Shown one piece after another: positions 1-64,000 of a stretch of DNA of 64,000 nt. Numbering within the stretch: the first letter of the stretch is position 1; every line of letters starts with the position of its first letter. The stretch is taken from the NCBI RefSeq assembly GCF_006345805.1, contig NW_021832125.1, positions 124,001-188,000 of the forward strand, written 5' to 3'. The stretch is from Octopus sinensis. Its lineage: Eukaryota. Position numbers and translations under genes: made by a program. The notes under the pieces are model-generated. The model was not told the DNA's origin. It searched no databases and saw only the letters and a list, made by a program, of their open reading frames with translations.

Positions 1-780
1 GCCTTACTTCGACTCCTTGAAGTGGCACCTGCTGAGCTGAACAGATGGTTCCTTAAAATGAACGTTGGAAAAACCGACATCGTTGAAATCATGAGGATGG
101 AGAGCAGCTCAAGTGAAGCCTGGCGCAAAACGAACAAACTCGGTTCTCTACTTGGGGACGGCCATGATATTGTCAGAAGAAAGGCTCTCGCTTGGGCCAC
201 GATGAACAAGATAAAGAAAGAGTGGATCGGCAAACGACGACTCTGTACGTCACTTCGTCTGAGGATGTATGAAGCCTTTGTCAAACCAATCCTGACATAT
301 AATTCGGCGACCTGGGGAATGTCTAGTACTGAACAACGTGGACTCGATTCCTTTCACCGCAGGCAACTTAGATCCCTACTGGGATTGAACTGGCCTATAA
401 GAATCAACCAGGAATCGCTATACAATAGATGCAGAACTGGCCCTCTGAGTGTGGAAATCGTTAATATGCGGTGGAGGTTATTTGGCCATATTCTACGAAT
501 GGACATGCTTGCCCCAGCTAACATAGCAATGGAGGGCTACTTCCTGAAAGAAGGATCGAGCTTCCGTGGACGTCCACGTGTTACGCTGCCGGAAACACTT
601 GACGGAGACCTGAAATGTGTGAAGAAAAGGCTAAGGAGTGGTGAGGATCTGGACGAGCTGAGGAAACTCGCTCACGACAGAGGAGGTTGGAGGAGGCTGG
701 TTCAAAGGATTGTTTTTAATGCTGCACGAGTAAAATTATAACTAATATGATTCTACGTATGTTGCAAATAATAATAATAA
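1..780 (+). mobile_element. 3' end of an RTE-clade non-LTR retrotransposon (post-RT region), cut by the window edge
   Basis: ORF 22-741 has RTE-type motifs LRMYEAFVKPILTYNSATW, RWRLFGHILRM and GRPRVTL, followed by a short 3' UTR and a (TAA)n tail at about 767-780. Confidence 0.85.
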
Positions 781-894
781 TCTACAGGATATTTCAAGGG
801 GCCATATGAAAGCAAATAGATAAGCTAGGATCAGGCGTGAATAGACAAAATTCAACTTGGTTGAGGCTTAAGGTTGCATTTTAAAAAAGAAATA

Positions 895-1180
895 CAGTAA
901 ACTCTCTAGAATCTGCCAATTCTTAAATTTGCAACTTTTTATCGATTCTTTCTACTTTACAATGATATTTGCCAATTCTGAAAATTTCCACAATTTTTGA
1001 AAATTCTTTTTATTAATTAAAAAATTCTTTTTTATTGAAAAAAATACAAAGAATTTAAAGCAAGCATGGGTCGCACTGTTCCTGTTGGAAGCTACACTAG
1101 GCTTACATTTGCTCAAAAAGTGGAAATATTGCATTACAAAGAAAGTAATAAGGGCGATATCGTGTTTTAGCGTCTTAAAA
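895..1180 (+). mobile_element. 5' fragment of a pogo/Tigger-like DNA transposon
   Basis: TA then CAGTAAACTCTCTAGAATCTGCC resembles the other pogo TIRs in this window. A short ORF at 1066-1170 (YTRLTFAQKVEILHYKES) resembles the N-terminal HTH of the pogo at 38050 (VRLSINEKISILRYISD). No right end found. Confidence 0.55.
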
Positions 1181-1199
1181 TCATAAGGGACCAATTCTG

Positions 1200-3185
1200 A
1201 TTAGAAATCGTAACACTTTATTAACAAAAAACACCCGAGATAAAACAGTTAACTAAACTAATCCGACGACCCGTCCGCATCCGAAGTCTGGAGGCCAGCC
1301 TCTTCTGCTTCTGGTCGAAGGAATAGCTCTGTGAGAGCATTTTCCAGCCGGTCCTTCTTCTGCCCATGTGGCATTAAGGGGCTGGATCTGCGCGCATCAA
1401 CAGATGCACTCTCTAGAGTTCTTTTCAGGACAGTGGACTGCATATAGGCCTGAATGTACCTATCGACTCCCAACTGCCTGAGATAACCCTTGTGGTACTT
1501 AGATACAATTCCTTCCCATGTCATCACGCAAGGAATGACAAGGACCTTGCATCTGTGCATCAACCCAAGCTCGTTTGCAAGAAGGTCGTACTTACGCTTC
1601 TTTTCCACTTCCACCGTGGTCAAACGATCTAGACATGTGATGCCAACTTCTATGATAAGTATCTCGCCAGAGACCTTATCTTGTACCACAATGTCCGGCT
1701 TATTGTGCTGGACAAGTATCGAGGTGTGAATACTAGTATCCACTTTAATGCATACTCTGGCATTCTCGACCACAGACTGCACCTTATGAGTTCGCAACTT
1801 TCTGGAACGTCTAATCCCATACTTATTGCACAGCATTAAGTGTAAACTACGTACAACCTCGTTATGCCTCCACGTATAGTCGTGGTAAAACATACTACCG
1901 CATTTCGTGGCTATGTGGTCTACGGACAGGCACCTCAATTTACAATGAGGACAGACCTTAGATCGATTCCAGAAAAAGTTTCGATCTTGCAGATAGGTAA
2001 ATAATCCTTCGGATCGAGGGGAATTATTTCCATATCTTAGCCAAGTCGTTGACGACTTAACGTCAACATGCGGATTGTCCAAAGCTTGGAAGAGGGTCTT
2101 GTGAAGGACTTTTAAGTTGATCTTTTTAATCAAAGACTCTTTTTGTACTTTGATCAACCCCTTCACTTCTACCACTCGTTCACTCTCGAAACCGTACTTG
2201 ACCAACAAATAGGCCTTTATGGTTCCAAGGTGACTAGCTCGTGCCTTTTCCGTTTGCAAGATTGCGTACATCCTATCTGATACACTAGCACCAGACACCA
2301 GGTGGTCATGCATCTTCAGGAGAATACGCTCACTTAAATGGGCCACTCCACAAAGCCCCCTTCCGAATTGAGCACGTGGTAGATATAGCCTCTCCTTGTT
2401 GTGGCTCAAACTCCACAATACCTACATAATAGTTAAGCAATGATATTGCATATTCATTCAACGCATGGAATAAATTCCTTGCATTTAAATGAGTTTTGCA
2501 TAACATTGCTGCCGCTTCCGAACTCCCTCTATTATTTGGATCTTGGTTTCTGGGAGTATGAGCGATTTGGGGCTTTCAGTGATCCCGAGGTACTTATATC
2601 CCTCGTGATCTTCCAAGACCTTGACTAGATGGCCACATAATTGCGAGTTAGTCGCCGACTTGGAAAAATTAAGTTCCAATCCTATTTTCCCCAGGAATTC
2701 GTACACACATTCTCCCATAGAGCGGAGTTGGTTTGAGGACCGAGCGAACAATTTAATGTCGTCAATAAACACAAGGTGGTTCGTGTTAAACAAACGTCCC
2801 TCATGAGTTATCGACAATTGTTCGTGTCTTCCATTGAGGAGCCTACTCAATGGTTCGAGACAGAGCACAAAGAGTAGCGGCGACATGCTATCTCCTTGTA
2901 AAATCCCCCTCTCCAGTTTTACCTCACCGATTGTGTGTTTGTTATACTCGAGATGAACACTCCACATACTCATCACAGCTTTAACAAAACTAATGAACCA
3001 CACAGGCAGACACAGCTTGTGTAGACATTCGATGAGATATGCATGATCAACGGAGTCAAATGCCTTCTTAACATCCACCCACATAGACATAAGTGAGTTT
3101 CCGTAAGCGTTAGAAAGACACTTGTTGATCAATGCCTGCTCCTTTGTTCCCTGGCAATTCCTCACAGTTCCGAGCTGTTCTACCA
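1200..3185 (-). mobile_element. Degenerate RLE-type (R2/R4/NeSL-like) non-LTR retrotransposon: RT, CCHC knuckle and restriction-like endonuclease
   Basis: RT motifs VDVKKAFDSVDH, GILQGDSMSPLLF and FIDDIKLF; CPHC..DHIATKC knuckle; RHNEVV, KPDIV, IEVG and KKRKY endonuclease motifs. Frameshift near 2510 and an apparent internal deletion near 2400. Confidence 0.9.
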
Positions 3186-3600
3186 AGTATCGTAGGAGAA
3201 TTTCCAAGGCATGTTTGAAAACAGTAATCTGAATGTATTGAGGTTTTTCTCATTCAGCTTCGAACACTGGTTCCTCCAACCGGAGTTTGAGTGTTTTCTC
3301 GAAGTCTTCTTGGGAAAAGAGTGCTTCCGATATAATTTGTTCGAGGCAGAAAGCAGCCGTCAAACATACTTGTTTGGGGATGTGGAGAGGAATCTGTCTT
3401 GTTCCACGGAGGGACGACAGGGACAGAATGAATTCCTCAGTCGAGAAATTGTGGCAAGAGGCAGCGGGCATGCGCCTAAAGCACTTGCAGTCGCCTTATA
3501 AACAGCTTAGATGAAAATGGTCATTACGGAGGGTGCATTAAATTCTCCATTTGTGGGGGTTTCTCACAAGACACGACTGGCATATGTCGGAGAGCGAATG
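3186..3600 (-). mobile_element. Probable L2/Jockey-like LINE fragment fused to the RLE element
   Basis: YIQITVFKHALEILLRYLVE matches the pre-RT segment of the LINE at about 17.76 kb (YIPITVFKHAPIIFLQYLT). It contains in-frame stops. Confidence 0.4.
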
Positions 3601-4270
3601 AACAGTTCGAGTTTCTCCGGAGTTCTTTATATATTTCTCACAAATCAAAAGTTATCTTTGTTAATTTAAAGTACACACAAGATACGAACTACCAAAATTT
3701 CTAATTATTTTATGGTTAACTTGTAAAGAATAGCAAAATATTTTATCATCTCGCTCATCTCGCTCAGGCTGGCCATACCTGACATGTAATAAAACATTAA
3801 TTTAAAACAAATCACAAATAAGAAAAGTATATATAAATGCTTTTCTTGACTAGATATATTTATGAGATCGGTCCCAGGCTTCCTTAGGACGGTCCGAGAA
3901 GAAGACAAACATGATTATCGAATTTAGGAGCTATTTTTAACTAATTAAGTCATAAATTATTATGTTTTTAAACGATTAAATTTTATAGATGTTAACTGTT
4001 TTTCAGTGGCCTAACCATTTGGGATGGCCTTGAGGATCAAGTTCAGATCCATTTGACTCCTCTACTGTAATGTCAAACTGCATGCATCTGACTCAATTTG
4101 ATCAAATACATCAAATAAACTAATATAGGAGGCAAGGATCATAATAAACAATTTATAAAAAACAGCCTTCATTTTCAAATCTAAAATGCGTTTTTTTTCA
4201 CGAAAAAATGTGAGATCTGCACGTGTGCAACCAATAGACCTCATTTTTTCATTACAATTGGCCTTATGAT

Positions 4271-6118
4271 TAGGGCAACCAAAAAATTGCACTTTTTAAT
4301 AAAAAAAATTGCAAAAATGAATTTTAAAAATTGTAAAAAATTGCAAAAATAATTTTTTTTAATTGTAAACATTACATTATGCAAAAAATTAACGAAATTA
4401 TTTATTGTAATAGGAAATCAAATATTCCTGAACATTTTCAGGTTTAAAGTTCCTCTCTTTACTAAGAATTTTCGTCAAAAGAGATATTGCCCTTTCGATA
4501 GATGCTGAACTTGCGCTACATTTTCTGAGATGTGAATAAACTTCTGGCGATAGATTCTTATTTGAGAATTCAAGAATACTTAGTATTCCTGATTTCTCAA
4601 GCTTTTTTGATATATAGGATTTTATGTCGCATGGATCTGATGTAAAGTCTAGGGTGTTTAGATCACCATAAGCTGTTGCAATGGAGTAATCAAGCAATTC
4701 AGTATTTGAAATCATTTCAATTAATCCCAAATAATTTGAACTGATTTGGGTTAAGCTTGGAAACAACGTAGGATTATTCACTGATTTTTTTGCCTAAAAT
4801 AATTAAAAACTAAAACATTTTGTATTAAAACTCCATCTCCTTCAAATTCAGATACGATTTTAATAATTTCTGGAAGATTCTGGGAGTAATATTTTGCTGC
4901 TTTTAGCCAGCTTCCCCATCTTGTAACCACAACTTCGGGTGGATTTCCGATTCGTGAAAACATCTCCAAACGTCTCTTGTTTTTGACTGTGGCAGCCTTT
5001 ATAGACGAAATCAATTCATCAACATCTGCGAAGTATGCCTTAATCTTTAGAGCACAGTTGTGCAATAAATGTGACACGCAAGTCACGTGGAAAAGATTTT
5101 GGTATATCAATTTCATTGATGCCCCAGCTAAAATTAAATTTATTTGTATATACCACTGGTCATATATCTCGCCCCATCTGTAACGAATAATATAAAATTT
5201 TCACGTTCAATAGAAAATTTCTTTATTACTTTGTCCACCTCAACACAAATTGTTGAAGTAGTAGGCGGATAATATAGATTGGTACACGATACTAAATGAA
5301 GATTTTTTGGAGTGGAGATTTTCCCAATCAAAGTAATTAAAAAACGAGTTCCATTGATTTGGGCTTCATCACAAACAAAAAAAACACATTCCCCACTATT
5401 GAATAACTTAAAAAAACAACAGTAAATGAGTCTGAATGGTATTAATTTTATATTTTGATATTTCTTTAACATTTAACCTGCAAGATGATTCAGATGGCAA
5501 AGGATATGTTTCCTGCTCAAAAAGCCGTATGAGGGAAGGATGTCTGATTTTATAAATTGGTATGTTTGCCTCCAAAAACGCTTGTGTTACTTTGATCCCC
5601 CAATCCTTTCGAGTATCCGTTATCGCCGAAAGAAATGTTTGTGAACTCTGAGATGAATTTGTCCATTCTATAAATTTAAATTCAAAGAAATACTGTGTGC
5701 TTTTAAATGTTTTTTTGAAGAACGGTGCGCATCAACAAAAAATTTTGTGTCACACCGTACAACAGTTGAGCAATTGGAGCAAAATAAATTCCCTTCACTG
5801 TCAATAACAAACTCGGGGAATTTCTTTGCATAAAATGAAATTTTCTGTGACACTGTCCTTTTACCCATTACAACAAACAACTAAAACACGTTTTAATAAT
5901 CTTTTACTTATAATTATATTATTTTTTAATAAAAAAATTTTTTTTTTAATTTAAAAAAATTGCAAAAAATTGTAAAATGACTACAAAAAATTGCAAAAAA
6001 TTGCAAATTTAAATCGAATAAAAATATAATTAAAATTAATGTCTATTCATTACTTTATTATTTATCGAATTTTAATTAAATTATATTTAATTGCAAAAAA
6101 TTGCAATTGGTTGCCCTA
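4271..6118 (-). mobile_element. Complete hAT-superfamily transposon (DUF659/CGGBP1-like transposase), apparently intact
   Basis: Termini TAGGGCAACCAA...TTGGTTGCCCTA with a perfect 8-bp TSD CTTATGAT (4263-4270 and 6119-6126); internal transposase gene. Confidence 0.92.
4398..5868 (-). CDS. Spliced hAT transposase, 456 aa after removing four GT-AG introns (5668-5693, 5396-5420, 5128-5153, 4794-4816)
   Basis: Splicing the 26, 25, 26 and 23-nt introns gives an uninterrupted 457-codon frame: N-terminal C2H2/BED-like finger (CSNC...HRSSKKH), then CDE, TDG, CVSH, TRWGSW and SASIER motifs. Confidence 0.85.
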
Positions 6119-6619
6119 CTTATGATGATCGACTATATTATGTCGCGAGCGTGTGATCGAGCGGAACGAGCCACTTTGACACCTATCACACCTTTCATCA
6201 ACGTGTCAGTCTAAATTTATCAATAAAAAGGTATCATTATGAGCGCGCGACCGAAGCCCTTAAACAAAATATTCGTTTACATGGAATCTTGAGAATAAAA
6301 GAAGTGGCGACTAATCTAAATGATATTCAACTTCCCAAAAGTTAACTTGAATTCTTCGTATTATAAGAGAATGTACATGAAGATGGGAGTGAATGTGTCA
6401 AAATATGAATTAAACATTGGAGAGATAGTATTTATTTTATAATTACTTAAAAGGTTCGCATTCAAAAGGATTATGGGACAAATCCTTCTTTGAGATTAAC
6501 CGATGCGAACATAATTGCGAGGATACAGTCATTATTGGTGCAAAATTATTTAACATTTTTGTCAATGTGGAAAATAGTGATGGATCAGTAATGAAAGTAA
6601 TGCCAAACGACTCAATAAG

Positions 6620-7100
6620 TTAGATAACAGTTAGAAATAATCATTTTTCTTGATCTATTAATAAAATAAGTTAATTTGACATTGATCAACATTCAGTGAA
6701 TTTAATTGGTCGCGCGCTCGGCTCAATATAATATCCGCGACTTTCTTACTAAGGTCATTGTGGACTGCAGTAAACTTTTTCAAAAAAATTTTATATTCCA
6801 TCACATTCACAGGCCCTCCTATTTGGCAGTTGGTTAATGATACAATAATGGTGTCTTTTTCAAAATCAGTAGGTGCTTCCTCCGCCCGATTATCTAATAA
6901 AATCGAGTCCCACACGGACTTTTGTTTTACTCAAACACAGTCCCAGAATGAGAGAGACTGACTCTGTTCAAACATAAACTGCGTATTCTTTTTTTCTCAG
7001 TCAAGTTTCTGTAGAACTGTGGGGCAGACCACTTAAAATCATCGTTAATCTATTCAATTTCAGCCAGTTCCGTTTACCGTCTTTATTTGAAAAGGAACAT
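6620..7100 (-). CDS. Putative small spliced gene of unknown function downstream of ERCC1
   Basis: Exon-like frames INDDFKWSAPQFYRNL... and SVWDSILLDNRAEE...RDQLNSLN join through GT-AG segments of 28 and 20 nt. Start and end are unresolved and no family is recognised. Confidence 0.3.
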
Positions 7101-7176
7101 GTTTTCTTTTTATTTAATATTTAAAAAAATAATATCAATTTTTAAGTAAAAAGATATCAAAATAAAAAATCGAAAA

Positions 7177-7872
7177 TTATGCATTTCTAAATTGACGATG
7201 GAAAGCGTCAAAAATCTGGCTAGCCTTTGTGGCACCCAACCCATGACACAAACTGAGTTGTTCCAAACTAGCCTGAGCAATGCCCTCCAAGTCGTTAAAG
7301 GAATTAAGCAGAGTTTTGGCATCAGTCTTGTTAACTCCCTTAATCGCAGTCAACACATCGATCACCAAACAAATACAACAAAACATTACTGCCGTGTGTA
7401 CGTCCTGTGCTTTTTTTGGCATAATTATCCCTGGAGGCTTTTTTTCGAATATTTTATAAGTCTGGACATAGCGGGCAGCCTCCTCCGAACTAAAGGAGGG
7501 GGATTATTCTGACCTCCAGCAAACGATCATGGCATAATCGGCCAATATCGATATTTGAGCCAACTCCGACAAGGCCGAGTCCGGATCATCCTATCACGTG
7601 TTGCCCAATGAGAACCGAGTCGATTTTGACTAATAAGACTTTAATTTTGAATCCTCTCTCGACAGAGTTGATTCTCTGATGGATATATCGGCGTCTTCCC
7701 ATGTGGAAACGTAGACTTAAATATAAAATGCAAGTGCTAGGGGGAATCACGTAGTCTGCCGAGATTTCCTGGTACTCCCAAGGCACGGCTGTGATGTAGT
7801 TCAGCAGGGGGTTGCCACTCTTCAATATCAGATAACTTCACTTACTTGGTTGTGATTCACGTGGATACTCAT
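7177..7872 (-). CDS. ERCC1: ERCC1 excision repair endonuclease subunit (about 198 aa, five exons)
   Basis: GNPLLNYITAVPWEY, CILYLSLRFH, EEAARYVQTYK and HhH2 motifs (GVNKTDAKTLL, GLGATKA) match ERCC1/Rad10. Introns at 7820-7845, 7591-7615, 7490-7513 and probably 7366-7389. Confidence 0.95.
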
Positions 7873-8554
7873 TAATTATTTGTGTTTAACCCAGAATGAC
7901 GTTCATAATTTAAATTTATTAATAATTTTGAAAGCCCCCAACCGAGGTGTTTAAAAAGAAATTAAAACTGGATATCTCCTGATAGTTATTTGTATTGTTT
8001 TTGATTGGGTTTTTGTGTAATTAAAGAGATCTTCTCTTGTTTTTCGAGTTAGGTGTTCAAGATTTGAGGGGAATTCTTCGAGCTTTCTGATTGTTGACAC
8101 TACGAAGTAATGGACGACATTCTTGGCTTGAGCAGGCTATATTCATTCTCCAGGTAAAATTTAGTTAATGCACCTTCATGAAACAGCTCGACTGCTGAGT
8201 TAGGGCGATAAGATATTTTGATGTAGTTCATTTATTGTCATTTCCCACTTGGTTAATGAAAAAGCTGATTGAGGAAAGCTTCAAATGTTTGTTTATAGAG
8301 AACCTTTGATTCTGGGTAAAAGCTTTTACAATTTTTTAAAAACTTTTGAAGAGTCCGGGTCACTAAAGTCAGTTAACAAATCATGAGAACTTTTTTGAAG
8401 TCATGCCGGAAAAAGCGGTGTAAATTAGGGGGTATATTTAAAATGATTTGTATTAAACATTTTCACATGGAGATGTGGGGTTGCTCGACTTTCTTTATAT
8501 ATAATAGGAATATTTTTATTATGTTAATAGATTTAAAAAATGTTAATATTTGTG

Positions 8555-11500
8555 CTAACACCTAACAGTTGAATTCGTCCCCCGCTTTCCTTCCCTTAGT
8601 CGAGATCTCAATTCCTCAATCTAACGTCGAATAATCCGAACAACCGTGTTTTTCATTGTGAACACTCTTTTTTGATGAATCCTATCTCTTGTCTCCAATA
8701 ATTTCTCAGAGTGGAATTGAGTCTCCATCAGCCTTCGTAGCTTCTCTTCCGTCTCCTGGTTATTTGCTTCTGCCATTTCGGTCAGTCTGTTAAGATTGAT
8801 AGAGAGGACTACCTCTGAGAATACGACCGTTCCATGTTCTCTAACTCATCGTTCATTTCTGTGATCTGGTCCTTGAGGGCTTGATTGTCTATTTCTAGTT
8901 GTCCCAACATTCGATTGTACTCCTCCTGCAACCCCAAAGTCTTGTTCAGTGAGTCCAAAGCCTCGTCCCTTTCAAATTCCGTCTAATTGTGAGTCACTGG
9001 AAGAATACTCTTTTCAGTTTTTCTGCGCAAACTTTGGAGTTCTCTTCAAAAAATGCCTTTTCATTGTCAGTTTGAGCACACGTGGTTTGCCACTGGTCGA
9101 GTTTTGCTGTCAAGTCGGATTTCATCTTTTGAGCGTCTTCAAGTTTTAGTTCGAGATTTTGTTGTGTTTGTTTGTGCATCTCGACAATCCGATCGTTTTG
9201 TTGAGCCTGCCTTTCCATGTCGAGAAGTCTGCATTCTCCCTGATTCCGCTCAATCTCAAGTCGGCTCAAGTCTTTGGCCAACCTTTTGTTTTCCTTTTCT
9301 GTTTCACTCATTTTATTCCTCAAAAATATATCCAAAGATATACTTTAGACAAGTTAGATTGGATTCCCACAAAATTTTGTTTTTCCTGTTTTCTTCCTGC
9401 TCTCTTTTCAACAGTCCCACGTTTTCTTTCATTTGCTCCACTTTGGCGTTGCTCTCCTCTACCAAACGGTTATACTCCACATTCTGTCGCATAACTCACA
9501 CGAATCACTTTTTGTTTGTATTTATGACATTCTTCTTCAAACACTGCCAAATTTTTGCTCAATTGGTCGATAGTAGCGTGCAAGGACGTATTCTTCAGCT
9601 TTACATTTTGAAGGCAATCTGTCTGTCTTTCCAATTTTGTCATCAAAGTCTTGAATTATTAAACAGAATCTCAAACTGAAATTTCTTCCTCCTTTCCTAT
9701 GGCGGCTCCACTCACAGTCTTGACCTTTTCTTCCAAAATGTTATTTGAAGACTCAAGTTGGCGACATTTGGTATGAAGATTAGCCAGGGCAGTCTTTAAA
9801 TATTCCAACTCTTCGCCGACTTTCGATTCGTTCGCTCGAATTCGTGAGATTCGTTCCTTTAAATACATGACTTAATAATAAACCTGGAGGTATTTGGACT
9901 CCATTTCCTTTTCTCTCAAGTTATATTCTGATGTTGTTAGTTTGTCCTTGAGTCCGTTTTTATCTCTTTCAAGCTTTCTTTGTGACTCGGAGTAAGAGGC
10001 AATGGAGTTTTTAGCGGCAGACAGACGTTCAGCAATTTCTGTCCTTTCTGTGTAATTACAGAAAAATAGAGAATTACCTAGTTCCGTTTGAATCAATTTT
10101 TTTTCCATTTTAGCTATCTTGCCTTCCAATGAATTATATTTTTGAATCGAGTCTTCCAAATTTGCTTCAATCACATGATTTTGAGTTAAATATTCATTCT
10201 AGTCAAATAATTTCCATTTTCTAACTTTTAATTTCTCCGCAAGCATCAGTCGATTGGAAAAGCTCATTATTGCCAACCGAAATACTGAAATGTCGTTTGT
10301 CTGACTGCTGTCCTGGGGATTTGTTCGTGTTGCAGAACGTCCTCTATCTGCAAAAATATGATTAATAAATATTGAGTAATCAAAAAATAATAAATCACTA
10401 TTATTGTTTTGACAGATTCTACTTCTAAAAGGGCTGGTACTTCTAGCCCGAGTGGTTGCCGGTTCGACCCCCAAAGTCCTTCGGATGACAGTGCAAATTG
10501 TATCAAGCTTGCGGGAAGTTTCTCTTCCATAGTATTCACTCCTCTTTAATTGATCTTCGAGGACACCCAAACGACCTTCCTGCGCACTGTTTGCCATGCT
10601 CAACTCGGAATTCTATGTTCTTATTTGCCAATACTTTTTGGGTAGCTTTTTCCAGCAGTTTTTCAAGATTCAAAGTCTCATCTTTCATTCGCCTGGCATG
10701 ACATCGAAAGTCTTCAAGTGCTTGTTGATACTGCCTGTCCTTATTTTGAAGAGAGTGTTCAAGTTCGTTCTGATTTCGTTTCATAGTGCTCGTATTTGAA
10801 TATAACTCGCTTATTTTTCCTTCAAATTCTGCGATCTGCAACTGATTTTATATTTTTACGTTTTTCTTGTAAAATACAATTTCATTATTTTGTATTTCTG
10901 TTTTCTCTACCTCCTTTTTCAATTTTTTCCCAATATTGACATTTTCTTTAGACAACTCATATTTGTCCTCTACGACAATCGAGTATTCAGTCCTGCACGA
11001 TTTGATTTCCCGCTGTTGCTCGGCAACTCTGTTTTCAAAAATCCTCAAATCACGCTTCACGTCTAGTAGTTCTTCTTCGCGGAGTCTGAGTTGTTCTTCT
11101 AGCTCTGGAGCTTATTCCAAACAAACTCTACTGGTAGTCGCGGACTTCCTCTCTGTCAAATTCCGACTCAGTTCTATTTTCTCGTTCTCAACCGAATGGA
11201 GTTGACTTTTCAACTTCAAAATTAGTTCTTGGCCAATTTTTTTGTCGTTTTCTTCATTTTGAAGTTTTTCTTATTTAAAATGAGCAATCACTAACTGTGC
11301 AGGTCGTTATTTTGTGCCACTACCAAGTCATTTTCGTCTTTAAGAAATCCGAGCTTTGTATTTAGACTGGAAAGACAAGTTGAACGCTCAGAAATTTCCT
11401 CATTAAGCGTCAAAATATTTTTTTGAAGATTAGACAACTTAGAGCTCTTTTGGTCCCTTTCTGCCAAAGCATTATTCAAACGGGCCGATAGTGTCTTTTT

Positions 11501-14500
11501 AATTTGTTCCCGATCTTCACTAAAACGTGTTATTCAACACTTTTTACAGCAATTCTTCAAAATCAGTTTTTTGTTTTATGTTTTCACTCTCCAGACGACT
11601 TAATGCAGTTTTCAAATTTTCTAATTGTTCAAAATATTCATTTTTCTTAAAAGCCAATTCCTCTTTTGCATCGGCAAGTTCCTGGGTGAGCCGTGCTTGA
11701 TCTGTACGAAGGATTTTCCTATCATGTTCAAATCTGTTAGAATCCTCGAATCGTTGACTGTTTGATAGAATAATTTGTTTTTCATATTCATTCTCCATGT
11801 TTAGAATGCTATTTTTCAGACCCTCTGTCTCTTTTTTGTGTTTAATTCGCATTTCCTCCATTTCCTGACCGAAACTTTTTTGGATCTCCTCTATTTGCCT
11901 ATCAAACTCTTTTCGAGCGTGTTCCTGATACATAGTAAACTGCAGAACAACCCTTTCCGATTGGTTTCGTCTCGTTTCTTCTTCTCGGAGATGCTGAAAT
12001 TCATTAATGACGTTATTTAGGTGATCTTTCGTTTCCGCGTGACACGTGTTTGATTCGCTTATCGCCTGTTTAAGCGATCTTTCTGTTTTGTCTTTTTCAT
12101 CGCGGAAAGAATTGATATCGTCTAAGTGGATTAACAAGAGTGATTGAACGCATCAGCATTTCGTTTCTGTTTCTCACATTGCAGTTATCATTTTCTAATT
12201 GGTCTTTTTGCGTCAATAAAACTGCATTTTGTTGTCTCTCATCACAAAGGCATTTATTTAAACGAGTCTGTTCAAATTCCAAAGAACGAAAATGCTAAAA
12301 TGAGTTATTTGTGGCATTTGTGACTTGGTTGAGTTGATACTCATTTTCGTCCATCGATTTGATCTTTTCTTTGAGCATTTCTATGTTATTTTCAAGCCCT
12401 TCCTTTTCTTTTTTGACGATTACAAAGTTTTCCATCCTTCGAGATAACTCAGTCTGCAAGTTTATGATCTCATCGGTCATTGAGTTTTTTTGTCGTGAAG
12501 TCTAAAAAATTACATCACTATTATTTTCCTTCTTGTATTGCTGGAATATTTCGTTTTTCTCGACGATTGCAGACTCAATATCTGCTTCGAGGCGTTTCAA
12601 GTCGTTCTCTAGGAATTCAGCTTGGGCCGTTCGCGCTTTAAAGTTAAACATGGGCCCACACAATTCAAGTTGTTCTCCATGTCTGATCTCTCTTGTTCCA
12701 ATGCCATGAGGTCATTTCGCAGATTCCAAATCTCATTTTCCAATTCGTTTTTATCGTGCTGTGCTTTCGAGAATTTTTTGCTTAACTATAGTCGCTATGA
12801 AGTCTCCTTGGTTACTTTATTCATCTGAAACACTCCTTTTTCCTTCTCCTCGACCAGATTTTCGATTGTTTTTGCCCGTTCTGTCAATGACTTTTCCAAT
12901 ACTGCATTCTGAGACCTCAAAAGTCTCAAATCATTCTCGATATTTAATCTTTCTTTTTCTAGCCTTTCACGATCTTCACTTGATTCGTTCTGAACTTAAA
13001 TATGAGGAGTGATCTCAACCAGTTGTTTCATTGTATTTTCATTGTCAATTTTAAGTCGGTCCAACAAGTCTTTAGTGTACCCCAACTCACCCTTGGTTAC
13101 AGAAATCGAATTCTCCTGCCGTTCAATCAAAGTGTTGCTATTTCTTTATATTACTGGGACTACCATCTGTCAATCTCTTTAGTCTTTCGCGAATTCTCTC
13201 TTGTAAGTTCTTCCTTTTCCGATAAAAGGACTTGTATGGATTTTTGGAGATTGTTTTTTTCGAAATTACTTTTTTCAATTTCTAAATTCAGCTTCTTTGT
13301 TTTTTCTATGTCGATTTCTCTGGTCTTTTCAAGCTGAGTTAGCTCGTCGTTTTTAGATGACAAACTGTTCTTTAGTCTTTTCTGTTCCAGTGAACCCTCT
13401 TCGACGTTTTTCCGTCTTTACTATTACAATTAAATTACAGATTCCCGATTGTTGCTTCGAGATTGTTTATATTTTGCAAATGTGTTCGCTCAGAATTCCC
13501 CTGGTCTTTAATTTTAATTTCGAGCTTTGAAATTTTTTCTACAGAAGAACAAATTTTTGATTCGGCCTCGTTTATCTGTGAGGATATTTTAAATTATGGA
13601 TACTTGATCTTGCATCATACCGACAAAAGCCACAAGAGCAGAATAAGTTGCCGTAGCCAAGCTAGGAAGCTTCACGTCACACGAATTCAATTCACAACTT
13701 AAAGCTGGAAAAACACTCAAAAGTTTATTTGTTGTGACATTCCCACTATCTCCCATCATCAGCTTTGACAATATCATTGAAAAAGTTACTGCGGACATTT
13801 GCCTAAGAGACGTGGTGACTGCTTCTGCCTCTTTTCTTTCAAGGTTTACTAACTCGTTCATTTCATAGTGCAATATTGATTTCTCTTGTTCGATGTTTTC
13901 GACAGTTCTCTGCAGGTAATTGACTTCTTTCCGGCTTTGACAGGCGTCGGTCACAGCTTGAGCATATGAGTCCTCCAATCTTTTTAGACTGAGGAAATTA
14001 GGGTAACTATTCACTTATTAACGAGCTGGTCTCTTTCTTGTATTGTCATGTCCAACTTCTGAGCGAGCTGCGTCAACTTGGTCTAGAACTGTCAATCAAT
14101 TAACACTTCTCGTTGAGTGTTCTTCATTTCTTCAGTTTCGTGATGATTTCTTATTTTCTCCAAAGTGCACATAATCTCATGCCGACCTTGGGCGACATCT
14201 CGTTCGGTGTATCCTTTGATAGAGATGAACTGGTGCCGGATGTCGGACACATCTTTCCATAATAGTAACAGTCTACGGTGATCCTCGACATTCTGTTCCT
14301 CGTGATTCTGAGGTAAATAGTCAATCCATGTACTCTTTCGTTGCTTTCAAGTTGTCTTTCCACGTTCAGATTCAAAGATCTGAGTTTTTCAAGATCCTGG
14401 TTAAGTCTTTTTACTTCTGCAGTCAAATTCTGATTTGAGTCAAATGCTTGTTCGAGTTGTTCTCTTAGCAGATCATTCACACGCATCAAAGAAGTATTTC

Positions 14501-15121
14501 GGTTTTCTTCGTCTTCCAAGTTCTGCAAGTCTCTGGTCTTTGTGTCCTCGTAAGCAGCAGCCACGAAGGGTTCGTTCGACTAAAAATCGTTTTCCTGGAC
14601 GTTACGTTGTTTAGGGAGTTTCGCTTGAGCAGGTCGTTCAATTCGGCCTTTTGCTTGTATTCCAGTATCTCAAGTCAATTTATACAAAATACTTTCGACT
14701 GGAGACGTTGAATCAGGTCTGCCTGTCTCTGCTCTGACTTTTGATACTTTTCTATTTTTTGTTTAGTCTTTTGTCGCTCTTCTTCTAACTTATTGACCAA
14801 ATCGTTGTTTCTGCGGGGAAGAATGTTCTCAAAGTCAGTTTCGTTGGATGTGGCAGCTGAGCTCTCAAGCTGAAAAATCAGTGGAAAACATGGAAACAGT
14901 TGCCATAATTACTAAGTTAAAGTGAACTGCCATTAATCAATGATGGGCCAATTCACTGTCATTCAAATGTATATTTCCTAATTATTTATTGATACCAGTG
15001 TGTTATATTTCTGTGCTAATTCGTCCTTTTCCAGACGCAATTTCGACAACATTGCTTCCAGATTTTGTACTTCGTCGCACAAATCTTTATTTTCTTTTTT
15101 TAGATTTCCTTGAACTTTCAT
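8555..15121 (-). CDS. CROCC: Rootletin/C-Nap1-like long coiled-coil ciliary rootlet protein, many micro-introns; start uncertain (15121 or 14906)
   Basis: Rootletin-like segments ENKDLCDEVQNLEAMLSKLRLEKDELAQKYN, RQADLIQRLQSK-ILEYK, LEDEENRNTSLMRVNDLLREQLEQ, RKLDTICTVIRRTLGV and the C-terminal RDRIHQKRV; the rest is heptad-rich. Stop at 8555-8557 after a 24-nt intron. Confidence 0.85.
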
Positions 15122-15488
15122 ATATTAATTTCGTTTTTGGGTCTATTTATTATAAACATTTCCGAACAAACCAGATTCTTAATTCTGTTGCTAAGCGCCA
15201 CTCTATTTAAAATTTTATTATTATTATAAAAAAGTAAAATGAATTAATATAATTAAATCTTTATTTAATTAGATTCAAAACCCGTTTACTCGCCAAATTC
15301 GGGACTAGGTCAAAAATGACTATTAACTAATTTGGGGAGTAACTGAATAATCAATAAAAATTTTGTATGGACAAAATTAACAAATTATTTAGTATTTAAT
15401 TAGCAGCAAAGGATAAGATGGAATGGCAATTCCCACAAATAATTAAAATAAAAAAAATAATTAAACTAAAAAAAATTATTCCCTAAAA

Positions 15489-16485
15489 CAGGTGTTCTCA
15501 ACCGGGGGCGAATCGCCCCCCTAGGGGCGAAAATTTTGTACAGGGGGGCGATAATTTTTTACAAGGGGGCGATTTTAAAATAGCACGCTGTTTTTACATT
15601 CTTGTTTGGTATCTAAAATGTCTTCTCGCTCAAATAAGAAAAGTCGTCATTATCAAAACGAATATTTAAAATATGGGTTTATTCAAAGTACTGAAGATAC
15701 ATAACAGCCTTATTGTCTTATTTGTCAATGTTCTTTCTCAAATGAGGCGATGAAGCCATCACGATTACAGGATCATCTAAAACGCAAGCACCTGGATAAA
15801 TCAAATCGTTATTCACAAAGCCAGTACATGATGGTTATTTAACATTTATTTATATGCAGTTGTGGGTGCGCACATCGCTTCTTATAAAATTGCTGAAATT
15901 ATTACGAAAACTTCCAGTTCTCATACTATTGCAGAAAATGCAATAATTCCATCACTGAAAGTAATAATATCGGATGTAATGCATCAAGATGCTTCTAAAA
16001 TTATTAAAAGTCTACCTCTTAGCAATGATTCGATTATTATTATTATTTAAGCCAAACAAAATCACCGTCTTAACCATTAACTAACACGTTCAGGTGATTC
16101 GTCGAAGAATTGGTGAAATGGGTGACAATGTAAAGGAAATCCTTATTGAAAGACTGAAGCGAAGTAAGTTTTCATTACAAATTGATGAGAGCGTCATTGT
16201 AGATAGTAAAGCTGTTTTAATGGGATTTAAACCCGACATAGAATACTTAGCGAGTAAACATCAATACCAAGAGTCTCACTAATAATTTTTAATAAAAATT
16301 CAATTTTTTACATTTGATTTATTATTTTATATTTTGATTTTTGAGTTATATACAAAAAACAACCAATTAAGGGACAATGCCCAAAAATTTTTAAATTGTA
16401 TGTGGACAAGGGGGCGATAAAATTTCAAAGGGGGGCGATAAAATATCTAAGGGGGCGATGAACAAAAAAAGGTTGAGAATGCCTG
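15489..16485 (+). mobile_element. Non-autonomous, internally deleted Buster/Charlie-type hAT (about 1.0 kb), copy A
   Basis: TIRs CAGGTGTTCTCAACC / GGTTGAGAATGCCTG; TSD CCCTAAAA vs CCCTAGAA (1 mismatch); remnant transposase (YLKYGF, PLSNDS.RRRI, FSLQIDES). Confidence 0.9.
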
Positions 16486-16519
16486 CCCTAGAACATAAAT
16501 TCTAATTGTATTATGTAAT

Positions 16520-17170
16520 AATTATTCATTGATTTTACTTTTTCCATTAAGGTTCCAGCTCGCTGATATCCACTCTCCTTCTCTTGGAAGAAGAGCCTAC
16601 TTCCAGCTGCTTCTTACTCCCCATTACCACATCTGATTCAACCATTGCATCTTCTTTAGCATTCATTGGGACGTCTTCATCTTTCCATGCCATCTCCACA
16701 TACCGGTTGGAAGCAGAAGCGTATTCTTCACCGGATACCTTAATTCCGTGCTTGTGTTCGATCATCATACTCTTGAGCGTTCTTTTCAGTACAACGGATT
16801 GGATGTATGTCCTCGTTCCTGCTTCAATAGATAGTTTCTTCATATAATTTTTGAAGCATTTCGAGCCAACTCCATCCCATGTCATAACCACAGGAATTAT
16901 TTTTACTTGACAGCTATACAGAAGCGAAAGCTCACTTGCCAATAGGTCATACTTGTGACACTTTTCAACCTCCACTTGCTTAAGGCGATCCTGTGAGGTA
17001 ATACCCACTTCAATTAGATTTATTTCGTTTCTGACTTTGTCGTGAACAAAGATATCTGGCTTGTTATATTCTACTTTTGTTTCGGTGAGGATTGTTGTAT
17101 CAACCCTGATTTCAACTTTTCCCGTCGACAGTGTTGACTGAACAGAATGTCCCTTCAATCGTCTTGCTTT
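16520..17170 (-). mobile_element. 5'-truncated RLE-type retrotransposon (endonuclease domain only)
   Basis: HSVQS, NKPDIF, IEVGIT and KYDLLA motifs, homologous to the element at 1.2-3.2 kb. Confidence 0.85.
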
Positions 17171-17465
17171 TTTGTTCCCTATAGCATATATAGATTAATT
17201 AAGTTAATATTATTTAATTGATGTTAATCCGACCGTTGCCCGCTGGTGGTTAATCTCCTCCTTTTAGAGGAGGAAGTAACTACCACCACTCCTTAATCCT
17301 CTGTCTCCAAGTTAGTTACGACTCTTTTTCCCTCATTCTCCATATTATCTTTGTACGAATGACTTGCTTCAATTAAGAGGCTACTTACTGACTTTATCTC
17401 CTCATGAGTGATTCTGATCCCGTGCATGTGTTCAACAATCATACTCTCCAGAATTATCCTGAATA
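17170..17465 (-). mobile_element. Second, shorter 3'-end fragment of the same RLE family, in tandem with the previous one
   Basis: Manual translation RIILESMIVEHMHGIRITHEE matches RTLKSMMIEHKHGIKVSGEE of the neighbour; it is followed by a stop and an AT-rich 3' UTR. Confidence 0.65.
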
Positions 17466-18535
17466 AGAAAAACCCTCATTTTTGGAAGGTTTTCAAAGAC
17501 TAAGTAATATGGAGAACAAAGGAGAAAAGAACCGACTAAAAACAACTGAGGAAATAGCTATCCCGATCGATGAAGTTCCCTCACATTTGCGAAGACAACT
17601 GGCAAAAGTTCAAGAGATGGATTCGAAAGAATGGTTCCGAAAGAATTTATAGTGAGGCACAGAGAAGTCTGCGAGCTAACTTGAGTTATACGGGACCACT
17701 GTGCAGAGACATAACGTTGGAAGAAACGTATCATGAGCTGCAAGAACAATGCACCCGGCCATGACTACATTCCGATTACTGTATTCAAACATGCTCCAAT
17801 TATTTTCCTACAATACTTAACCGCACTATACAATAGAGACTTGGATACGTACCAGACTCTTGGAAAAAGTCAATCGTACGTATGATTCCAAAGCCTGAAA
17901 AAATGAAGGACCATACAGAGAACTATCAGCCAATAAGTCTACTATGTTCCGTCTCTAAAATTATGGAACGGATTGTCTTCACAAGGCTTTCGAACTTCGT
18001 AAAGGAATCAGGTGCAATTGCAGCGAAACAGTGCAGATTCCGACGAAAAAGATCATGCGGAGATTGTTGCGGAGAACTGGAGAAAGTCATCTCGCTTGGT
18101 CTTGCAAACAATATAGCGACTATTGCTATCTGCCTCGATGTCTCAAAAGCTTTTGACAGCGTATGGCACCTTGGCTTCTTGGAAAGTGTCGCCAAAATCA
18201 AACCTGGGTCTAGAACAGTCAATTGGCTGAAAAGCTATCTATCCATGAGGAGGTCATACATACGATGCGGAAACCGTTTTTCGGAATCTGTCGATCTCAA
18301 AAGAGGGGTACCTCAAGGCTCGGTCTTGAGCCCTCTGCTTTTTAATATTTACGTTGCTGATATTCCAAAACCGAAAGATCCTCCTAGTCGTTTTATGATC
18401 TACGCGGACGACATACTAATAACGGATGCTTCGTGGAGAAAAGACATCTCGTGGAGGAAATTAAAAGGATACGTGATAAGAGTGGAAGAGTGGTGCATAT
18501 CAAAAGGACTGACACTCGCAAAAAAAAGTATTCTT
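17465..18535 (+). mobile_element. L2/Jockey-like LINE reverse transcriptase fragment, frameshifted and truncated
   Basis: NYQPISLLCSVSKIMERI, LDVSKAFDSVWH, GVPQGSVLSPLLFNIY and YADD motifs. Confidence 0.9.
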
Positions 18536-19300
18536 TGATAAATTTGTTGTCATTCCCAAATTCCAACGATTCTAAACAATAATATGCCTGTTCAATTGTG
18601 AAGCGCGTACTTTCAAATTTCGTAATAATATCTGCAATAGCGAGATTTACTCGAAAACCTGAAATGTTTGAATAGCTTCGGATAAGGTCACATAGACTGC
18701 TCATTAATACATGGTTTCGAAGACTTTCTTTGGCTGTTCGAACTAGATATCTATCATCCGCGAATGATTCGAAAATATTTTGTACTCCGATCAGATTTTC
18801 TGAATAGTAAGTAGCGGCCTTAAGCCAACTCCCCCATCTTGTCAAATGCACACGAAATGGAATGGCGATGTTTCTGTCTTTAAATATTCGTTTTCTTGTA
18901 TTGTTCTTGTTAATTGCTGCTTGTACAGTAGCAATCATCAAATCAATTTCCGGATAGAAGGCTTTTATTTTCTCACAACAATTGTGTAATAGATGAACAG
19001 TACATGTGACATGGAATAACTTGGGGTACAGATTTTTAAGTATTTTGCCAGCTAAAACTTAAAAATGAAATTTTACCTGATTTCATATAATTTGCGGCAT
19101 CCGAAATTAACAAAAGGAAATTTTCCCTTTGAACCAAATTATTCCGAAGTACATCGTCGACTATTTGAACAATGATGTTCTTGTTAGGAGCAGATTCTAC
19201 CGGCTTAAACGATATCAGATATGTTGTTTCAGGAGAATTTAACGATCCAATCATCACAGCAACGTATCTTTGACACGAATTTTTGTTTCATCCGCAATAG

Positions 19301-21482
19301 CAGAGGTTTCCAAATGGGGAGGCGCGCCTCCCTAGGGAGGCGTTGACTCGTGTCAAGGGAGGCGCGAAAAGTATTTCAGAAACATTTTTTAGAAAATTAT
19401 ATCTATGTAAAAAACGTGACTATATTCCGATAATAAGAGTTATTAATTTAAAAATTATATTTTTTCAAAAATTTATTTAATTTATTAGACAATTAAATAA
19501 TTTTAACACATGAATAAATTCTTGAGTGGTTGCAAAAGAAAATTCACGAATAATAAAGATTTTGACGATGGTTCAAAAAATCAAAATGATTGGAATATAA
19601 TCAATACCACTCCAAAGACAAGAAAAATACTTTCCATCTTACTTATTGTTAGGATTCACACGTCTTTGTTGATTCTATGGAAAAACCCCTCTGTTTGCTT
19701 TGCCTCAAAACACTTGCAGCAGATAGTATGAGGCCATGCAAATTAAGAAGACATTTTGAAACGATGCATTCTGAACATGTCCATAAGTCTGAAGAATTTT
19801 TAAAAGAAAATTAGAAGAGTTTGATAACCAAACGAAATCGTTAAAAAAACTTGTTTCTGTCTCTTCAAATGCTTACTAGCATCGTACAAAGTTTCTTACA
19901 GGATTGCAAAATGCAAGAAACCGCACAATATCGGAGAAACTCTAGTTTTGCCAGCAGCTATCGATATGGTTGAAGCAATGTTTGGCGAATCCTATGCAAA
20001 ACAATTACAGCAAATACCGCTTGCTGATAACACAGTCGCTAGAAGAATTGATGACATATCTGAAGATCTTTGTGATCAGTTGTTTTCTCGACTACGTAAC
20101 TGTAAATTTGCTATACAAGTTGATGAGGGAGCTGACATAAATAAAAATGCACATTTAATGCATATGTCAGATATGCTGAAGAAAGTACAATAATAGAAGA
20201 TCTATTATTCTGCAAACCATTTCCTGGAAGGAGCACGGCCAATGAAATTTTTTATATAATTGATACTTTTTTTGAAGAAAATAACATAGAATGGATCAAT
20301 TGTGTTGGACTTTGTACAGACGGAGCACAGTCAATGTCAGGAAAAAATCTGGTCTTCAAGCTCTTGTAAAAAACAGAGCACCAGAAATTATCTGGACGCA
20401 CTGCATGCTGCACAGATCAGCACTTGTCTCAAAGAATAATAGTCCAGAACTGAACGATATTTTTGCGCAAATTACAAAAGTTATAAACTACATAAAACAC
20501 AGTCCTTTAAGAGCTAAGCTTTTTGCAAAGCTGTGTGAAGATATGGATTCAAAATATACATCGCTTTTATACTATTGTGAGGTACGCTGGCTATCTCGTG
20601 CAAAAGTGATTAGAAGGGTGTTTGAACTCAAAGATCAAGTTGCAGATTTTCTTGATGAAAATGATATTGAAGATGCAAAGTTGTTCAGGGATGATGACTT
20701 TATTGTCAAATTTGCCTATTTAGTTGACATTTGGGAAATTGAGTATATTGAATAAATCAATGCAGGGACCACAACTACATTTATTCTCTCAAAAGGACAA
20801 AATAAAAGCATTTATGAAAAAATTGGTATTATGGAAATCAAATATACAAAAAAATATCTATGACATGTTTCCACTTTTAAACACCTTTTGCGCCATAGTG
20901 AACATTGAAGCAAACAAAGACATATTTGCTGAACATTTGGATTGTTTGTTGAAGCATTTTGCTCACTATTTTAAAGATCTCGACTGTAAAATGTTCGAAT
21001 GGATACAGAATCCATTTATTGATGAAGGAGATAATCAATTGCATTGACAACTTTTGAAAAAGAAAAATTGATAGAATTGTCATGCGATACATTATTGAAA
21101 CAAAAATTTGAGAGAGAACCGCTAATTTCTTTTTGGTTGAATGTAAGAACGGAATATGAAATTTTTCGAATAAAGCAATGAAAGTTTTGTTGCCATTTGC
21201 TACTTCATATTTATGCGAACTGGATTTTCTGCACTAGCTGCAATTAAATCTAAATATCGAACTCGTTTAGTAGTGACTAATGAGCTAAGAGTAGCACTCT
21301 CTGCGATGACACCAAGATTTGAAAAACTTTGCGCCAAGATGGAAAAAAAATTATCTCATTAACTTTTTGTTTTAAAAAATTGTTTTTGATAAATAATAAT
21401 TGTATTATATTATGGAAATAAAGGGAGGCGCAAGATGTACTTTTTCTCTAAGGGAGGCGCGTAAAAAAACTTGAAACCTCTG
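19301..21482 (+). mobile_element. Buster/ZBED-type hAT transposon with frameshifted transposase
   Basis: TIRs CAGAGGTTTC / GAAACCTCTG; TSD CGCAATAG vs CGCATAG (1-nt deletion); motifs PLADNTVARRI, FAIQVDE, HCMLH and EVRWLS. Confidence 0.9.
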
Positions 21483-21642
21483 CGCATAGCAAAAAAACTT
21501 TTGATTGCTACGAATAAAGTAAATTTTTATACACTATTTTTGTTGAATTATCAATTTTTGATCAATTATGATTTGATTGACACAGCTTTAGCCTTCGATG
21601 TGAGGGTACTCGCACAGAACCTCCGTAAAACATTCTCTAAGC

Positions 21643-22630
21643 CAGGCATTCTCAACTTTTTTGTTCATCGCCCCTTTAGATATTTTATCGCCCCCCTTTG
21701 AAATTTTAATCGCCCCCTTGTCCACATACAATTTAAAATTTTTGGGCATTGTCCCTTAATTGGTTGTTGTTTTGTATATAACTCAAAAATCAAAATATAA
21801 ATAATAAATCAAATGTAAAAAATTGAATTTTATAAAATTATTAGTGAGACTCTTGATATTGATGTTTACTCGCTAAGTATTCTATGTCGGGTTTAATCCC
21901 ATTAAAACAGCTTTACTATCTACAATGACGCTTCATCAATTTGTATGAAAACTTACTTCGCTTCAGTCTTTCAATAAGGATTTCCTTTACATTGTCCCCC
22001 ATTTCACCAATTTTTCGACGAATCACCTGAACGGTTAGTTAATGGTTAAGACGGTGATTTTGTTTGGCTTAAATAATAATAATAATCGAATCATTGCTAA
22101 GAGGTAGACTTTTAATAATTTTAGAAGCATCTTGATGCATTACATCCGATATTATTACTTTCAGTGATGGAATTATTGCATTTTCTGCAATAGTATGAGA
22201 ACTGGAAGTTTTCGCAATAATTTCAGCAATTTTATAAGAAGCGATGTGCGCACCCACAACTGCATATAAATAAATGTTAAATAACCATCATGTACTGGCT
22301 TTGTGAATAACGATTTGATTTATCCAGGTGCTTGCGTTTTAGATGATCCTGTAATCGTGATGGCTTCATCGCCTCATTTGAGAAAGAACATTGACAAATA
22401 AGACAATAAGGCTGTTATGTATCTTCAGTACTTTGAATAAACCCATATTTTAAATATTCGTTTTGATAATGACGACTTTTCTTATTTGAGCGAGAAGACA
22501 TTTTAGATACCAAACAAGAATGTAAAAACAGCGTGCTATTTTAAAATCGCCCCCTTGTAAAAAATTATCGCCCCCCTGTACAAAATTTTTGCCCCTAGGG
22601 GGGCGATTCGCCCCCGGTTGAGAACACCTG
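21643..22630 (-). mobile_element. Non-autonomous Buster-type hAT, copy B (inverted near-identical copy of 15489-16485)
   Basis: Same TIRs and interior in reverse complement; perfect TSD CTCTAAGC (21635-21642 and 22631-22638). Confidence 0.92.
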
Positions 22631-22969
22631 CTCTAAGCCATGGCATAGATAGTTTGTTTAGCGGAATATCGGATTTAATGAATGCTTTGGTTACTTGTAG
22701 AGCCCAATCATCATTTTTGGCATATTGGTCAATATTTGTTTGGTGTGATATAGTCAGATAATCTACAAAAAATAATTTTTATTTCGAATAAACTCAATGA
22801 ATTTTGATGTTTCTGTGAGGATCGATGAGAATTTACAAAATGCCTTTTTTCGCATTTAATAGTACACAGACAGAGACGACAATATAATACACCATCCTCA
22901 AGAATCATAAATTATTGCGGATAATCCTTAACAATGGCTTTAGCTTTGATTTGATACAATTTTGCTATC

Positions 22970-23835
22970 TTTTTTTTTTTTTTTTTATTAAAATGGGGAA
23001 TAAGTTATACACGAATTAATAAAGAGCCTGGAAGTCAGCTCAAAGTCGCCGCACTGCGTATCGAGTGGCAGTTTCCGCGGAGCACTGCGACCGAGATTCG
23101 CTGGAAGAGCCAGCTCGTCTCCCTCCGGTCGTTGGTCTTCTTGGCGATTCTCCTGGCAATGTCGGCAAGAAGGCGAGTCGCAGACCTGCCGACAATTCCA
23201 GATGTTTCGAAGGCGAGGGGGACAAACTCGTAAGAGTCCGAAATATTTCCATACTTCGACCTCTTAGCCTCCTCAGCCTCAGCACTGGCGGAACCCGGGT
23301 TAGTGATGGACTTGAGTAACACCAACGCGGAGAACGAGTCAACACAAGTTGCGTCCCAAATCAGGTACTTGCCTTCCCTGAAAGGGAAGGTAGTCATCCC
23401 GTCAGGACGCTTTCCATCACTCCGGCAGAGACCGACTGGCTCTAGAGTGGAGGGGAAACCTGCCGACTCTAGAGCCCTTTTCACGACGTCATTGAGGTGA
23501 GTGTGGCGAGGAATTCTACCAGCACTCTTCTTGCACGAGAGGGCGTGCAAACCGTTCGGAGAGATCGTGGACCCGCACCGGCATGGGTGGGGCTGACAGA
23601 TGTCCAGGCCCAAGCGTAAGCAGACACCAATCCGTAAGGATTCGTCGTCCAAGAGATGTCCCGTACTAGGGGTAGGGAGTGCATTGAGCCAGTCTCCCGT
23701 ATGCGGCTGGCAAGCGCAGTTGAGAGATGCCAGTTGGACTTGGTCCAACTTTGACCGGAGTTTGCACAGAGTGTCTGAGCAAAAGACTTCGTCCCAGTTC
23801 TTTTGGACTGAAGGGATCGTCGGAAAAACCAGGCA
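22970..23835 (-). mobile_element. 5'-truncated CRE-clade retrotransposon (zinc knuckle plus RLE) with poly(A) tail
   Basis: ORF 23035-23841 has CRCG..H..C, RHTHLND, KRPDG, WDATC and KRSKY; a 17-nt A tail appears as T at 22970-22986. Confidence 0.92.
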
Positions 23836-24305
23836 TGTCAAAATAATTTTAACCTTATAATTTTAAATTTTAACTTTTTAACCTAATAATATTGTTTGTG
23901 ACCGGTTTTATTTTTGACCAGGTTTTATTTTGGACCGACATGCTCAGATTATAATAAAATTATATTTTTTTTAAATTTCTCCACTAAAAAAAAGATAATA
24001 ATATAAATATAATTAAAAAACCTTAATATTTATTTAATTAATTAAAGCGTGCATAATTGTTCTAGTAGATTTAACAAGAGAAGAATTGAAAATAATCAGT
24101 GATATTAAGAATAGTATATTAATTGATTCTAATATGGACAAAACTAAAAAGTATCGCCTTAAAAAATCGCAAAATTTTTTTATTTTGTTGACGAAAAGGC
24201 ATATTTTGTAAGGAATAACAAAAATCTTCGTTTTTTTGTTCGGAAGAGAGAGAACTTAAGCTAAAAACTATCAAAGTAAGCTCATATGTTGAATTTAAGC
24301 TATTA

Positions 24306-26361
24306 CAGTGATTCTCAAGCTTTTTTGCTCAGGGGCCGCAAATTAAAAAAAAAAATTTACAGGGGCCGCAAATAATTTTTAAGAATTATTTATTAACCAA
24401 ATAATCAAAATTAGGTTTAATTCTACTTGTTGAAGTACGTAACAAATCACTCAGATGAGTATCAGTCAATCTGCTGCGAAACTTTGTTTTAATTCGAACG
24501 AGTTTACTAAATGTCGATTCGCAGACATATGTTGATCCAAACATTGCTAAATTTTTCTTTGCATTATTGACTAAATTCGGAAATCGGTTCTCTGGAATTC
24601 TCGAATAAAAGTCAATTATTGAAATGTTGTTGAACAAACTTTTCAGTTCAACATCATTTTGCAAATCAATCAATTCCAGTTGGTAAATCCCGGAAACCTC
24701 CTCACTTTTCATAATTAATGGAGATGCAAATAATCTCATTGAATTTGCACCTTCTTTAAAGCTCTGTCAGCTTAAATTAAATACTAAAAACCTGAAATCT
24801 TGCATCAAATTGCAAATTTAAATCTTCAATTATTTTTAAATATTTATCAGTTGAGCCACTTTCGGAATTTTCTGACAAATAAGGAAAATGTGTGTAATCA
24901 TTATTTGATATCTGCGCTTTCCATAAAATTAATTTCTTAACGAAGGCATTTATATATCCATAAATTTGATAATTTAGCTTATTTTCCCCTTGTAGTTCGA
25001 CATTTAGGGCAGACAGATGCACCGATAGATCCACATAAAATGCTAAATCTGCTACCCATCTATTGTCTTTCAATAATGCATTGTCCACTTTATTTTCAGT
25101 GAATAAAATAATTTCAGGGAGAAGTTGATAAAATCTAAATATAAAAGAAATTAACCTTTTGAGACAAGAGCTACGGCTTAACCATCTTACTACTGAGAAA
25201 AGAAGGACATCGCCATAATCCGAATCGGTTTCAGTTAAAAATGTTTTAAATTTTCGGTGATTCAAGGCGTTCGCCCGAATCCAATTGACAATTTTTATCA
25301 CTACTTCAGAAACATTTTCCATTTTAATATTTTTGGAAATTAGGTTTTCCTGATGAATAATGCAATGATGCCATAATACTGGAGTCCAGTTATTATCACA
25401 CCTCCATTTATTCATACGTCCACGAAAACCAGTTTTACTGCCAATCATATAAGGGGCTCCATCAGTTGAAATTGAAACTAATTTTTTTGGATCCAGTTGA
25501 TAATCTTCAATTAATTTCACAATTGGAGAAAAAATCTGTGTTCCTTTAGTTTCTCCGTGAAGTGAATTCAATGAAAAAAATTCTTCGTATACTCGAAAGT
25601 CAGATTTTACTCCCCTTATAAACACTACTAATTGTTCGATATCTGAAATATCTTTGGAACAATCAAGCGCAAAAGAATAATATTGAAAATCTTTACAAAT
25701 TCTAAAAATTACAAAACAATTTGCATACTGTAAAAGTTCGTTAATCAGATTATCAGATATATCACTGACTCTTCTAGTAACAGTATCGTTACTTAGAGGT
25801 AACTTGTGTGCAATATCGAAAACAGCGGGCGAACAACATTCCGATGCAAATATTTCGATTGCCGTTTTATATAATTCGCCATCAGAATAAGGCTTCATAT
25901 TTTTAGCCAATAGGTAACTAATTTTGTATGATGCCAGGTTAATATTAGACGAATATGTGCCACTTTTGAAAGTAAATGATCGTTTTAAATAATCTTCTTT
26001 CATTTGTTTTAGTTTTTTCGTCCGAGAAACTCCAGTGAATTTGTCATAAAGAATAGAGTGGAAACGGTAGTGCCGTTCGATTGTATACGTTTTTAGAGTT
26101 GCAATAATAGAATGGCATATTAGGCAAAGAGCCTTTCCATTGATCTCAATAATGAAATATTTTTCTTCCCAGATGTGTTGAAAAATCCTATTTTCCTCGG
26201 AAAGTTTTCGACAACGTTTAGAATCAGACATCACAACAACAAATAAAAAACGTGACATTTTTTTATTCATAAAATTTAAAAATATTAAATTAAAAAATAA
26301 AACATTTATAAAACCTAGGGGCCGCAAATTAAATCCTAGGGGCCGCACTTGAGAATCTCTG
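24306..26361 (-). mobile_element. Complete Buster/SPIN (GTF2IRD2-like) hAT transposon, apparently intact
   Basis: TIRs CAGTGATTCTCAAG / CTTGAGAATCTCTG; perfect TSD AGCTATTA; subterminal GGGGCCGCA repeats. Confidence 0.93.
24386..26231 (-). CDS. Spliced hAT transposase, 589 aa (introns 25702-25728, 25135-25155, 24764-24791)
   Basis: BED-like finger (CLIC...RHYRFH), then ALD, TDGAP, CIIHQE, RWLS and GSTYVCESTFS. Removing the 27, 21 and 28-nt GT-AG introns gives 590 codons with no internal stop. Confidence 0.85.
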
Positions 26362-26784
26362 AGCTATTACATAATGCTATTACATAATGCAAATCATTTT
26401 GGGCGTGATCGGATGTTAACCCTAAATATCAGAGAAATGAGAAAAGAAGTGTTAGAGAACATACAAAAAGCTGGAGAAAATATGAAGAGGAAAAGAAGGT
26501 GGAAATTCGATGAAGAGGAAATAAATATTAGTGATCAGGTGATATTGAAACCTGACTTTGATACAAATGTATCAACAAGAAAATATCCTCTTTATGATAA
26601 CGTTGTCTCTGAAAAGTTTTGGATTGTTGAAAAGGAAGAACAGAATTATACACTATCAAAAGGAGAATTAATTAAAAATGTACACAGATCTAGGTTAAAA
26701 AAATTGTAATTTTTACTTTTTGTTACTAATAAGAAAACATAACTTTAACTTAAATTAAGATTTTAGTGTTAGGGTTAAAATTTT

Positions 26785-26878
26785 GTTTAGGGTAAAGGAG
26801 AAAATGTTTAGGGTTAGGGTTGAAATTTTGTTTAGGGTTAAGGAGAAAATGTTTAGGGTTAGGGTTGAAATTTTGTTA
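26785..26878 (+). repeat. 45-bp tandem repeat (about 2 copies) rich in TTAGGG
   Basis: Unit TTTAGGGTTAAGGAGAAAATGTTTAGGGTTAGGGTTGAAATTTTG, inside the Ginger-like element. Confidence 0.8.
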
Positions 26879-27105
26879 GTTGAGATTAAGATTTTCATAA
26901 TTAAAATTAAATTAAGTTTTTTTATGGTTTGGACAACTATTAAAAATAGGGGTTTTAAAATTAAATTAAAAATTAGGGTGTTTTAGAATTAGGATTTTGG
27001 GTGTTAAGGCTATTATTAGAATGTATATGTGTTAGGGTTATATTTTTAAAATTTTTAATTAATAGAATTATATTTAGTCTTTAATTTTTTAGAATGGAAG
27101 ACCAA

Positions 27106-27131
27106 TCTTAATAATAAAATGGTATGGTGTG

Positions 27132-27166
<35 letters not shown>

Positions 27167-29591
27167 GTGTGCACGCCAACTTCAAATTGACAAAGTACAG
27201 ATAAATTGTCAAAATCTTTCCCCCTTAGCCAATAATGGGGAACAAGCTTAAAATCATGAACTCCTCCAAGAATCTTCCACTCTACGATGTCCTCGACTTA
27301 CATGATGAGGTCCTTAAAACCTTCCCCCCCAAAAAAATTAAAAAAAATTTTCTGCATTTTGGTTAAAATGAACAACTACGATGTCCTCGACTTACATGAT
27401 GAGGTCCTTAAAACCTTCCCCCCCAAAAAAATTAAAAAAAAATTTTCTGCATTTTGGTTAAAATGAACAACTACGATGTCCTCGACTTACATGATGAGGT
27501 CCTTAAAACCTTCCCCCCAAACAAAATTAAAAAAAATTTTCTGCAGTTTGGTTAAAATGAACAACTACGAAGTCCTCGACTTACATGATGGGGTCCTTAA
27601 AACCTTCCCCCAAAAAAAATTAAAAAAAAATTTTCTGCATTTTGGTTAAAATGAACAACTACGATGTCCTCGACTTACATGATGAGGTCCTTAAAACCTT
27701 CCCCCCAAACAAAATTAAAAAAAATTTTCTGCAGTTTGGTTAAAATGAACAACTACGAAGTCCTCGACTTACATGATGGGGTCCTTAAAACCTTCCCCCA
27801 AAAAAAAATTAAAAAAATTTTCTGCATTTTGGTTAAAATGAACAACTACGATGTCCTCGACTTACATAATGAGGTCCTTGAAACCTTCCCGCCAAAAAAT
27901 CAAAAAATTATTTTCTGCATTTGATTAAAATGAACAACGTTAATGTCCTCGACATTCATGATGAGGTCCATTAAAACCTTCGAGGCAAAAATCTCACGTA
28001 TTAAGAATATCCTTGATGAAAACGACAGCGAGAATATTAACACTGATGAACTCCTAATTATTCGCGAGAAAGAAATTCAATTCATCCTATGTTTTTCTCT
28101 TTAAAATTAAATGCATATATCATTATCGACATGAATCAAAATTAAAGCTATTATCATATTTGACTTTGACAGAATGTGCAATTACAGATTGCACGACTTT
28201 GAATAGAGTATGCAATTAACAGATTTTGAAAAACCACTTTGATAGTTGAAACCACATTAGCACAATCATTAACACAATTTACCACCAATTGACGCACGAC
28301 CTTGAATAGAGTGTGCAATTAACAGATTTTGAAAAACACTTTGATAGTTGAAACCACATTAGCACAATCATTAACACAATTTACCACCAATTGACAGCGC
28401 CATCAGAAGAATTTGCGTAAAAATATTAACTATTTAGTTAAGTTTTTCGTAAAGCTAGAATTTATTTTCGGTATGCCTCTTTTCCTAAACTTTTTTATTA
28501 TTCAAAAATAATTTTTTCAATAGATAACCGAAGGAGGGAAGACGACCTTAAGAAAAGAAGTTTTTCGTAAAGATAGAATTTATTTTCTGTATGCCTCTTT
28601 TTTCCTAATATTTTTTATTATTCAAAAATAATTTTTTAAATAGATAACCGAAGGAGGAAAAACGAAGCTGAAGAAAAAACGGTCAGCTTAAGGTAATTAA
28701 TTAAATCTTTTTTGTGTGTCGCTTTTTTGGCTGCTGCTACTCTGCCTGCCGCATCTCCGCCTGCCCCATTTCCGCCAGTGGTTTGTCTAATCAAGGTCAC
28801 TAAGCTAAATCTCCGGACTATAAAGGCTCTTAAGCATTATCTTAATTGGCTGTTAAAAAAATTAGACAGGTTGTTGCCGTGGCGGCAGAGATTTTTTTTG
28901 TTTATACTATTTTACAAATTTTTAAATTTTTTTTTATTTTTTTGTTTTTAAATTATTTATTTTTATTTGTTTTTTTTTTTTATTTTTTTTGTTATTTTCT
29001 AAAAATTCAACCGGATTGAATTTTTAAACTCCTTAGATCCCTCTGGAATGCCGAATCATCTTTTAAAGTTAAAGATAGGCGTTCCAGTGGTTTTATTACG
29101 AAATCTTGCGCCACCTAAATTATGCAACGGAACCAGGTTAGTTATCAAAAATTTGATGGCTAACGTAATAGAGGCGACGATATTAACAGGTAAGTATAGA
29201 GGTGGGGATGTTTATATTCCACGAATTCCGATAATTTCTGATGAATTACCATTTAGATTTAAAAGGCTGCAATTTCCTTTGAGGATGAGTTTTGCAATGA
29301 CAATAAACAAGGCCCAGGGACAGTCATTAAAGGTAGTTGGGTTATTTTTAGAGAGTGAGTGCTTTTCACATGGACAGCTGTATGTGGGATGCTCGAGGGT
29401 AGGCAGAAGAGAAAATTTATTCATATATGCCAAGGAAGGACGGACGACAAACATCGTTTATCAACAGGCGATAGAATAGGGTTACATTAAACCAGGTAGT
29501 TTTATACATCTACATAAACTTATAGTTGTTTGATGAAACAGGCCCTCCGCAGGAGCTAGGTCGCGGTGAGCGAAGCGAGCTGCCGAGCTAG
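27106..29591 (+). mobile_element. Non-autonomous Helitron with both ends (copy 1), carrying a PIF1-like helicase C-terminal fragment
   Basis: 5' A^TC, a (CTGT)n microsatellite, a 3' GC-rich hairpin containing GCGAAGC, and a CTAG^T end. ORF 29048-29479 has [31 protein letters not shown] and FSHGQLYV. Confidence 0.92.
27282..27990 (+). repeat. About 94-bp minisatellite, about 7.5 units, inside Helitron copy 1
   Basis: Unit starts at 27282, 27376, 27471, 27565, 27659, 27753 and 27846, plus a degenerate last unit. Confidence 0.92.
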
Positions 29592-30329
29592 TTTTTAAAT
29601 AAATATCGTAACGGCAGCGCTGTAATTATCAAATTTATTGATTGGTTGGTTTGTGCATACTTCCATTTTTTAAAAAACACAATGAAATCAAGAAAAAACT
29701 ATACAAAAGTATAATTTAACATTAACTAATATATTTTTAGTGGAATAAAAATTTTATTATTGATTTTTTTTTTCGGTCCAAAATAAAACCTGGTCCAAAA
29801 TAAAACCTGTGACATTGTTTAATATGCATTTATTTATAATATACATTTCTTAAACCCAGACATCACAAAGTGTGACTAACCACGCTGTTAAAATTAATAT
29901 ACTTTTGGGTAAGCCATTTTTAAAAAATAATTCAAATGTAATTTTAAATTAGAATAATTGATTAATCTACACTCTTCCATATATAAATTGCTATATTCAA
30001 TATTTAATACCTTTTCTGCGGTTTCTATAGAAACACGTAAAAGGACTGGCTGCCCATTGCGACATAGTCGCCCATGTGACATAATAAAATATAGTTAAAA
30101 AATCATTTAAATTATTATTTATTTACTATTATTAATTTTTAACTTTTTTAACTTAGTTCGCCCTAATGATGAGATTTATATGCAGAATTTGTGAATTTCT
30201 ATTTCATTTCCCAAATCTGTAAAGAGAAATTATTTTTAAATAGAAAAGAGAAATTATTTTTAAATGGGAAGAACTTTAGTCGACTTAAAGCTGAATAACA
30301 TGTCCGTACCCTTCTACAGGAGTCAGACG

Positions 30330-30620
30330 TTCCTAGGGGGTAACCCTCGACATACACCTCTGTTTCGCCCCACATGCGGACAACCTCCTTCGCAAATGCA
30401 AAAAAATTGAACATCCTACGAACTCGGAATATGGAAAAACAGGTCGCACCCGGTACTGAAAAATATCTACCACCAGTACTTTGAACCTTGTATTACCTAC
30501 GCCTGCGGATCATGGGGTCCGCGGTTATCTTGGTTCAACAGGAGGCGAATCGAGGAGGCCCAACAAAGGGCCCTCAGATTAACCGATCGTTAGTCGCATG
30601 ATAGCCAACGTCCCGGTCCA
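30330..30620 (+). mobile_element. Degenerate LINE post-RT fragment (L2/Jockey/I-like)
   Basis: Manual translation across frameshifts: LGVTLDIHLCF..H, LKNIYHQYFEPCITYACGSW and RRIEEAQQRALR. Confidence 0.55.
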
Positions 30621-31085
30621 GCTTCTCTGGAAGACCTCATCAAGCTGAACCTCGGCCCGTCAGCGAATGCTCCGCCAAAAACGGCCTGCGCCCGGTGCGA
30701 TCTTGTGTGGGCTCGTGGAAAGATCATCGGGCGAAGATGAGGTCCATGGTCAAGTGCATCGGGATCACGTGACTTTTGTTTTTGTCTTTTACCGTGGTCT
30801 TGGCGGCTAAATAAATAAATAAAGTTACAAAATCGGGTTCAACTGTTGGAAGACTAAGAATTTTCTCCATTGGGATTTCGAATTTGAATAGCGTCGAAAT
30901 TCCCAAAAGAGTACATTATTGTTAATTAGAATGATCGCAATTTATTGAATTCTGTTGACATGTGTTACAAATTGTGTTATATTTAATTACAAAAATATTT
31001 AGCATATTTTAAAATCCATAGGAACTCTAACAAAACAAAAAATTATCATCATTAATTATATTGTATTTGGAAACGTCACAATTAA

Positions 31086-32624
31086 ATGAACTGCACTTTA
31101 TCTCAGGTTTTTCGAGACGTTAAAATGTTCAGTCATTGGACAAAAGTACTTGGTACAAAAAAATGTTTGGGGTAATGCATATTTCTCAAGAAAATATAAA
31201 AAGTTTATAACGTAACTAAAAGAATTTTAGAAAGAAACAATACGGACATCTCCGAAAATAGCATTGACAAAATTTTAAACTTTTCACGAACGTCCAATAT
31301 AGGATCATCAAAAACTAATTTCGTTGAAAACTCACAAATTTATGAAAATATGGCAAAAAATGTCAAGTTCCACATAAAGTAACAGCTGTCATTTTTTACA
31401 TTCCTATGCTTTGCAAATTGTTCAATCGATTTAATATTCACTGCGGCTTGGCATCATTTGATTAAATCGAGTGCAACGTTGCGTAGTGCGATTAGTTTAT
31501 TAGTGGTGGAGTTTAAATTTAGCCCATTCATATGAGTATTGATGAGTGCTGAACAATATATAATTATTCTCCATTTGTTATAGACCGTGTGAAATGAAAA
31601 GAAAATTTTTTCAACCAAAAACACACTTCGAACCTCCGGAAACCATTCGAAATAGTCGACCTTGTCTCATTTCCGAAAAAAACCAGTATTGCCTTTTAGA
31701 AAAAAGTTCAACGCTCAGAGCAAATCAGTATTCAAACCATTCAATTGACGAATACGAATCTATCAATACAAACACAATGCACATGGAAAATCCATGCTCT
31801 AGGTAAATAGATAAGTAAAATATCGACAGAGACTTGAATTTTATGCCGAAAAAAAAAACCATCCATGAGGGCGGTAGAACGAAATTTAACTATCAACCAC
31901 AAAATCTGAAATCTAAAACGAATATAAAAGAAAGTACAACATTTGCAGAAGTGAAATATCCCTTTGTCGCAGAACACCCTCAGTGTGGACTTTTGTTTTG
32001 AAAACATAGAGAAATGTCTCTTAAGTCGGGGGAAATTGTTAAAATAATTCAACCCGTGGACAACTACTGGCTTCGGGGGATGAATGACCGTCAGTGCGGG
32101 ATCTTTCCCACAAACAGAGTAAAGGTGACAATCAGATCATCACACTTAGGTTATCAATACTCCCGAAAGACGTCGAGTCATAGCTTTATACACTTTTCGT
32201 GCAGAAAGTCCTACAGAATTATCTTTTCGAAAAGTTTCGCATGGCTTTTTAATACTTAAGGGGGATATATTAAGTAATGTTTGTTATTTTAACGAGCATT
32301 GGCTTGAAGGAGAAAAAGACGGGCTTCGAGGACTTTTTCCTAAAATTTTAGTCAAAAATGATGATTTTGAAATTATTTCTACCCACAAGTCAGAACCCAT
32401 GCGCAACCCTTGTTTACCAAAACCAACGTGAGATGAGAAATATTAGTCAACATAGACATAAAGTCATTTACGAGTACGAAACGACGGACTTTGACGAACT
32501 CGACATCGTGGTAGGGGAGCTGGTTACTGTCCTTGAACGCTTCAACGACGGTTGGTGCTACGGGGTTTCTCACAAAACGGGAAGCATTGGAGTTTTTCCT
32601 GGCACCTGTCTTAAAGTGATTTAA
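31086..32624 (+). CDS. SORBS/CAP/vinexin-family adaptor with a SoHo-like motif and three C-terminal SH3 domains (about 381 aa, nine exons)
   Basis: LDKSTWYKKMFGVMH resembles the sorbin motif (DWYKTMFKQIH); three SH3 cores (YWLRG..GIFP, HWLEG..GLFP, DGWCYG..GVFPG). Introns of 26, 28, 205, 27, 27, 25, 27 and 28 nt give a 382-codon frame. Confidence 0.85.
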
Positions 32625-33281
32625 TATATTTTGTAACTGCTTTACTTTATTATTTGTATGCCTTTATTTATATTGTACTCGAAGTAAGCTAACTCAAACA
32701 CGTAAAATTAAGTAGATCCAAACCAATGCATCCTAAAGGTCTACTGATTGCTATCCCTCTATATGTGCATTAAAACTTAATGGTTATCTGTTTATAAATA
32801 TTATTAAAATTAATTATAAAACGTTTTAGCACGAGAGGATTTTTTATTAGGTGATCGATGGATAACTTTTTTGAAGGAACAGAGAAACTTATCTTGAGAG
32901 GTTCATCTCGCGTTGTTGCATGCTAGATCTTGCATAGGACAAATGCTTGCAAATGCAAATTACATGATTCTCAACTTCCAGCGATTCAAAAACATCGACA
33001 CATTCTTAACCTAGTGCCCTCATTTCAGTGAAAGCGGCTTATTTGTTATCAAAGAACGGATCATCCTTAAAATATGTGGAAAACTGTTTTCTTCAACTGG
33101 ATTCCACAATTTCTAGGTTTTGCTCGATTTTGGGGGGGTTGAACCTTGGTTGTTTAGGAGCACATTTACGGATGTCATCGAATACAGGCGATGTGATGCC
33201 CCCCGTGCTATTCTCGACGATTCTCACTTTTCATTTGCTTACTATAAACAACTAAAGTAGATTATTTCGATATAATTTGTA

Positions 33282-34400
33282 TTATCGACAAGCACATTTT
33301 GTGACAACCGCGTCAAAATATCTATGTAAAAAATGCCTATCTTCCCCATCGCTAAAAAGAATGTCAATGTGCTTATATTCGTAGGGCACACAACTGGGAG
33401 GTGGAAAGTTGTTCGCCAAATAATCGTCTTGAATGGTTCCAAAATGACACAAAAATTGTGAATGGATAGTCGGACGCTGATAATTTGATAGACTAAATCC
33501 GCATGTTCCCTCACAATAGTTGAGATAGAATCCCCTGGGCATCAAAACATATTTCTATAGGTTACGTGAGAAATATAACCCCCCAATCAAAATTGTCAAA
33601 ATTTATGTAGTATGAAAATAGACGACATTTTTCGTATTCATAAGACATAACTTTGTAGAATAATTAACAAACATACCCACGTGACGTCTCCGCTTAAGTC
33701 TGGGGAGCATTTGGGCTGTTGAATCATCCTCGAACAATAAATTTTGAAGAAATGTCAGTCCAAAGTAAATAGCCAGTAAAGGACGGTGCTCAGGGCTGCT
33801 TTCTTTAGTAACGATTATGTCTTTAAGGTGTCTTGGAGACATAAAGTCTTTAATTTGAACATCAAATGCTGTACCTTCTAACACTACTCGGATATCTACC
33901 ACAAATTCTGAAAAACGACGAGAAGGAACATTGTCTAACAGTTCTTTGATGTCCACGTACATCCATTGATTGGAAGGATCCGTACTATTCTGTTGATAGA
34001 TGGGTCGAAGGTTGAGAGTCCCAATGTAATATCTAAGCCAATTAGCGCAGTTAGTACTGGCGAGCATGCAGTTCATCTTTTCCAGCGTAAAAAGTGAGTC
34101 TGATTTGGAGCTCGGATTCAAGGTTCGTAGGTATATTTGAAATGTTCAGATAAAGGTGAAGAATGGCTGTGTTTATTTCCCCTGTTGAAGCAAAAACGTG
34201 GTCCCCCAAGTTGAAGGTTAGGCCTCCACGAGTTCCTGAGGATTGAAGATTTTAAAAGTGCCTGTACATGGAATAACCACCATCCCAGACGAAAGGTCAT
34301 CTTTGTAAAACATCCTCGTTTTGGTTACGTTGTGCAGGTTCAGAGACCTTGTGTGTGCATTGAGTACATTACTTGCACATACCAACAGGAGGCATAACAT
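33282..34400 (-). CDS. TGF-beta superfamily (BMP/GDF-like) ligand precursor, about 338 aa, five exons
   Basis: Hydrophobic N-terminus; prodomain motifs (LTFNL..TAILHLY, QWMYVDI, RPLLAIY); furin site RLKRRR; cystine knot CRLFSYYINF..W..PRGFYLNYCEGTC..SCVP..CACR. Introns at 34236-34261, 34033-34057, 33651-33676 and 33555-33579. Confidence 0.93.
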
Positions 34401-34439
34401 TTGAAATTGTCTTGATTACCTATTTTTTATACTAATAAA

Positions 34440-34800
34440 TTACAAATTATTTATTATTATGCAATTCACGCGAAATCAAAAGGTTAGCTAAGATTTCACG
34501 TCTGCCATGTGACTCAAGATACGCTCTGTTAGTGGTTTCCACCATCCCCTGTTTTTTGCAAGATCTCTCAGGTCCTCCAGATCATTCATCGATTTCAGTT
34601 TTCTTCAAATTTTTTTGAGTTCATGGTCCAGCGTGGTCGATAATGTTGTTCTTTGTCGGCCCCGATGTGTTATATTGTTTGATAAGCAGAAGTAAGATTA
34701 CATGGCCTGAATACCCGGAGTCATTTGCGACGTTCTTAAGATATGTCTAAAGAGCTGCCATTTCATGGCCATCACTTTATTTGGTTTACAACCAAAGACC
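34440..34800 (-). mobile_element. Degenerate 3' fragment of the RTE family seen at 1-780
   Basis: WQLFRHILR...GRQRTTL...DLEDLRDLAKNRGWW with stops; (TAA)n-like tail at about 34445-34460. Confidence 0.75.
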
Positions 34801-34869
34801 ATTCATTCAGCGAGTGAGGAATCACTCTTAGTCTTAGTAAGTTTTCAACTGAATTCTGGTCTCAAATCT

Positions 34870-35110
34870 GATGATATGGTGCGTGCTAACTTGCCCATCC
34901 GTTATGAGGGCATCGGTATTCGCTCTTGCCGCGACTTATCCCTTCCGTGTTACCTATCATCGTTGTCCGCTTCCACTAATTTCGTCAACTCTGTTCTTTT
35001 TCCATTTTCTGAACAGTGCGAGTTGTTGGAATATGCGGCTGGTGTCAACGTGTGAGTTTCTCGGGGGCTTAAAGTCCCGGACATTCCGTCGGCTCAAAGG
35101 AACTGGGACA
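34870..35110 (+). mobile_element. Isolated CRE post-RT fragment
   Basis: RANLPIRYEGIGIRSCRDLSLPCYLSSL matches QCKLPTRIGGTGLRSALDFAFPAYLSSL of the long CRE ORF. Confidence 0.7.
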
Positions 35111-37317
35111 GGTGCTTACAGATATATTATGAATAGGATTGGGGATAGCGAGTCCCCCTGAGGTGCGCCAGTGTCGGTTTTAAATTTCAACATGCACTGA
35201 TAGCAATGTGTTTGAAAGTAAGACTCTGATCATATGTAATGTATCCTCATTTAAGATGCCTTCCATTCAAGCATTTTATTCTATTCTAATGTATTCACGG
35301 AAAAAGTAGATAATCCACATGCCTTTCTTGCAAGAAATCGAACAGACGAAAACGTGTAATTAATTGCTCGACCTGTGGGAATTTTTTCCATCTTTCTTGT
35401 ATTGGTCTTAAGAGGAAGCGGGCATTTGCCCTCCAGACGTGGAATTGCCCTTCGTGCGTAGTTCCTGGATGGTGTCAACCTCCCTTTGTCCTTCCCGTCT
35501 CTGACGCAGAGGATTTCCTGCGATATCTGCCCACTCTGCGACGGTGCAGGTACATCCCCGTTAGGATTCCGAAGGCAGTCAGGTTACTTGCTGCGGAAAG
35601 TCTTGCCACCTTGGTCGGAAATACCACGAAGAGTAACTCCGACGCCCTTTCATGGGGAAAACTATTCCTCTTTCCCGTCTACACTTTGTGCGTCCCGATA
35701 CAGCACCAAAAAATGGGCAAAGCCTCGCTAAAGTTTTGAAAGCGCAGATCGCTGAATTCATGCCCAATTTCGAGTCCGTCCTCTGGCCCCGTACCGAAGG
35801 GACGCACAAAGTTGAAGAAGGCCATCAAAGGCATCTGAGGCCGAAAGGATACGGCGGCTGGTACGGAAAAAACTCATGGAAGGAGACGTAAAGGCCGCTG
35901 TACGCGTCATATCCTCGGACCTGGGCACCCTTGCATATAGTACTGCTAATGTTTCAGCATTGAAGTCGAAACATCCCAGCGCCCCTGAAGACTTTCGTGA
36001 ATTCCACCTCCCTACTATCATGCCACTAATAGCCTCGGCCGCGGACGTCTCCGGTAGCATGAAATCTTTCCGCCGCCGCAGCCTAAGGCCAGGGCATGTT
36101 CGTGATTTGATATGACGGCCCTCAGGGAAAAACAGTATTGCCTTGCTTGAAAAGATCGTCGAACTCTCTAACAAGATTCTGTCCGCCGACTTATGCTCGT
36201 TTGCAAGCGAACTGATTTTCCTACTTGACATACTCAAAGCCTTCCGCGCATATATTCTGGACAACCATACTCGATTCTGCCAATGGAGTTCAACAAGGTG
36301 ACCCTCTAGATCAGGGGTGCGCAAGCTTTTTGGGTTTGCGGCCGCATAGCATTTTTTTTCCTTCTCTTCCACGGCCGCACATTTTCTGCATTATTTTTTC
36401 GATATTAATATAGTAATTTTTTTTAATTATTAAAAGTGACCGCATAAGTTGCCCATTGTCATCGAGACCGAATGAGTTCTTGGACAGGAAATGCTCTCGT
36501 TCTGATTTATTGTTATACTCTTCTGAGACTTATTCAGTTAGGCGTGCAACAAATCCTTGTTTTCTACCCAACATTGCTGATGCGCCATCTGTGCATATTC
36601 CTCTTAGACATGTCATGTCCAATTTGAATTCCAAACAACATTGTTTAACTATTTCAAATATATCTTGACCCCGTACATTTCCAGGTAGTGACTTCATGGA
36701 TAGAAAATCCTCATGTATTTCAAAATCGAAGGATAGAGTACGAATAATATGATCAGCTGAGCAGAATCACATATACCATTCGCACCATCAATGGCAAGTG
36801 AAAATAACGTAGTTTGAGAATTTAATTTTTGTAGGAGTGATAGATTAAGATGCTCGGCAATATGAAACTGTCGGCGCTGAATTGTGTCACGTGAAAGTGG
36901 AATTGCTTCAAAGTTATGCTCCTTGTCGGGATCAATGCATTTAACTGATTCCATGATACATCTTTTCACAAGTTCCCCGTCTGCAGAAGGTTTTCCAGCA
37001 GATCCAAGGATATGAGCAACTCGAAAGGATGCTTCAACTCTTGCATTTGCCACATTTAAAAAAGTTTTTAAACATTTTTTTTGTTGTCTTAATTTGTATT
37101 TCAAATTTTCGACGGAATCTTCTCTTGAACACTTGGACTTGACAACTAGGTGGTCTAAAATATAAAAATAGAACAGCGGTTCTCAACCTTTTTTAGACTG
37201 GGGACCACTTTTGCACTATAAAATTTTGTGGGGACCACCTTAAATAAAATAAACATTTTTTGGTATTAGCGCACAATTTTTGGCCTCGTCAGGGCCAGGT
37301 TTAGACATGTTCGAATA

Positions 37318-40108
37318 TCTTAATAATAAAATGGTATGGTGTGTGTCTGTCTGTGTGTGCACACCAACTTCAAATTGGCACAGTACAGATAAATTGTCAA
37401 AATCTTTCCCCTTATAATTAGCCAATAATGGGGAACAAGCTTAAAATCATGAACTCCTCCAAGAATCTTCCACCCTACGATGTCCTCGACTTACATGATG
37501 AGGTCCTTAAAACCTTCCCCCCCAAAAAAAATTAAAAAAAAAATTTCTGCATTTTGGTTAAAATGAACAACTACGATGTCCTCGACTTACATGATGAGGT
37601 CCTTAAAACCTTTCCGCCAAAAAATCAAAAAATTATTTTCTGCATTTGATTAAAATGAACAACGTTAATGTCCTCGACATTCATGATGAGGTCCATTAAA
37701 ACCTTCGAGGCAAAAATCTCAAGTATTAAGAATATCCTTGATGAAAACGACAGCGAGAATATTAACAATGATGAACTCCCAATTATTCGCGATAAAGAAA
37801 TTCAATTCATCCTATGATTTTCTCTTTAAAATTAAATGCATATATCATTATCGACCATGAATCAAAATTAAAGCTATTATCATATTTGACAGAATGTGCA
37901 ATTACAGATTGCACGACCTTGAATAGAGTGTGCAATTAACAGATTTTGAAAAACACTTTGATAGTTGAAACCACATTAGCACAATCATTAACACAATTTA
38001 CCACCAATTGACAGCGCAATTAGAAGAATTTGCGTAAAAATATTAACTACAGTGAAACCTCTCGAATCCGCTGCTTCTCGAATCCGCCGCTTCTCGAATC
38101 CGCTTGTTTTAATCAAAAATTTGAAATTTCCTATGAATGATTCTTGAATCCGCTTGTTTCTCGAATCCGCTCCTCAAGTATTATGAAAAATAATTTTTTT
38201 ATCTAATTGTAAGTTAAATTAATTAACATTTTAAAATTCTCATTACACGTTAAATTGTATTTTTGTGATGCGTCGCTGTGTTAGACTTTCTATCAACGAA
38301 AAAATTTCTATACTACGTTATATTTCTGACAACCCATTCGTTTCTGCACCTCAAATTTCCAGGATTTTTTCTTCACGGTTAAAAAAGAAAATTTCTCCGA
38401 GAACTATAAACGACCTTAAATCAAAATCGGACCTTTTGAATAGGACTGACATCAAAAAATTAAACCTAACGAGAATTCTAAAACTCAAATTTAATGAAAT
38501 TGATGTAGCGATGATAACATGGATTAACTTAATGGAATCTAGTGGAGCAATTCTATCAGATTCGATGTTAATTGCAAAAGCTCTTAAGTTTGGAAAAAAT
38601 TTTCCAGAATTTAAAGCAAGTCGTGGGTAGCTAGAAAAGTTTAAATTACGAAATGGTATCAAGTTAAGAAAATTTCACGGAGACAGTGGATCAGTAAATC
38701 ATGATGAAAAATCTATTACTGATTTTAATGAAACAATGAGTTTAAAAATTGAACAATATGGATTGGACAATGTTTATAATGCAGATGAAACTGGTGTTTT
38801 TTACAAGGCGATTCCTTCCAAAAGTGTGTGCACCAAATCACGGCCTGGAATAAAGTTGTCGAAGGATCGATTTTCGTTACTATTATGCGCAAATTGTTCT
38901 GGTTCCGATAAAAGAAGGCCTGTGATGATAGGAAGATTCAAAAGTCCAAGGTGTTTTAAAAATTTCAACATTGGAAAATATGTTACCTACACCCATTCCA
39001 ATAAGGCATGGATGAACCGTGAAATTTTTAACAAGTGGCTCAGTGATTTTGATTCTGAACTTGCAAAGAAAAAAAGAAAAATTCTACTTGTAATAGATCA
39101 ATGTCCATCTCATCATGCACAATGGATAAAATGTGAAACAATCACAATCAACAGTGAATCTAAGAACTACGAAAATAATTATGAAGAAATAATTAAGAAA
39201 TTTCAAATTGACGATCCAATATCTTATAGTGAATTTGTTGATTACGGATATACTGAAAATGAAGAGCTAATCGAATTTTTAGACAAATCTGAACAAGCTG
39301 GTACATTACAGTCAAAAAAAGTTCAATCAGTTAGTGATTTTATTTAATAATTATACTTAGGAAACAATTATTGAAGAGGAATCAAATGAGAAAAAAGTTG
39401 ATCTCTCAGAAGCCTTCAGAGCTCTAGAGATTATTAAAACTTATGCTTCTCAGGTAAATGCAGATATAGATGATCATGAAAATATTATGCGAATTGGGGA
39501 AATGTTAAGAAAATCAATTAAAAAAAATAAAATTTCTGATTTTTTTGAATATAAATAATTTTATGTATTCAGTCATTTGTATATAAAAAGAAATACTTAA
39601 TCTATATTGTAAGTTCATATTTCAACTATAAAATATTATTTAAATTGCCTCTCTAATCCGCCGATTTCTCGAATCCGCCGATTTTTTGGTCGGTCCCAAA
39701 ATCGGCGGATTCGAGAGGTTTCACTGTATTTAGTTAAGTTTTTCGTAAAGATAGAATTTATTTTCGGTATGCCTCTTTTCCTAAACTTTTTTATTATTTA
39801 AAAATAATTTTCTAAAAAGATAACCGAAGGAGGAAAAACGAAGCTGAAGAAAAAACGGTCAGCTTAAGGTAATTAATTAAATCTTTTTTGTGTGTCGCTT
39901 TTTTGGCTGCTGCTACTCTGCCTGCCGCATCTCCGCCTGCCTCATTTCTGCCTGCCCCATTTCCGCCAGTGGTTTGTCTAATCAAGGTCACTAAGCTAAA
40001 TCTCGGACTATAAAGGCTCTTAAGCATTATCTTAATTGGCAGGATGTTGCCGTGGCGGCAGAGATTTTTTTTGTTTATACTATTTTACAAATTTTTAAAG
40101 TTTTTTTT
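37318..40108 (+). mobile_element. Helitron copy 2 (5' part only), interrupted by a pogo
   Basis: A^TC 5' end; near-identical to the 5' region of copy 1, with fewer 94-bp units; 3' part absent. Confidence 0.9.
38050..39726 (+). mobile_element. pogo/Tigger (CENP-B HTH plus DDE_1) transposon, defective
   Basis: 21-bp perfect TIRs CAGTGAAACCTCTCGAATCCG with TA TSD; the empty site AACTATTTAG is present in Helitron copy 1. FKASRG*LEKFK carries a nonsense codon, NADETG is present, and the downstream core is deleted. Confidence 0.93.
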
Positions 40109-43100
40109 TCTATCTTTACGAAAAACTTCTTTTCTTAAGGTCGTCTTCCCTCCTTCGGTTATCTATTGAAAAAATTATTTTTGAATAATAAAAAAGTTTA
40201 GGAAAAGAGGAATACCGAAAATAAATTCTATCTTTACGAAAAACTTAACTAAATAGTTAATATTTTTACGCAAATTCTTCTGATTGCGCTGTCAATTGCT
40301 GGTAAATTGTGTTAATGATTGTGCTAATGTGGTTTCAACTATCAAAGTGTTTTTCAAAATCTGTTAATTGCACACTCTATTCAAGGATGTGTAAGGATGT
40401 CCCGGCAGGCTGCATCCTCACTCAGTTTATGGAACTGCAATGTATGTATGGGCTTTGGCCGGAAGACCCAGGCGAAAATATCGAATGAACCTGTCGTCTC
40501 TAGCGAGCCGTTGGATTTCGACAATACGGATTCTCTCCTGCTTTTCTTGTCTGAGCAAAGGAAGGCCAACAAGATTCCACTTAAGATCCCGAGACCCGTC
40601 CGGATCCCTGCAGCTATATGCCTGGCTTCCGCTATTGACGATGCACTCACGTCCAACGACCAAGAGGCCTGGCTCAAACTCTTCGGTTTTGCCCCGCTTG
40701 CACTTGGCATACCTTACACTGAGTCAAACGAGCCACATCGGAACACTAGAGAAAGTTCCATGCATGGAAACTCACTTTCCTCAAAAATGAAAAAAAATAT
40801 CCACGATTTCCAATCACGATCTATTAACAAAACGGAATTTTCCAAAGCAAAACATCCGGACGCCGATCATACGCTCTTTCGGAATTGCCCAGATACACTC
40901 GGAGAGAGAGTAAATCGTAAACTTCTTGTTGGCGACGTCCGGGCGGCGTTGCGGGTCGTTTCCAGCGACGATACCGTCCTGGCTCCAACACCTGAAGTCC
41001 TCGAGCAGATCAGACGAAAACATCCATGTCCGCCGGAAGATTACCGCCCATTCGTGCTCCCGGGAGATATGCCAAGGACAACTGTTACTGAAGGCGAAGT
41101 GCGGCGCAGCATTTCGTCGTTCGCGGCGAGCAGCAGTGGAGGTCTCGATGGCTTGCGACCAGGTCACATCAAGGATCTCACGGCTGGGGCTACTGCGGAG
41201 GCGGGCCGCAACCTTGTCAAATCAATCACAAGACTGGTTATGCGCATTTTGAACGGGGATATCCCTCCTCTCGCAAGGGAGCTTCTTTTCAGCGCACATC
41301 TACTTGGCTTCAAAAAACCCGAAGGTGGGGCCCGCCCTATCGCGGTCGGGAACTACTTCAGAAGGCTAACAGCTAAAATTGCATGCAGTCTTGTCTGTCC
41401 GAGAATATCTGAAGAATTCTCCCCCTTCCAACTCGGAGTTGGGGTAAAGAACAGATGTGAGGCGGCGGTGCATGCCGCAAGGTGCTTTTTCACACAGAAA
41501 AACGAAGAAAATCCAAAAATGGGAGTCAAGCTTGACATCTGCAATGCCTTTAATTCACTGCGGAGGGATCAAATTTTCGAGACTGTAAGCAAACGAGCCC
41601 CGGAACTCATTCCACTCGTCTACCTGGCCTACGGAACCAAGTCTTCACTCGTCTTTGCGGACAAGATTATCTATTCGGAGACTGGAGTCCAGCAAGGGGA
41701 CCCGCTTGGTCCACTTCTCTTTGCGTTGGCAATCGACGAAACTGTACGTTCTATCAGCGCGGAACTGAACCTCTGGTATCTTGATGATGCCACGATTGGA
41801 GGGCCGTGGGGAAAAGTTTTTGATGTTCTGTCACAAGCCGTGCCTGTACTACGAAAACTCGGACTGGATATAAATATAAAGAAATCGGAGCTGATAAATA
41901 TCACATACTCGGAAAGTGATTTTATCAACGTGGTCAAGTCTTTCCAATCGATATTACCTGGGATTACTGTCTTACCTCGGGAGAGGGCATACTTTCTTGG
42001 GTGCCCACTTGGCGAAAAGGAACTGCGGTGCCATCTGCTGGAAAAAAACAAGGGCCTTTCTAGAGTTACGGAGAAACTCTCCTTACTCAATGCTCATACT
42101 GCATTCTTCCTTTTGAAAAATAGCATTGGCTTGCCTAAACTCCAATACGCTCTCCGTTGTTCTCCCTGCTTGGAACATCAAGACATTCTACAGACACTGG
42201 ATAGGACTTTGAGAAGTTCAGCTGAATCGCTCTTGAACATCCACTTTGACGAACCTGGTTGGAATCAATGCAAGCTTCCTACACGCATCGGAGGAACGGG
42301 TCTCAGGTCGGCGCTGGATTTCGCATTCCCGGCATATCTGTCATCGCTTTCAAGCTGCATTCATCTCGTCCAGGAAATCCTACGTAACACTACTGGACTC
42401 TCCTTGGACACAGTATTTGACAAAGCTTGCTTGCAATGGAAGGAAGCCGGACTTTCAATCCCAGATGATGTCTCGAGACAGAATTGTTGGGACGCAATAT
42501 CATGCAAGGCTGTCGTTGATGACCTGAAGCGGGAGTTGAACCAACACCGGCTCGTCTGTTTGCTATCCGGGGCACAGCACGGGAGTGGTGCATGGCTCCA
42601 CGCATTTCCATGCAGTTCATTCGGTACGCTTATGGACGACGATTGTGTGAGAATCGGTGTTGCACAACGCTTGGGTCTTGACGTCTGTCAGGAACACAGA
42701 TGCCGGTGTGGAGGAATAGTCGATTCCAAAGGACTACACCCTTTGTCTTGCAAGAGGAGTGCAGGTCGCGCTCCCCGCCATGCCGCACTCAACGACATAA
42801 TACGACGGGCCCTCGAGAGCGCAGGATTTCCAGCACACCTGGAACCCATCGGGCTTGACCGGGGAGATGGCAGAAGGCCCAATGGGATAACTCTTTTCCC
42901 GTACTCCCAGGAAAAATCACTCGCATGGGATGCGACGTGCGTAGACACGTTCTCCCAGTCCATGATTCTTCGGAATATTCATTCGCCCGGTTGGGCTGCT
43001 AATGCAGCGGAAAAGGCGAAGATTTCTAAGTATTTGGAGATCGGAAAACTTTTCCGTTTTGTCCCAATCTCGATAGAGACGTCTGGTGTAGTGGGATCCA

Positions 43101-44035
43101 AAACCGCGGAATTTCTCAAGGAAATTGGGGCGATGCTGGCTAAACGAAGGAGGGACAGTCGCGAGGGGTATTGGCTTCGCCAACGTATCGGAATTGCAGT
43201 TCTTCGTGGCAACACGCACGCGATACTGGCTGCCGGAGCGTGACGATTTATAATATAATTAAACTAACCTAGCTTCGTTAAAAAAAAAAACAAACAAATC
43301 TGTTAATTGCACACTCTATTCAAGGTCGTGCAATCTGTAATTGCACATTCTGTCAAAGTCAAATATGATAATAGCTTTAATTTTGATTCATGGTCGATAA
43401 TGATACATGCATTTAATTTTAAAGAGAAAATCATAGGATGAATTGAATTTCTTTATCGCGAATAATTGGGAGTTCATCATTGTTAATATTCTCGCTGTCG
43501 TTTTCATCAAAGATATTATTAATACGTAAGATTTTTGCCTCGAAGGTTTTAATCGACCTCATCATGAATGTCCAGGACATTAACGTTGTTCATTTTAATC
43601 AAATGCAGAAAATAATTTTTTGATTTTTTGGCGGAAAGGTTTTAAGGACCTCATCATGTAAGTCGAGGACATCGTAGTTGTTTATTTTAACCAAAATGCA
43701 GAAAATTTTTTTTTAATTTTTTTTTGGGGGGAAGGTTTTAAGGACCTCATCATGTAAGTCGAGGACATCGTAGTTGTTCATTTTAACCAAAATGCAGAAA
43801 ATTTTTAAAAAAATTTTTTTTGGGGGGAAGGTTTTAAGGACCTCATCATGTAAGTCGAGGACATCGTAGGGTGGAAGATTCTTGGAGGAGTTCATGATTT
43901 TAAGCTTGTTCCCCATTATTGGCTAATTATAAGGGGAAAAGATTTTGACAATTTATCTGTACTTTGCCAATTTGAAGTTGGTTTGCACACACAGACAGAC
44001 AGACAGACACACACCATACCATTTTATTATTAAGA
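40109..44035 (-). mobile_element. Helitron copy 3 (5' part only, inverted), interrupted by a CRE element
   Basis: Reverse complement of the Helitron 5' region; TC terminus at 44035-44034; (CTGT)n and 94-bp units present. Confidence 0.9.
40387..43295 (+). mobile_element. Near full-length CRE-clade non-LTR retrotransposon, single 948-aa ORF (40397-43243)
   Basis: RT (KLDICNAFN, GVQQGDPLGPLLF, WYLDD), CCHC knuckle and RLE region; poly(A) at 43280-43290; 30-bp TSD (40357-40386 and 43296-43325). Confidence 0.93.
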
Positions 44036-44759
44036 TTGTACAATTAGTTTTAAATTTAATATATTGTTATTTTTCGAAAATTCCTGGGGACCACTAAAAA
44101 TTTTCTGGGGACCACGATTGAGAACCGCTTGATTAATTTCAATGTTTTTGATTTATACTTAATTGTACAATTAGTTTTAACTTTAATATATTTTTATTTT
44201 TCGAAAATTTCTGGGGTCCACTAAAAATTTTCTGGGGACCACGGTTGAGAACCGCTGAAATAGAATTTTATTTAATATGAATATTTTTAATTATTATTTA
44301 GGGTTTTTCTTGATTAATTAACACTATGAGCATTATATTTAAGATTAGTTGCTTGATGACCTAATTGTGCCCACGGCCGCACATTCATCGACTCACGGCT
44401 GCACTTGCGCACCTCTGCTCTAGATCCTCGCTTATTCTCCCTCGCAATCCATCAAACAACGAGATCGTGTAAAACTGACCATAACATGTGGAATTTGGAT
44501 GATGGAGTAATCGAAAGAACCCCCAAAGGCATCTTGAAAACGCTGAAGTCGCATGTGTTTAATTTCGGAGCGCTGGGGATTGAATTTAACTGCGGCAAAT
44601 GTGAAATTGTGAATGTCAACACGGACAAACTTTCCTTTCGGAAGTGGATGACCAAATTTGACAAACTGCTACCTGGATGTACTTTCCCCCCTCAAAGAAG
44701 ACTTGATTTTTCTTGGATCTCATATTTTTGAAATTAGTATCTAAGCTGTTACGAAGACT

Positions 44760-47700
44760 AAAATATCGGAATTTCGAAGATTATTCCGAGTGCATGAGAG
44801 CTAGCACTAAGCCCCCGAATATGATTGTGAGACAGCCAATAAACCAGTGGTTCTTAACCTGGGGTCCGCGAAAGATTCCAGGGGGTCCGCGAGATTTTTC
44901 TGAAACTTTATTTAAATGTTTCTATTTAATGATAACAATTTTAAATTAATTTATAATAGAATTAAATCATAATTAATAATATCTCTTTTAGATATATTAT
45001 AAATTAATATATTTTAATATTTAATAATACTGAGGAGGCTAAATTACTTTAAAGCTGAATGTAACTCAATTATTTATAAAAATCGTATATATATATTTAT
45101 TTTTTAGTAAAAGTTAATAAAATTTTTAAGCACGCTATTGATATGAATTCCTCGAATGTTATTAAGATACGCAAATATAATCCTGATTATATAAAATATG
45201 GGTTTATTTGTATTGATAAAGATGGATTTGAAAGCCCAAAATGTGTTGTGTGCATGAAAATTCTGTCACACAATAGCATGAAACCAACAACTCTTGTGAG
45301 ACACTTGCGCACATGTCATCCCCATCTAATCCACAAAAATAAGGATTATTTTATTTCTTTGCGTAAAATGATGAAAAATCAAGTATTGACTCGTTTTATA
45401 CAAACTTTGCCTTCTGATAATTCCATGCTATTGGCATCTTACATGATCTCATTACGTATAGCGAAAGAAAAAAAACCTCATAATATTGCCGAAAAACTGA
45501 TTCTTCCTTGTTGTAAAGACATAGTACGTACTCTTATTGGCACTCATGCTGAAAATATGATTTTGGAAATACCATTATCGAATGATACTGTTCATCGACG
45601 AATTTCTGAAATGTCAGAAAATATTAAGTGTCAGGTTATTGATATTATATTATTTATTTCAGGTGGTAGAACAAATAAAAACTTCATGCCATCAAAATTT
45701 CGCTATACAAGTTGATGAATCCACCGATGTAGCGAACTGTGCTCAATTAATAATATTTGCTCGTTATGTCTATGACGGAGATTTTAAAGAGGAATTTTTA
45801 TTTTCCGATTCGCTTGAATCGACCACTAAAGGAGAAGATATTTTTCAAGCAATTTCTATGTTTTTTGACAGTGGTGGGTTATCTTGGAATAATGTATGTT
45901 GTTGCACAACCGATGGAGCTCCAGCAATGCTTGGCTTTCATTCTGGCTTTAGAGGCCAAGTTAGACTTGCTAACCAGGAAACGAAACATATGCATTGTAT
46001 GCTACATCGATATGCACTTGCTGCAAAAACATTACCTTCAGATTTAAGATATGTTCTCGATGATGTCGTACATATCATAAATTATATTAAAAAGAGTGCT
46101 TTAAATTCGCGCATTTTCAGACTTATTTGCGAAGAATTTGAAAAGGATGGAAAGGCTTTGTTATTCCACACTAAGGTGAGATGGCTATCTCGGGGAAACA
46201 TTCTTGTTAGAGTTTTTTCTTTGAGGAATGAATTATCTGAATATTTTATTCGCGAAAACAATTCCAAATCATCGGAATTTATTTCGAAATTAATGGATAG
46301 TTAATGGCTATCTAAAATTGCTTACTTGAGAGATGTCTTCTCTCGTATAAATTCACTCAACAAATCGCTTCGGGGAAGACATGAAACAATAATTCATTTT
46401 GTGGATAAAATTAAGTTTGTTAACTGTTTCATATTAATTATTAGTGCTTTTTTGATGAAGTTAACACTGTGGAAAGAAAAAGTAAAACTAAATAATTTTA
46501 CTATGTTTGAATCTTTTGAAGAACAATTTGTAAATATAGATGCATTTGAAATCAAAAAAATAACCGAACTTATTTATGCACATTTAACATATCTTCAACA
46601 AGAAGTAAATAAATACTTTCCAGAATTGAACAAAATTGATTTGAAATTCATTCGTACACCATTCAGTGTTGATCCACGTTTGGTCGATGAAAATATCGAA
46701 GAGGCTTTTATTGACATGATCAATAATTCAAACGCAAGAGATTTGTATGAAAAACTTGCTTTATCAAGATTTTGGTGCGAAATGTGTAAGCATTATCCTT
46801 CCGTAGGTGCAAATGCATTAAATTTTTTGCTTATATTCCCGACAACATATTTATGCGAACATGGCTTCTCAGCACTTCTCAATATAAAAAATAATCATCG
46901 CGCAAGACTGAATATTGAAGATGACATCAGGGTTTGCTTGTCGACAACCGAGCCTCTTATTGAAAAAATTGCCTCGAAAAAACAATATCAACCTTCTTAC
47001 TAATTTTCTCTATTGATTTAATAATAAATTTTGTTTTTAGATAAGTAAAATTTTTTTGACAAAAAACTTAATAAATATGTAGGGGGTCCACGAAATTTTT
47101 CATTTACTCGCAAGGGGTCCGCGGACAAAAAAGGTTGAGAACCACTGCAATAAACAGTCCAAGCGATGTTGGTTAAGCTTAGGCTTGAGGTTGTTCGACT
47201 TCTGATCACAGAGAATCCTGTCCCATTCGTCTTGTGCGTGTGTATTCTGCGGAAGCTCAAGAGACATCCCAAGCCAGCGACTTTCTGCGGCGACTGACTC
47301 TGGGTCCATAGGAGATTCGGTAACGGGTTGGAGAATCTCTTGAACAAGGGTGCTCGTGGCATGTGTAGAAGAAAGGAATTCTTGCAAAGAAAGGTCAGTG
47401 GCTAAACGCACACCGATGCCGCCACGACCGATGGGGAGTGTTGCCTGTTCCCAGCCAAGATCGTCAAAGGGGGCATTACATATTGATTCGAGGCAAGTCC
47501 TGAAAGCATGATCAAATCTAGAGAGGCTCTCGGCATTGGCAAAGCATGGAGCGCTTCTAAGTGTAAACAATAGTTTGGGGATGGCGAAACAGTTGCTTAA
47601 TAGAAATAGGGCCGAATGGGAATCGATGATACCAAGATTACGGGACATTAATACAAGGTTTGAAGTTTTTTCTGATAATGTCAAAACGACACCGGTTGTA

Positions 47701-48190
47701 AAAATCGGGGAACCCAGAATCTTGAGATTTCTGGGCGAGGTGACATGGATGTTGGGAAGTAATGACTCGATAGAACCATGGGCAACAGAGAAACGGTGGA
47801 CATCATAACTGATGTTAAAGATTTCAGATTTTTGGGGATTGATTTCGAGGCCAATTGCGTTTAATGCAGGAATTAAAACTCTCAGGTCGTCAAGACGGAT
47901 TCGAGAGTACCTCCGATAGTGGCATCGTCCAAATACCACGCATTGAAAAGGGAGGATACACTTATGGCAACGGGATCGATTGCAAGGGCAAAGAGAAGAG
48001 GACCGAGAGGGTCGCCTTGTTGGACACCGTTGCAGGACGAGATTGAGTGATCGCCAGCGATAACAAAGCTGGGGCGACCGTAGGCCAAAGCGACCAGGCG
48101 GACAATAAAAGGTGAACGCCGGATAATAGATTCAAATATTACCTCCCGACGAACACTGTTAAAGGCGTTAATCAGGTCCAGCTTGACTAT
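44760..48190 (-). mobile_element. CRE fragment (RT and post-RT region) split by a hAT
   Basis: VKLDLINAF, NGVQQGDPLGPLLFALAI and WYLDDATIGG; RLDCLL/AVSQSYSGA rejoins across the hAT TSD. Confidence 0.88.
44845..47147 (+). mobile_element. Complete Buster/ZBED8-like hAT; spliced 600-aa transposase frame (45143-47003) with one nonsense codon
   Basis: TIRs CAGTGGTTCTTAACC / GGTTGAGAACCACTG; perfect TSD CAATAAAC; introns 45635-45662 and 46415-46444; in-frame TAA at 46302-46304 (MDS*WLSKIAY). Confidence 0.92.
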
Positions 48191-48267
48191 ACCATTTTCA
48201 AGTCAATTTGTCAATAACAAACTTCAAATGTCGTCTGAAAAATCAATTTGTCAATAACAAACTTAAA

Positions 48268-48655
48268 ATTTTTTTTTTAACTAAAAAGTTTGTTCAATCT
48301 AAAAGTAAAAAGATAGCTAAGCTAATTAAAGGCCTCACGAGACACCCGGCCAGCCTCGCGAATGGCGAAGCCGTTCCTTCGGATCACAGCAATCGATAAA
48401 CGTTCCAGGAGCCAAGAATACTCTCTTAGATCGTGGCTAGTCCTTGAAATCCGTCGGCCGAGCGAGCGAAGGAAGCGGAGTGTCTTGGGGCCGAAGATCC
48501 CGGAGGACTCCACGGCAATTGGAGTAAAGAACAGCGAGTTGGAGAGGTGGCCGTACTTGAGAATCTTTCGCTCCTCGGCCTGCCTCGAAGCGTGCCCAGG
48601 ATAGGCGGCGGACAGAGCGAAATTTCCCAGCGAGAACGTGTCCGAACAGGTATAC
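48268..48655 (-). mobile_element. Short 5'-truncated CRE 3' end with poly(A)
   Basis: YTCSDTF, KILKY, PIAVESSGIFG and WLLERLSIAVIRRNG; A tail at about 48268-48277. Confidence 0.85.
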
Positions 48656-48733
48656 GATTTTCAAGTCGATTTGTCAATTATGAACCCCAAATTTACAATT
48701 ACAAACTTCAAATATCATCTGGATAATTCAATT

Positions 48734-49237
48734 CTTTTTTTTAATGAAACAAGTATTTAATTACAAGTTAATTAATTAAAAGCTTCATGGGCGGGAAGCC
48801 GACGCGATCGAGAAAGAATTAGAGCGTACTATCGCAAGGGATATCCGCTCGAAAAACCATCTCGATTCGCGGGCGTCGCCTGTGATAGCAGACATGCGGG
48901 ACCCGATCTCTTGAACGAAGCTGATTGCCTTACTGCCCAAGAAACCGGAAGTCTCAACCGCGAATGGAAGGAATTGGAACTTCTCCGTAAGTGAGGAGTA
49001 CTTCCGCATCTTTTTGCATTCCGCGATTGTGACAATAGATGCAGGAGCGGAGGCGGACATCAGCAGGTTCTGAGGCGAGAAAGAGTCCACACACGTGGCA
49101 TCCCAGGTGAGAGGCTTCCCCCTGTTAAAAAGAAACACGGTTATCCCGTCAGGCCTTTTTCCGTCCCCCCGATCGATCCCAGAGGGTTCAAGCAGGGAGG
49201 GGATTCCGGCTACTTCCAGGGCTATCAGGATAAGGTC
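48734..49237 (-). mobile_element. 5'-truncated CRE 3' end (RLE domain) with poly(A), abutting the satellite
   Basis: KRPDG, WDATCVD, KKMRKY, FAVETSG and ERISLAIVR; A tail at about 48734-48742. Confidence 0.88.
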
Positions 49238-52214
49238 GTGAGCATATGTGGGTACTTGAGATGTGAGCATATGTGGGTACTTGAGATTATACAATAAATT
49301 GCGTAATATTTTATGCAATTTTGGGAGGTCCCTAAATGTGAGCATATGGGGGTTCTTGAGATTATGCAATAAAATACGTAATATTTTATACAATTTTGGG
49401 AGCTCCCTAGATGTGAGGATATGGGGGTACTTGAAATTATGCAATAAATTGCGTAATATATTATGCAATATTGGGAGGTCCCTAGATGTGTACATATGCG
49501 GGTACTTGAGATTATGCAATAAATTACGTAAAATATTATGCAATTTTAGGAGCTCCCTAGATGTGTACATATGCGGGTACTTGAGATGTGCAATAAATTA
49601 CGTAAAATATTATGCAATTTTAGGAGCTCCCTAGATGTGTGCATATAAGGGTACTTGAAATTATGCAATAAATTGCGTAATATATTATGCAATTTTGGGA
49701 GCTCCCTAGATGTGTACATATGCGGGTACTTGAGATGTGCAATAAATTACGTAAAATATTATGCAATTTTAGGAGCTTCCTAGATGTGTGCATATAGGGA
49801 TACTTGAAATTATGCAATAAATTGCGTAATATATTATGCAATTTTGGGAGCTCCCTAGATGTGTGCATATAGGGGTACTCGAAGTTATGGAATAAATTGC
49901 GTAATATTTTATGCAATTTTGGGAGCTCTTTAGATGTGACCATATGTGGGTACTTGAGATTATGTAATAAATTGTGTAATATATTATGCAATTTTGGGAT
50001 GTCCCTAAATGTGAGCATATGGGGGTACTTGAGATTATGCAATAAATTACGTAATATTTTATGCAATTTTGGGAGCTCCCTAGATGTGAGGATATGGGGG
50101 TACTTGAGATTATGCAATAAATTGCGTAATATATTATGCAATTTTGGGAGCTCCCTAGATGTGTGCATATAGGGGTACTTGAGATTATACAATAAATTGC
50201 GTAATATTTTATGCAATTTTGGGAGCTCCCTAGATGTGAGGATATGGGGGTACTTGAGATTATGTAATAAATTGCGTAATATATTATGCAATTTTAGATA
50301 GGAGTTCCCTAGATGTGTGCATATTGGGGTACTTGAGATTATGTAATAAATTGCGTAATATATTATGCAATTTTGGGAGCTCCCCAGATGTGTACATATG
50401 CGGGTATTTGAGATGTGCAATAAATTACGTAAAATATTATGCAATTTTAGGAGCTCCACAGATGTGAGGATATGCGGGCACTTGAGATTATAAAATAAAT
50501 TGCGTAATATTTTATGCAATTTTGGGAGCTCCTTAGATGTGAGGATATGGGGGTACTTGAGATTATGTAATAAATTGCGTAATTTATTATGCAATTTTGG
50601 GAGGTCTTTAAATGTGAGCATATGTGGCTACTTGAGATTATGTAATAAATTGCGTAATATATTATGCATTTTGGGATGTCCCTAAATGTGAGCATATGGG
50701 GGTACTTGAGATTATGCAATAAATTACGTAATATTTTATACAATTTTGGGAGCTCCACAGATGTGAGGATATGCGGGTACTTGAGATTATGCAATAAATT
50801 GCGTAATATATTATGCAATTTTAGGAGCTCCCTAGATGTGTGCATATAGGGGTACTTGAAATTATGCAATAAATTGCGTAATATATTATGCAATTTTGGG
50901 AGCTCCCTAGATGTGTGCATATAGGGGTACTTGAAAGTATACAATAAATTGCGTAATATTTTATGCAATTTTGGGAGCTCCTTAGATGTGAGAATATGGG
51001 GGTACTTGAGATTATGTAATAAATTGCGTAATATATTATGCAATTTTGGGAGCTCCTTAGATCTGAGGATATGGGGGTACTTGAGATTATGTAATAAATT
51101 GCGTAATTTATTATGCAATTTTGGGAGGTCTTTAAATGTGAGCATATGGGGGTACTTGAGATTATGCAATAAATTACGTAATATTTTATACAATTTTGGG
51201 AGCTCCTTAGATGTGAGGATATGGGGGTACTTGAGATTATGTAATAAATTGCGTAATTTATTATGCAATTTTGGGAGGACCCTAAATGTGAGCATATGGG
51301 GGTACTTGAGATTATGCAATAAATTACGTAATATATTATACAATTTTGGGAGCTCCCTAGATGTGATGATATAAGGGTACTTAAGATTATACAAAAAATT
51401 GCGTAATATATTATGCAATATTGGGAGTTCCCTAGATGTGTACATATGCGGGTACTTGAGATTATGCAATAAATTACGTAAAATATTATGCAATTTTAGG
51501 AGCTCCCTAGATGTGTACATATGCAGGTACTTGAGATTATGCAATAAATTACGTAATATTTTATACAATTTTGGGAGCTCCCGAGATGTGAGGAAATGGG
51601 GGTATTTTAGATTATGCAATAAATTGCGTAATATATTATGCAATTTTAGGAGCTCCCTAGATGTGTACATATGCGGGTACTTGAAATTATGCAATAAATT
51701 GCGTAATATATTATGCAATTTTGGGAGCTCCCTAGATGTGTGCATATAGGGGTACTTGAAAGTATACAATAAATTGCGTAATATTTTATGCAATTTTGGG
51801 AGCTCCTTAGATGTGAGAATATGGGGGTACTTGAGATTATGTAATAAATTGCGTAATATATTATGCAATTTTGGGAGCTCCTTAGATCTGAGGATATGGG
51901 GGTACTTGAGATTATGTAATAAATTGCGTAATTTATTATGCAATTTTGGGAGGTCTTTAAATGTGAGCATATGGGGGTACTTGAGATTATGCAATAAATT
52001 ACGTAATATTTTATACAATTTTGGGAGCTCCACAGATGTGAGGATATGCGCGTACTTGAGATTATGCAATAAATTGCGTAATATATTATGCAATTTTAGG
52101 AGTTCCCTAGATGTGTGCATATTGGGGTACTTGATGTTATGCAATAAATTGCGTAATATATTATGCAATTTTGGGAGCTCCCTAGATGTGTGCATATAGG
52201 GGTACTTTAAAGTA

Positions 52215-53652
52215 CAGTAAAACCTCTGGTGCTCGCCATTTTTGGGACCGAAGAAAAAATGGCGAGCAATAGAATTTGGCGAGCAATGGAAATAATCAAT
52301 AAATTTTTTGACTTTGAAATTTTGAAAACATCTCGGTTTTCGATACTTTCCTAAGTGAGCCTTCCAAGTCATATTTGAGCAAAGAAACGAGAATCGAAAG
52401 AAATTAAAAAGAAAAAATTAACTAAAAATTATCAATTTCAACAGTTGGTCTTTCGAGTTGATTTTCACATTCGATCCATTTTAAATGTCCGAAACAATTT
52501 GTACTTGTTTTGGTCGCTACTTTTTTCCAGGCAAAATATGCAAAAAGAAGACCGTATTTTAATGTTAATTTTGTATGAGCTTCCAGTGGATTTTCCCCAT
52601 TTTCAATTTTTTCTAACATAAACTCAAATTTAAGTTTATTAAAATGTCCTTTGAAGGATCTAATGATTCCTTGATCCATTGGTTGTAGAATTGTTGTAGT
52701 CTTCGAAGGTAGGTAAAGAACTTCAATTGACTTTAAATAAGCGTAAAGTTTATGGGATGGGCATCGATCCACAACTAAAAGAATTTTGTGTTTTTTTAGA
52801 TGCCTATCCCATGTTAAAAGCCATTTGTTAAAAATTTTACTTGTCATCCATGCTTTTGGTGAATGACAGTAATCGACAAAATTTTCGACTTTAAAATTTT
52901 TAAAGCAGCGAGGTTTCTGGAACTTTCCAATCATAAGTGGAATTTTTTTGTTTGTCCCAGTCATATTTGAGCATAGCAACACAGAAAATCTAAAAAAATA
53001 AATAAAAATTAAACCGTTCTTTAAGGATTTTATGTCCATATCGAACCTTCTGACAAACACTTTTTGACTGGATAGATTTGTAAAAAAATCCCAGTTTCAT
53101 CGGCGTTATAAATGTTTTCAGCATTATATTGTTGAATCTTTGCAGAGATCAATTTCTTGTTTCTGATCAACTGCAGCTCAATGTATTCCATCCAAGTTAA
53201 TAGTTCGGTATCAATAACACAATAAGTTAAGTTAGATAATCTCTTCTTATTGGAGAAAATAGGATCAGTAGACATTATTTTCTCTTTTCCAAGTCTAAAA
53301 TCGTTTACAGCCCTTCAAAATATTTTTTTCTTCAAAACAGAAGAAAAAATGTAAGCTATACGGTCCATCGTGAGATTTTTGTTCGCTTTCATGTACGCAA
53401 TAATGCGACGTTTTTCATTAAAAGACAATCTTGTGCTCTTACGCATGTTGAATTTAGCATGGTTGAAATATTTTATATAAAAAATAGTTTAACCAAAAAA
53501 AATATTTTAAAAAATTAAAGGCGAGATTTAGAAAATGGCGAGCAATAGAATATTTATCAAAATTTACTAGAAATTTTTAATTTTTTGGAAAATATGTGGC
53601 GAGCAATAGAGGTGGCGAGTAACAGAGGTGGCGAGCACCAGAGGTTTTACTG
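52215..53652 (-). mobile_element. Internally deleted pogo/Tigger transposon inserted in the satellite
   Basis: TIRs CAGTAAAACCTCTGGTGCTCGCCA; TA TSD within the satellite motif AAAGTATACAAT; NADETG, DRCPSH and QPMDQGII motifs; a 25-nt GT-AG intron near 52990-53014. Confidence 0.92.
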
Positions 53653-56600
53653 TATACAATAAATTGCGTAATATTTTATGCAATTTTGGGAGTTCCTTGA
53701 ATGTGAGAATATGGGGGTACTTGAGATTATGTAATAAATTGCGTAATATATTATGCAAATTTGGGAGGTCCCTAAATGTGAGCATATGGGGGTACTTGAG
53801 ATTATGCAATAAATTACGTAATATTTTATACATTTTTGGGAGCTCCCGAGATGTGAGGAAATGGGGGTATTTTAGATTATGCAATAAATTGTGTAATATA
53901 TTATGCAATTTTAGGAGTTCCCTAGATGTGTGCATATAGGGGTACTTGAGATTATGCAATAAATTACGTAAAATATTATGCAATTTTAGGAGCTCTTTAG
54001 ATGTGTGCATATAGGGGTACTTGAAAGTATACAATAAATTGCGTAATATTTTATGCAATTTTGGGAGCTCCTTAGATGTGAGAATATGGGGGTACTTGAG
54101 ATTATGTAATAAATTGCGTAATATATTATGCAATTTTGGGAGGTCCCTAAATGTGAGCATATGAGGATACTTGAGATTATGCAATAAATTACGTAATATT
54201 TTATGCAATTTTGGAATGTCCCTAAATGTGAGCATATGGGGGTACTTGAGATTTTGCAATAAATTACGTAATATTTTATGCAATTTTGGAATGTCCCTAA
54301 ATGTGAGCATATGGGGTTACTTGAGATTATGTTATAAATAGCATAATATATTATGCAACTTTGGGAGCTCCTTAGATGTGAGCATATGGGGTTACTTGAG
54401 ATTATGTTATAAATAGCATAATATATTATGCAACTTTGGGAGCTCCTTAGATGTGAGGAAATGGGGGTATTTTAGATTATGCAATAAATTGTGTAATATA
54501 TTATGCAATTTTAGGAGTTCCCTAGATGTGTGCATATAGGGGTACTTGAAGTTATGCAATAAATTGCGTAATATATTATGCATTTTTGGGAGGTCCCTAA
54601 ATGTGAGCATATGGGGGTACTTGAGATTATGCAATAAATTACGTAAAATATTATGCAATTTTAGGAGCTCTTTAGATGTGTGCATATAGGGGTACTTGAA
54701 AGTATACAATAAATTGCGTAATATTTTATGCAATTTTGGAGCTCCTCGATGTGAGATATGGGGGTACTTGAGATTATGTAATAAATTGCGTAATATATTA
54801 TGCAATTTTGGGAGGTCCCTAAATGTGAGCATATGAGGATACTTGAGATTATGCAATAAATTACGTAATATTTTATGCAATTTTGGAATGTCCCTAAATG
54901 TGAGCATATGGGGGTACTTGAGATTTTGCAATAAATTACGTAATATTTTATGCAATTTTGGAATGTCCCTAAATGTGAGCATATGGGGTTACTTGAGATT
55001 ATGTTATAAATAGCATAATATATTATGCAACTTTGGAAGCTCCCTAGATGTGTGCATATAGGGGTACTTGAGATTATGCAATAAATTACGTAATATTTTA
55101 TACAATTTTAGGAGCTCCCGAGATGTGAGAAATGGGGGTATTTGAGATTATGCAAATAAATTGTGTATATATTATGCAATTTTAGGAGTTCCCTAGATGT
55201 GTTGCATATAGGGGTACTTGAAGTTATGCAATAAATTGCCTAATATATTATGCAATTTTGGGAGGTCACTAGATGTGAGCATATGGGGGTACTTGAGATT
55301 ATGCAAAATTACGTAATTTTATACAATTTTGGGAGCTCCCTGGATGTGAGCATAGCGGGTTACTTTAGATTATGTATAAATAAGTAGCGTAATATTTTAT
55401 GCAATTTTGGGAGCTCTTTAGATGTGAGGATATGGGGGTACTTGAGATTATGTAATAAATTGCGTAATATTTTAGGGAATTTTGTTGAGGTCTTTAAATG
55501 TGACATATGTGGGTACTTGAGTATTGAAATAAATTGCGTAATATTTTATGCAATTTGGGAGCTCTTTAGATGTCGACTATATGTGGCTAATGAGATTATG
55601 TAATAAATGCGTAATATATTATGCATTTGGGAGTCCACAGATGTGAGGATATGCGGGTACTTGAGATTATGCAATAAATTGCGTAATATATATGCAATTT
55701 TGGAGCTCCCTAGATGTGTGCATATGGGGGGTACTTGAGATTATGCAATAAATTACGTAATATTTTATACAATTGGGAGCTCCACAGATGTTGAGGATGC
55801 GGGTACTTGAGATTACATGTGGGGATATGGAGGGTACTTGGACTATGTATTTGAGATGTGCAATAATTACGAAAATATATGTACAATTTGGAGTTCATTA
55901 GATGTGTGCATTTAGGGGTACTTTGAAGTTATGCAATTAAAATTGGTAATATATTATCAAGTTTGGATGGTCCCTAAATGTGAGCATATGGGGGGTACTT
56001 GAGATTATGCAATAAGTTAACGTAATATTTTATACAATTGGGAGCTCCTGGATGTGAGCCTATGCGGGTATTGAGATTATTGGAGCAATAAATTACGTAA
56101 TATTTATATACAATTTTAGGAGCTCCCGAGATGTGAGGAAATGGGGGTTATTTTAGATTATGCAATAAATTACGTAATTATTTATACAATTTTGGAGACT
56201 CCCTAGATGTGTGCATATAGGGGTACTAAAAGTATACACATAAATGCGTAATTATTTTGTTGCAATTTGGAAGCTCATTAGATGTGAAGAATATGGGTGT
56301 ACTTGAGATTAGTAATAAAGTTACGTAAAAGTATTATGCAATTTTAGGAGCTCCCTAGATGTGTGCATATGGGGTACTTGAAAGTATACAATAAATTGCG
56401 TAATATTTAATGCAATTTGGGAGCTCCTTAAATGTGAGAAGATATGGGGGTACTTGAGATTATGTAATAAATTGCGTAATATATTATGCAATTTGGGAGC
56501 TCCTAAGATGTGAGCATATGGGGGTACTTGAGATGATGTATAAAATTCGCGGGTAATATTTTATGCAATTTGGGCTCCTTAGATGTGAGGGAGGATATGG

Positions 56601-58652
56601 GGGTACTTGAGATTATGTAATAAATTGCGTAATTTATTAGGCAATTGGGAGGTCCTAATGTGAGCATATGGGGGTACTTGAGATTATGCAATAAATTACG
56701 TAATATTTTATACAATTTTGGGAGCACCCTAGATGTGATGATATAAGGGTACTTGAGATTATACAAAAAATTGCGTAATATATTATGCAAATTGGGAGTT
56801 CTCTAGATGTTGACATATGCGAGGTACTTGAGATTATGAAATAAATAGTATATTTTATACAAATTTGGAGCTCCACAGATGTGAGGATATTGCGGTACTG
56901 AGATTACATTGAGGATTATATGCGAGTGAGGGTACTTGAGATTAGGTATTGAGATGTGCAATAAATTAGCGTAAAATATTATGCAATTTTAGAGTTCCTA
57001 GATGTGGAATATAGGAGGGTACTTGAAGGTTATGCAATAAATTGCGTAATATTATGCAATTTTGGGAGGTCCCAAATGTGAGCATATATGGGGGTACTTG
57101 AGATTATGCAATAAAATTACGTAATTATTTATGCAATTTGGGAGCTCCCTAGATGTGAGCATATGCGGGTATACTTGCATTATGCAAAAATTACGTAATA
57201 TTTATACATTTTAGGAAGGTCTCCCGAGATGTGAGGATAAATGGGGGTATTTTAGATTATGCAATAAATTACGTAATATTTTATAACAATTTTGGGAGCT
57301 CCCTAGATGTGTGCATATAGGGGTACTTGAAGTATACAATAAATTGCGTAATATTTGTGCAATTTTGGGACTCCTTAATGTGAGAATATGGGATTTGGGT
57401 GTACTTGAGATTATGTAATAAATTGCGTAATATATTATGCAATTTTGGAGGTCCCTAAATGTGAGGATATGGGGGTACTTGAGATTATGAAATAAATTGC
57501 GTAATTATTATGCAATTTTGGGAGGTCCCTAAATGTGAGCATATGGGGGTACTGAGAGTTATGCAATAAATTACGTAATATTTTTTGACAATTTTGGGAG
57601 CTCCCTGGATGTGAGCATATGGGGGCACCTTAGATTATAAAATTAATTGGTAATATTTTATGCAATTTGGGAGCTCCTTAGATGTGAGGATATGGGGGGC
57701 AAGTCTTAAATTAAATGTGATATAGGGGCACCTTAGATTATAAATAAATTGCGTAATATTTTATGCAATTTTGGGAGCTCCTAGATGTGAGTGGGGGATA
57801 TGGGGGGGTACTTGAGATTATGTAATAAATTGCGTAATATATTATGCAATTTTGGAGGAGGTCCCTAAATGTGAGCATATGAGGATTACTTGAGATTATG
57901 CAATAAATTACGTAATATTTTATGCATTTTGAATGGTCCCTAAATGTGAGCATATGGGGGTACTTGAGATTTTGCAATAATTACGTAATAATTTATGCAA
58001 TTTGGATCCTTAAAATGTGAGCATATGGTACTTGAGATATGTTATGTATTAAATAGCATAATATATTATGCAACTTGGGAGCTCCTTAAATGTGAGCATA
58101 TGGGGTACTTGAGATTATGTTATAAATAGCATATATATATGCAACTTTGGGGCTCCTTAGATGTGAGGAGGGAAATGGGGGTATTTTGATTATGCAATAA
58201 ATGTTGTAATATATTATGGCAATTTTAGGAGTCCCTAGATGTGTGCATATAGGGGTACTGAATTATGCAAATAAATTGCGTAATAATTATGCATTTTTGG
58301 GAGGTCCCTAAATGTGAGCTATGGGGGTACTTGAGATTATGCAATAAATACGTAAAATATTATGCAATTTTAGGAGTCCCCGATGGTACATATGCAGGTA
58401 CTTGAGATTATGCAATAAATTACGTCGTATATTTTATACAATTTTGGAGTCCCTAGATGTGAGGAAAATGGGGTATTTTAGATTATGCAATAATTGCGTA
58501 ATATATTATGCAATTTAGGAGTTCCCTAGATGTGTGCATATAGGGTACTTGAAGTTATGCATATAATTGCGTAATATATTATGCAATTTTGGGAGTTCCC
58601 TAGATGTGTGCATATGGGGTACTTGAAATTATGGAATAATAATTGCGTAATA

Positions 58653-60082
58653 CAGTAAAAACCTCTGGTGCTCGCCATTTTTGGGAGACCGAAGAAAAAA
58701 TGGCGAGCAATAGATGTTGGCGAGCATGGGAAATAATCAATAAATTTTTTGACTTGAAATTTTGAAAAAAACATCTCGGTTTTCGATACTTTCCTAAGTG
58801 AGCCTTCCAAGTCATATTTGAGCAAAAAAGAAACGAGAATCGAAAGAAATTAAAAAAGCAATTAACTAAAAATATTGCAATTTCAAAAACAGTTGGTCTT
58901 TCGAGTTGATTTTCACATTCGATCCATTTGAAATGTCCAAACAATATTGTACTGGTTTTGGTCGCTACTTTGTTCCAGGCAAAATATGCAAAAAAAGACC
59001 GTATTTTAATGTTAATTTGTATGAGCTTCCAGTGGATTTCCCCATTTTCAATTTTTTTCTAAATAAACTCAACTTAAGTTATAAAATGTCCTTTGAAGGA
59101 TCTAATGATTCCTTGATCCATTGGGTGTAGATGTTGTAGTCTCGAAGGTAGGTAAAGAACTTCAATTGACTTTAAAATAACGTAAAGTTTATGGGATGGG
59201 CATCGATCCACAACTAAAAGAATTTGGTTTTTTAGATCCTATCCATGTTAAAAGCCATTTGTTAAAAATTTTACTTGTAATCCAGCTTTGGGTGAATTAC
59301 AGTAATCGACAAAATTTTCGACTTTAAATTTTTAAAGCAGCGAGGTTTCTGGAACTTCCAATCATAAGTGGAATTTTTTAAGTTTGTCCCAGTCATATGT
59401 TTTTGAGCATAGCAACACAGAAATGTAAAAAAAAAATAAATAAAAATTTAAACCGTTCTTTTTTAAGGATTTTAGTCCATATCGAACCTTCTGACAAACA
59501 CTTTTGACTGGATTAGATTTGTAAAAAAATTCCCAGTTTCATCGACTGCGTTATAAATGTTTTCAGCATTATATTGTTGAATTTTGCAGAGATCAATTTT
59601 TGTTTCTGATCAACTGCAGTCAATGTATTTCCATCCAAGTAATAGTTCGGTTCGAATAACACATAAGTTAAGTTAGATAATCTCTCTTATTGGAGAGAAA
59701 TAGGATCAGTAGACAATATTTTCTCTTTTCCAAAGTCTAAAATCGTTTAAGCCCTTCAAAATATTTTTTTCTCAAAAAGAAGAAAAAATGTAAGCTATAC
59801 GGTCCATCGTGAGATTTTGTTCGCTTTCCATTACGCATAAATGCGACGTTTTCATTAAAAGACAATCTTGGCTCTACGCATGTTTAATTTATGTATGGTT
59901 GAAATTATTTTATATAAAAAATAGTTTAACCAAAAAAAATATTTTAAAAAATTAAATGGCGGATTTAGAAAATGGCGAGCATATGGGAATTTATCAAAAT
60001 TACTAGAAATTTTTAATTTTTTGGAAAATATGTGGCGAGCAATAGAGGTGCGAGTATGAGGTGGCGAGCAATTGAGTTTATG
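58653..60082 (-). mobile_element. Second, indel-rich copy of the same pogo
   Basis: Collinear with 52215-53652 but with many 1-2 nt indels and a degraded right TIR. Confidence 0.88.
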
Positions 60083-63000
60083 TATACAATAAATTGCGTA
60101 ATATTTTATGCAATTTTGGGAGCTCCTTAGATGTGAGAATATGGGGCTACTTGAGATTATGTAATAAATTGCGTAAATATATGCAAATTTTGGGAGGTCC
60201 CTAAATGTGAGCATATGGGGTACTTGAGATTATGCAATAAATACGTAATATTTATGCAATTTTGGAATGTCCCTAAATGTGAGCATATGTGGGGGTATGA
60301 GATTTTGTAATAAATTACGTAATATTTATGCAATTTGGAATGTTCCCAAATGTGAGCAATGGGGTTACTTGAGAGTATGTTTAATAGCATAATATATTAT
60401 GCAACTTTGGGAGCTCCTTAGATGTGAGCATATGGGGTTACTTGAGATTATGTTATAAATTGCGTAATATATTATGCAATTTTGGGAGCTCCTTAGATGT
60501 GAGGATATGGGGGTATTTTAGATTATGGCAATAATTGCGTAATATTTATGCAATTTGGGAGTCCCTAGATGTGGGCATATAGGGGTACTTGAGTTATGCA
60601 ATAAATTGCGTAATTATATATGCATTTTTGGGAGGTCCCTAAATGTGAGCATATTGGGGGTACTTGAGATTATGCAAATAAATTACGTAAAATATTATGC
60701 AATTTTAGGAGCTCTTTAGATGTGTGCATATAGGGGTACTTGAAAGTATACAATAAATTGCGTAATATATTATGCAATATTGGGAGTTCCCTAGATGTGT
60801 ACATATGCGGGTACTTGAGATTATGAAATAAATTACGTAATATTTTATACAATTTTGGGAGGTCCCTAAATGTGAGCATATGAGGGTACTTGAGATTATG
60901 CAATAAATTACGTAATATTTTATGCAATTTTGGAATGTCCCTAAATGTGAGCATATGGGGGTACTTGAGATTATGCAATAAATTACGTAATATTTTATGC
61001 AATTTTGGAATGTCCCTAAATGTGAGCATATGGGGGTACTTGAGATTATGTTATAAATAGCATAATATATTATGCAACTTTGGAAGCTCCCTAGATGTGT
61101 GCATATAGGGGTACTTGAGATTATGCAATAAATTACGTAATATTTTATACAATTTTAGGAGCTCCCGAGATGTGAGGAAATGGGGGTATTTTAGATTATG
61201 CAATAAATTGTGTAATATATTATGCAATTTTAGGAGTTCCCTAGATGTGTGCATATAGGGGTACTTGAAGTTATGCAATAAATTGCGTAATATATTATGC
61301 AATTTTGGGAGGTCACTAAATGTGAGCATATGGGGGTACTTGAGATTATGCAATAAATTACGTAATATTTTATACAATTTTGGGAGCTCCCTGGATGTGA
61401 GCATATGCGGGTACTTTAGATTATGTAATAAATTGCGTAATATTTTATGCAATTTTGGGAGCTCTTTAGATGTGAGGATATGGGGGTACTTGAGATTATG
61501 TAATAAATTGCGTAATATTTTATGGAATTTTGTGAGGTCTTTAAATGTGAGCATATGGGGGTACTTGAGATTATGAAATAAATTGCGTAATATTTTATGC
61601 AATTTTGGGAGCTCTTTAGATGTGACTATATGTGGCTACTTGAGATTATGTAATAAATTGCGTAATATATTATGCATTTTGGGAGCTCCACAGATGTGAG
61701 GATATGCGGGTACTTGAGATTATGCAATAAATTGCGTAATATATTATGCAATTTTGGAAGCTCCCTAGATGTGTGCATATGGGGGTACTTGAGATTATGC
61801 AATAAATTACGTAATATTTTATACAATTTTGGGAGCTCCACAGATGTGAGGATATGCGGGTACTTGAGATTACATGTGAGGATATGGGGGTACTTGAGAC
61901 TATGTATTTGAGATGTGCAATAAATTACGTAAAATATTATGCAATTTTAGGAGTTCATTAGATGTGTGCATATAGGGGTACTTGAAGTTATGCAATAAAT
62001 TGCGTAATATATTATGCAATTTTGGGAGGTCCCTAAATGTGAGCATATGGGGGTACTTGAGATTATGCAATAAATTACGTAATATTTTATACAATTTTGG
62101 GAGCTCCCTGGATGTGAGCATATGCGGGTACTTGAGATTATGCAATAAATTACGTAATATTTTATACAATTTTAGGAGCTCCCGAGATGTGAGGAAATGG
62201 GGGTATTTTAGATTATGCAATAAATTACGTAATATTTTATACAATTTTGGGAGCTCCCTAGATGTGTGCATATAGGGGTACTTGAAAGTATACAATAAAT
62301 TGCGTAATATTTTGTGCAATTTTGGGAGCTCCTTAGATGTGAGAATATGGGTGTACTTGAGATTATGTAATAAATTGCGTAATATATTATGCAATTTTGG
62401 AGGTCCCTAAATGTGAGCATATGGGGGTACTTGAGATTATGAAATAAATTGCGTAATATATTATGCAATTTTGGGAGGTCCCTAAATGTGAGCATATGGG
62501 GGTACTTGAGATTATGCAATAAATTACGTAATATTTTATACAATTTTGGGAGCTCCCTGGATGTGAGCATATGGGGGCACCTTAGATTATAAAATAAATT
62601 GCGTAATATTTTATGCAATTTTGGGAGCTCCTTAGATGTGAGGATATGGGGGGAAGTCTTTAAATGTGAGCATATGGGGGCACCTTAGATTATAAAATAA
62701 ATTGCGTAATATTTTATGCAATTTTGGGAGCTCCTTAGATGTGAGGATATGGGGGTACTTGAGATTATGTAATAAATTGCGTAATTTATTATGCAATTTT
62801 GGGAGGTCTTTAAATGTGAGCATATGGGGGTACTTGAGATTATGAAATAAATTGCGTAATATTTTATGCAATTTTGGGAGCTCTTTAGATGTGACTATAT
62901 GTGGCTACTTGAGATTATGTAATAAATTGCGTAATATATTATGCATTTTGGGATGTCCCTAAATCTGAGCATATGGGGTACTTGAGATTATGCAATAAAT

Positions 63001-64000
63001 TACGTAATATTTTATATACAATTTTGGGAGCTCCCTGGACGAGAGCATATGCGGGTATTTGAGATTATGTAAAATTGCGTAATTTATTATGCAAATTTGG
63101 GAGGTCTTTAAATGTGAGCATATGGGGGGTACTTGAGATTATGAAATAAATTGCGTAATATTTTATGCAATTTTGGGAGCTCTTTAGATGTGACTATATG
63201 TGGCTACTTGAGATATGTAATAAATGCGTAATATATATGCATTTTGGGATGTCCCTTAATGTGAGCATATGGGGGTACTTGAGATTATGCAATAAATTAC
63301 GTAATATTTTATACAATTTTGGGAGCTCCCTAGATGTGTGCATATAGGGGTACTTGAAAGTATACAATAAATTGCGTAATATATTATGCATTTTGGGATG
63401 TCCCTTAATGTGAGCATATGGGGGTACTTGAGATTATGCAATAAATTACGTAATATTTTATACAATTTTGGGAGCTCCCTAGATGTGTGCATATAGGGGT
63501 ACTTGAAAGTATACAATAAATTGCGTAATATTTTGTGCAATTTTGGGAGCTCCTTAGATGTGAGAATATGGGTGTACTTGAGATTATGAAATAAATTGCG
63601 TAATATTTTATGCAATTTTGGGAGCTCTTTAGATGTGACTATATGTGGCTACTTGAGATTATGTAATAAATTGCGTAATATATTATGCATTTTGGGATGT
63701 CCCTAAATGTGAGCATATGGGGGTACTTGAGATTATGAAATAAATTACGTAATATTTTATACAATTTTGGGAGCTCCACAGATGTGAGGATATGCGGGTA
63801 CTTGAGATTACATGTGAGGATATGGGGGTACTTGAGATTATGTATTTGAGATGTGCAATAAATTACGTAAAATATTATGCAATTTTAGGAGTTCCCTAGA
63901 TGTGTGCATATAGGGGTACTTGAAGTTATGCAATAAATTGCGTAATATATTATGCAATTTTGGGAGGTCCCTAAATGTGAGCATATGGGGGTACTTGAGA

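What the first reader, a model, noticed from the sequence alone, without database searches (positions are those of the whole stretch)
35311..35730. CRE retrotransposons here encode an N-terminal PHD finger
Seen: an open frame with no start codon, missing from the ORF track, reads TCLSCKKSNRRKRVINCSTCGNFFHLSCIGLKRKRAFALQTWNCPSC. This is a complete C4-H-C3 PHD pattern and runs in frame into the CRE N-terminal region (IPVRIPKAVR...). The 948-aa copy begins with the matching second half (CVRMSRQAASSLSLWNCNVC, same C-x13-W-x-C-x2-C spacing), so two diverged copies share it. Known: PHD fingers often read histone H3 tails, and classic trypanosomatid CRE elements carry C2H2 fingers instead. Inference: an RT-RLE retrotransposon that may use a chromatin reader for targeting. 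The usual H3K4me3 cage residues (M before C3, W before the His) are replaced by V and F, so the ligand may differ. I cannot tell whether this architecture is already catalogued.
Basis: partly seen in the sequence, partly recalled or inferred. Interest (0 to 1): 0.8.

Follow-up and report, generated by a model that had tools for sequence, protein, structure and literature searches.

The report
PHD finger on CRE-type retrotransposons
The animal genome stretch holds several dead copies of a CRE-type jumping gene whose protein begins with a genuine PHD zinc finger, a domain that hundreds of related elements in public data share, so it is a real but untested candidate for how these elements choose where to land.

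Summary
At 35320-35457 (+) an open frame encodes a complete C4-H-C3 PHD finger (Pfam PF00628, 32.3 bits against a cut-off of 24, E 1e-7). It is the only such pattern in the six-frame translation of the window; 50 shuffles gave none. It runs in frame into the conserved N-terminal region of an RT-RLE retrotransposon. Copy B (40387-43296) is 5'-truncated exactly at the sixth zinc ligand, with a 30-bp target-site duplication and an A-rich tail. A third, decayed copy lies at 3585-3262 (-).

The RT groups with Repbase/RepeatMasker Cre-1_BM (class CRE-II; 313 bits, 39% identity) and then with SLACS, CRE1, CRE2 and CZAR (99% NJ bootstrap). It does not group with R2, R4, NeSL or HERO.

Intact relatives encode PHD, RT and RLE in one ORF. 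The PHD plus N-terminal module hits 355 protein clusters at E<=1e-10.

Within the family the N-terminal module alternates between PHD, a CCHC knuckle and C2H2 fingers. That points to a swappable target-engagement module.

The H3K4me3 aromatic cage is not conserved, whereas a basic N-x-R-K loop is, so the ligand is open. I found no paper describing a PHD finger in CRE or other RLE elements. PHD fingers are known in CR1, Chlamys, Ginger and Rehavkus elements.

The parts
35320..35457 (+). Complete PHD finger (C4-H-C3) of decayed copy A
   Evidence: Pfam PF00628 32.3 bits, E 1e-7. Only strict C4HC3 match in the window. AlphaFold pLDDT about 96 for residues 1-50; superposes on solved PHD fingers at 1.1-1.5 A.
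35314..36308 (+). Copy A: a 5'-nearly-complete but dead CRE-II element. PHD and N-terminal region are in one frame to 35730, followed by frameshifts and internal deletions. RT fragments lie at 35828-36112 and 36225-36308; the rest is missing.
   Evidence: Family-profile hits are colinear: profile 20-154, 191-293 and 441-468. Three-frame reading. tblastn.
35536..35712 (+). Conserved post-PHD N-terminal helical region (IPxxIPKxxR ... W..L..F) of copy A
   Evidence: Alignment A3: P86, R90, A94, L97, W114 and F120 are invariant or nearly so. Predicted helices 65-78, 87-106 and 111-125.
40387..43296 (+). Copy B: a 5'-truncated CRE-II element that starts at the sixth zinc ligand of the PHD finger. 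The RT-CCHC-RLE reading frame is otherwise open (the 948-aa ORF 40397-43243 starts at an internal Met). It has a short 3' UTR and an A-rich tail.
   Evidence: Empty-site alignment with two uninterrupted copies of the host repeat. Family profile 46-982, 1095 bits. Pfam RVT_1.
40357..40386 (+). 5' copy of the 30-bp target-site duplication of copy B (AAATCTGTTAATTGCACACTCTATTCAAGG)
   Evidence: Direct repeat flanking the insert; single copy in the empty sites at 37885-37975 and 28165-28355.
43297..43326 (+). 3' copy of the 30-bp target-site duplication of copy B
42716..43030 (+). CCHC knuckle and PD-(D/E)xK restriction-like endonuclease of copy B (CRCG..H...C, RHAALND, LEP, RRPNG, WDAT, K..KY). 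The catalytic PD motif reads PN.
   Evidence: Translation. Motif scheme for CRE-group RLE from PMC12857005. Nearly invariant columns in A1.
3262..3585 (-). Copy C: decayed PHD finger (two in-frame stops, fourth ligand Cys changed to Arg, C-terminal half lost) plus the IPLHIPKQV N-terminal region. It abuts a Dong/R4-like LINE.
   Evidence: tblastn. Reading with X at stops and N-terminal profile hits 5-35 and 70-116, E 1.6e-11. The neighbour is classified.
23047..23817 (-). Another CRE-II copy, 5'-truncated, C-terminal linker and RLE only (no N-terminus left)
   Evidence: Family profile 727-983, 400 bits.
47148..49237 (-). Cluster of further CRE-II fragments (RT-linker 48190-47148; two RLE ends at 48651-48346 and 49237-48794)
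   Evidence: Family-profile hits. tblastn.

Best explanation
What it is (shown). The PHD finger is the authentic N-terminal domain of a widespread animal lineage of single-ORF non-LTR retrotransposons of the CRE group. This is the lineage that Repbase/RepeatMasker labels CRE-II, with Cre-1_BM as type member. Its architecture is PHD, helical N-terminal region, RT, CCHC knuckle, then restriction-like endonuclease. The window holds at least three diverged, dead copies that keep all or part of the finger:
- Copy A is almost 5'-complete but frameshifted and deleted.
- Copy B is a typical target-primed reverse-transcription product: 5'-truncated inside the finger, with a 30-bp target-site duplication and an A-rich tail.
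- Copy C is heavily decayed.

How it most likely works (inferred). In RLE elements the N-terminal module places the ribonucleoprotein on its target before the endonuclease nicks and reverse transcription starts. In this family that slot is filled alternately by a PHD finger, a CCHC knuckle or C2H2 fingers. The PHD finger is therefore most likely the target-engagement or chromatin-tethering module. My estimates for what it binds:
- about 0.4 for a nucleosome feature (a histone tail, possibly together with DNA);
- about 0.3 for nucleic acid directly, through the conserved N-x-R-K-(R/K) loop;
- the remainder for a host protein or nuclear import.

It is unlikely to be a classical H3K4me3 reader in most members.
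For: PHD identity:
- Pfam hit above the gathering score.
- A family profile hits BPTF, PHF2, PHF8, DPF, TAF3 and CFP1 PHD fingers in the PDB at E 5e-9 to 1e-7.
- The model has pLDDT about 96 over residues 1-50 and superposes on AL3, AL1, PHF8 and PHF2 PHD fingers at RMSD 1.1-1.5 A.

Part of the element:
- 25 of 50 relatives with at least 80 aa upstream of the IPxxIPK motif have a strict C4HC3 pattern at their extreme N-terminus in the same ORF as RT and RLE.
- Zinc ligands and W43 are invariant.
- The PHD plus N-terminal profile hits 355 cluster representatives at E<=1e-10. Most of the top 150 cover profile positions 2-134.

CRE membership: BLAST and NJ tree against reference RTs taken from the supplements of PMC5678591 and PMC7650587.

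TPRT hallmarks: TSD, A-rich tail and 5' truncation. These agree with what is described for CRE elements (single ORF, RT plus RLE, poly-A, TSDs, one or two zinc fingers) in PMC12278014 and PMC3636483.

Module swapping: relatives without PHD carry C.(V/S)C.R...T..G..R.HGP....C.GSG or C2H2 motifs at the same place.

Ligand hints: over 106 cluster representatives the positions equivalent to the BPTF cage are aromatic in 3%, 1%, 8% and 40%. N10, R12 and K13 are conserved in 64%, 72% and 83%.
Against: - No functional data exist. Nothing here shows zinc, histone, DNA or RNA binding.
- Only one insertion (copy B) has defined boundaries, so no target preference can be read.
- The element-rich, satellite-adjacent setting fits heterochromatin targeting, but it fits passive accumulation equally well.
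- The reference set for the tree is small, and NJ support for monophyly of the animal group alone was low (33%).
- All copies in the window are dead. That the finger is needed for mobility is inferred only from its conservation in intact relatives.
- Half of the relatives with long N-termini lack the finger, so it is not essential to the lineage as a whole.
Confidence: 0.85

Rival explanations
1. The finger is a classical methyl-lysine (H3K4me3) reader that steers insertion to active promoters, as the closest solved PHD fingers (BPTF, PHF2, PHF8, TAF3, ALFIN-like) would suggest.
For: The nearest sequence and structure neighbours are nearly all H3K4me3/me2 readers. 40% of family members have an aromatic residue, mostly Trp, at the position of BPTF W32.
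Against: The other three cage positions are aromatic in only 3%, 1% and 8% of 106 representatives. Copy A has Thr, Ser, Val and Phe at the four positions. The copies seen here sit in repeat-rich, satellite-adjacent DNA and not at promoters.
Confidence: 0.12
2. The finger does not read histones at all. Its conserved basic loop (N-x-R-K-R/K) binds target DNA or the element's own RNA, or serves as a nuclear localisation signal. It would then be functionally equivalent to the C2H2 or CCHC modules it alternates with.
For: The slot alternates with C2H2 and CCHC knuckles, which are typical nucleic-acid binders. The basic loop is the most conserved non-ligand feature. Acidic residues used by H3K4me0 readers are rare at positions 7-9: 8%, 14% and 3%. 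[quoted passage not shown]
Against: Most characterised PHD fingers bind histone H3 tails. The predicted fold keeps the strand that normally pairs with the H3 peptide.
Confidence: 0.3
3. The juxtaposition is accidental: a host PHD exon, or a fragment of another transposon, happens to lie in frame upstream of a CRE fragment.
For: Copy A has no start codon and is surrounded by other element fragments.
Against: The same junction (PHD, about 35-residue linker, IPxxIPK region) is found in three diverged copies in the window. It is also found in intact single ORFs of at least 25 database proteins and in more than 100 cluster representatives.
Confidence: 0.01
4. The elements are not CRE but belong to another RLE clade (HERO, NeSL/Utopia, R4/Dong or R2).
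For: All RLE elements share RT, CCHC and RLE. The classical CRE trait of insertion into spliced-leader genes is absent here.
Against: BLAST gives 313 bits to Cre-1_BM and 63-98 bits to SLACS, CRE1, CRE2 and CZAR, against at most 47 bits to R2, NeSL and Utopia and no hit to HERO, R4 or Dong. The NJ clade with the CRE references has 99% support. The motifs LD..NAFN..RR, GV.QGDPLGP and YLDD are shared with SLACS and CRE.
Confidence: 0.04

Closest known systems
Cre-1_BM and other 'LINE/CRE-II' entries of Repbase/RepeatMasker
   Same: Same lineage: 38.6% identity and 313 bits over 433 aa of RT and linker. The same motifs are shared (GGLDGL, GG.RPIAVG, QLGVG, LD..NAFN, G.QQGDPLGP, WYLDD, GGIGVR, ALPAFLA, C.CG...H.LSC).
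   Different: The published alignment holds only the region from RT to the CCHC knuckle, so I could not see whether Cre-1_BM itself starts with a PHD finger. The window copies are a different, much diverged family. The best database protein is only 48% identical.
Trypanosomatid CRE1, CRE2, SLACS and CZAR
   Same: Single ORF, central RT, C-terminal CCHC plus PD-(D/E)xK endonuclease, A-rich tail, sizeable target-site duplications (PMC12278014; PMC3636483). The RTs cluster together at 99% NJ support.
   Different: Those elements insert at one position of spliced-leader RNA genes and carry one or two zinc-finger-like motifs, with no PHD reported. Here copy B sits in an unrelated interspersed repeat, Rfam finds no spliced-leader or other RNA gene, and the N-terminal module is a PHD finger.
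CR1-like non-LTR elements with a PHD domain in ORF1 (Kapitonov and Jurka 2003, as cited in PMC8557442; Metcalfe and Casane 2014, PMC4120745)
   Same: A PHD finger recruited by a non-LTR retrotransposon.
   Different: Those are APE-type, two-ORF elements with the finger in ORF1, the RNA-binding chaperone protein. Here the finger is fused to the N-terminus of the single RT-RLE protein, in the slot that holds the DNA-targeting fingers of RLE elements.
R2 elements (N-terminal C2H2 zinc finger(s) plus Myb)
   Same: Same overall plan: an N-terminal small module, then RT, a CCHC knuckle and RLE (PMC5678591). PDB R2 proteins are the best solved relatives of the copy B RT.
   Different: A different clade (at most 47 bits). 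R2 uses sequence-specific DNA-binding fingers and targets 28S rDNA.
Other transposons with captured chromatin-reader domains: Chlamys Penelope-like elements with PHD insertions, Rehavkus and Ginger DNA transposons with PHD, arthropod Copia with a methyl-CpG-binding domain, and chromoviruses with chromodomains (the last from my own knowledge)
   Same: A host-type chromatin module fused to a transposition enzyme and thought, or shown, to bias integration (PMC8557442; PMC2836005 and PMC6673714 listed).
   Different: Different element classes and different positions of the domain. None is an RLE-type LINE.

Membership tests
PHD finger (Pfam PF00628) | Cys4-His-Cys3 ligand pattern with canonical spacing | tested here: met
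   C3, C6, C18, C21, H26, C29, C45 and C48 of copy A. All are invariant in 23 aligned family members and aligned in 106 of 146 representatives.
PHD finger (Pfam PF00628) | Profile score above the curated gathering threshold, and better than RING or other treble-clef models | tested here: met
   32.3 bits against a cut-off of 24; RING models 14.5 bits.
PHD finger (Pfam PF00628) | Conserved aromatic residue two residues before the seventh ligand (W-x-C-x2-C) | tested here: met
   W43 is invariant in A3 and Trp in 100 of 106 representatives. It is also present in copy B (WNCNVC).
PHD finger (Pfam PF00628) | Interleaved two-zinc fold | tested here: met
   Prediction only. pLDDT is about 96 for residues 1-50. 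Foldseek gives RMSD 1.1-1.5 A over 48-51 residues and TM (target) 0.5-0.8 to the AL3, AL1, PHF8, PPS and PHF2 PHD fingers. Zinc binding itself is not testable here.
H3K4me3-reading PHD subclass (BPTF/ING/TAF3 type) | Aromatic cage of two to four residues, including a Trp two residues before the His ligand | tested here: not met
   Copy A has Thr, Ser, Val and Phe at the four BPTF cage positions. Across 106 representatives these positions are aromatic in 3%, 1%, 8% and 40%. Some members may still form a half cage.
H3K4me0-reading PHD subclass (AIRE/BHC80 type) | Acidic residues after the second ligand and between ligands 3 and 4 that contact unmodified K4 and R2 | tested here: inconclusive
   Positions 7-9 are acidic in 8%, 14% and 3%; position 19 is acidic in 19%. 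The loop is instead basic (N-x-R-K). The residue mapping to AIRE is from memory, not from an alignment made here.
CRE group of RLE non-LTR retrotransposons | RT-domain phylogeny places the element with CRE1, CRE2, SLACS and CZAR | tested here: met
   BLAST gives 63-98 bits to the four references, at most 47 bits to other RLE clades, and none to HERO, R4 or Dong. The NJ clade has 99% bootstrap. The reference set is small, so a maximum-likelihood tree with all of Repbase is still desirable.
CRE group of RLE non-LTR retrotransposons | Single ORF with central RT and C-terminal CCHC plus PD-(D/E)xK endonuclease | tested here: met
   The copy B ORF has RVT_1 at 306-506, then CRCG..H...C, RHAALND, LEP, RRP(N)G, WDAT and K..KY. 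The motif scheme is from PMC12857005.
CRE group of RLE non-LTR retrotransposons | Target-site duplication and A-rich 3' tail | tested here: met
   30-bp TSD and the tail AAAAAAAAAAACAAAC at copy B, defined against two empty sites.
Classical (trypanosomatid) CRE elements | Site-specific insertion into spliced-leader RNA genes | tested here: not met
   Copy B lies inside an unrelated interspersed repeat. No Rfam family reaches threshold anywhere in the window.
Classical (trypanosomatid) CRE elements | N-terminal C2H2-type zinc-finger motif(s) | tested here: not met
   All three copies in the window with an N-terminus left carry PHD remnants. C2H2 or CCHC modules occur only in other branches of the family.
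RepeatMasker class LINE/CRE-II (Cre-1_BM) | Close similarity to the class's reference protein | tested here: met
   38.6% identity over 433 aa, E 7.5e-101. Repbase and Dfam themselves were not available, so the N-termini of catalogued CRE-II consensus sequences could not be inspected.

The most novel reading that the evidence does not exclude
The PHD finger tethers the CRE-II ribonucleoprotein to a particular nucleosome state, and swapping the N-terminal module (PHD, CCHC knuckle or C2H2) re-programs where these elements integrate. That would make it a LINE counterpart of the chromodomain of chromoviruses, and a natural example of chromatin-guided instead of sequence-guided target-primed reverse transcription.
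Probability: 0.3. Interest if true: 0.7.

Novelty: new variant of a known kind. Interest (0 to 1): 0.45.

Why it matters
RLE-type LINEs such as R2 are being developed as programmable gene-insertion tools, and their N-terminal DNA-binding fingers set the target.

This finding describes a natural, widespread lineage in which that slot holds a PHD finger and is exchanged with CCHC and C2H2 modules. It offers a ready-made comparative system for asking how target choice evolves in target-primed reverse transcription, and whether chromatin state, and not only DNA sequence, can direct it.

It also adds RLE elements to the list of transposons that have recruited chromatin-type domains.

For genome annotation the point is practical. 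PHD plus RVT_1 'genes' in invertebrate genomes and metagenomes are CRE-II retrotransposons, not host chromatin factors.

Tried and rejected
- Six literature searches for a PHD finger in CRE or RLE elements found no description. One search failed on a term that was too short, on term syntax, and one search returned only 'cell line creation' noise. Kojima's 2020 review is not held.
- The profile search with the N-terminal alignment in the word-indexed database gave only 6 hits and no useful names. The exhaustive representative search was informative instead.
- Rfam found no spliced-leader, rRNA, snRNA or tRNA gene that could be a CRE-type target.
- DNA-level self-comparison found no similarity between the CRE-II copies. 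They are different, old families, so no family consensus can be built from this window.
- The sequences from the first supplement (PMC7650587) were machine-read from a PDF and lacked HERO, NeSL and R4. They were replaced by the FASTA alignment of PMC5678591.
- I first suspected that the leading 'C' of copy B (CVRM...) came from the flanking target DNA. I rejected this because the unambiguous duplication ends at 40386 and CVRMSRQ aligns with the relatives' C-A-R-L-T-R-N.
- I could not identify the host species. The best named relatives are Octopus sinensis proteins at about 50% identity over partial length.
Full report
**1. The observation**

Translating 35311-35730 (+) gives a stop codon and then STCLSCKKSNRRKRVINCSTCGNFFHLSCIGLKRKRAFALQTWNCPSC. 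The frame stays open through IPVRIPKAVRLLAAESLATLV...WGKLFLFP to 35730. There is no in-frame ATG upstream, where stops lie at 35311 and 35287.

Pfam's PHD model matches end to end (1-47 of 47) with 32.3 bits and E 1e-7, above the curated cut-off of 24. RING-type models reach only about 14 bits. A strict C-x2-C...C-x2-C...H-x2-C...C-x2-C pattern occurs once in the six-frame translation of the 64-kb window, at 35320, and never in 50 shuffled windows.

**2. The surroundings**

The window is eukaryotic, about 35% G+C, and densely packed with mobile elements:
- pogo/Tigger DDE_1 transposase fragments;
- BED-finger and hAT-like ORFs;
- Dong/R4-like LINEs;
- a 75-bp satellite from 49259 to the end of the window.

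I built a profile from 25 full-length relatives and searched it against the six-frame translation. It maps at least seven separate fragments of one retrotransposon lineage.

Copy A is colinear on the + strand: profile 20-154 at 35317-35712, 191-293 at 35828-36112, and 441-468 at 36225-36308. It is therefore almost complete at its 5' end, but frameshifted, internally deleted and cut off after the middle of the RT.

Copy B (profile 46-982, 1095 bits) contains the 948-aa ORF.

Copy C, at 3585-3262 (-), is a heavily decayed N-terminus. Read with X at its two stops it gives CQSCLVRNPHKWRIXCTLRNDHFHLSC, followed by IPLHIPKQVCL, and matches the N-terminal profile at positions 5-35 and 70-116 (E 1.6e-11). 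It abuts a Dong/R4-like LINE.

The copies share no DNA-level similarity, so they come from different old families.

**3. Boundaries of copy B**

The DNA on both sides of copy B belongs to an unrelated interspersed repeat. Two uninterrupted copies of that repeat lie in the window (37317-38092 and 27100-28935). Aligning the two junctions with these empty sites shows three things:
- a 30-bp target-site duplication, AAATCTGTTAATTGCACACTCTATTCAAGG, at 40357-40386 and 43297-43326;
- an element spanning 40387-43296;
- a 3' end of about 50 bp of untranslated sequence plus AAAAAAAAAAACAAAC.

The element's first codons read C-V-R-M-S-R-Q-A-A-S-S-L-S-L-W-N-C-N-V-C. They align position by position with C-A-R-L-T-R-N-S-S-A-A-L-S-T-W-H-C-R-P-C of the intact relative P0001.

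Copy B is therefore a classical 5'-truncated product of target-primed reverse transcription, cut at the sixth zinc ligand. The ORF's ATG is an internal methionine.

Copy B's endonuclease has RPNG where 90% or more of relatives have RPDG. Its open frame therefore does not mean it encodes an active enzyme.

**4. The finger belongs to the element**

A search with the 948-aa protein returned 460 relatives at E<=1e-10. The best are only 45-50% identical. Named ones come from Octopus sinensis, a sponge and insects.

Full-length members of about 970-1050 aa start M-(8-20 residues)-PHD and continue through IPxxIPK, RT, CCHC and RLE in one ORF. Several already carry a precomputed PF00628 hit. Of the 50 relatives with at least 80 residues upstream of the IPxxIPK motif, 25 have a strict C4HC3 pattern.

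In an alignment of copy A with 22 of them, the eight ligands and W43 are invariant and K13 is nearly so.

An exhaustive profile search of 1.84 billion cluster representatives with this 135-position module found 4365 hits at E<=0.001, 355 at E<=1e-10 and 31 at E<=1e-30. Most of the top 150 cover both the finger and the helical region. The architecture is abundant in public data.

**5. Clade**

Repbase is not available here. I therefore took reference RT sequences from two published supplements: PMC7650587 (machine-read) and the FASTA alignment of RLE LINEs in PMC5678591. The copy B RT-linker region scores as follows:

| Reference | Bits | Note |
|---|---|---|
| Cre-1_BM (labelled LINE/CRE-II) | 313 | 38.6% identity over 433 aa |
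| SLACS | 98 | |
| CRE2 | 85 | |
| CZAR | 80 | |
| CRE1 | 63 | |
| Cre-1_HM (labelled LINE/CRE-II) | 61 | E 6.8e-13 |
| Utopia, R8 | 47 | |
| R2Bm | 44 | |
| NeSL | at most 38 | |
| HERO, R4, Dong | none | no hit at E<=1e-3 |

An NJ tree on 409 columns joins the window copy, ten database relatives, Cre-1_BM and the four trypanosomatid elements with 99% bootstrap. R4/Dong, NeSL/Utopia, HERO and R2 fall outside. Support for the animal group alone was weak.

Shared motifs (LD..NAFN..RR, GV.QGDPLGP, YLDD) agree with this placement. The single ORF, RT plus RLE, A-rich tail and sizeable duplication fit the description of CRE elements in PMC12278014 and PMC3636483.

Two traits of the trypanosomatid elements are absent. 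There is no insertion into spliced-leader genes, and Rfam finds no RNA gene at all in the window. There are also no C2H2 fingers in these copies.

**6. What kind of PHD finger it is**

A family profile hits the PHD fingers of BPTF, PHF2, PHF8, DPF2/3, CFP1, TAF3 and KDM7A in the PDB at E 5e-9 to 1e-7. An AlphaFold model of copy A's first 129 residues, built with the 23-sequence alignment, has a mean pLDDT of 86, with about 96 over the finger. A disordered linker (53-57) and a helical bundle follow. The finger superposes on the AL3, AL1, PHF8, PPS and PHF2 PHD fingers at 1.1-1.5 A.

These neighbours are mostly H3K4me3 readers, but the cage is not kept. By the HMMER alignment to BPTF, the four cage positions in copy A are Thr, Ser, Val and Phe. 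Over 106 cluster representatives with all ligands aligned, they are aromatic in 3%, 1%, 8% and 40%. Acidic residues typical of readers of unmodified H3K4 are also uncommon.

The conserved non-ligand features are a basic loop N10-x-R12-K13-(R/K)14 between ligands 2 and 3, and V30, L32, Q36, A37, L40 and W43. A nucleic-acid or acidic ligand, or a nuclear-import role for the basic loop, cannot be excluded.

**7. Module swapping**

Relatives without the PHD pattern are not simply truncated. At the same place many have a C.(V/S)C.R..(L/V)T..G..R.HGP....C.GSG knuckle, or one or two C2H2 fingers. P0059 has both a PHD and a C2H2 finger.

In the small tree, most PHD-bearing members form one subclade (69%). 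P0068 lies near Cre-1_BM and the C2H2 bearers.

In RLE elements the N-terminal module is a separate small globular domain (PMC5678591). In R2 it binds the target DNA; this comes from my own knowledge of R2 biochemistry and the R2 structures listed. The simplest reading is that the PHD finger occupies the target-engagement slot.

**8. Mechanism, with what is shown and what is inferred**

Shown:
- domain identity;
- its place in the ORF;
- clade;
- TPRT hallmarks;
- conservation and swapping of the module.

Inferred:
- the finger positions the ribonucleoprotein on chromatin or DNA before the RLE nicks the target;
- exchanging the module changes target choice.

My estimates are about 0.4 for a nucleosome or histone-tail ligand, about 0.3 for direct nucleic-acid binding, and the rest for protein partners or nuclear import. 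A classical H3K4me3 reader is unlikely for most members (about 0.12). The repeat-rich, satellite-adjacent location of all copies is compatible with heterochromatin targeting, but equally with passive survival of dead copies there.

**9. Novelty**

PHD fingers in transposons are known:
- ORF1 of CR1-like LINEs (Kapitonov and Jurka 2003, cited in PMC8557442; PMC4120745);
- Chlamys Penelope-like elements and several Chlamydomonas elements;
- Rehavkus and Ginger DNA transposons.

The lineage itself is catalogued as CRE-II. Six full-text searches found no description of a PHD finger in CRE or any RLE-type LINE, but I could not inspect Repbase or Dfam entries.

I rate it a new variant of a known kind. 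It is of moderate interest to specialists, more so because of the module swapping and the current use of RLE elements as insertion tools.

Noticed in passing
relatives P0062, P0078, P0082, P0084, P0097, P0109-P0119 (CCHC); P0083, P0090, P0093 (C2H2); P0059 (PHD + C2H2): The N-terminal slot of the CRE-II family alternates between PHD, a conserved C.(V/S)C.R...T..G..R.HGP....C.GSG knuckle that I could not assign to a named family, and C2H2 fingers.
   Followed up: partly
relatives P0021, P0034, P0041, P0044, P0096 (PF00443); P0093 (PF02338): Some family members carry an extra ubiquitin-specific protease (UCH/USP) domain after the endonuclease, or an OTU protease domain, in the same ORF. Deubiquitinase domains fused to an RLE-type LINE are unusual and may be gene-prediction fusions or true accessory domains.
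   Followed up: no
window 42881-42883: Copy B's endonuclease reads RRPNG where 90% or more of relatives, and two other fragments in the window (23035-23841 and 48785-49240, both -), read (K/R)RPDG. The catalytic Asp of the PD-(D/E)xK motif is replaced although the ORF is open.
   Followed up: partly
window 27100-28935; 37317-38092; 39727-40386 plus 43297-44036: An unclassified interspersed repeat with internal 92-96-bp tandem units (ATGTCCTCGACTTACATGATGAGGTCC...) is present three times. The third copy is split by copy B, which allowed the empty-site test.
   Followed up: partly
window 49259-64000: A 75-bp satellite (about 75-88% unit identity, strong G over C skew on the + strand) fills the last 15 kb. 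It creates long artefactual ORFs on the - strand and is interrupted by a pogo/Tigger DDE_1 transposase ORF at 52422-53060 (-).
   Followed up: partly
window 1258-3207 (-) and 16547-17158 (-): Dong/R4-like RLE LINE fragments (RT 103 bits to Dong; C-terminal KPDI(V/F)V...IEVGIT endonuclease). The first directly abuts the decayed PHD-bearing copy C.
   Followed up: partly
window 26762-26877: A 45-bp tandem unit containing TTTAGGGTTAGGGTT, i.e. telomere-like TTAGGG motifs, inside the repeat-rich region.
   Followed up: no
window 24777-26348 (-); 45143-47003 (+); 38736-39347 (+): Further DNA-transposon remnants: two long ORF sets with weak BED or Spin-doc-type zinc-finger hits that look hAT-like, and a pogo/Tigger DDE_1 fragment lying between copies A and B.
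   Followed up: partly
window 11544-12137 (-): A 197-aa ORF rich in charged, coiled-coil-like sequence in a strongly AT-skewed stretch (8-14 kb). It could be an exon of a host gene. Not examined.
   Followed up: no
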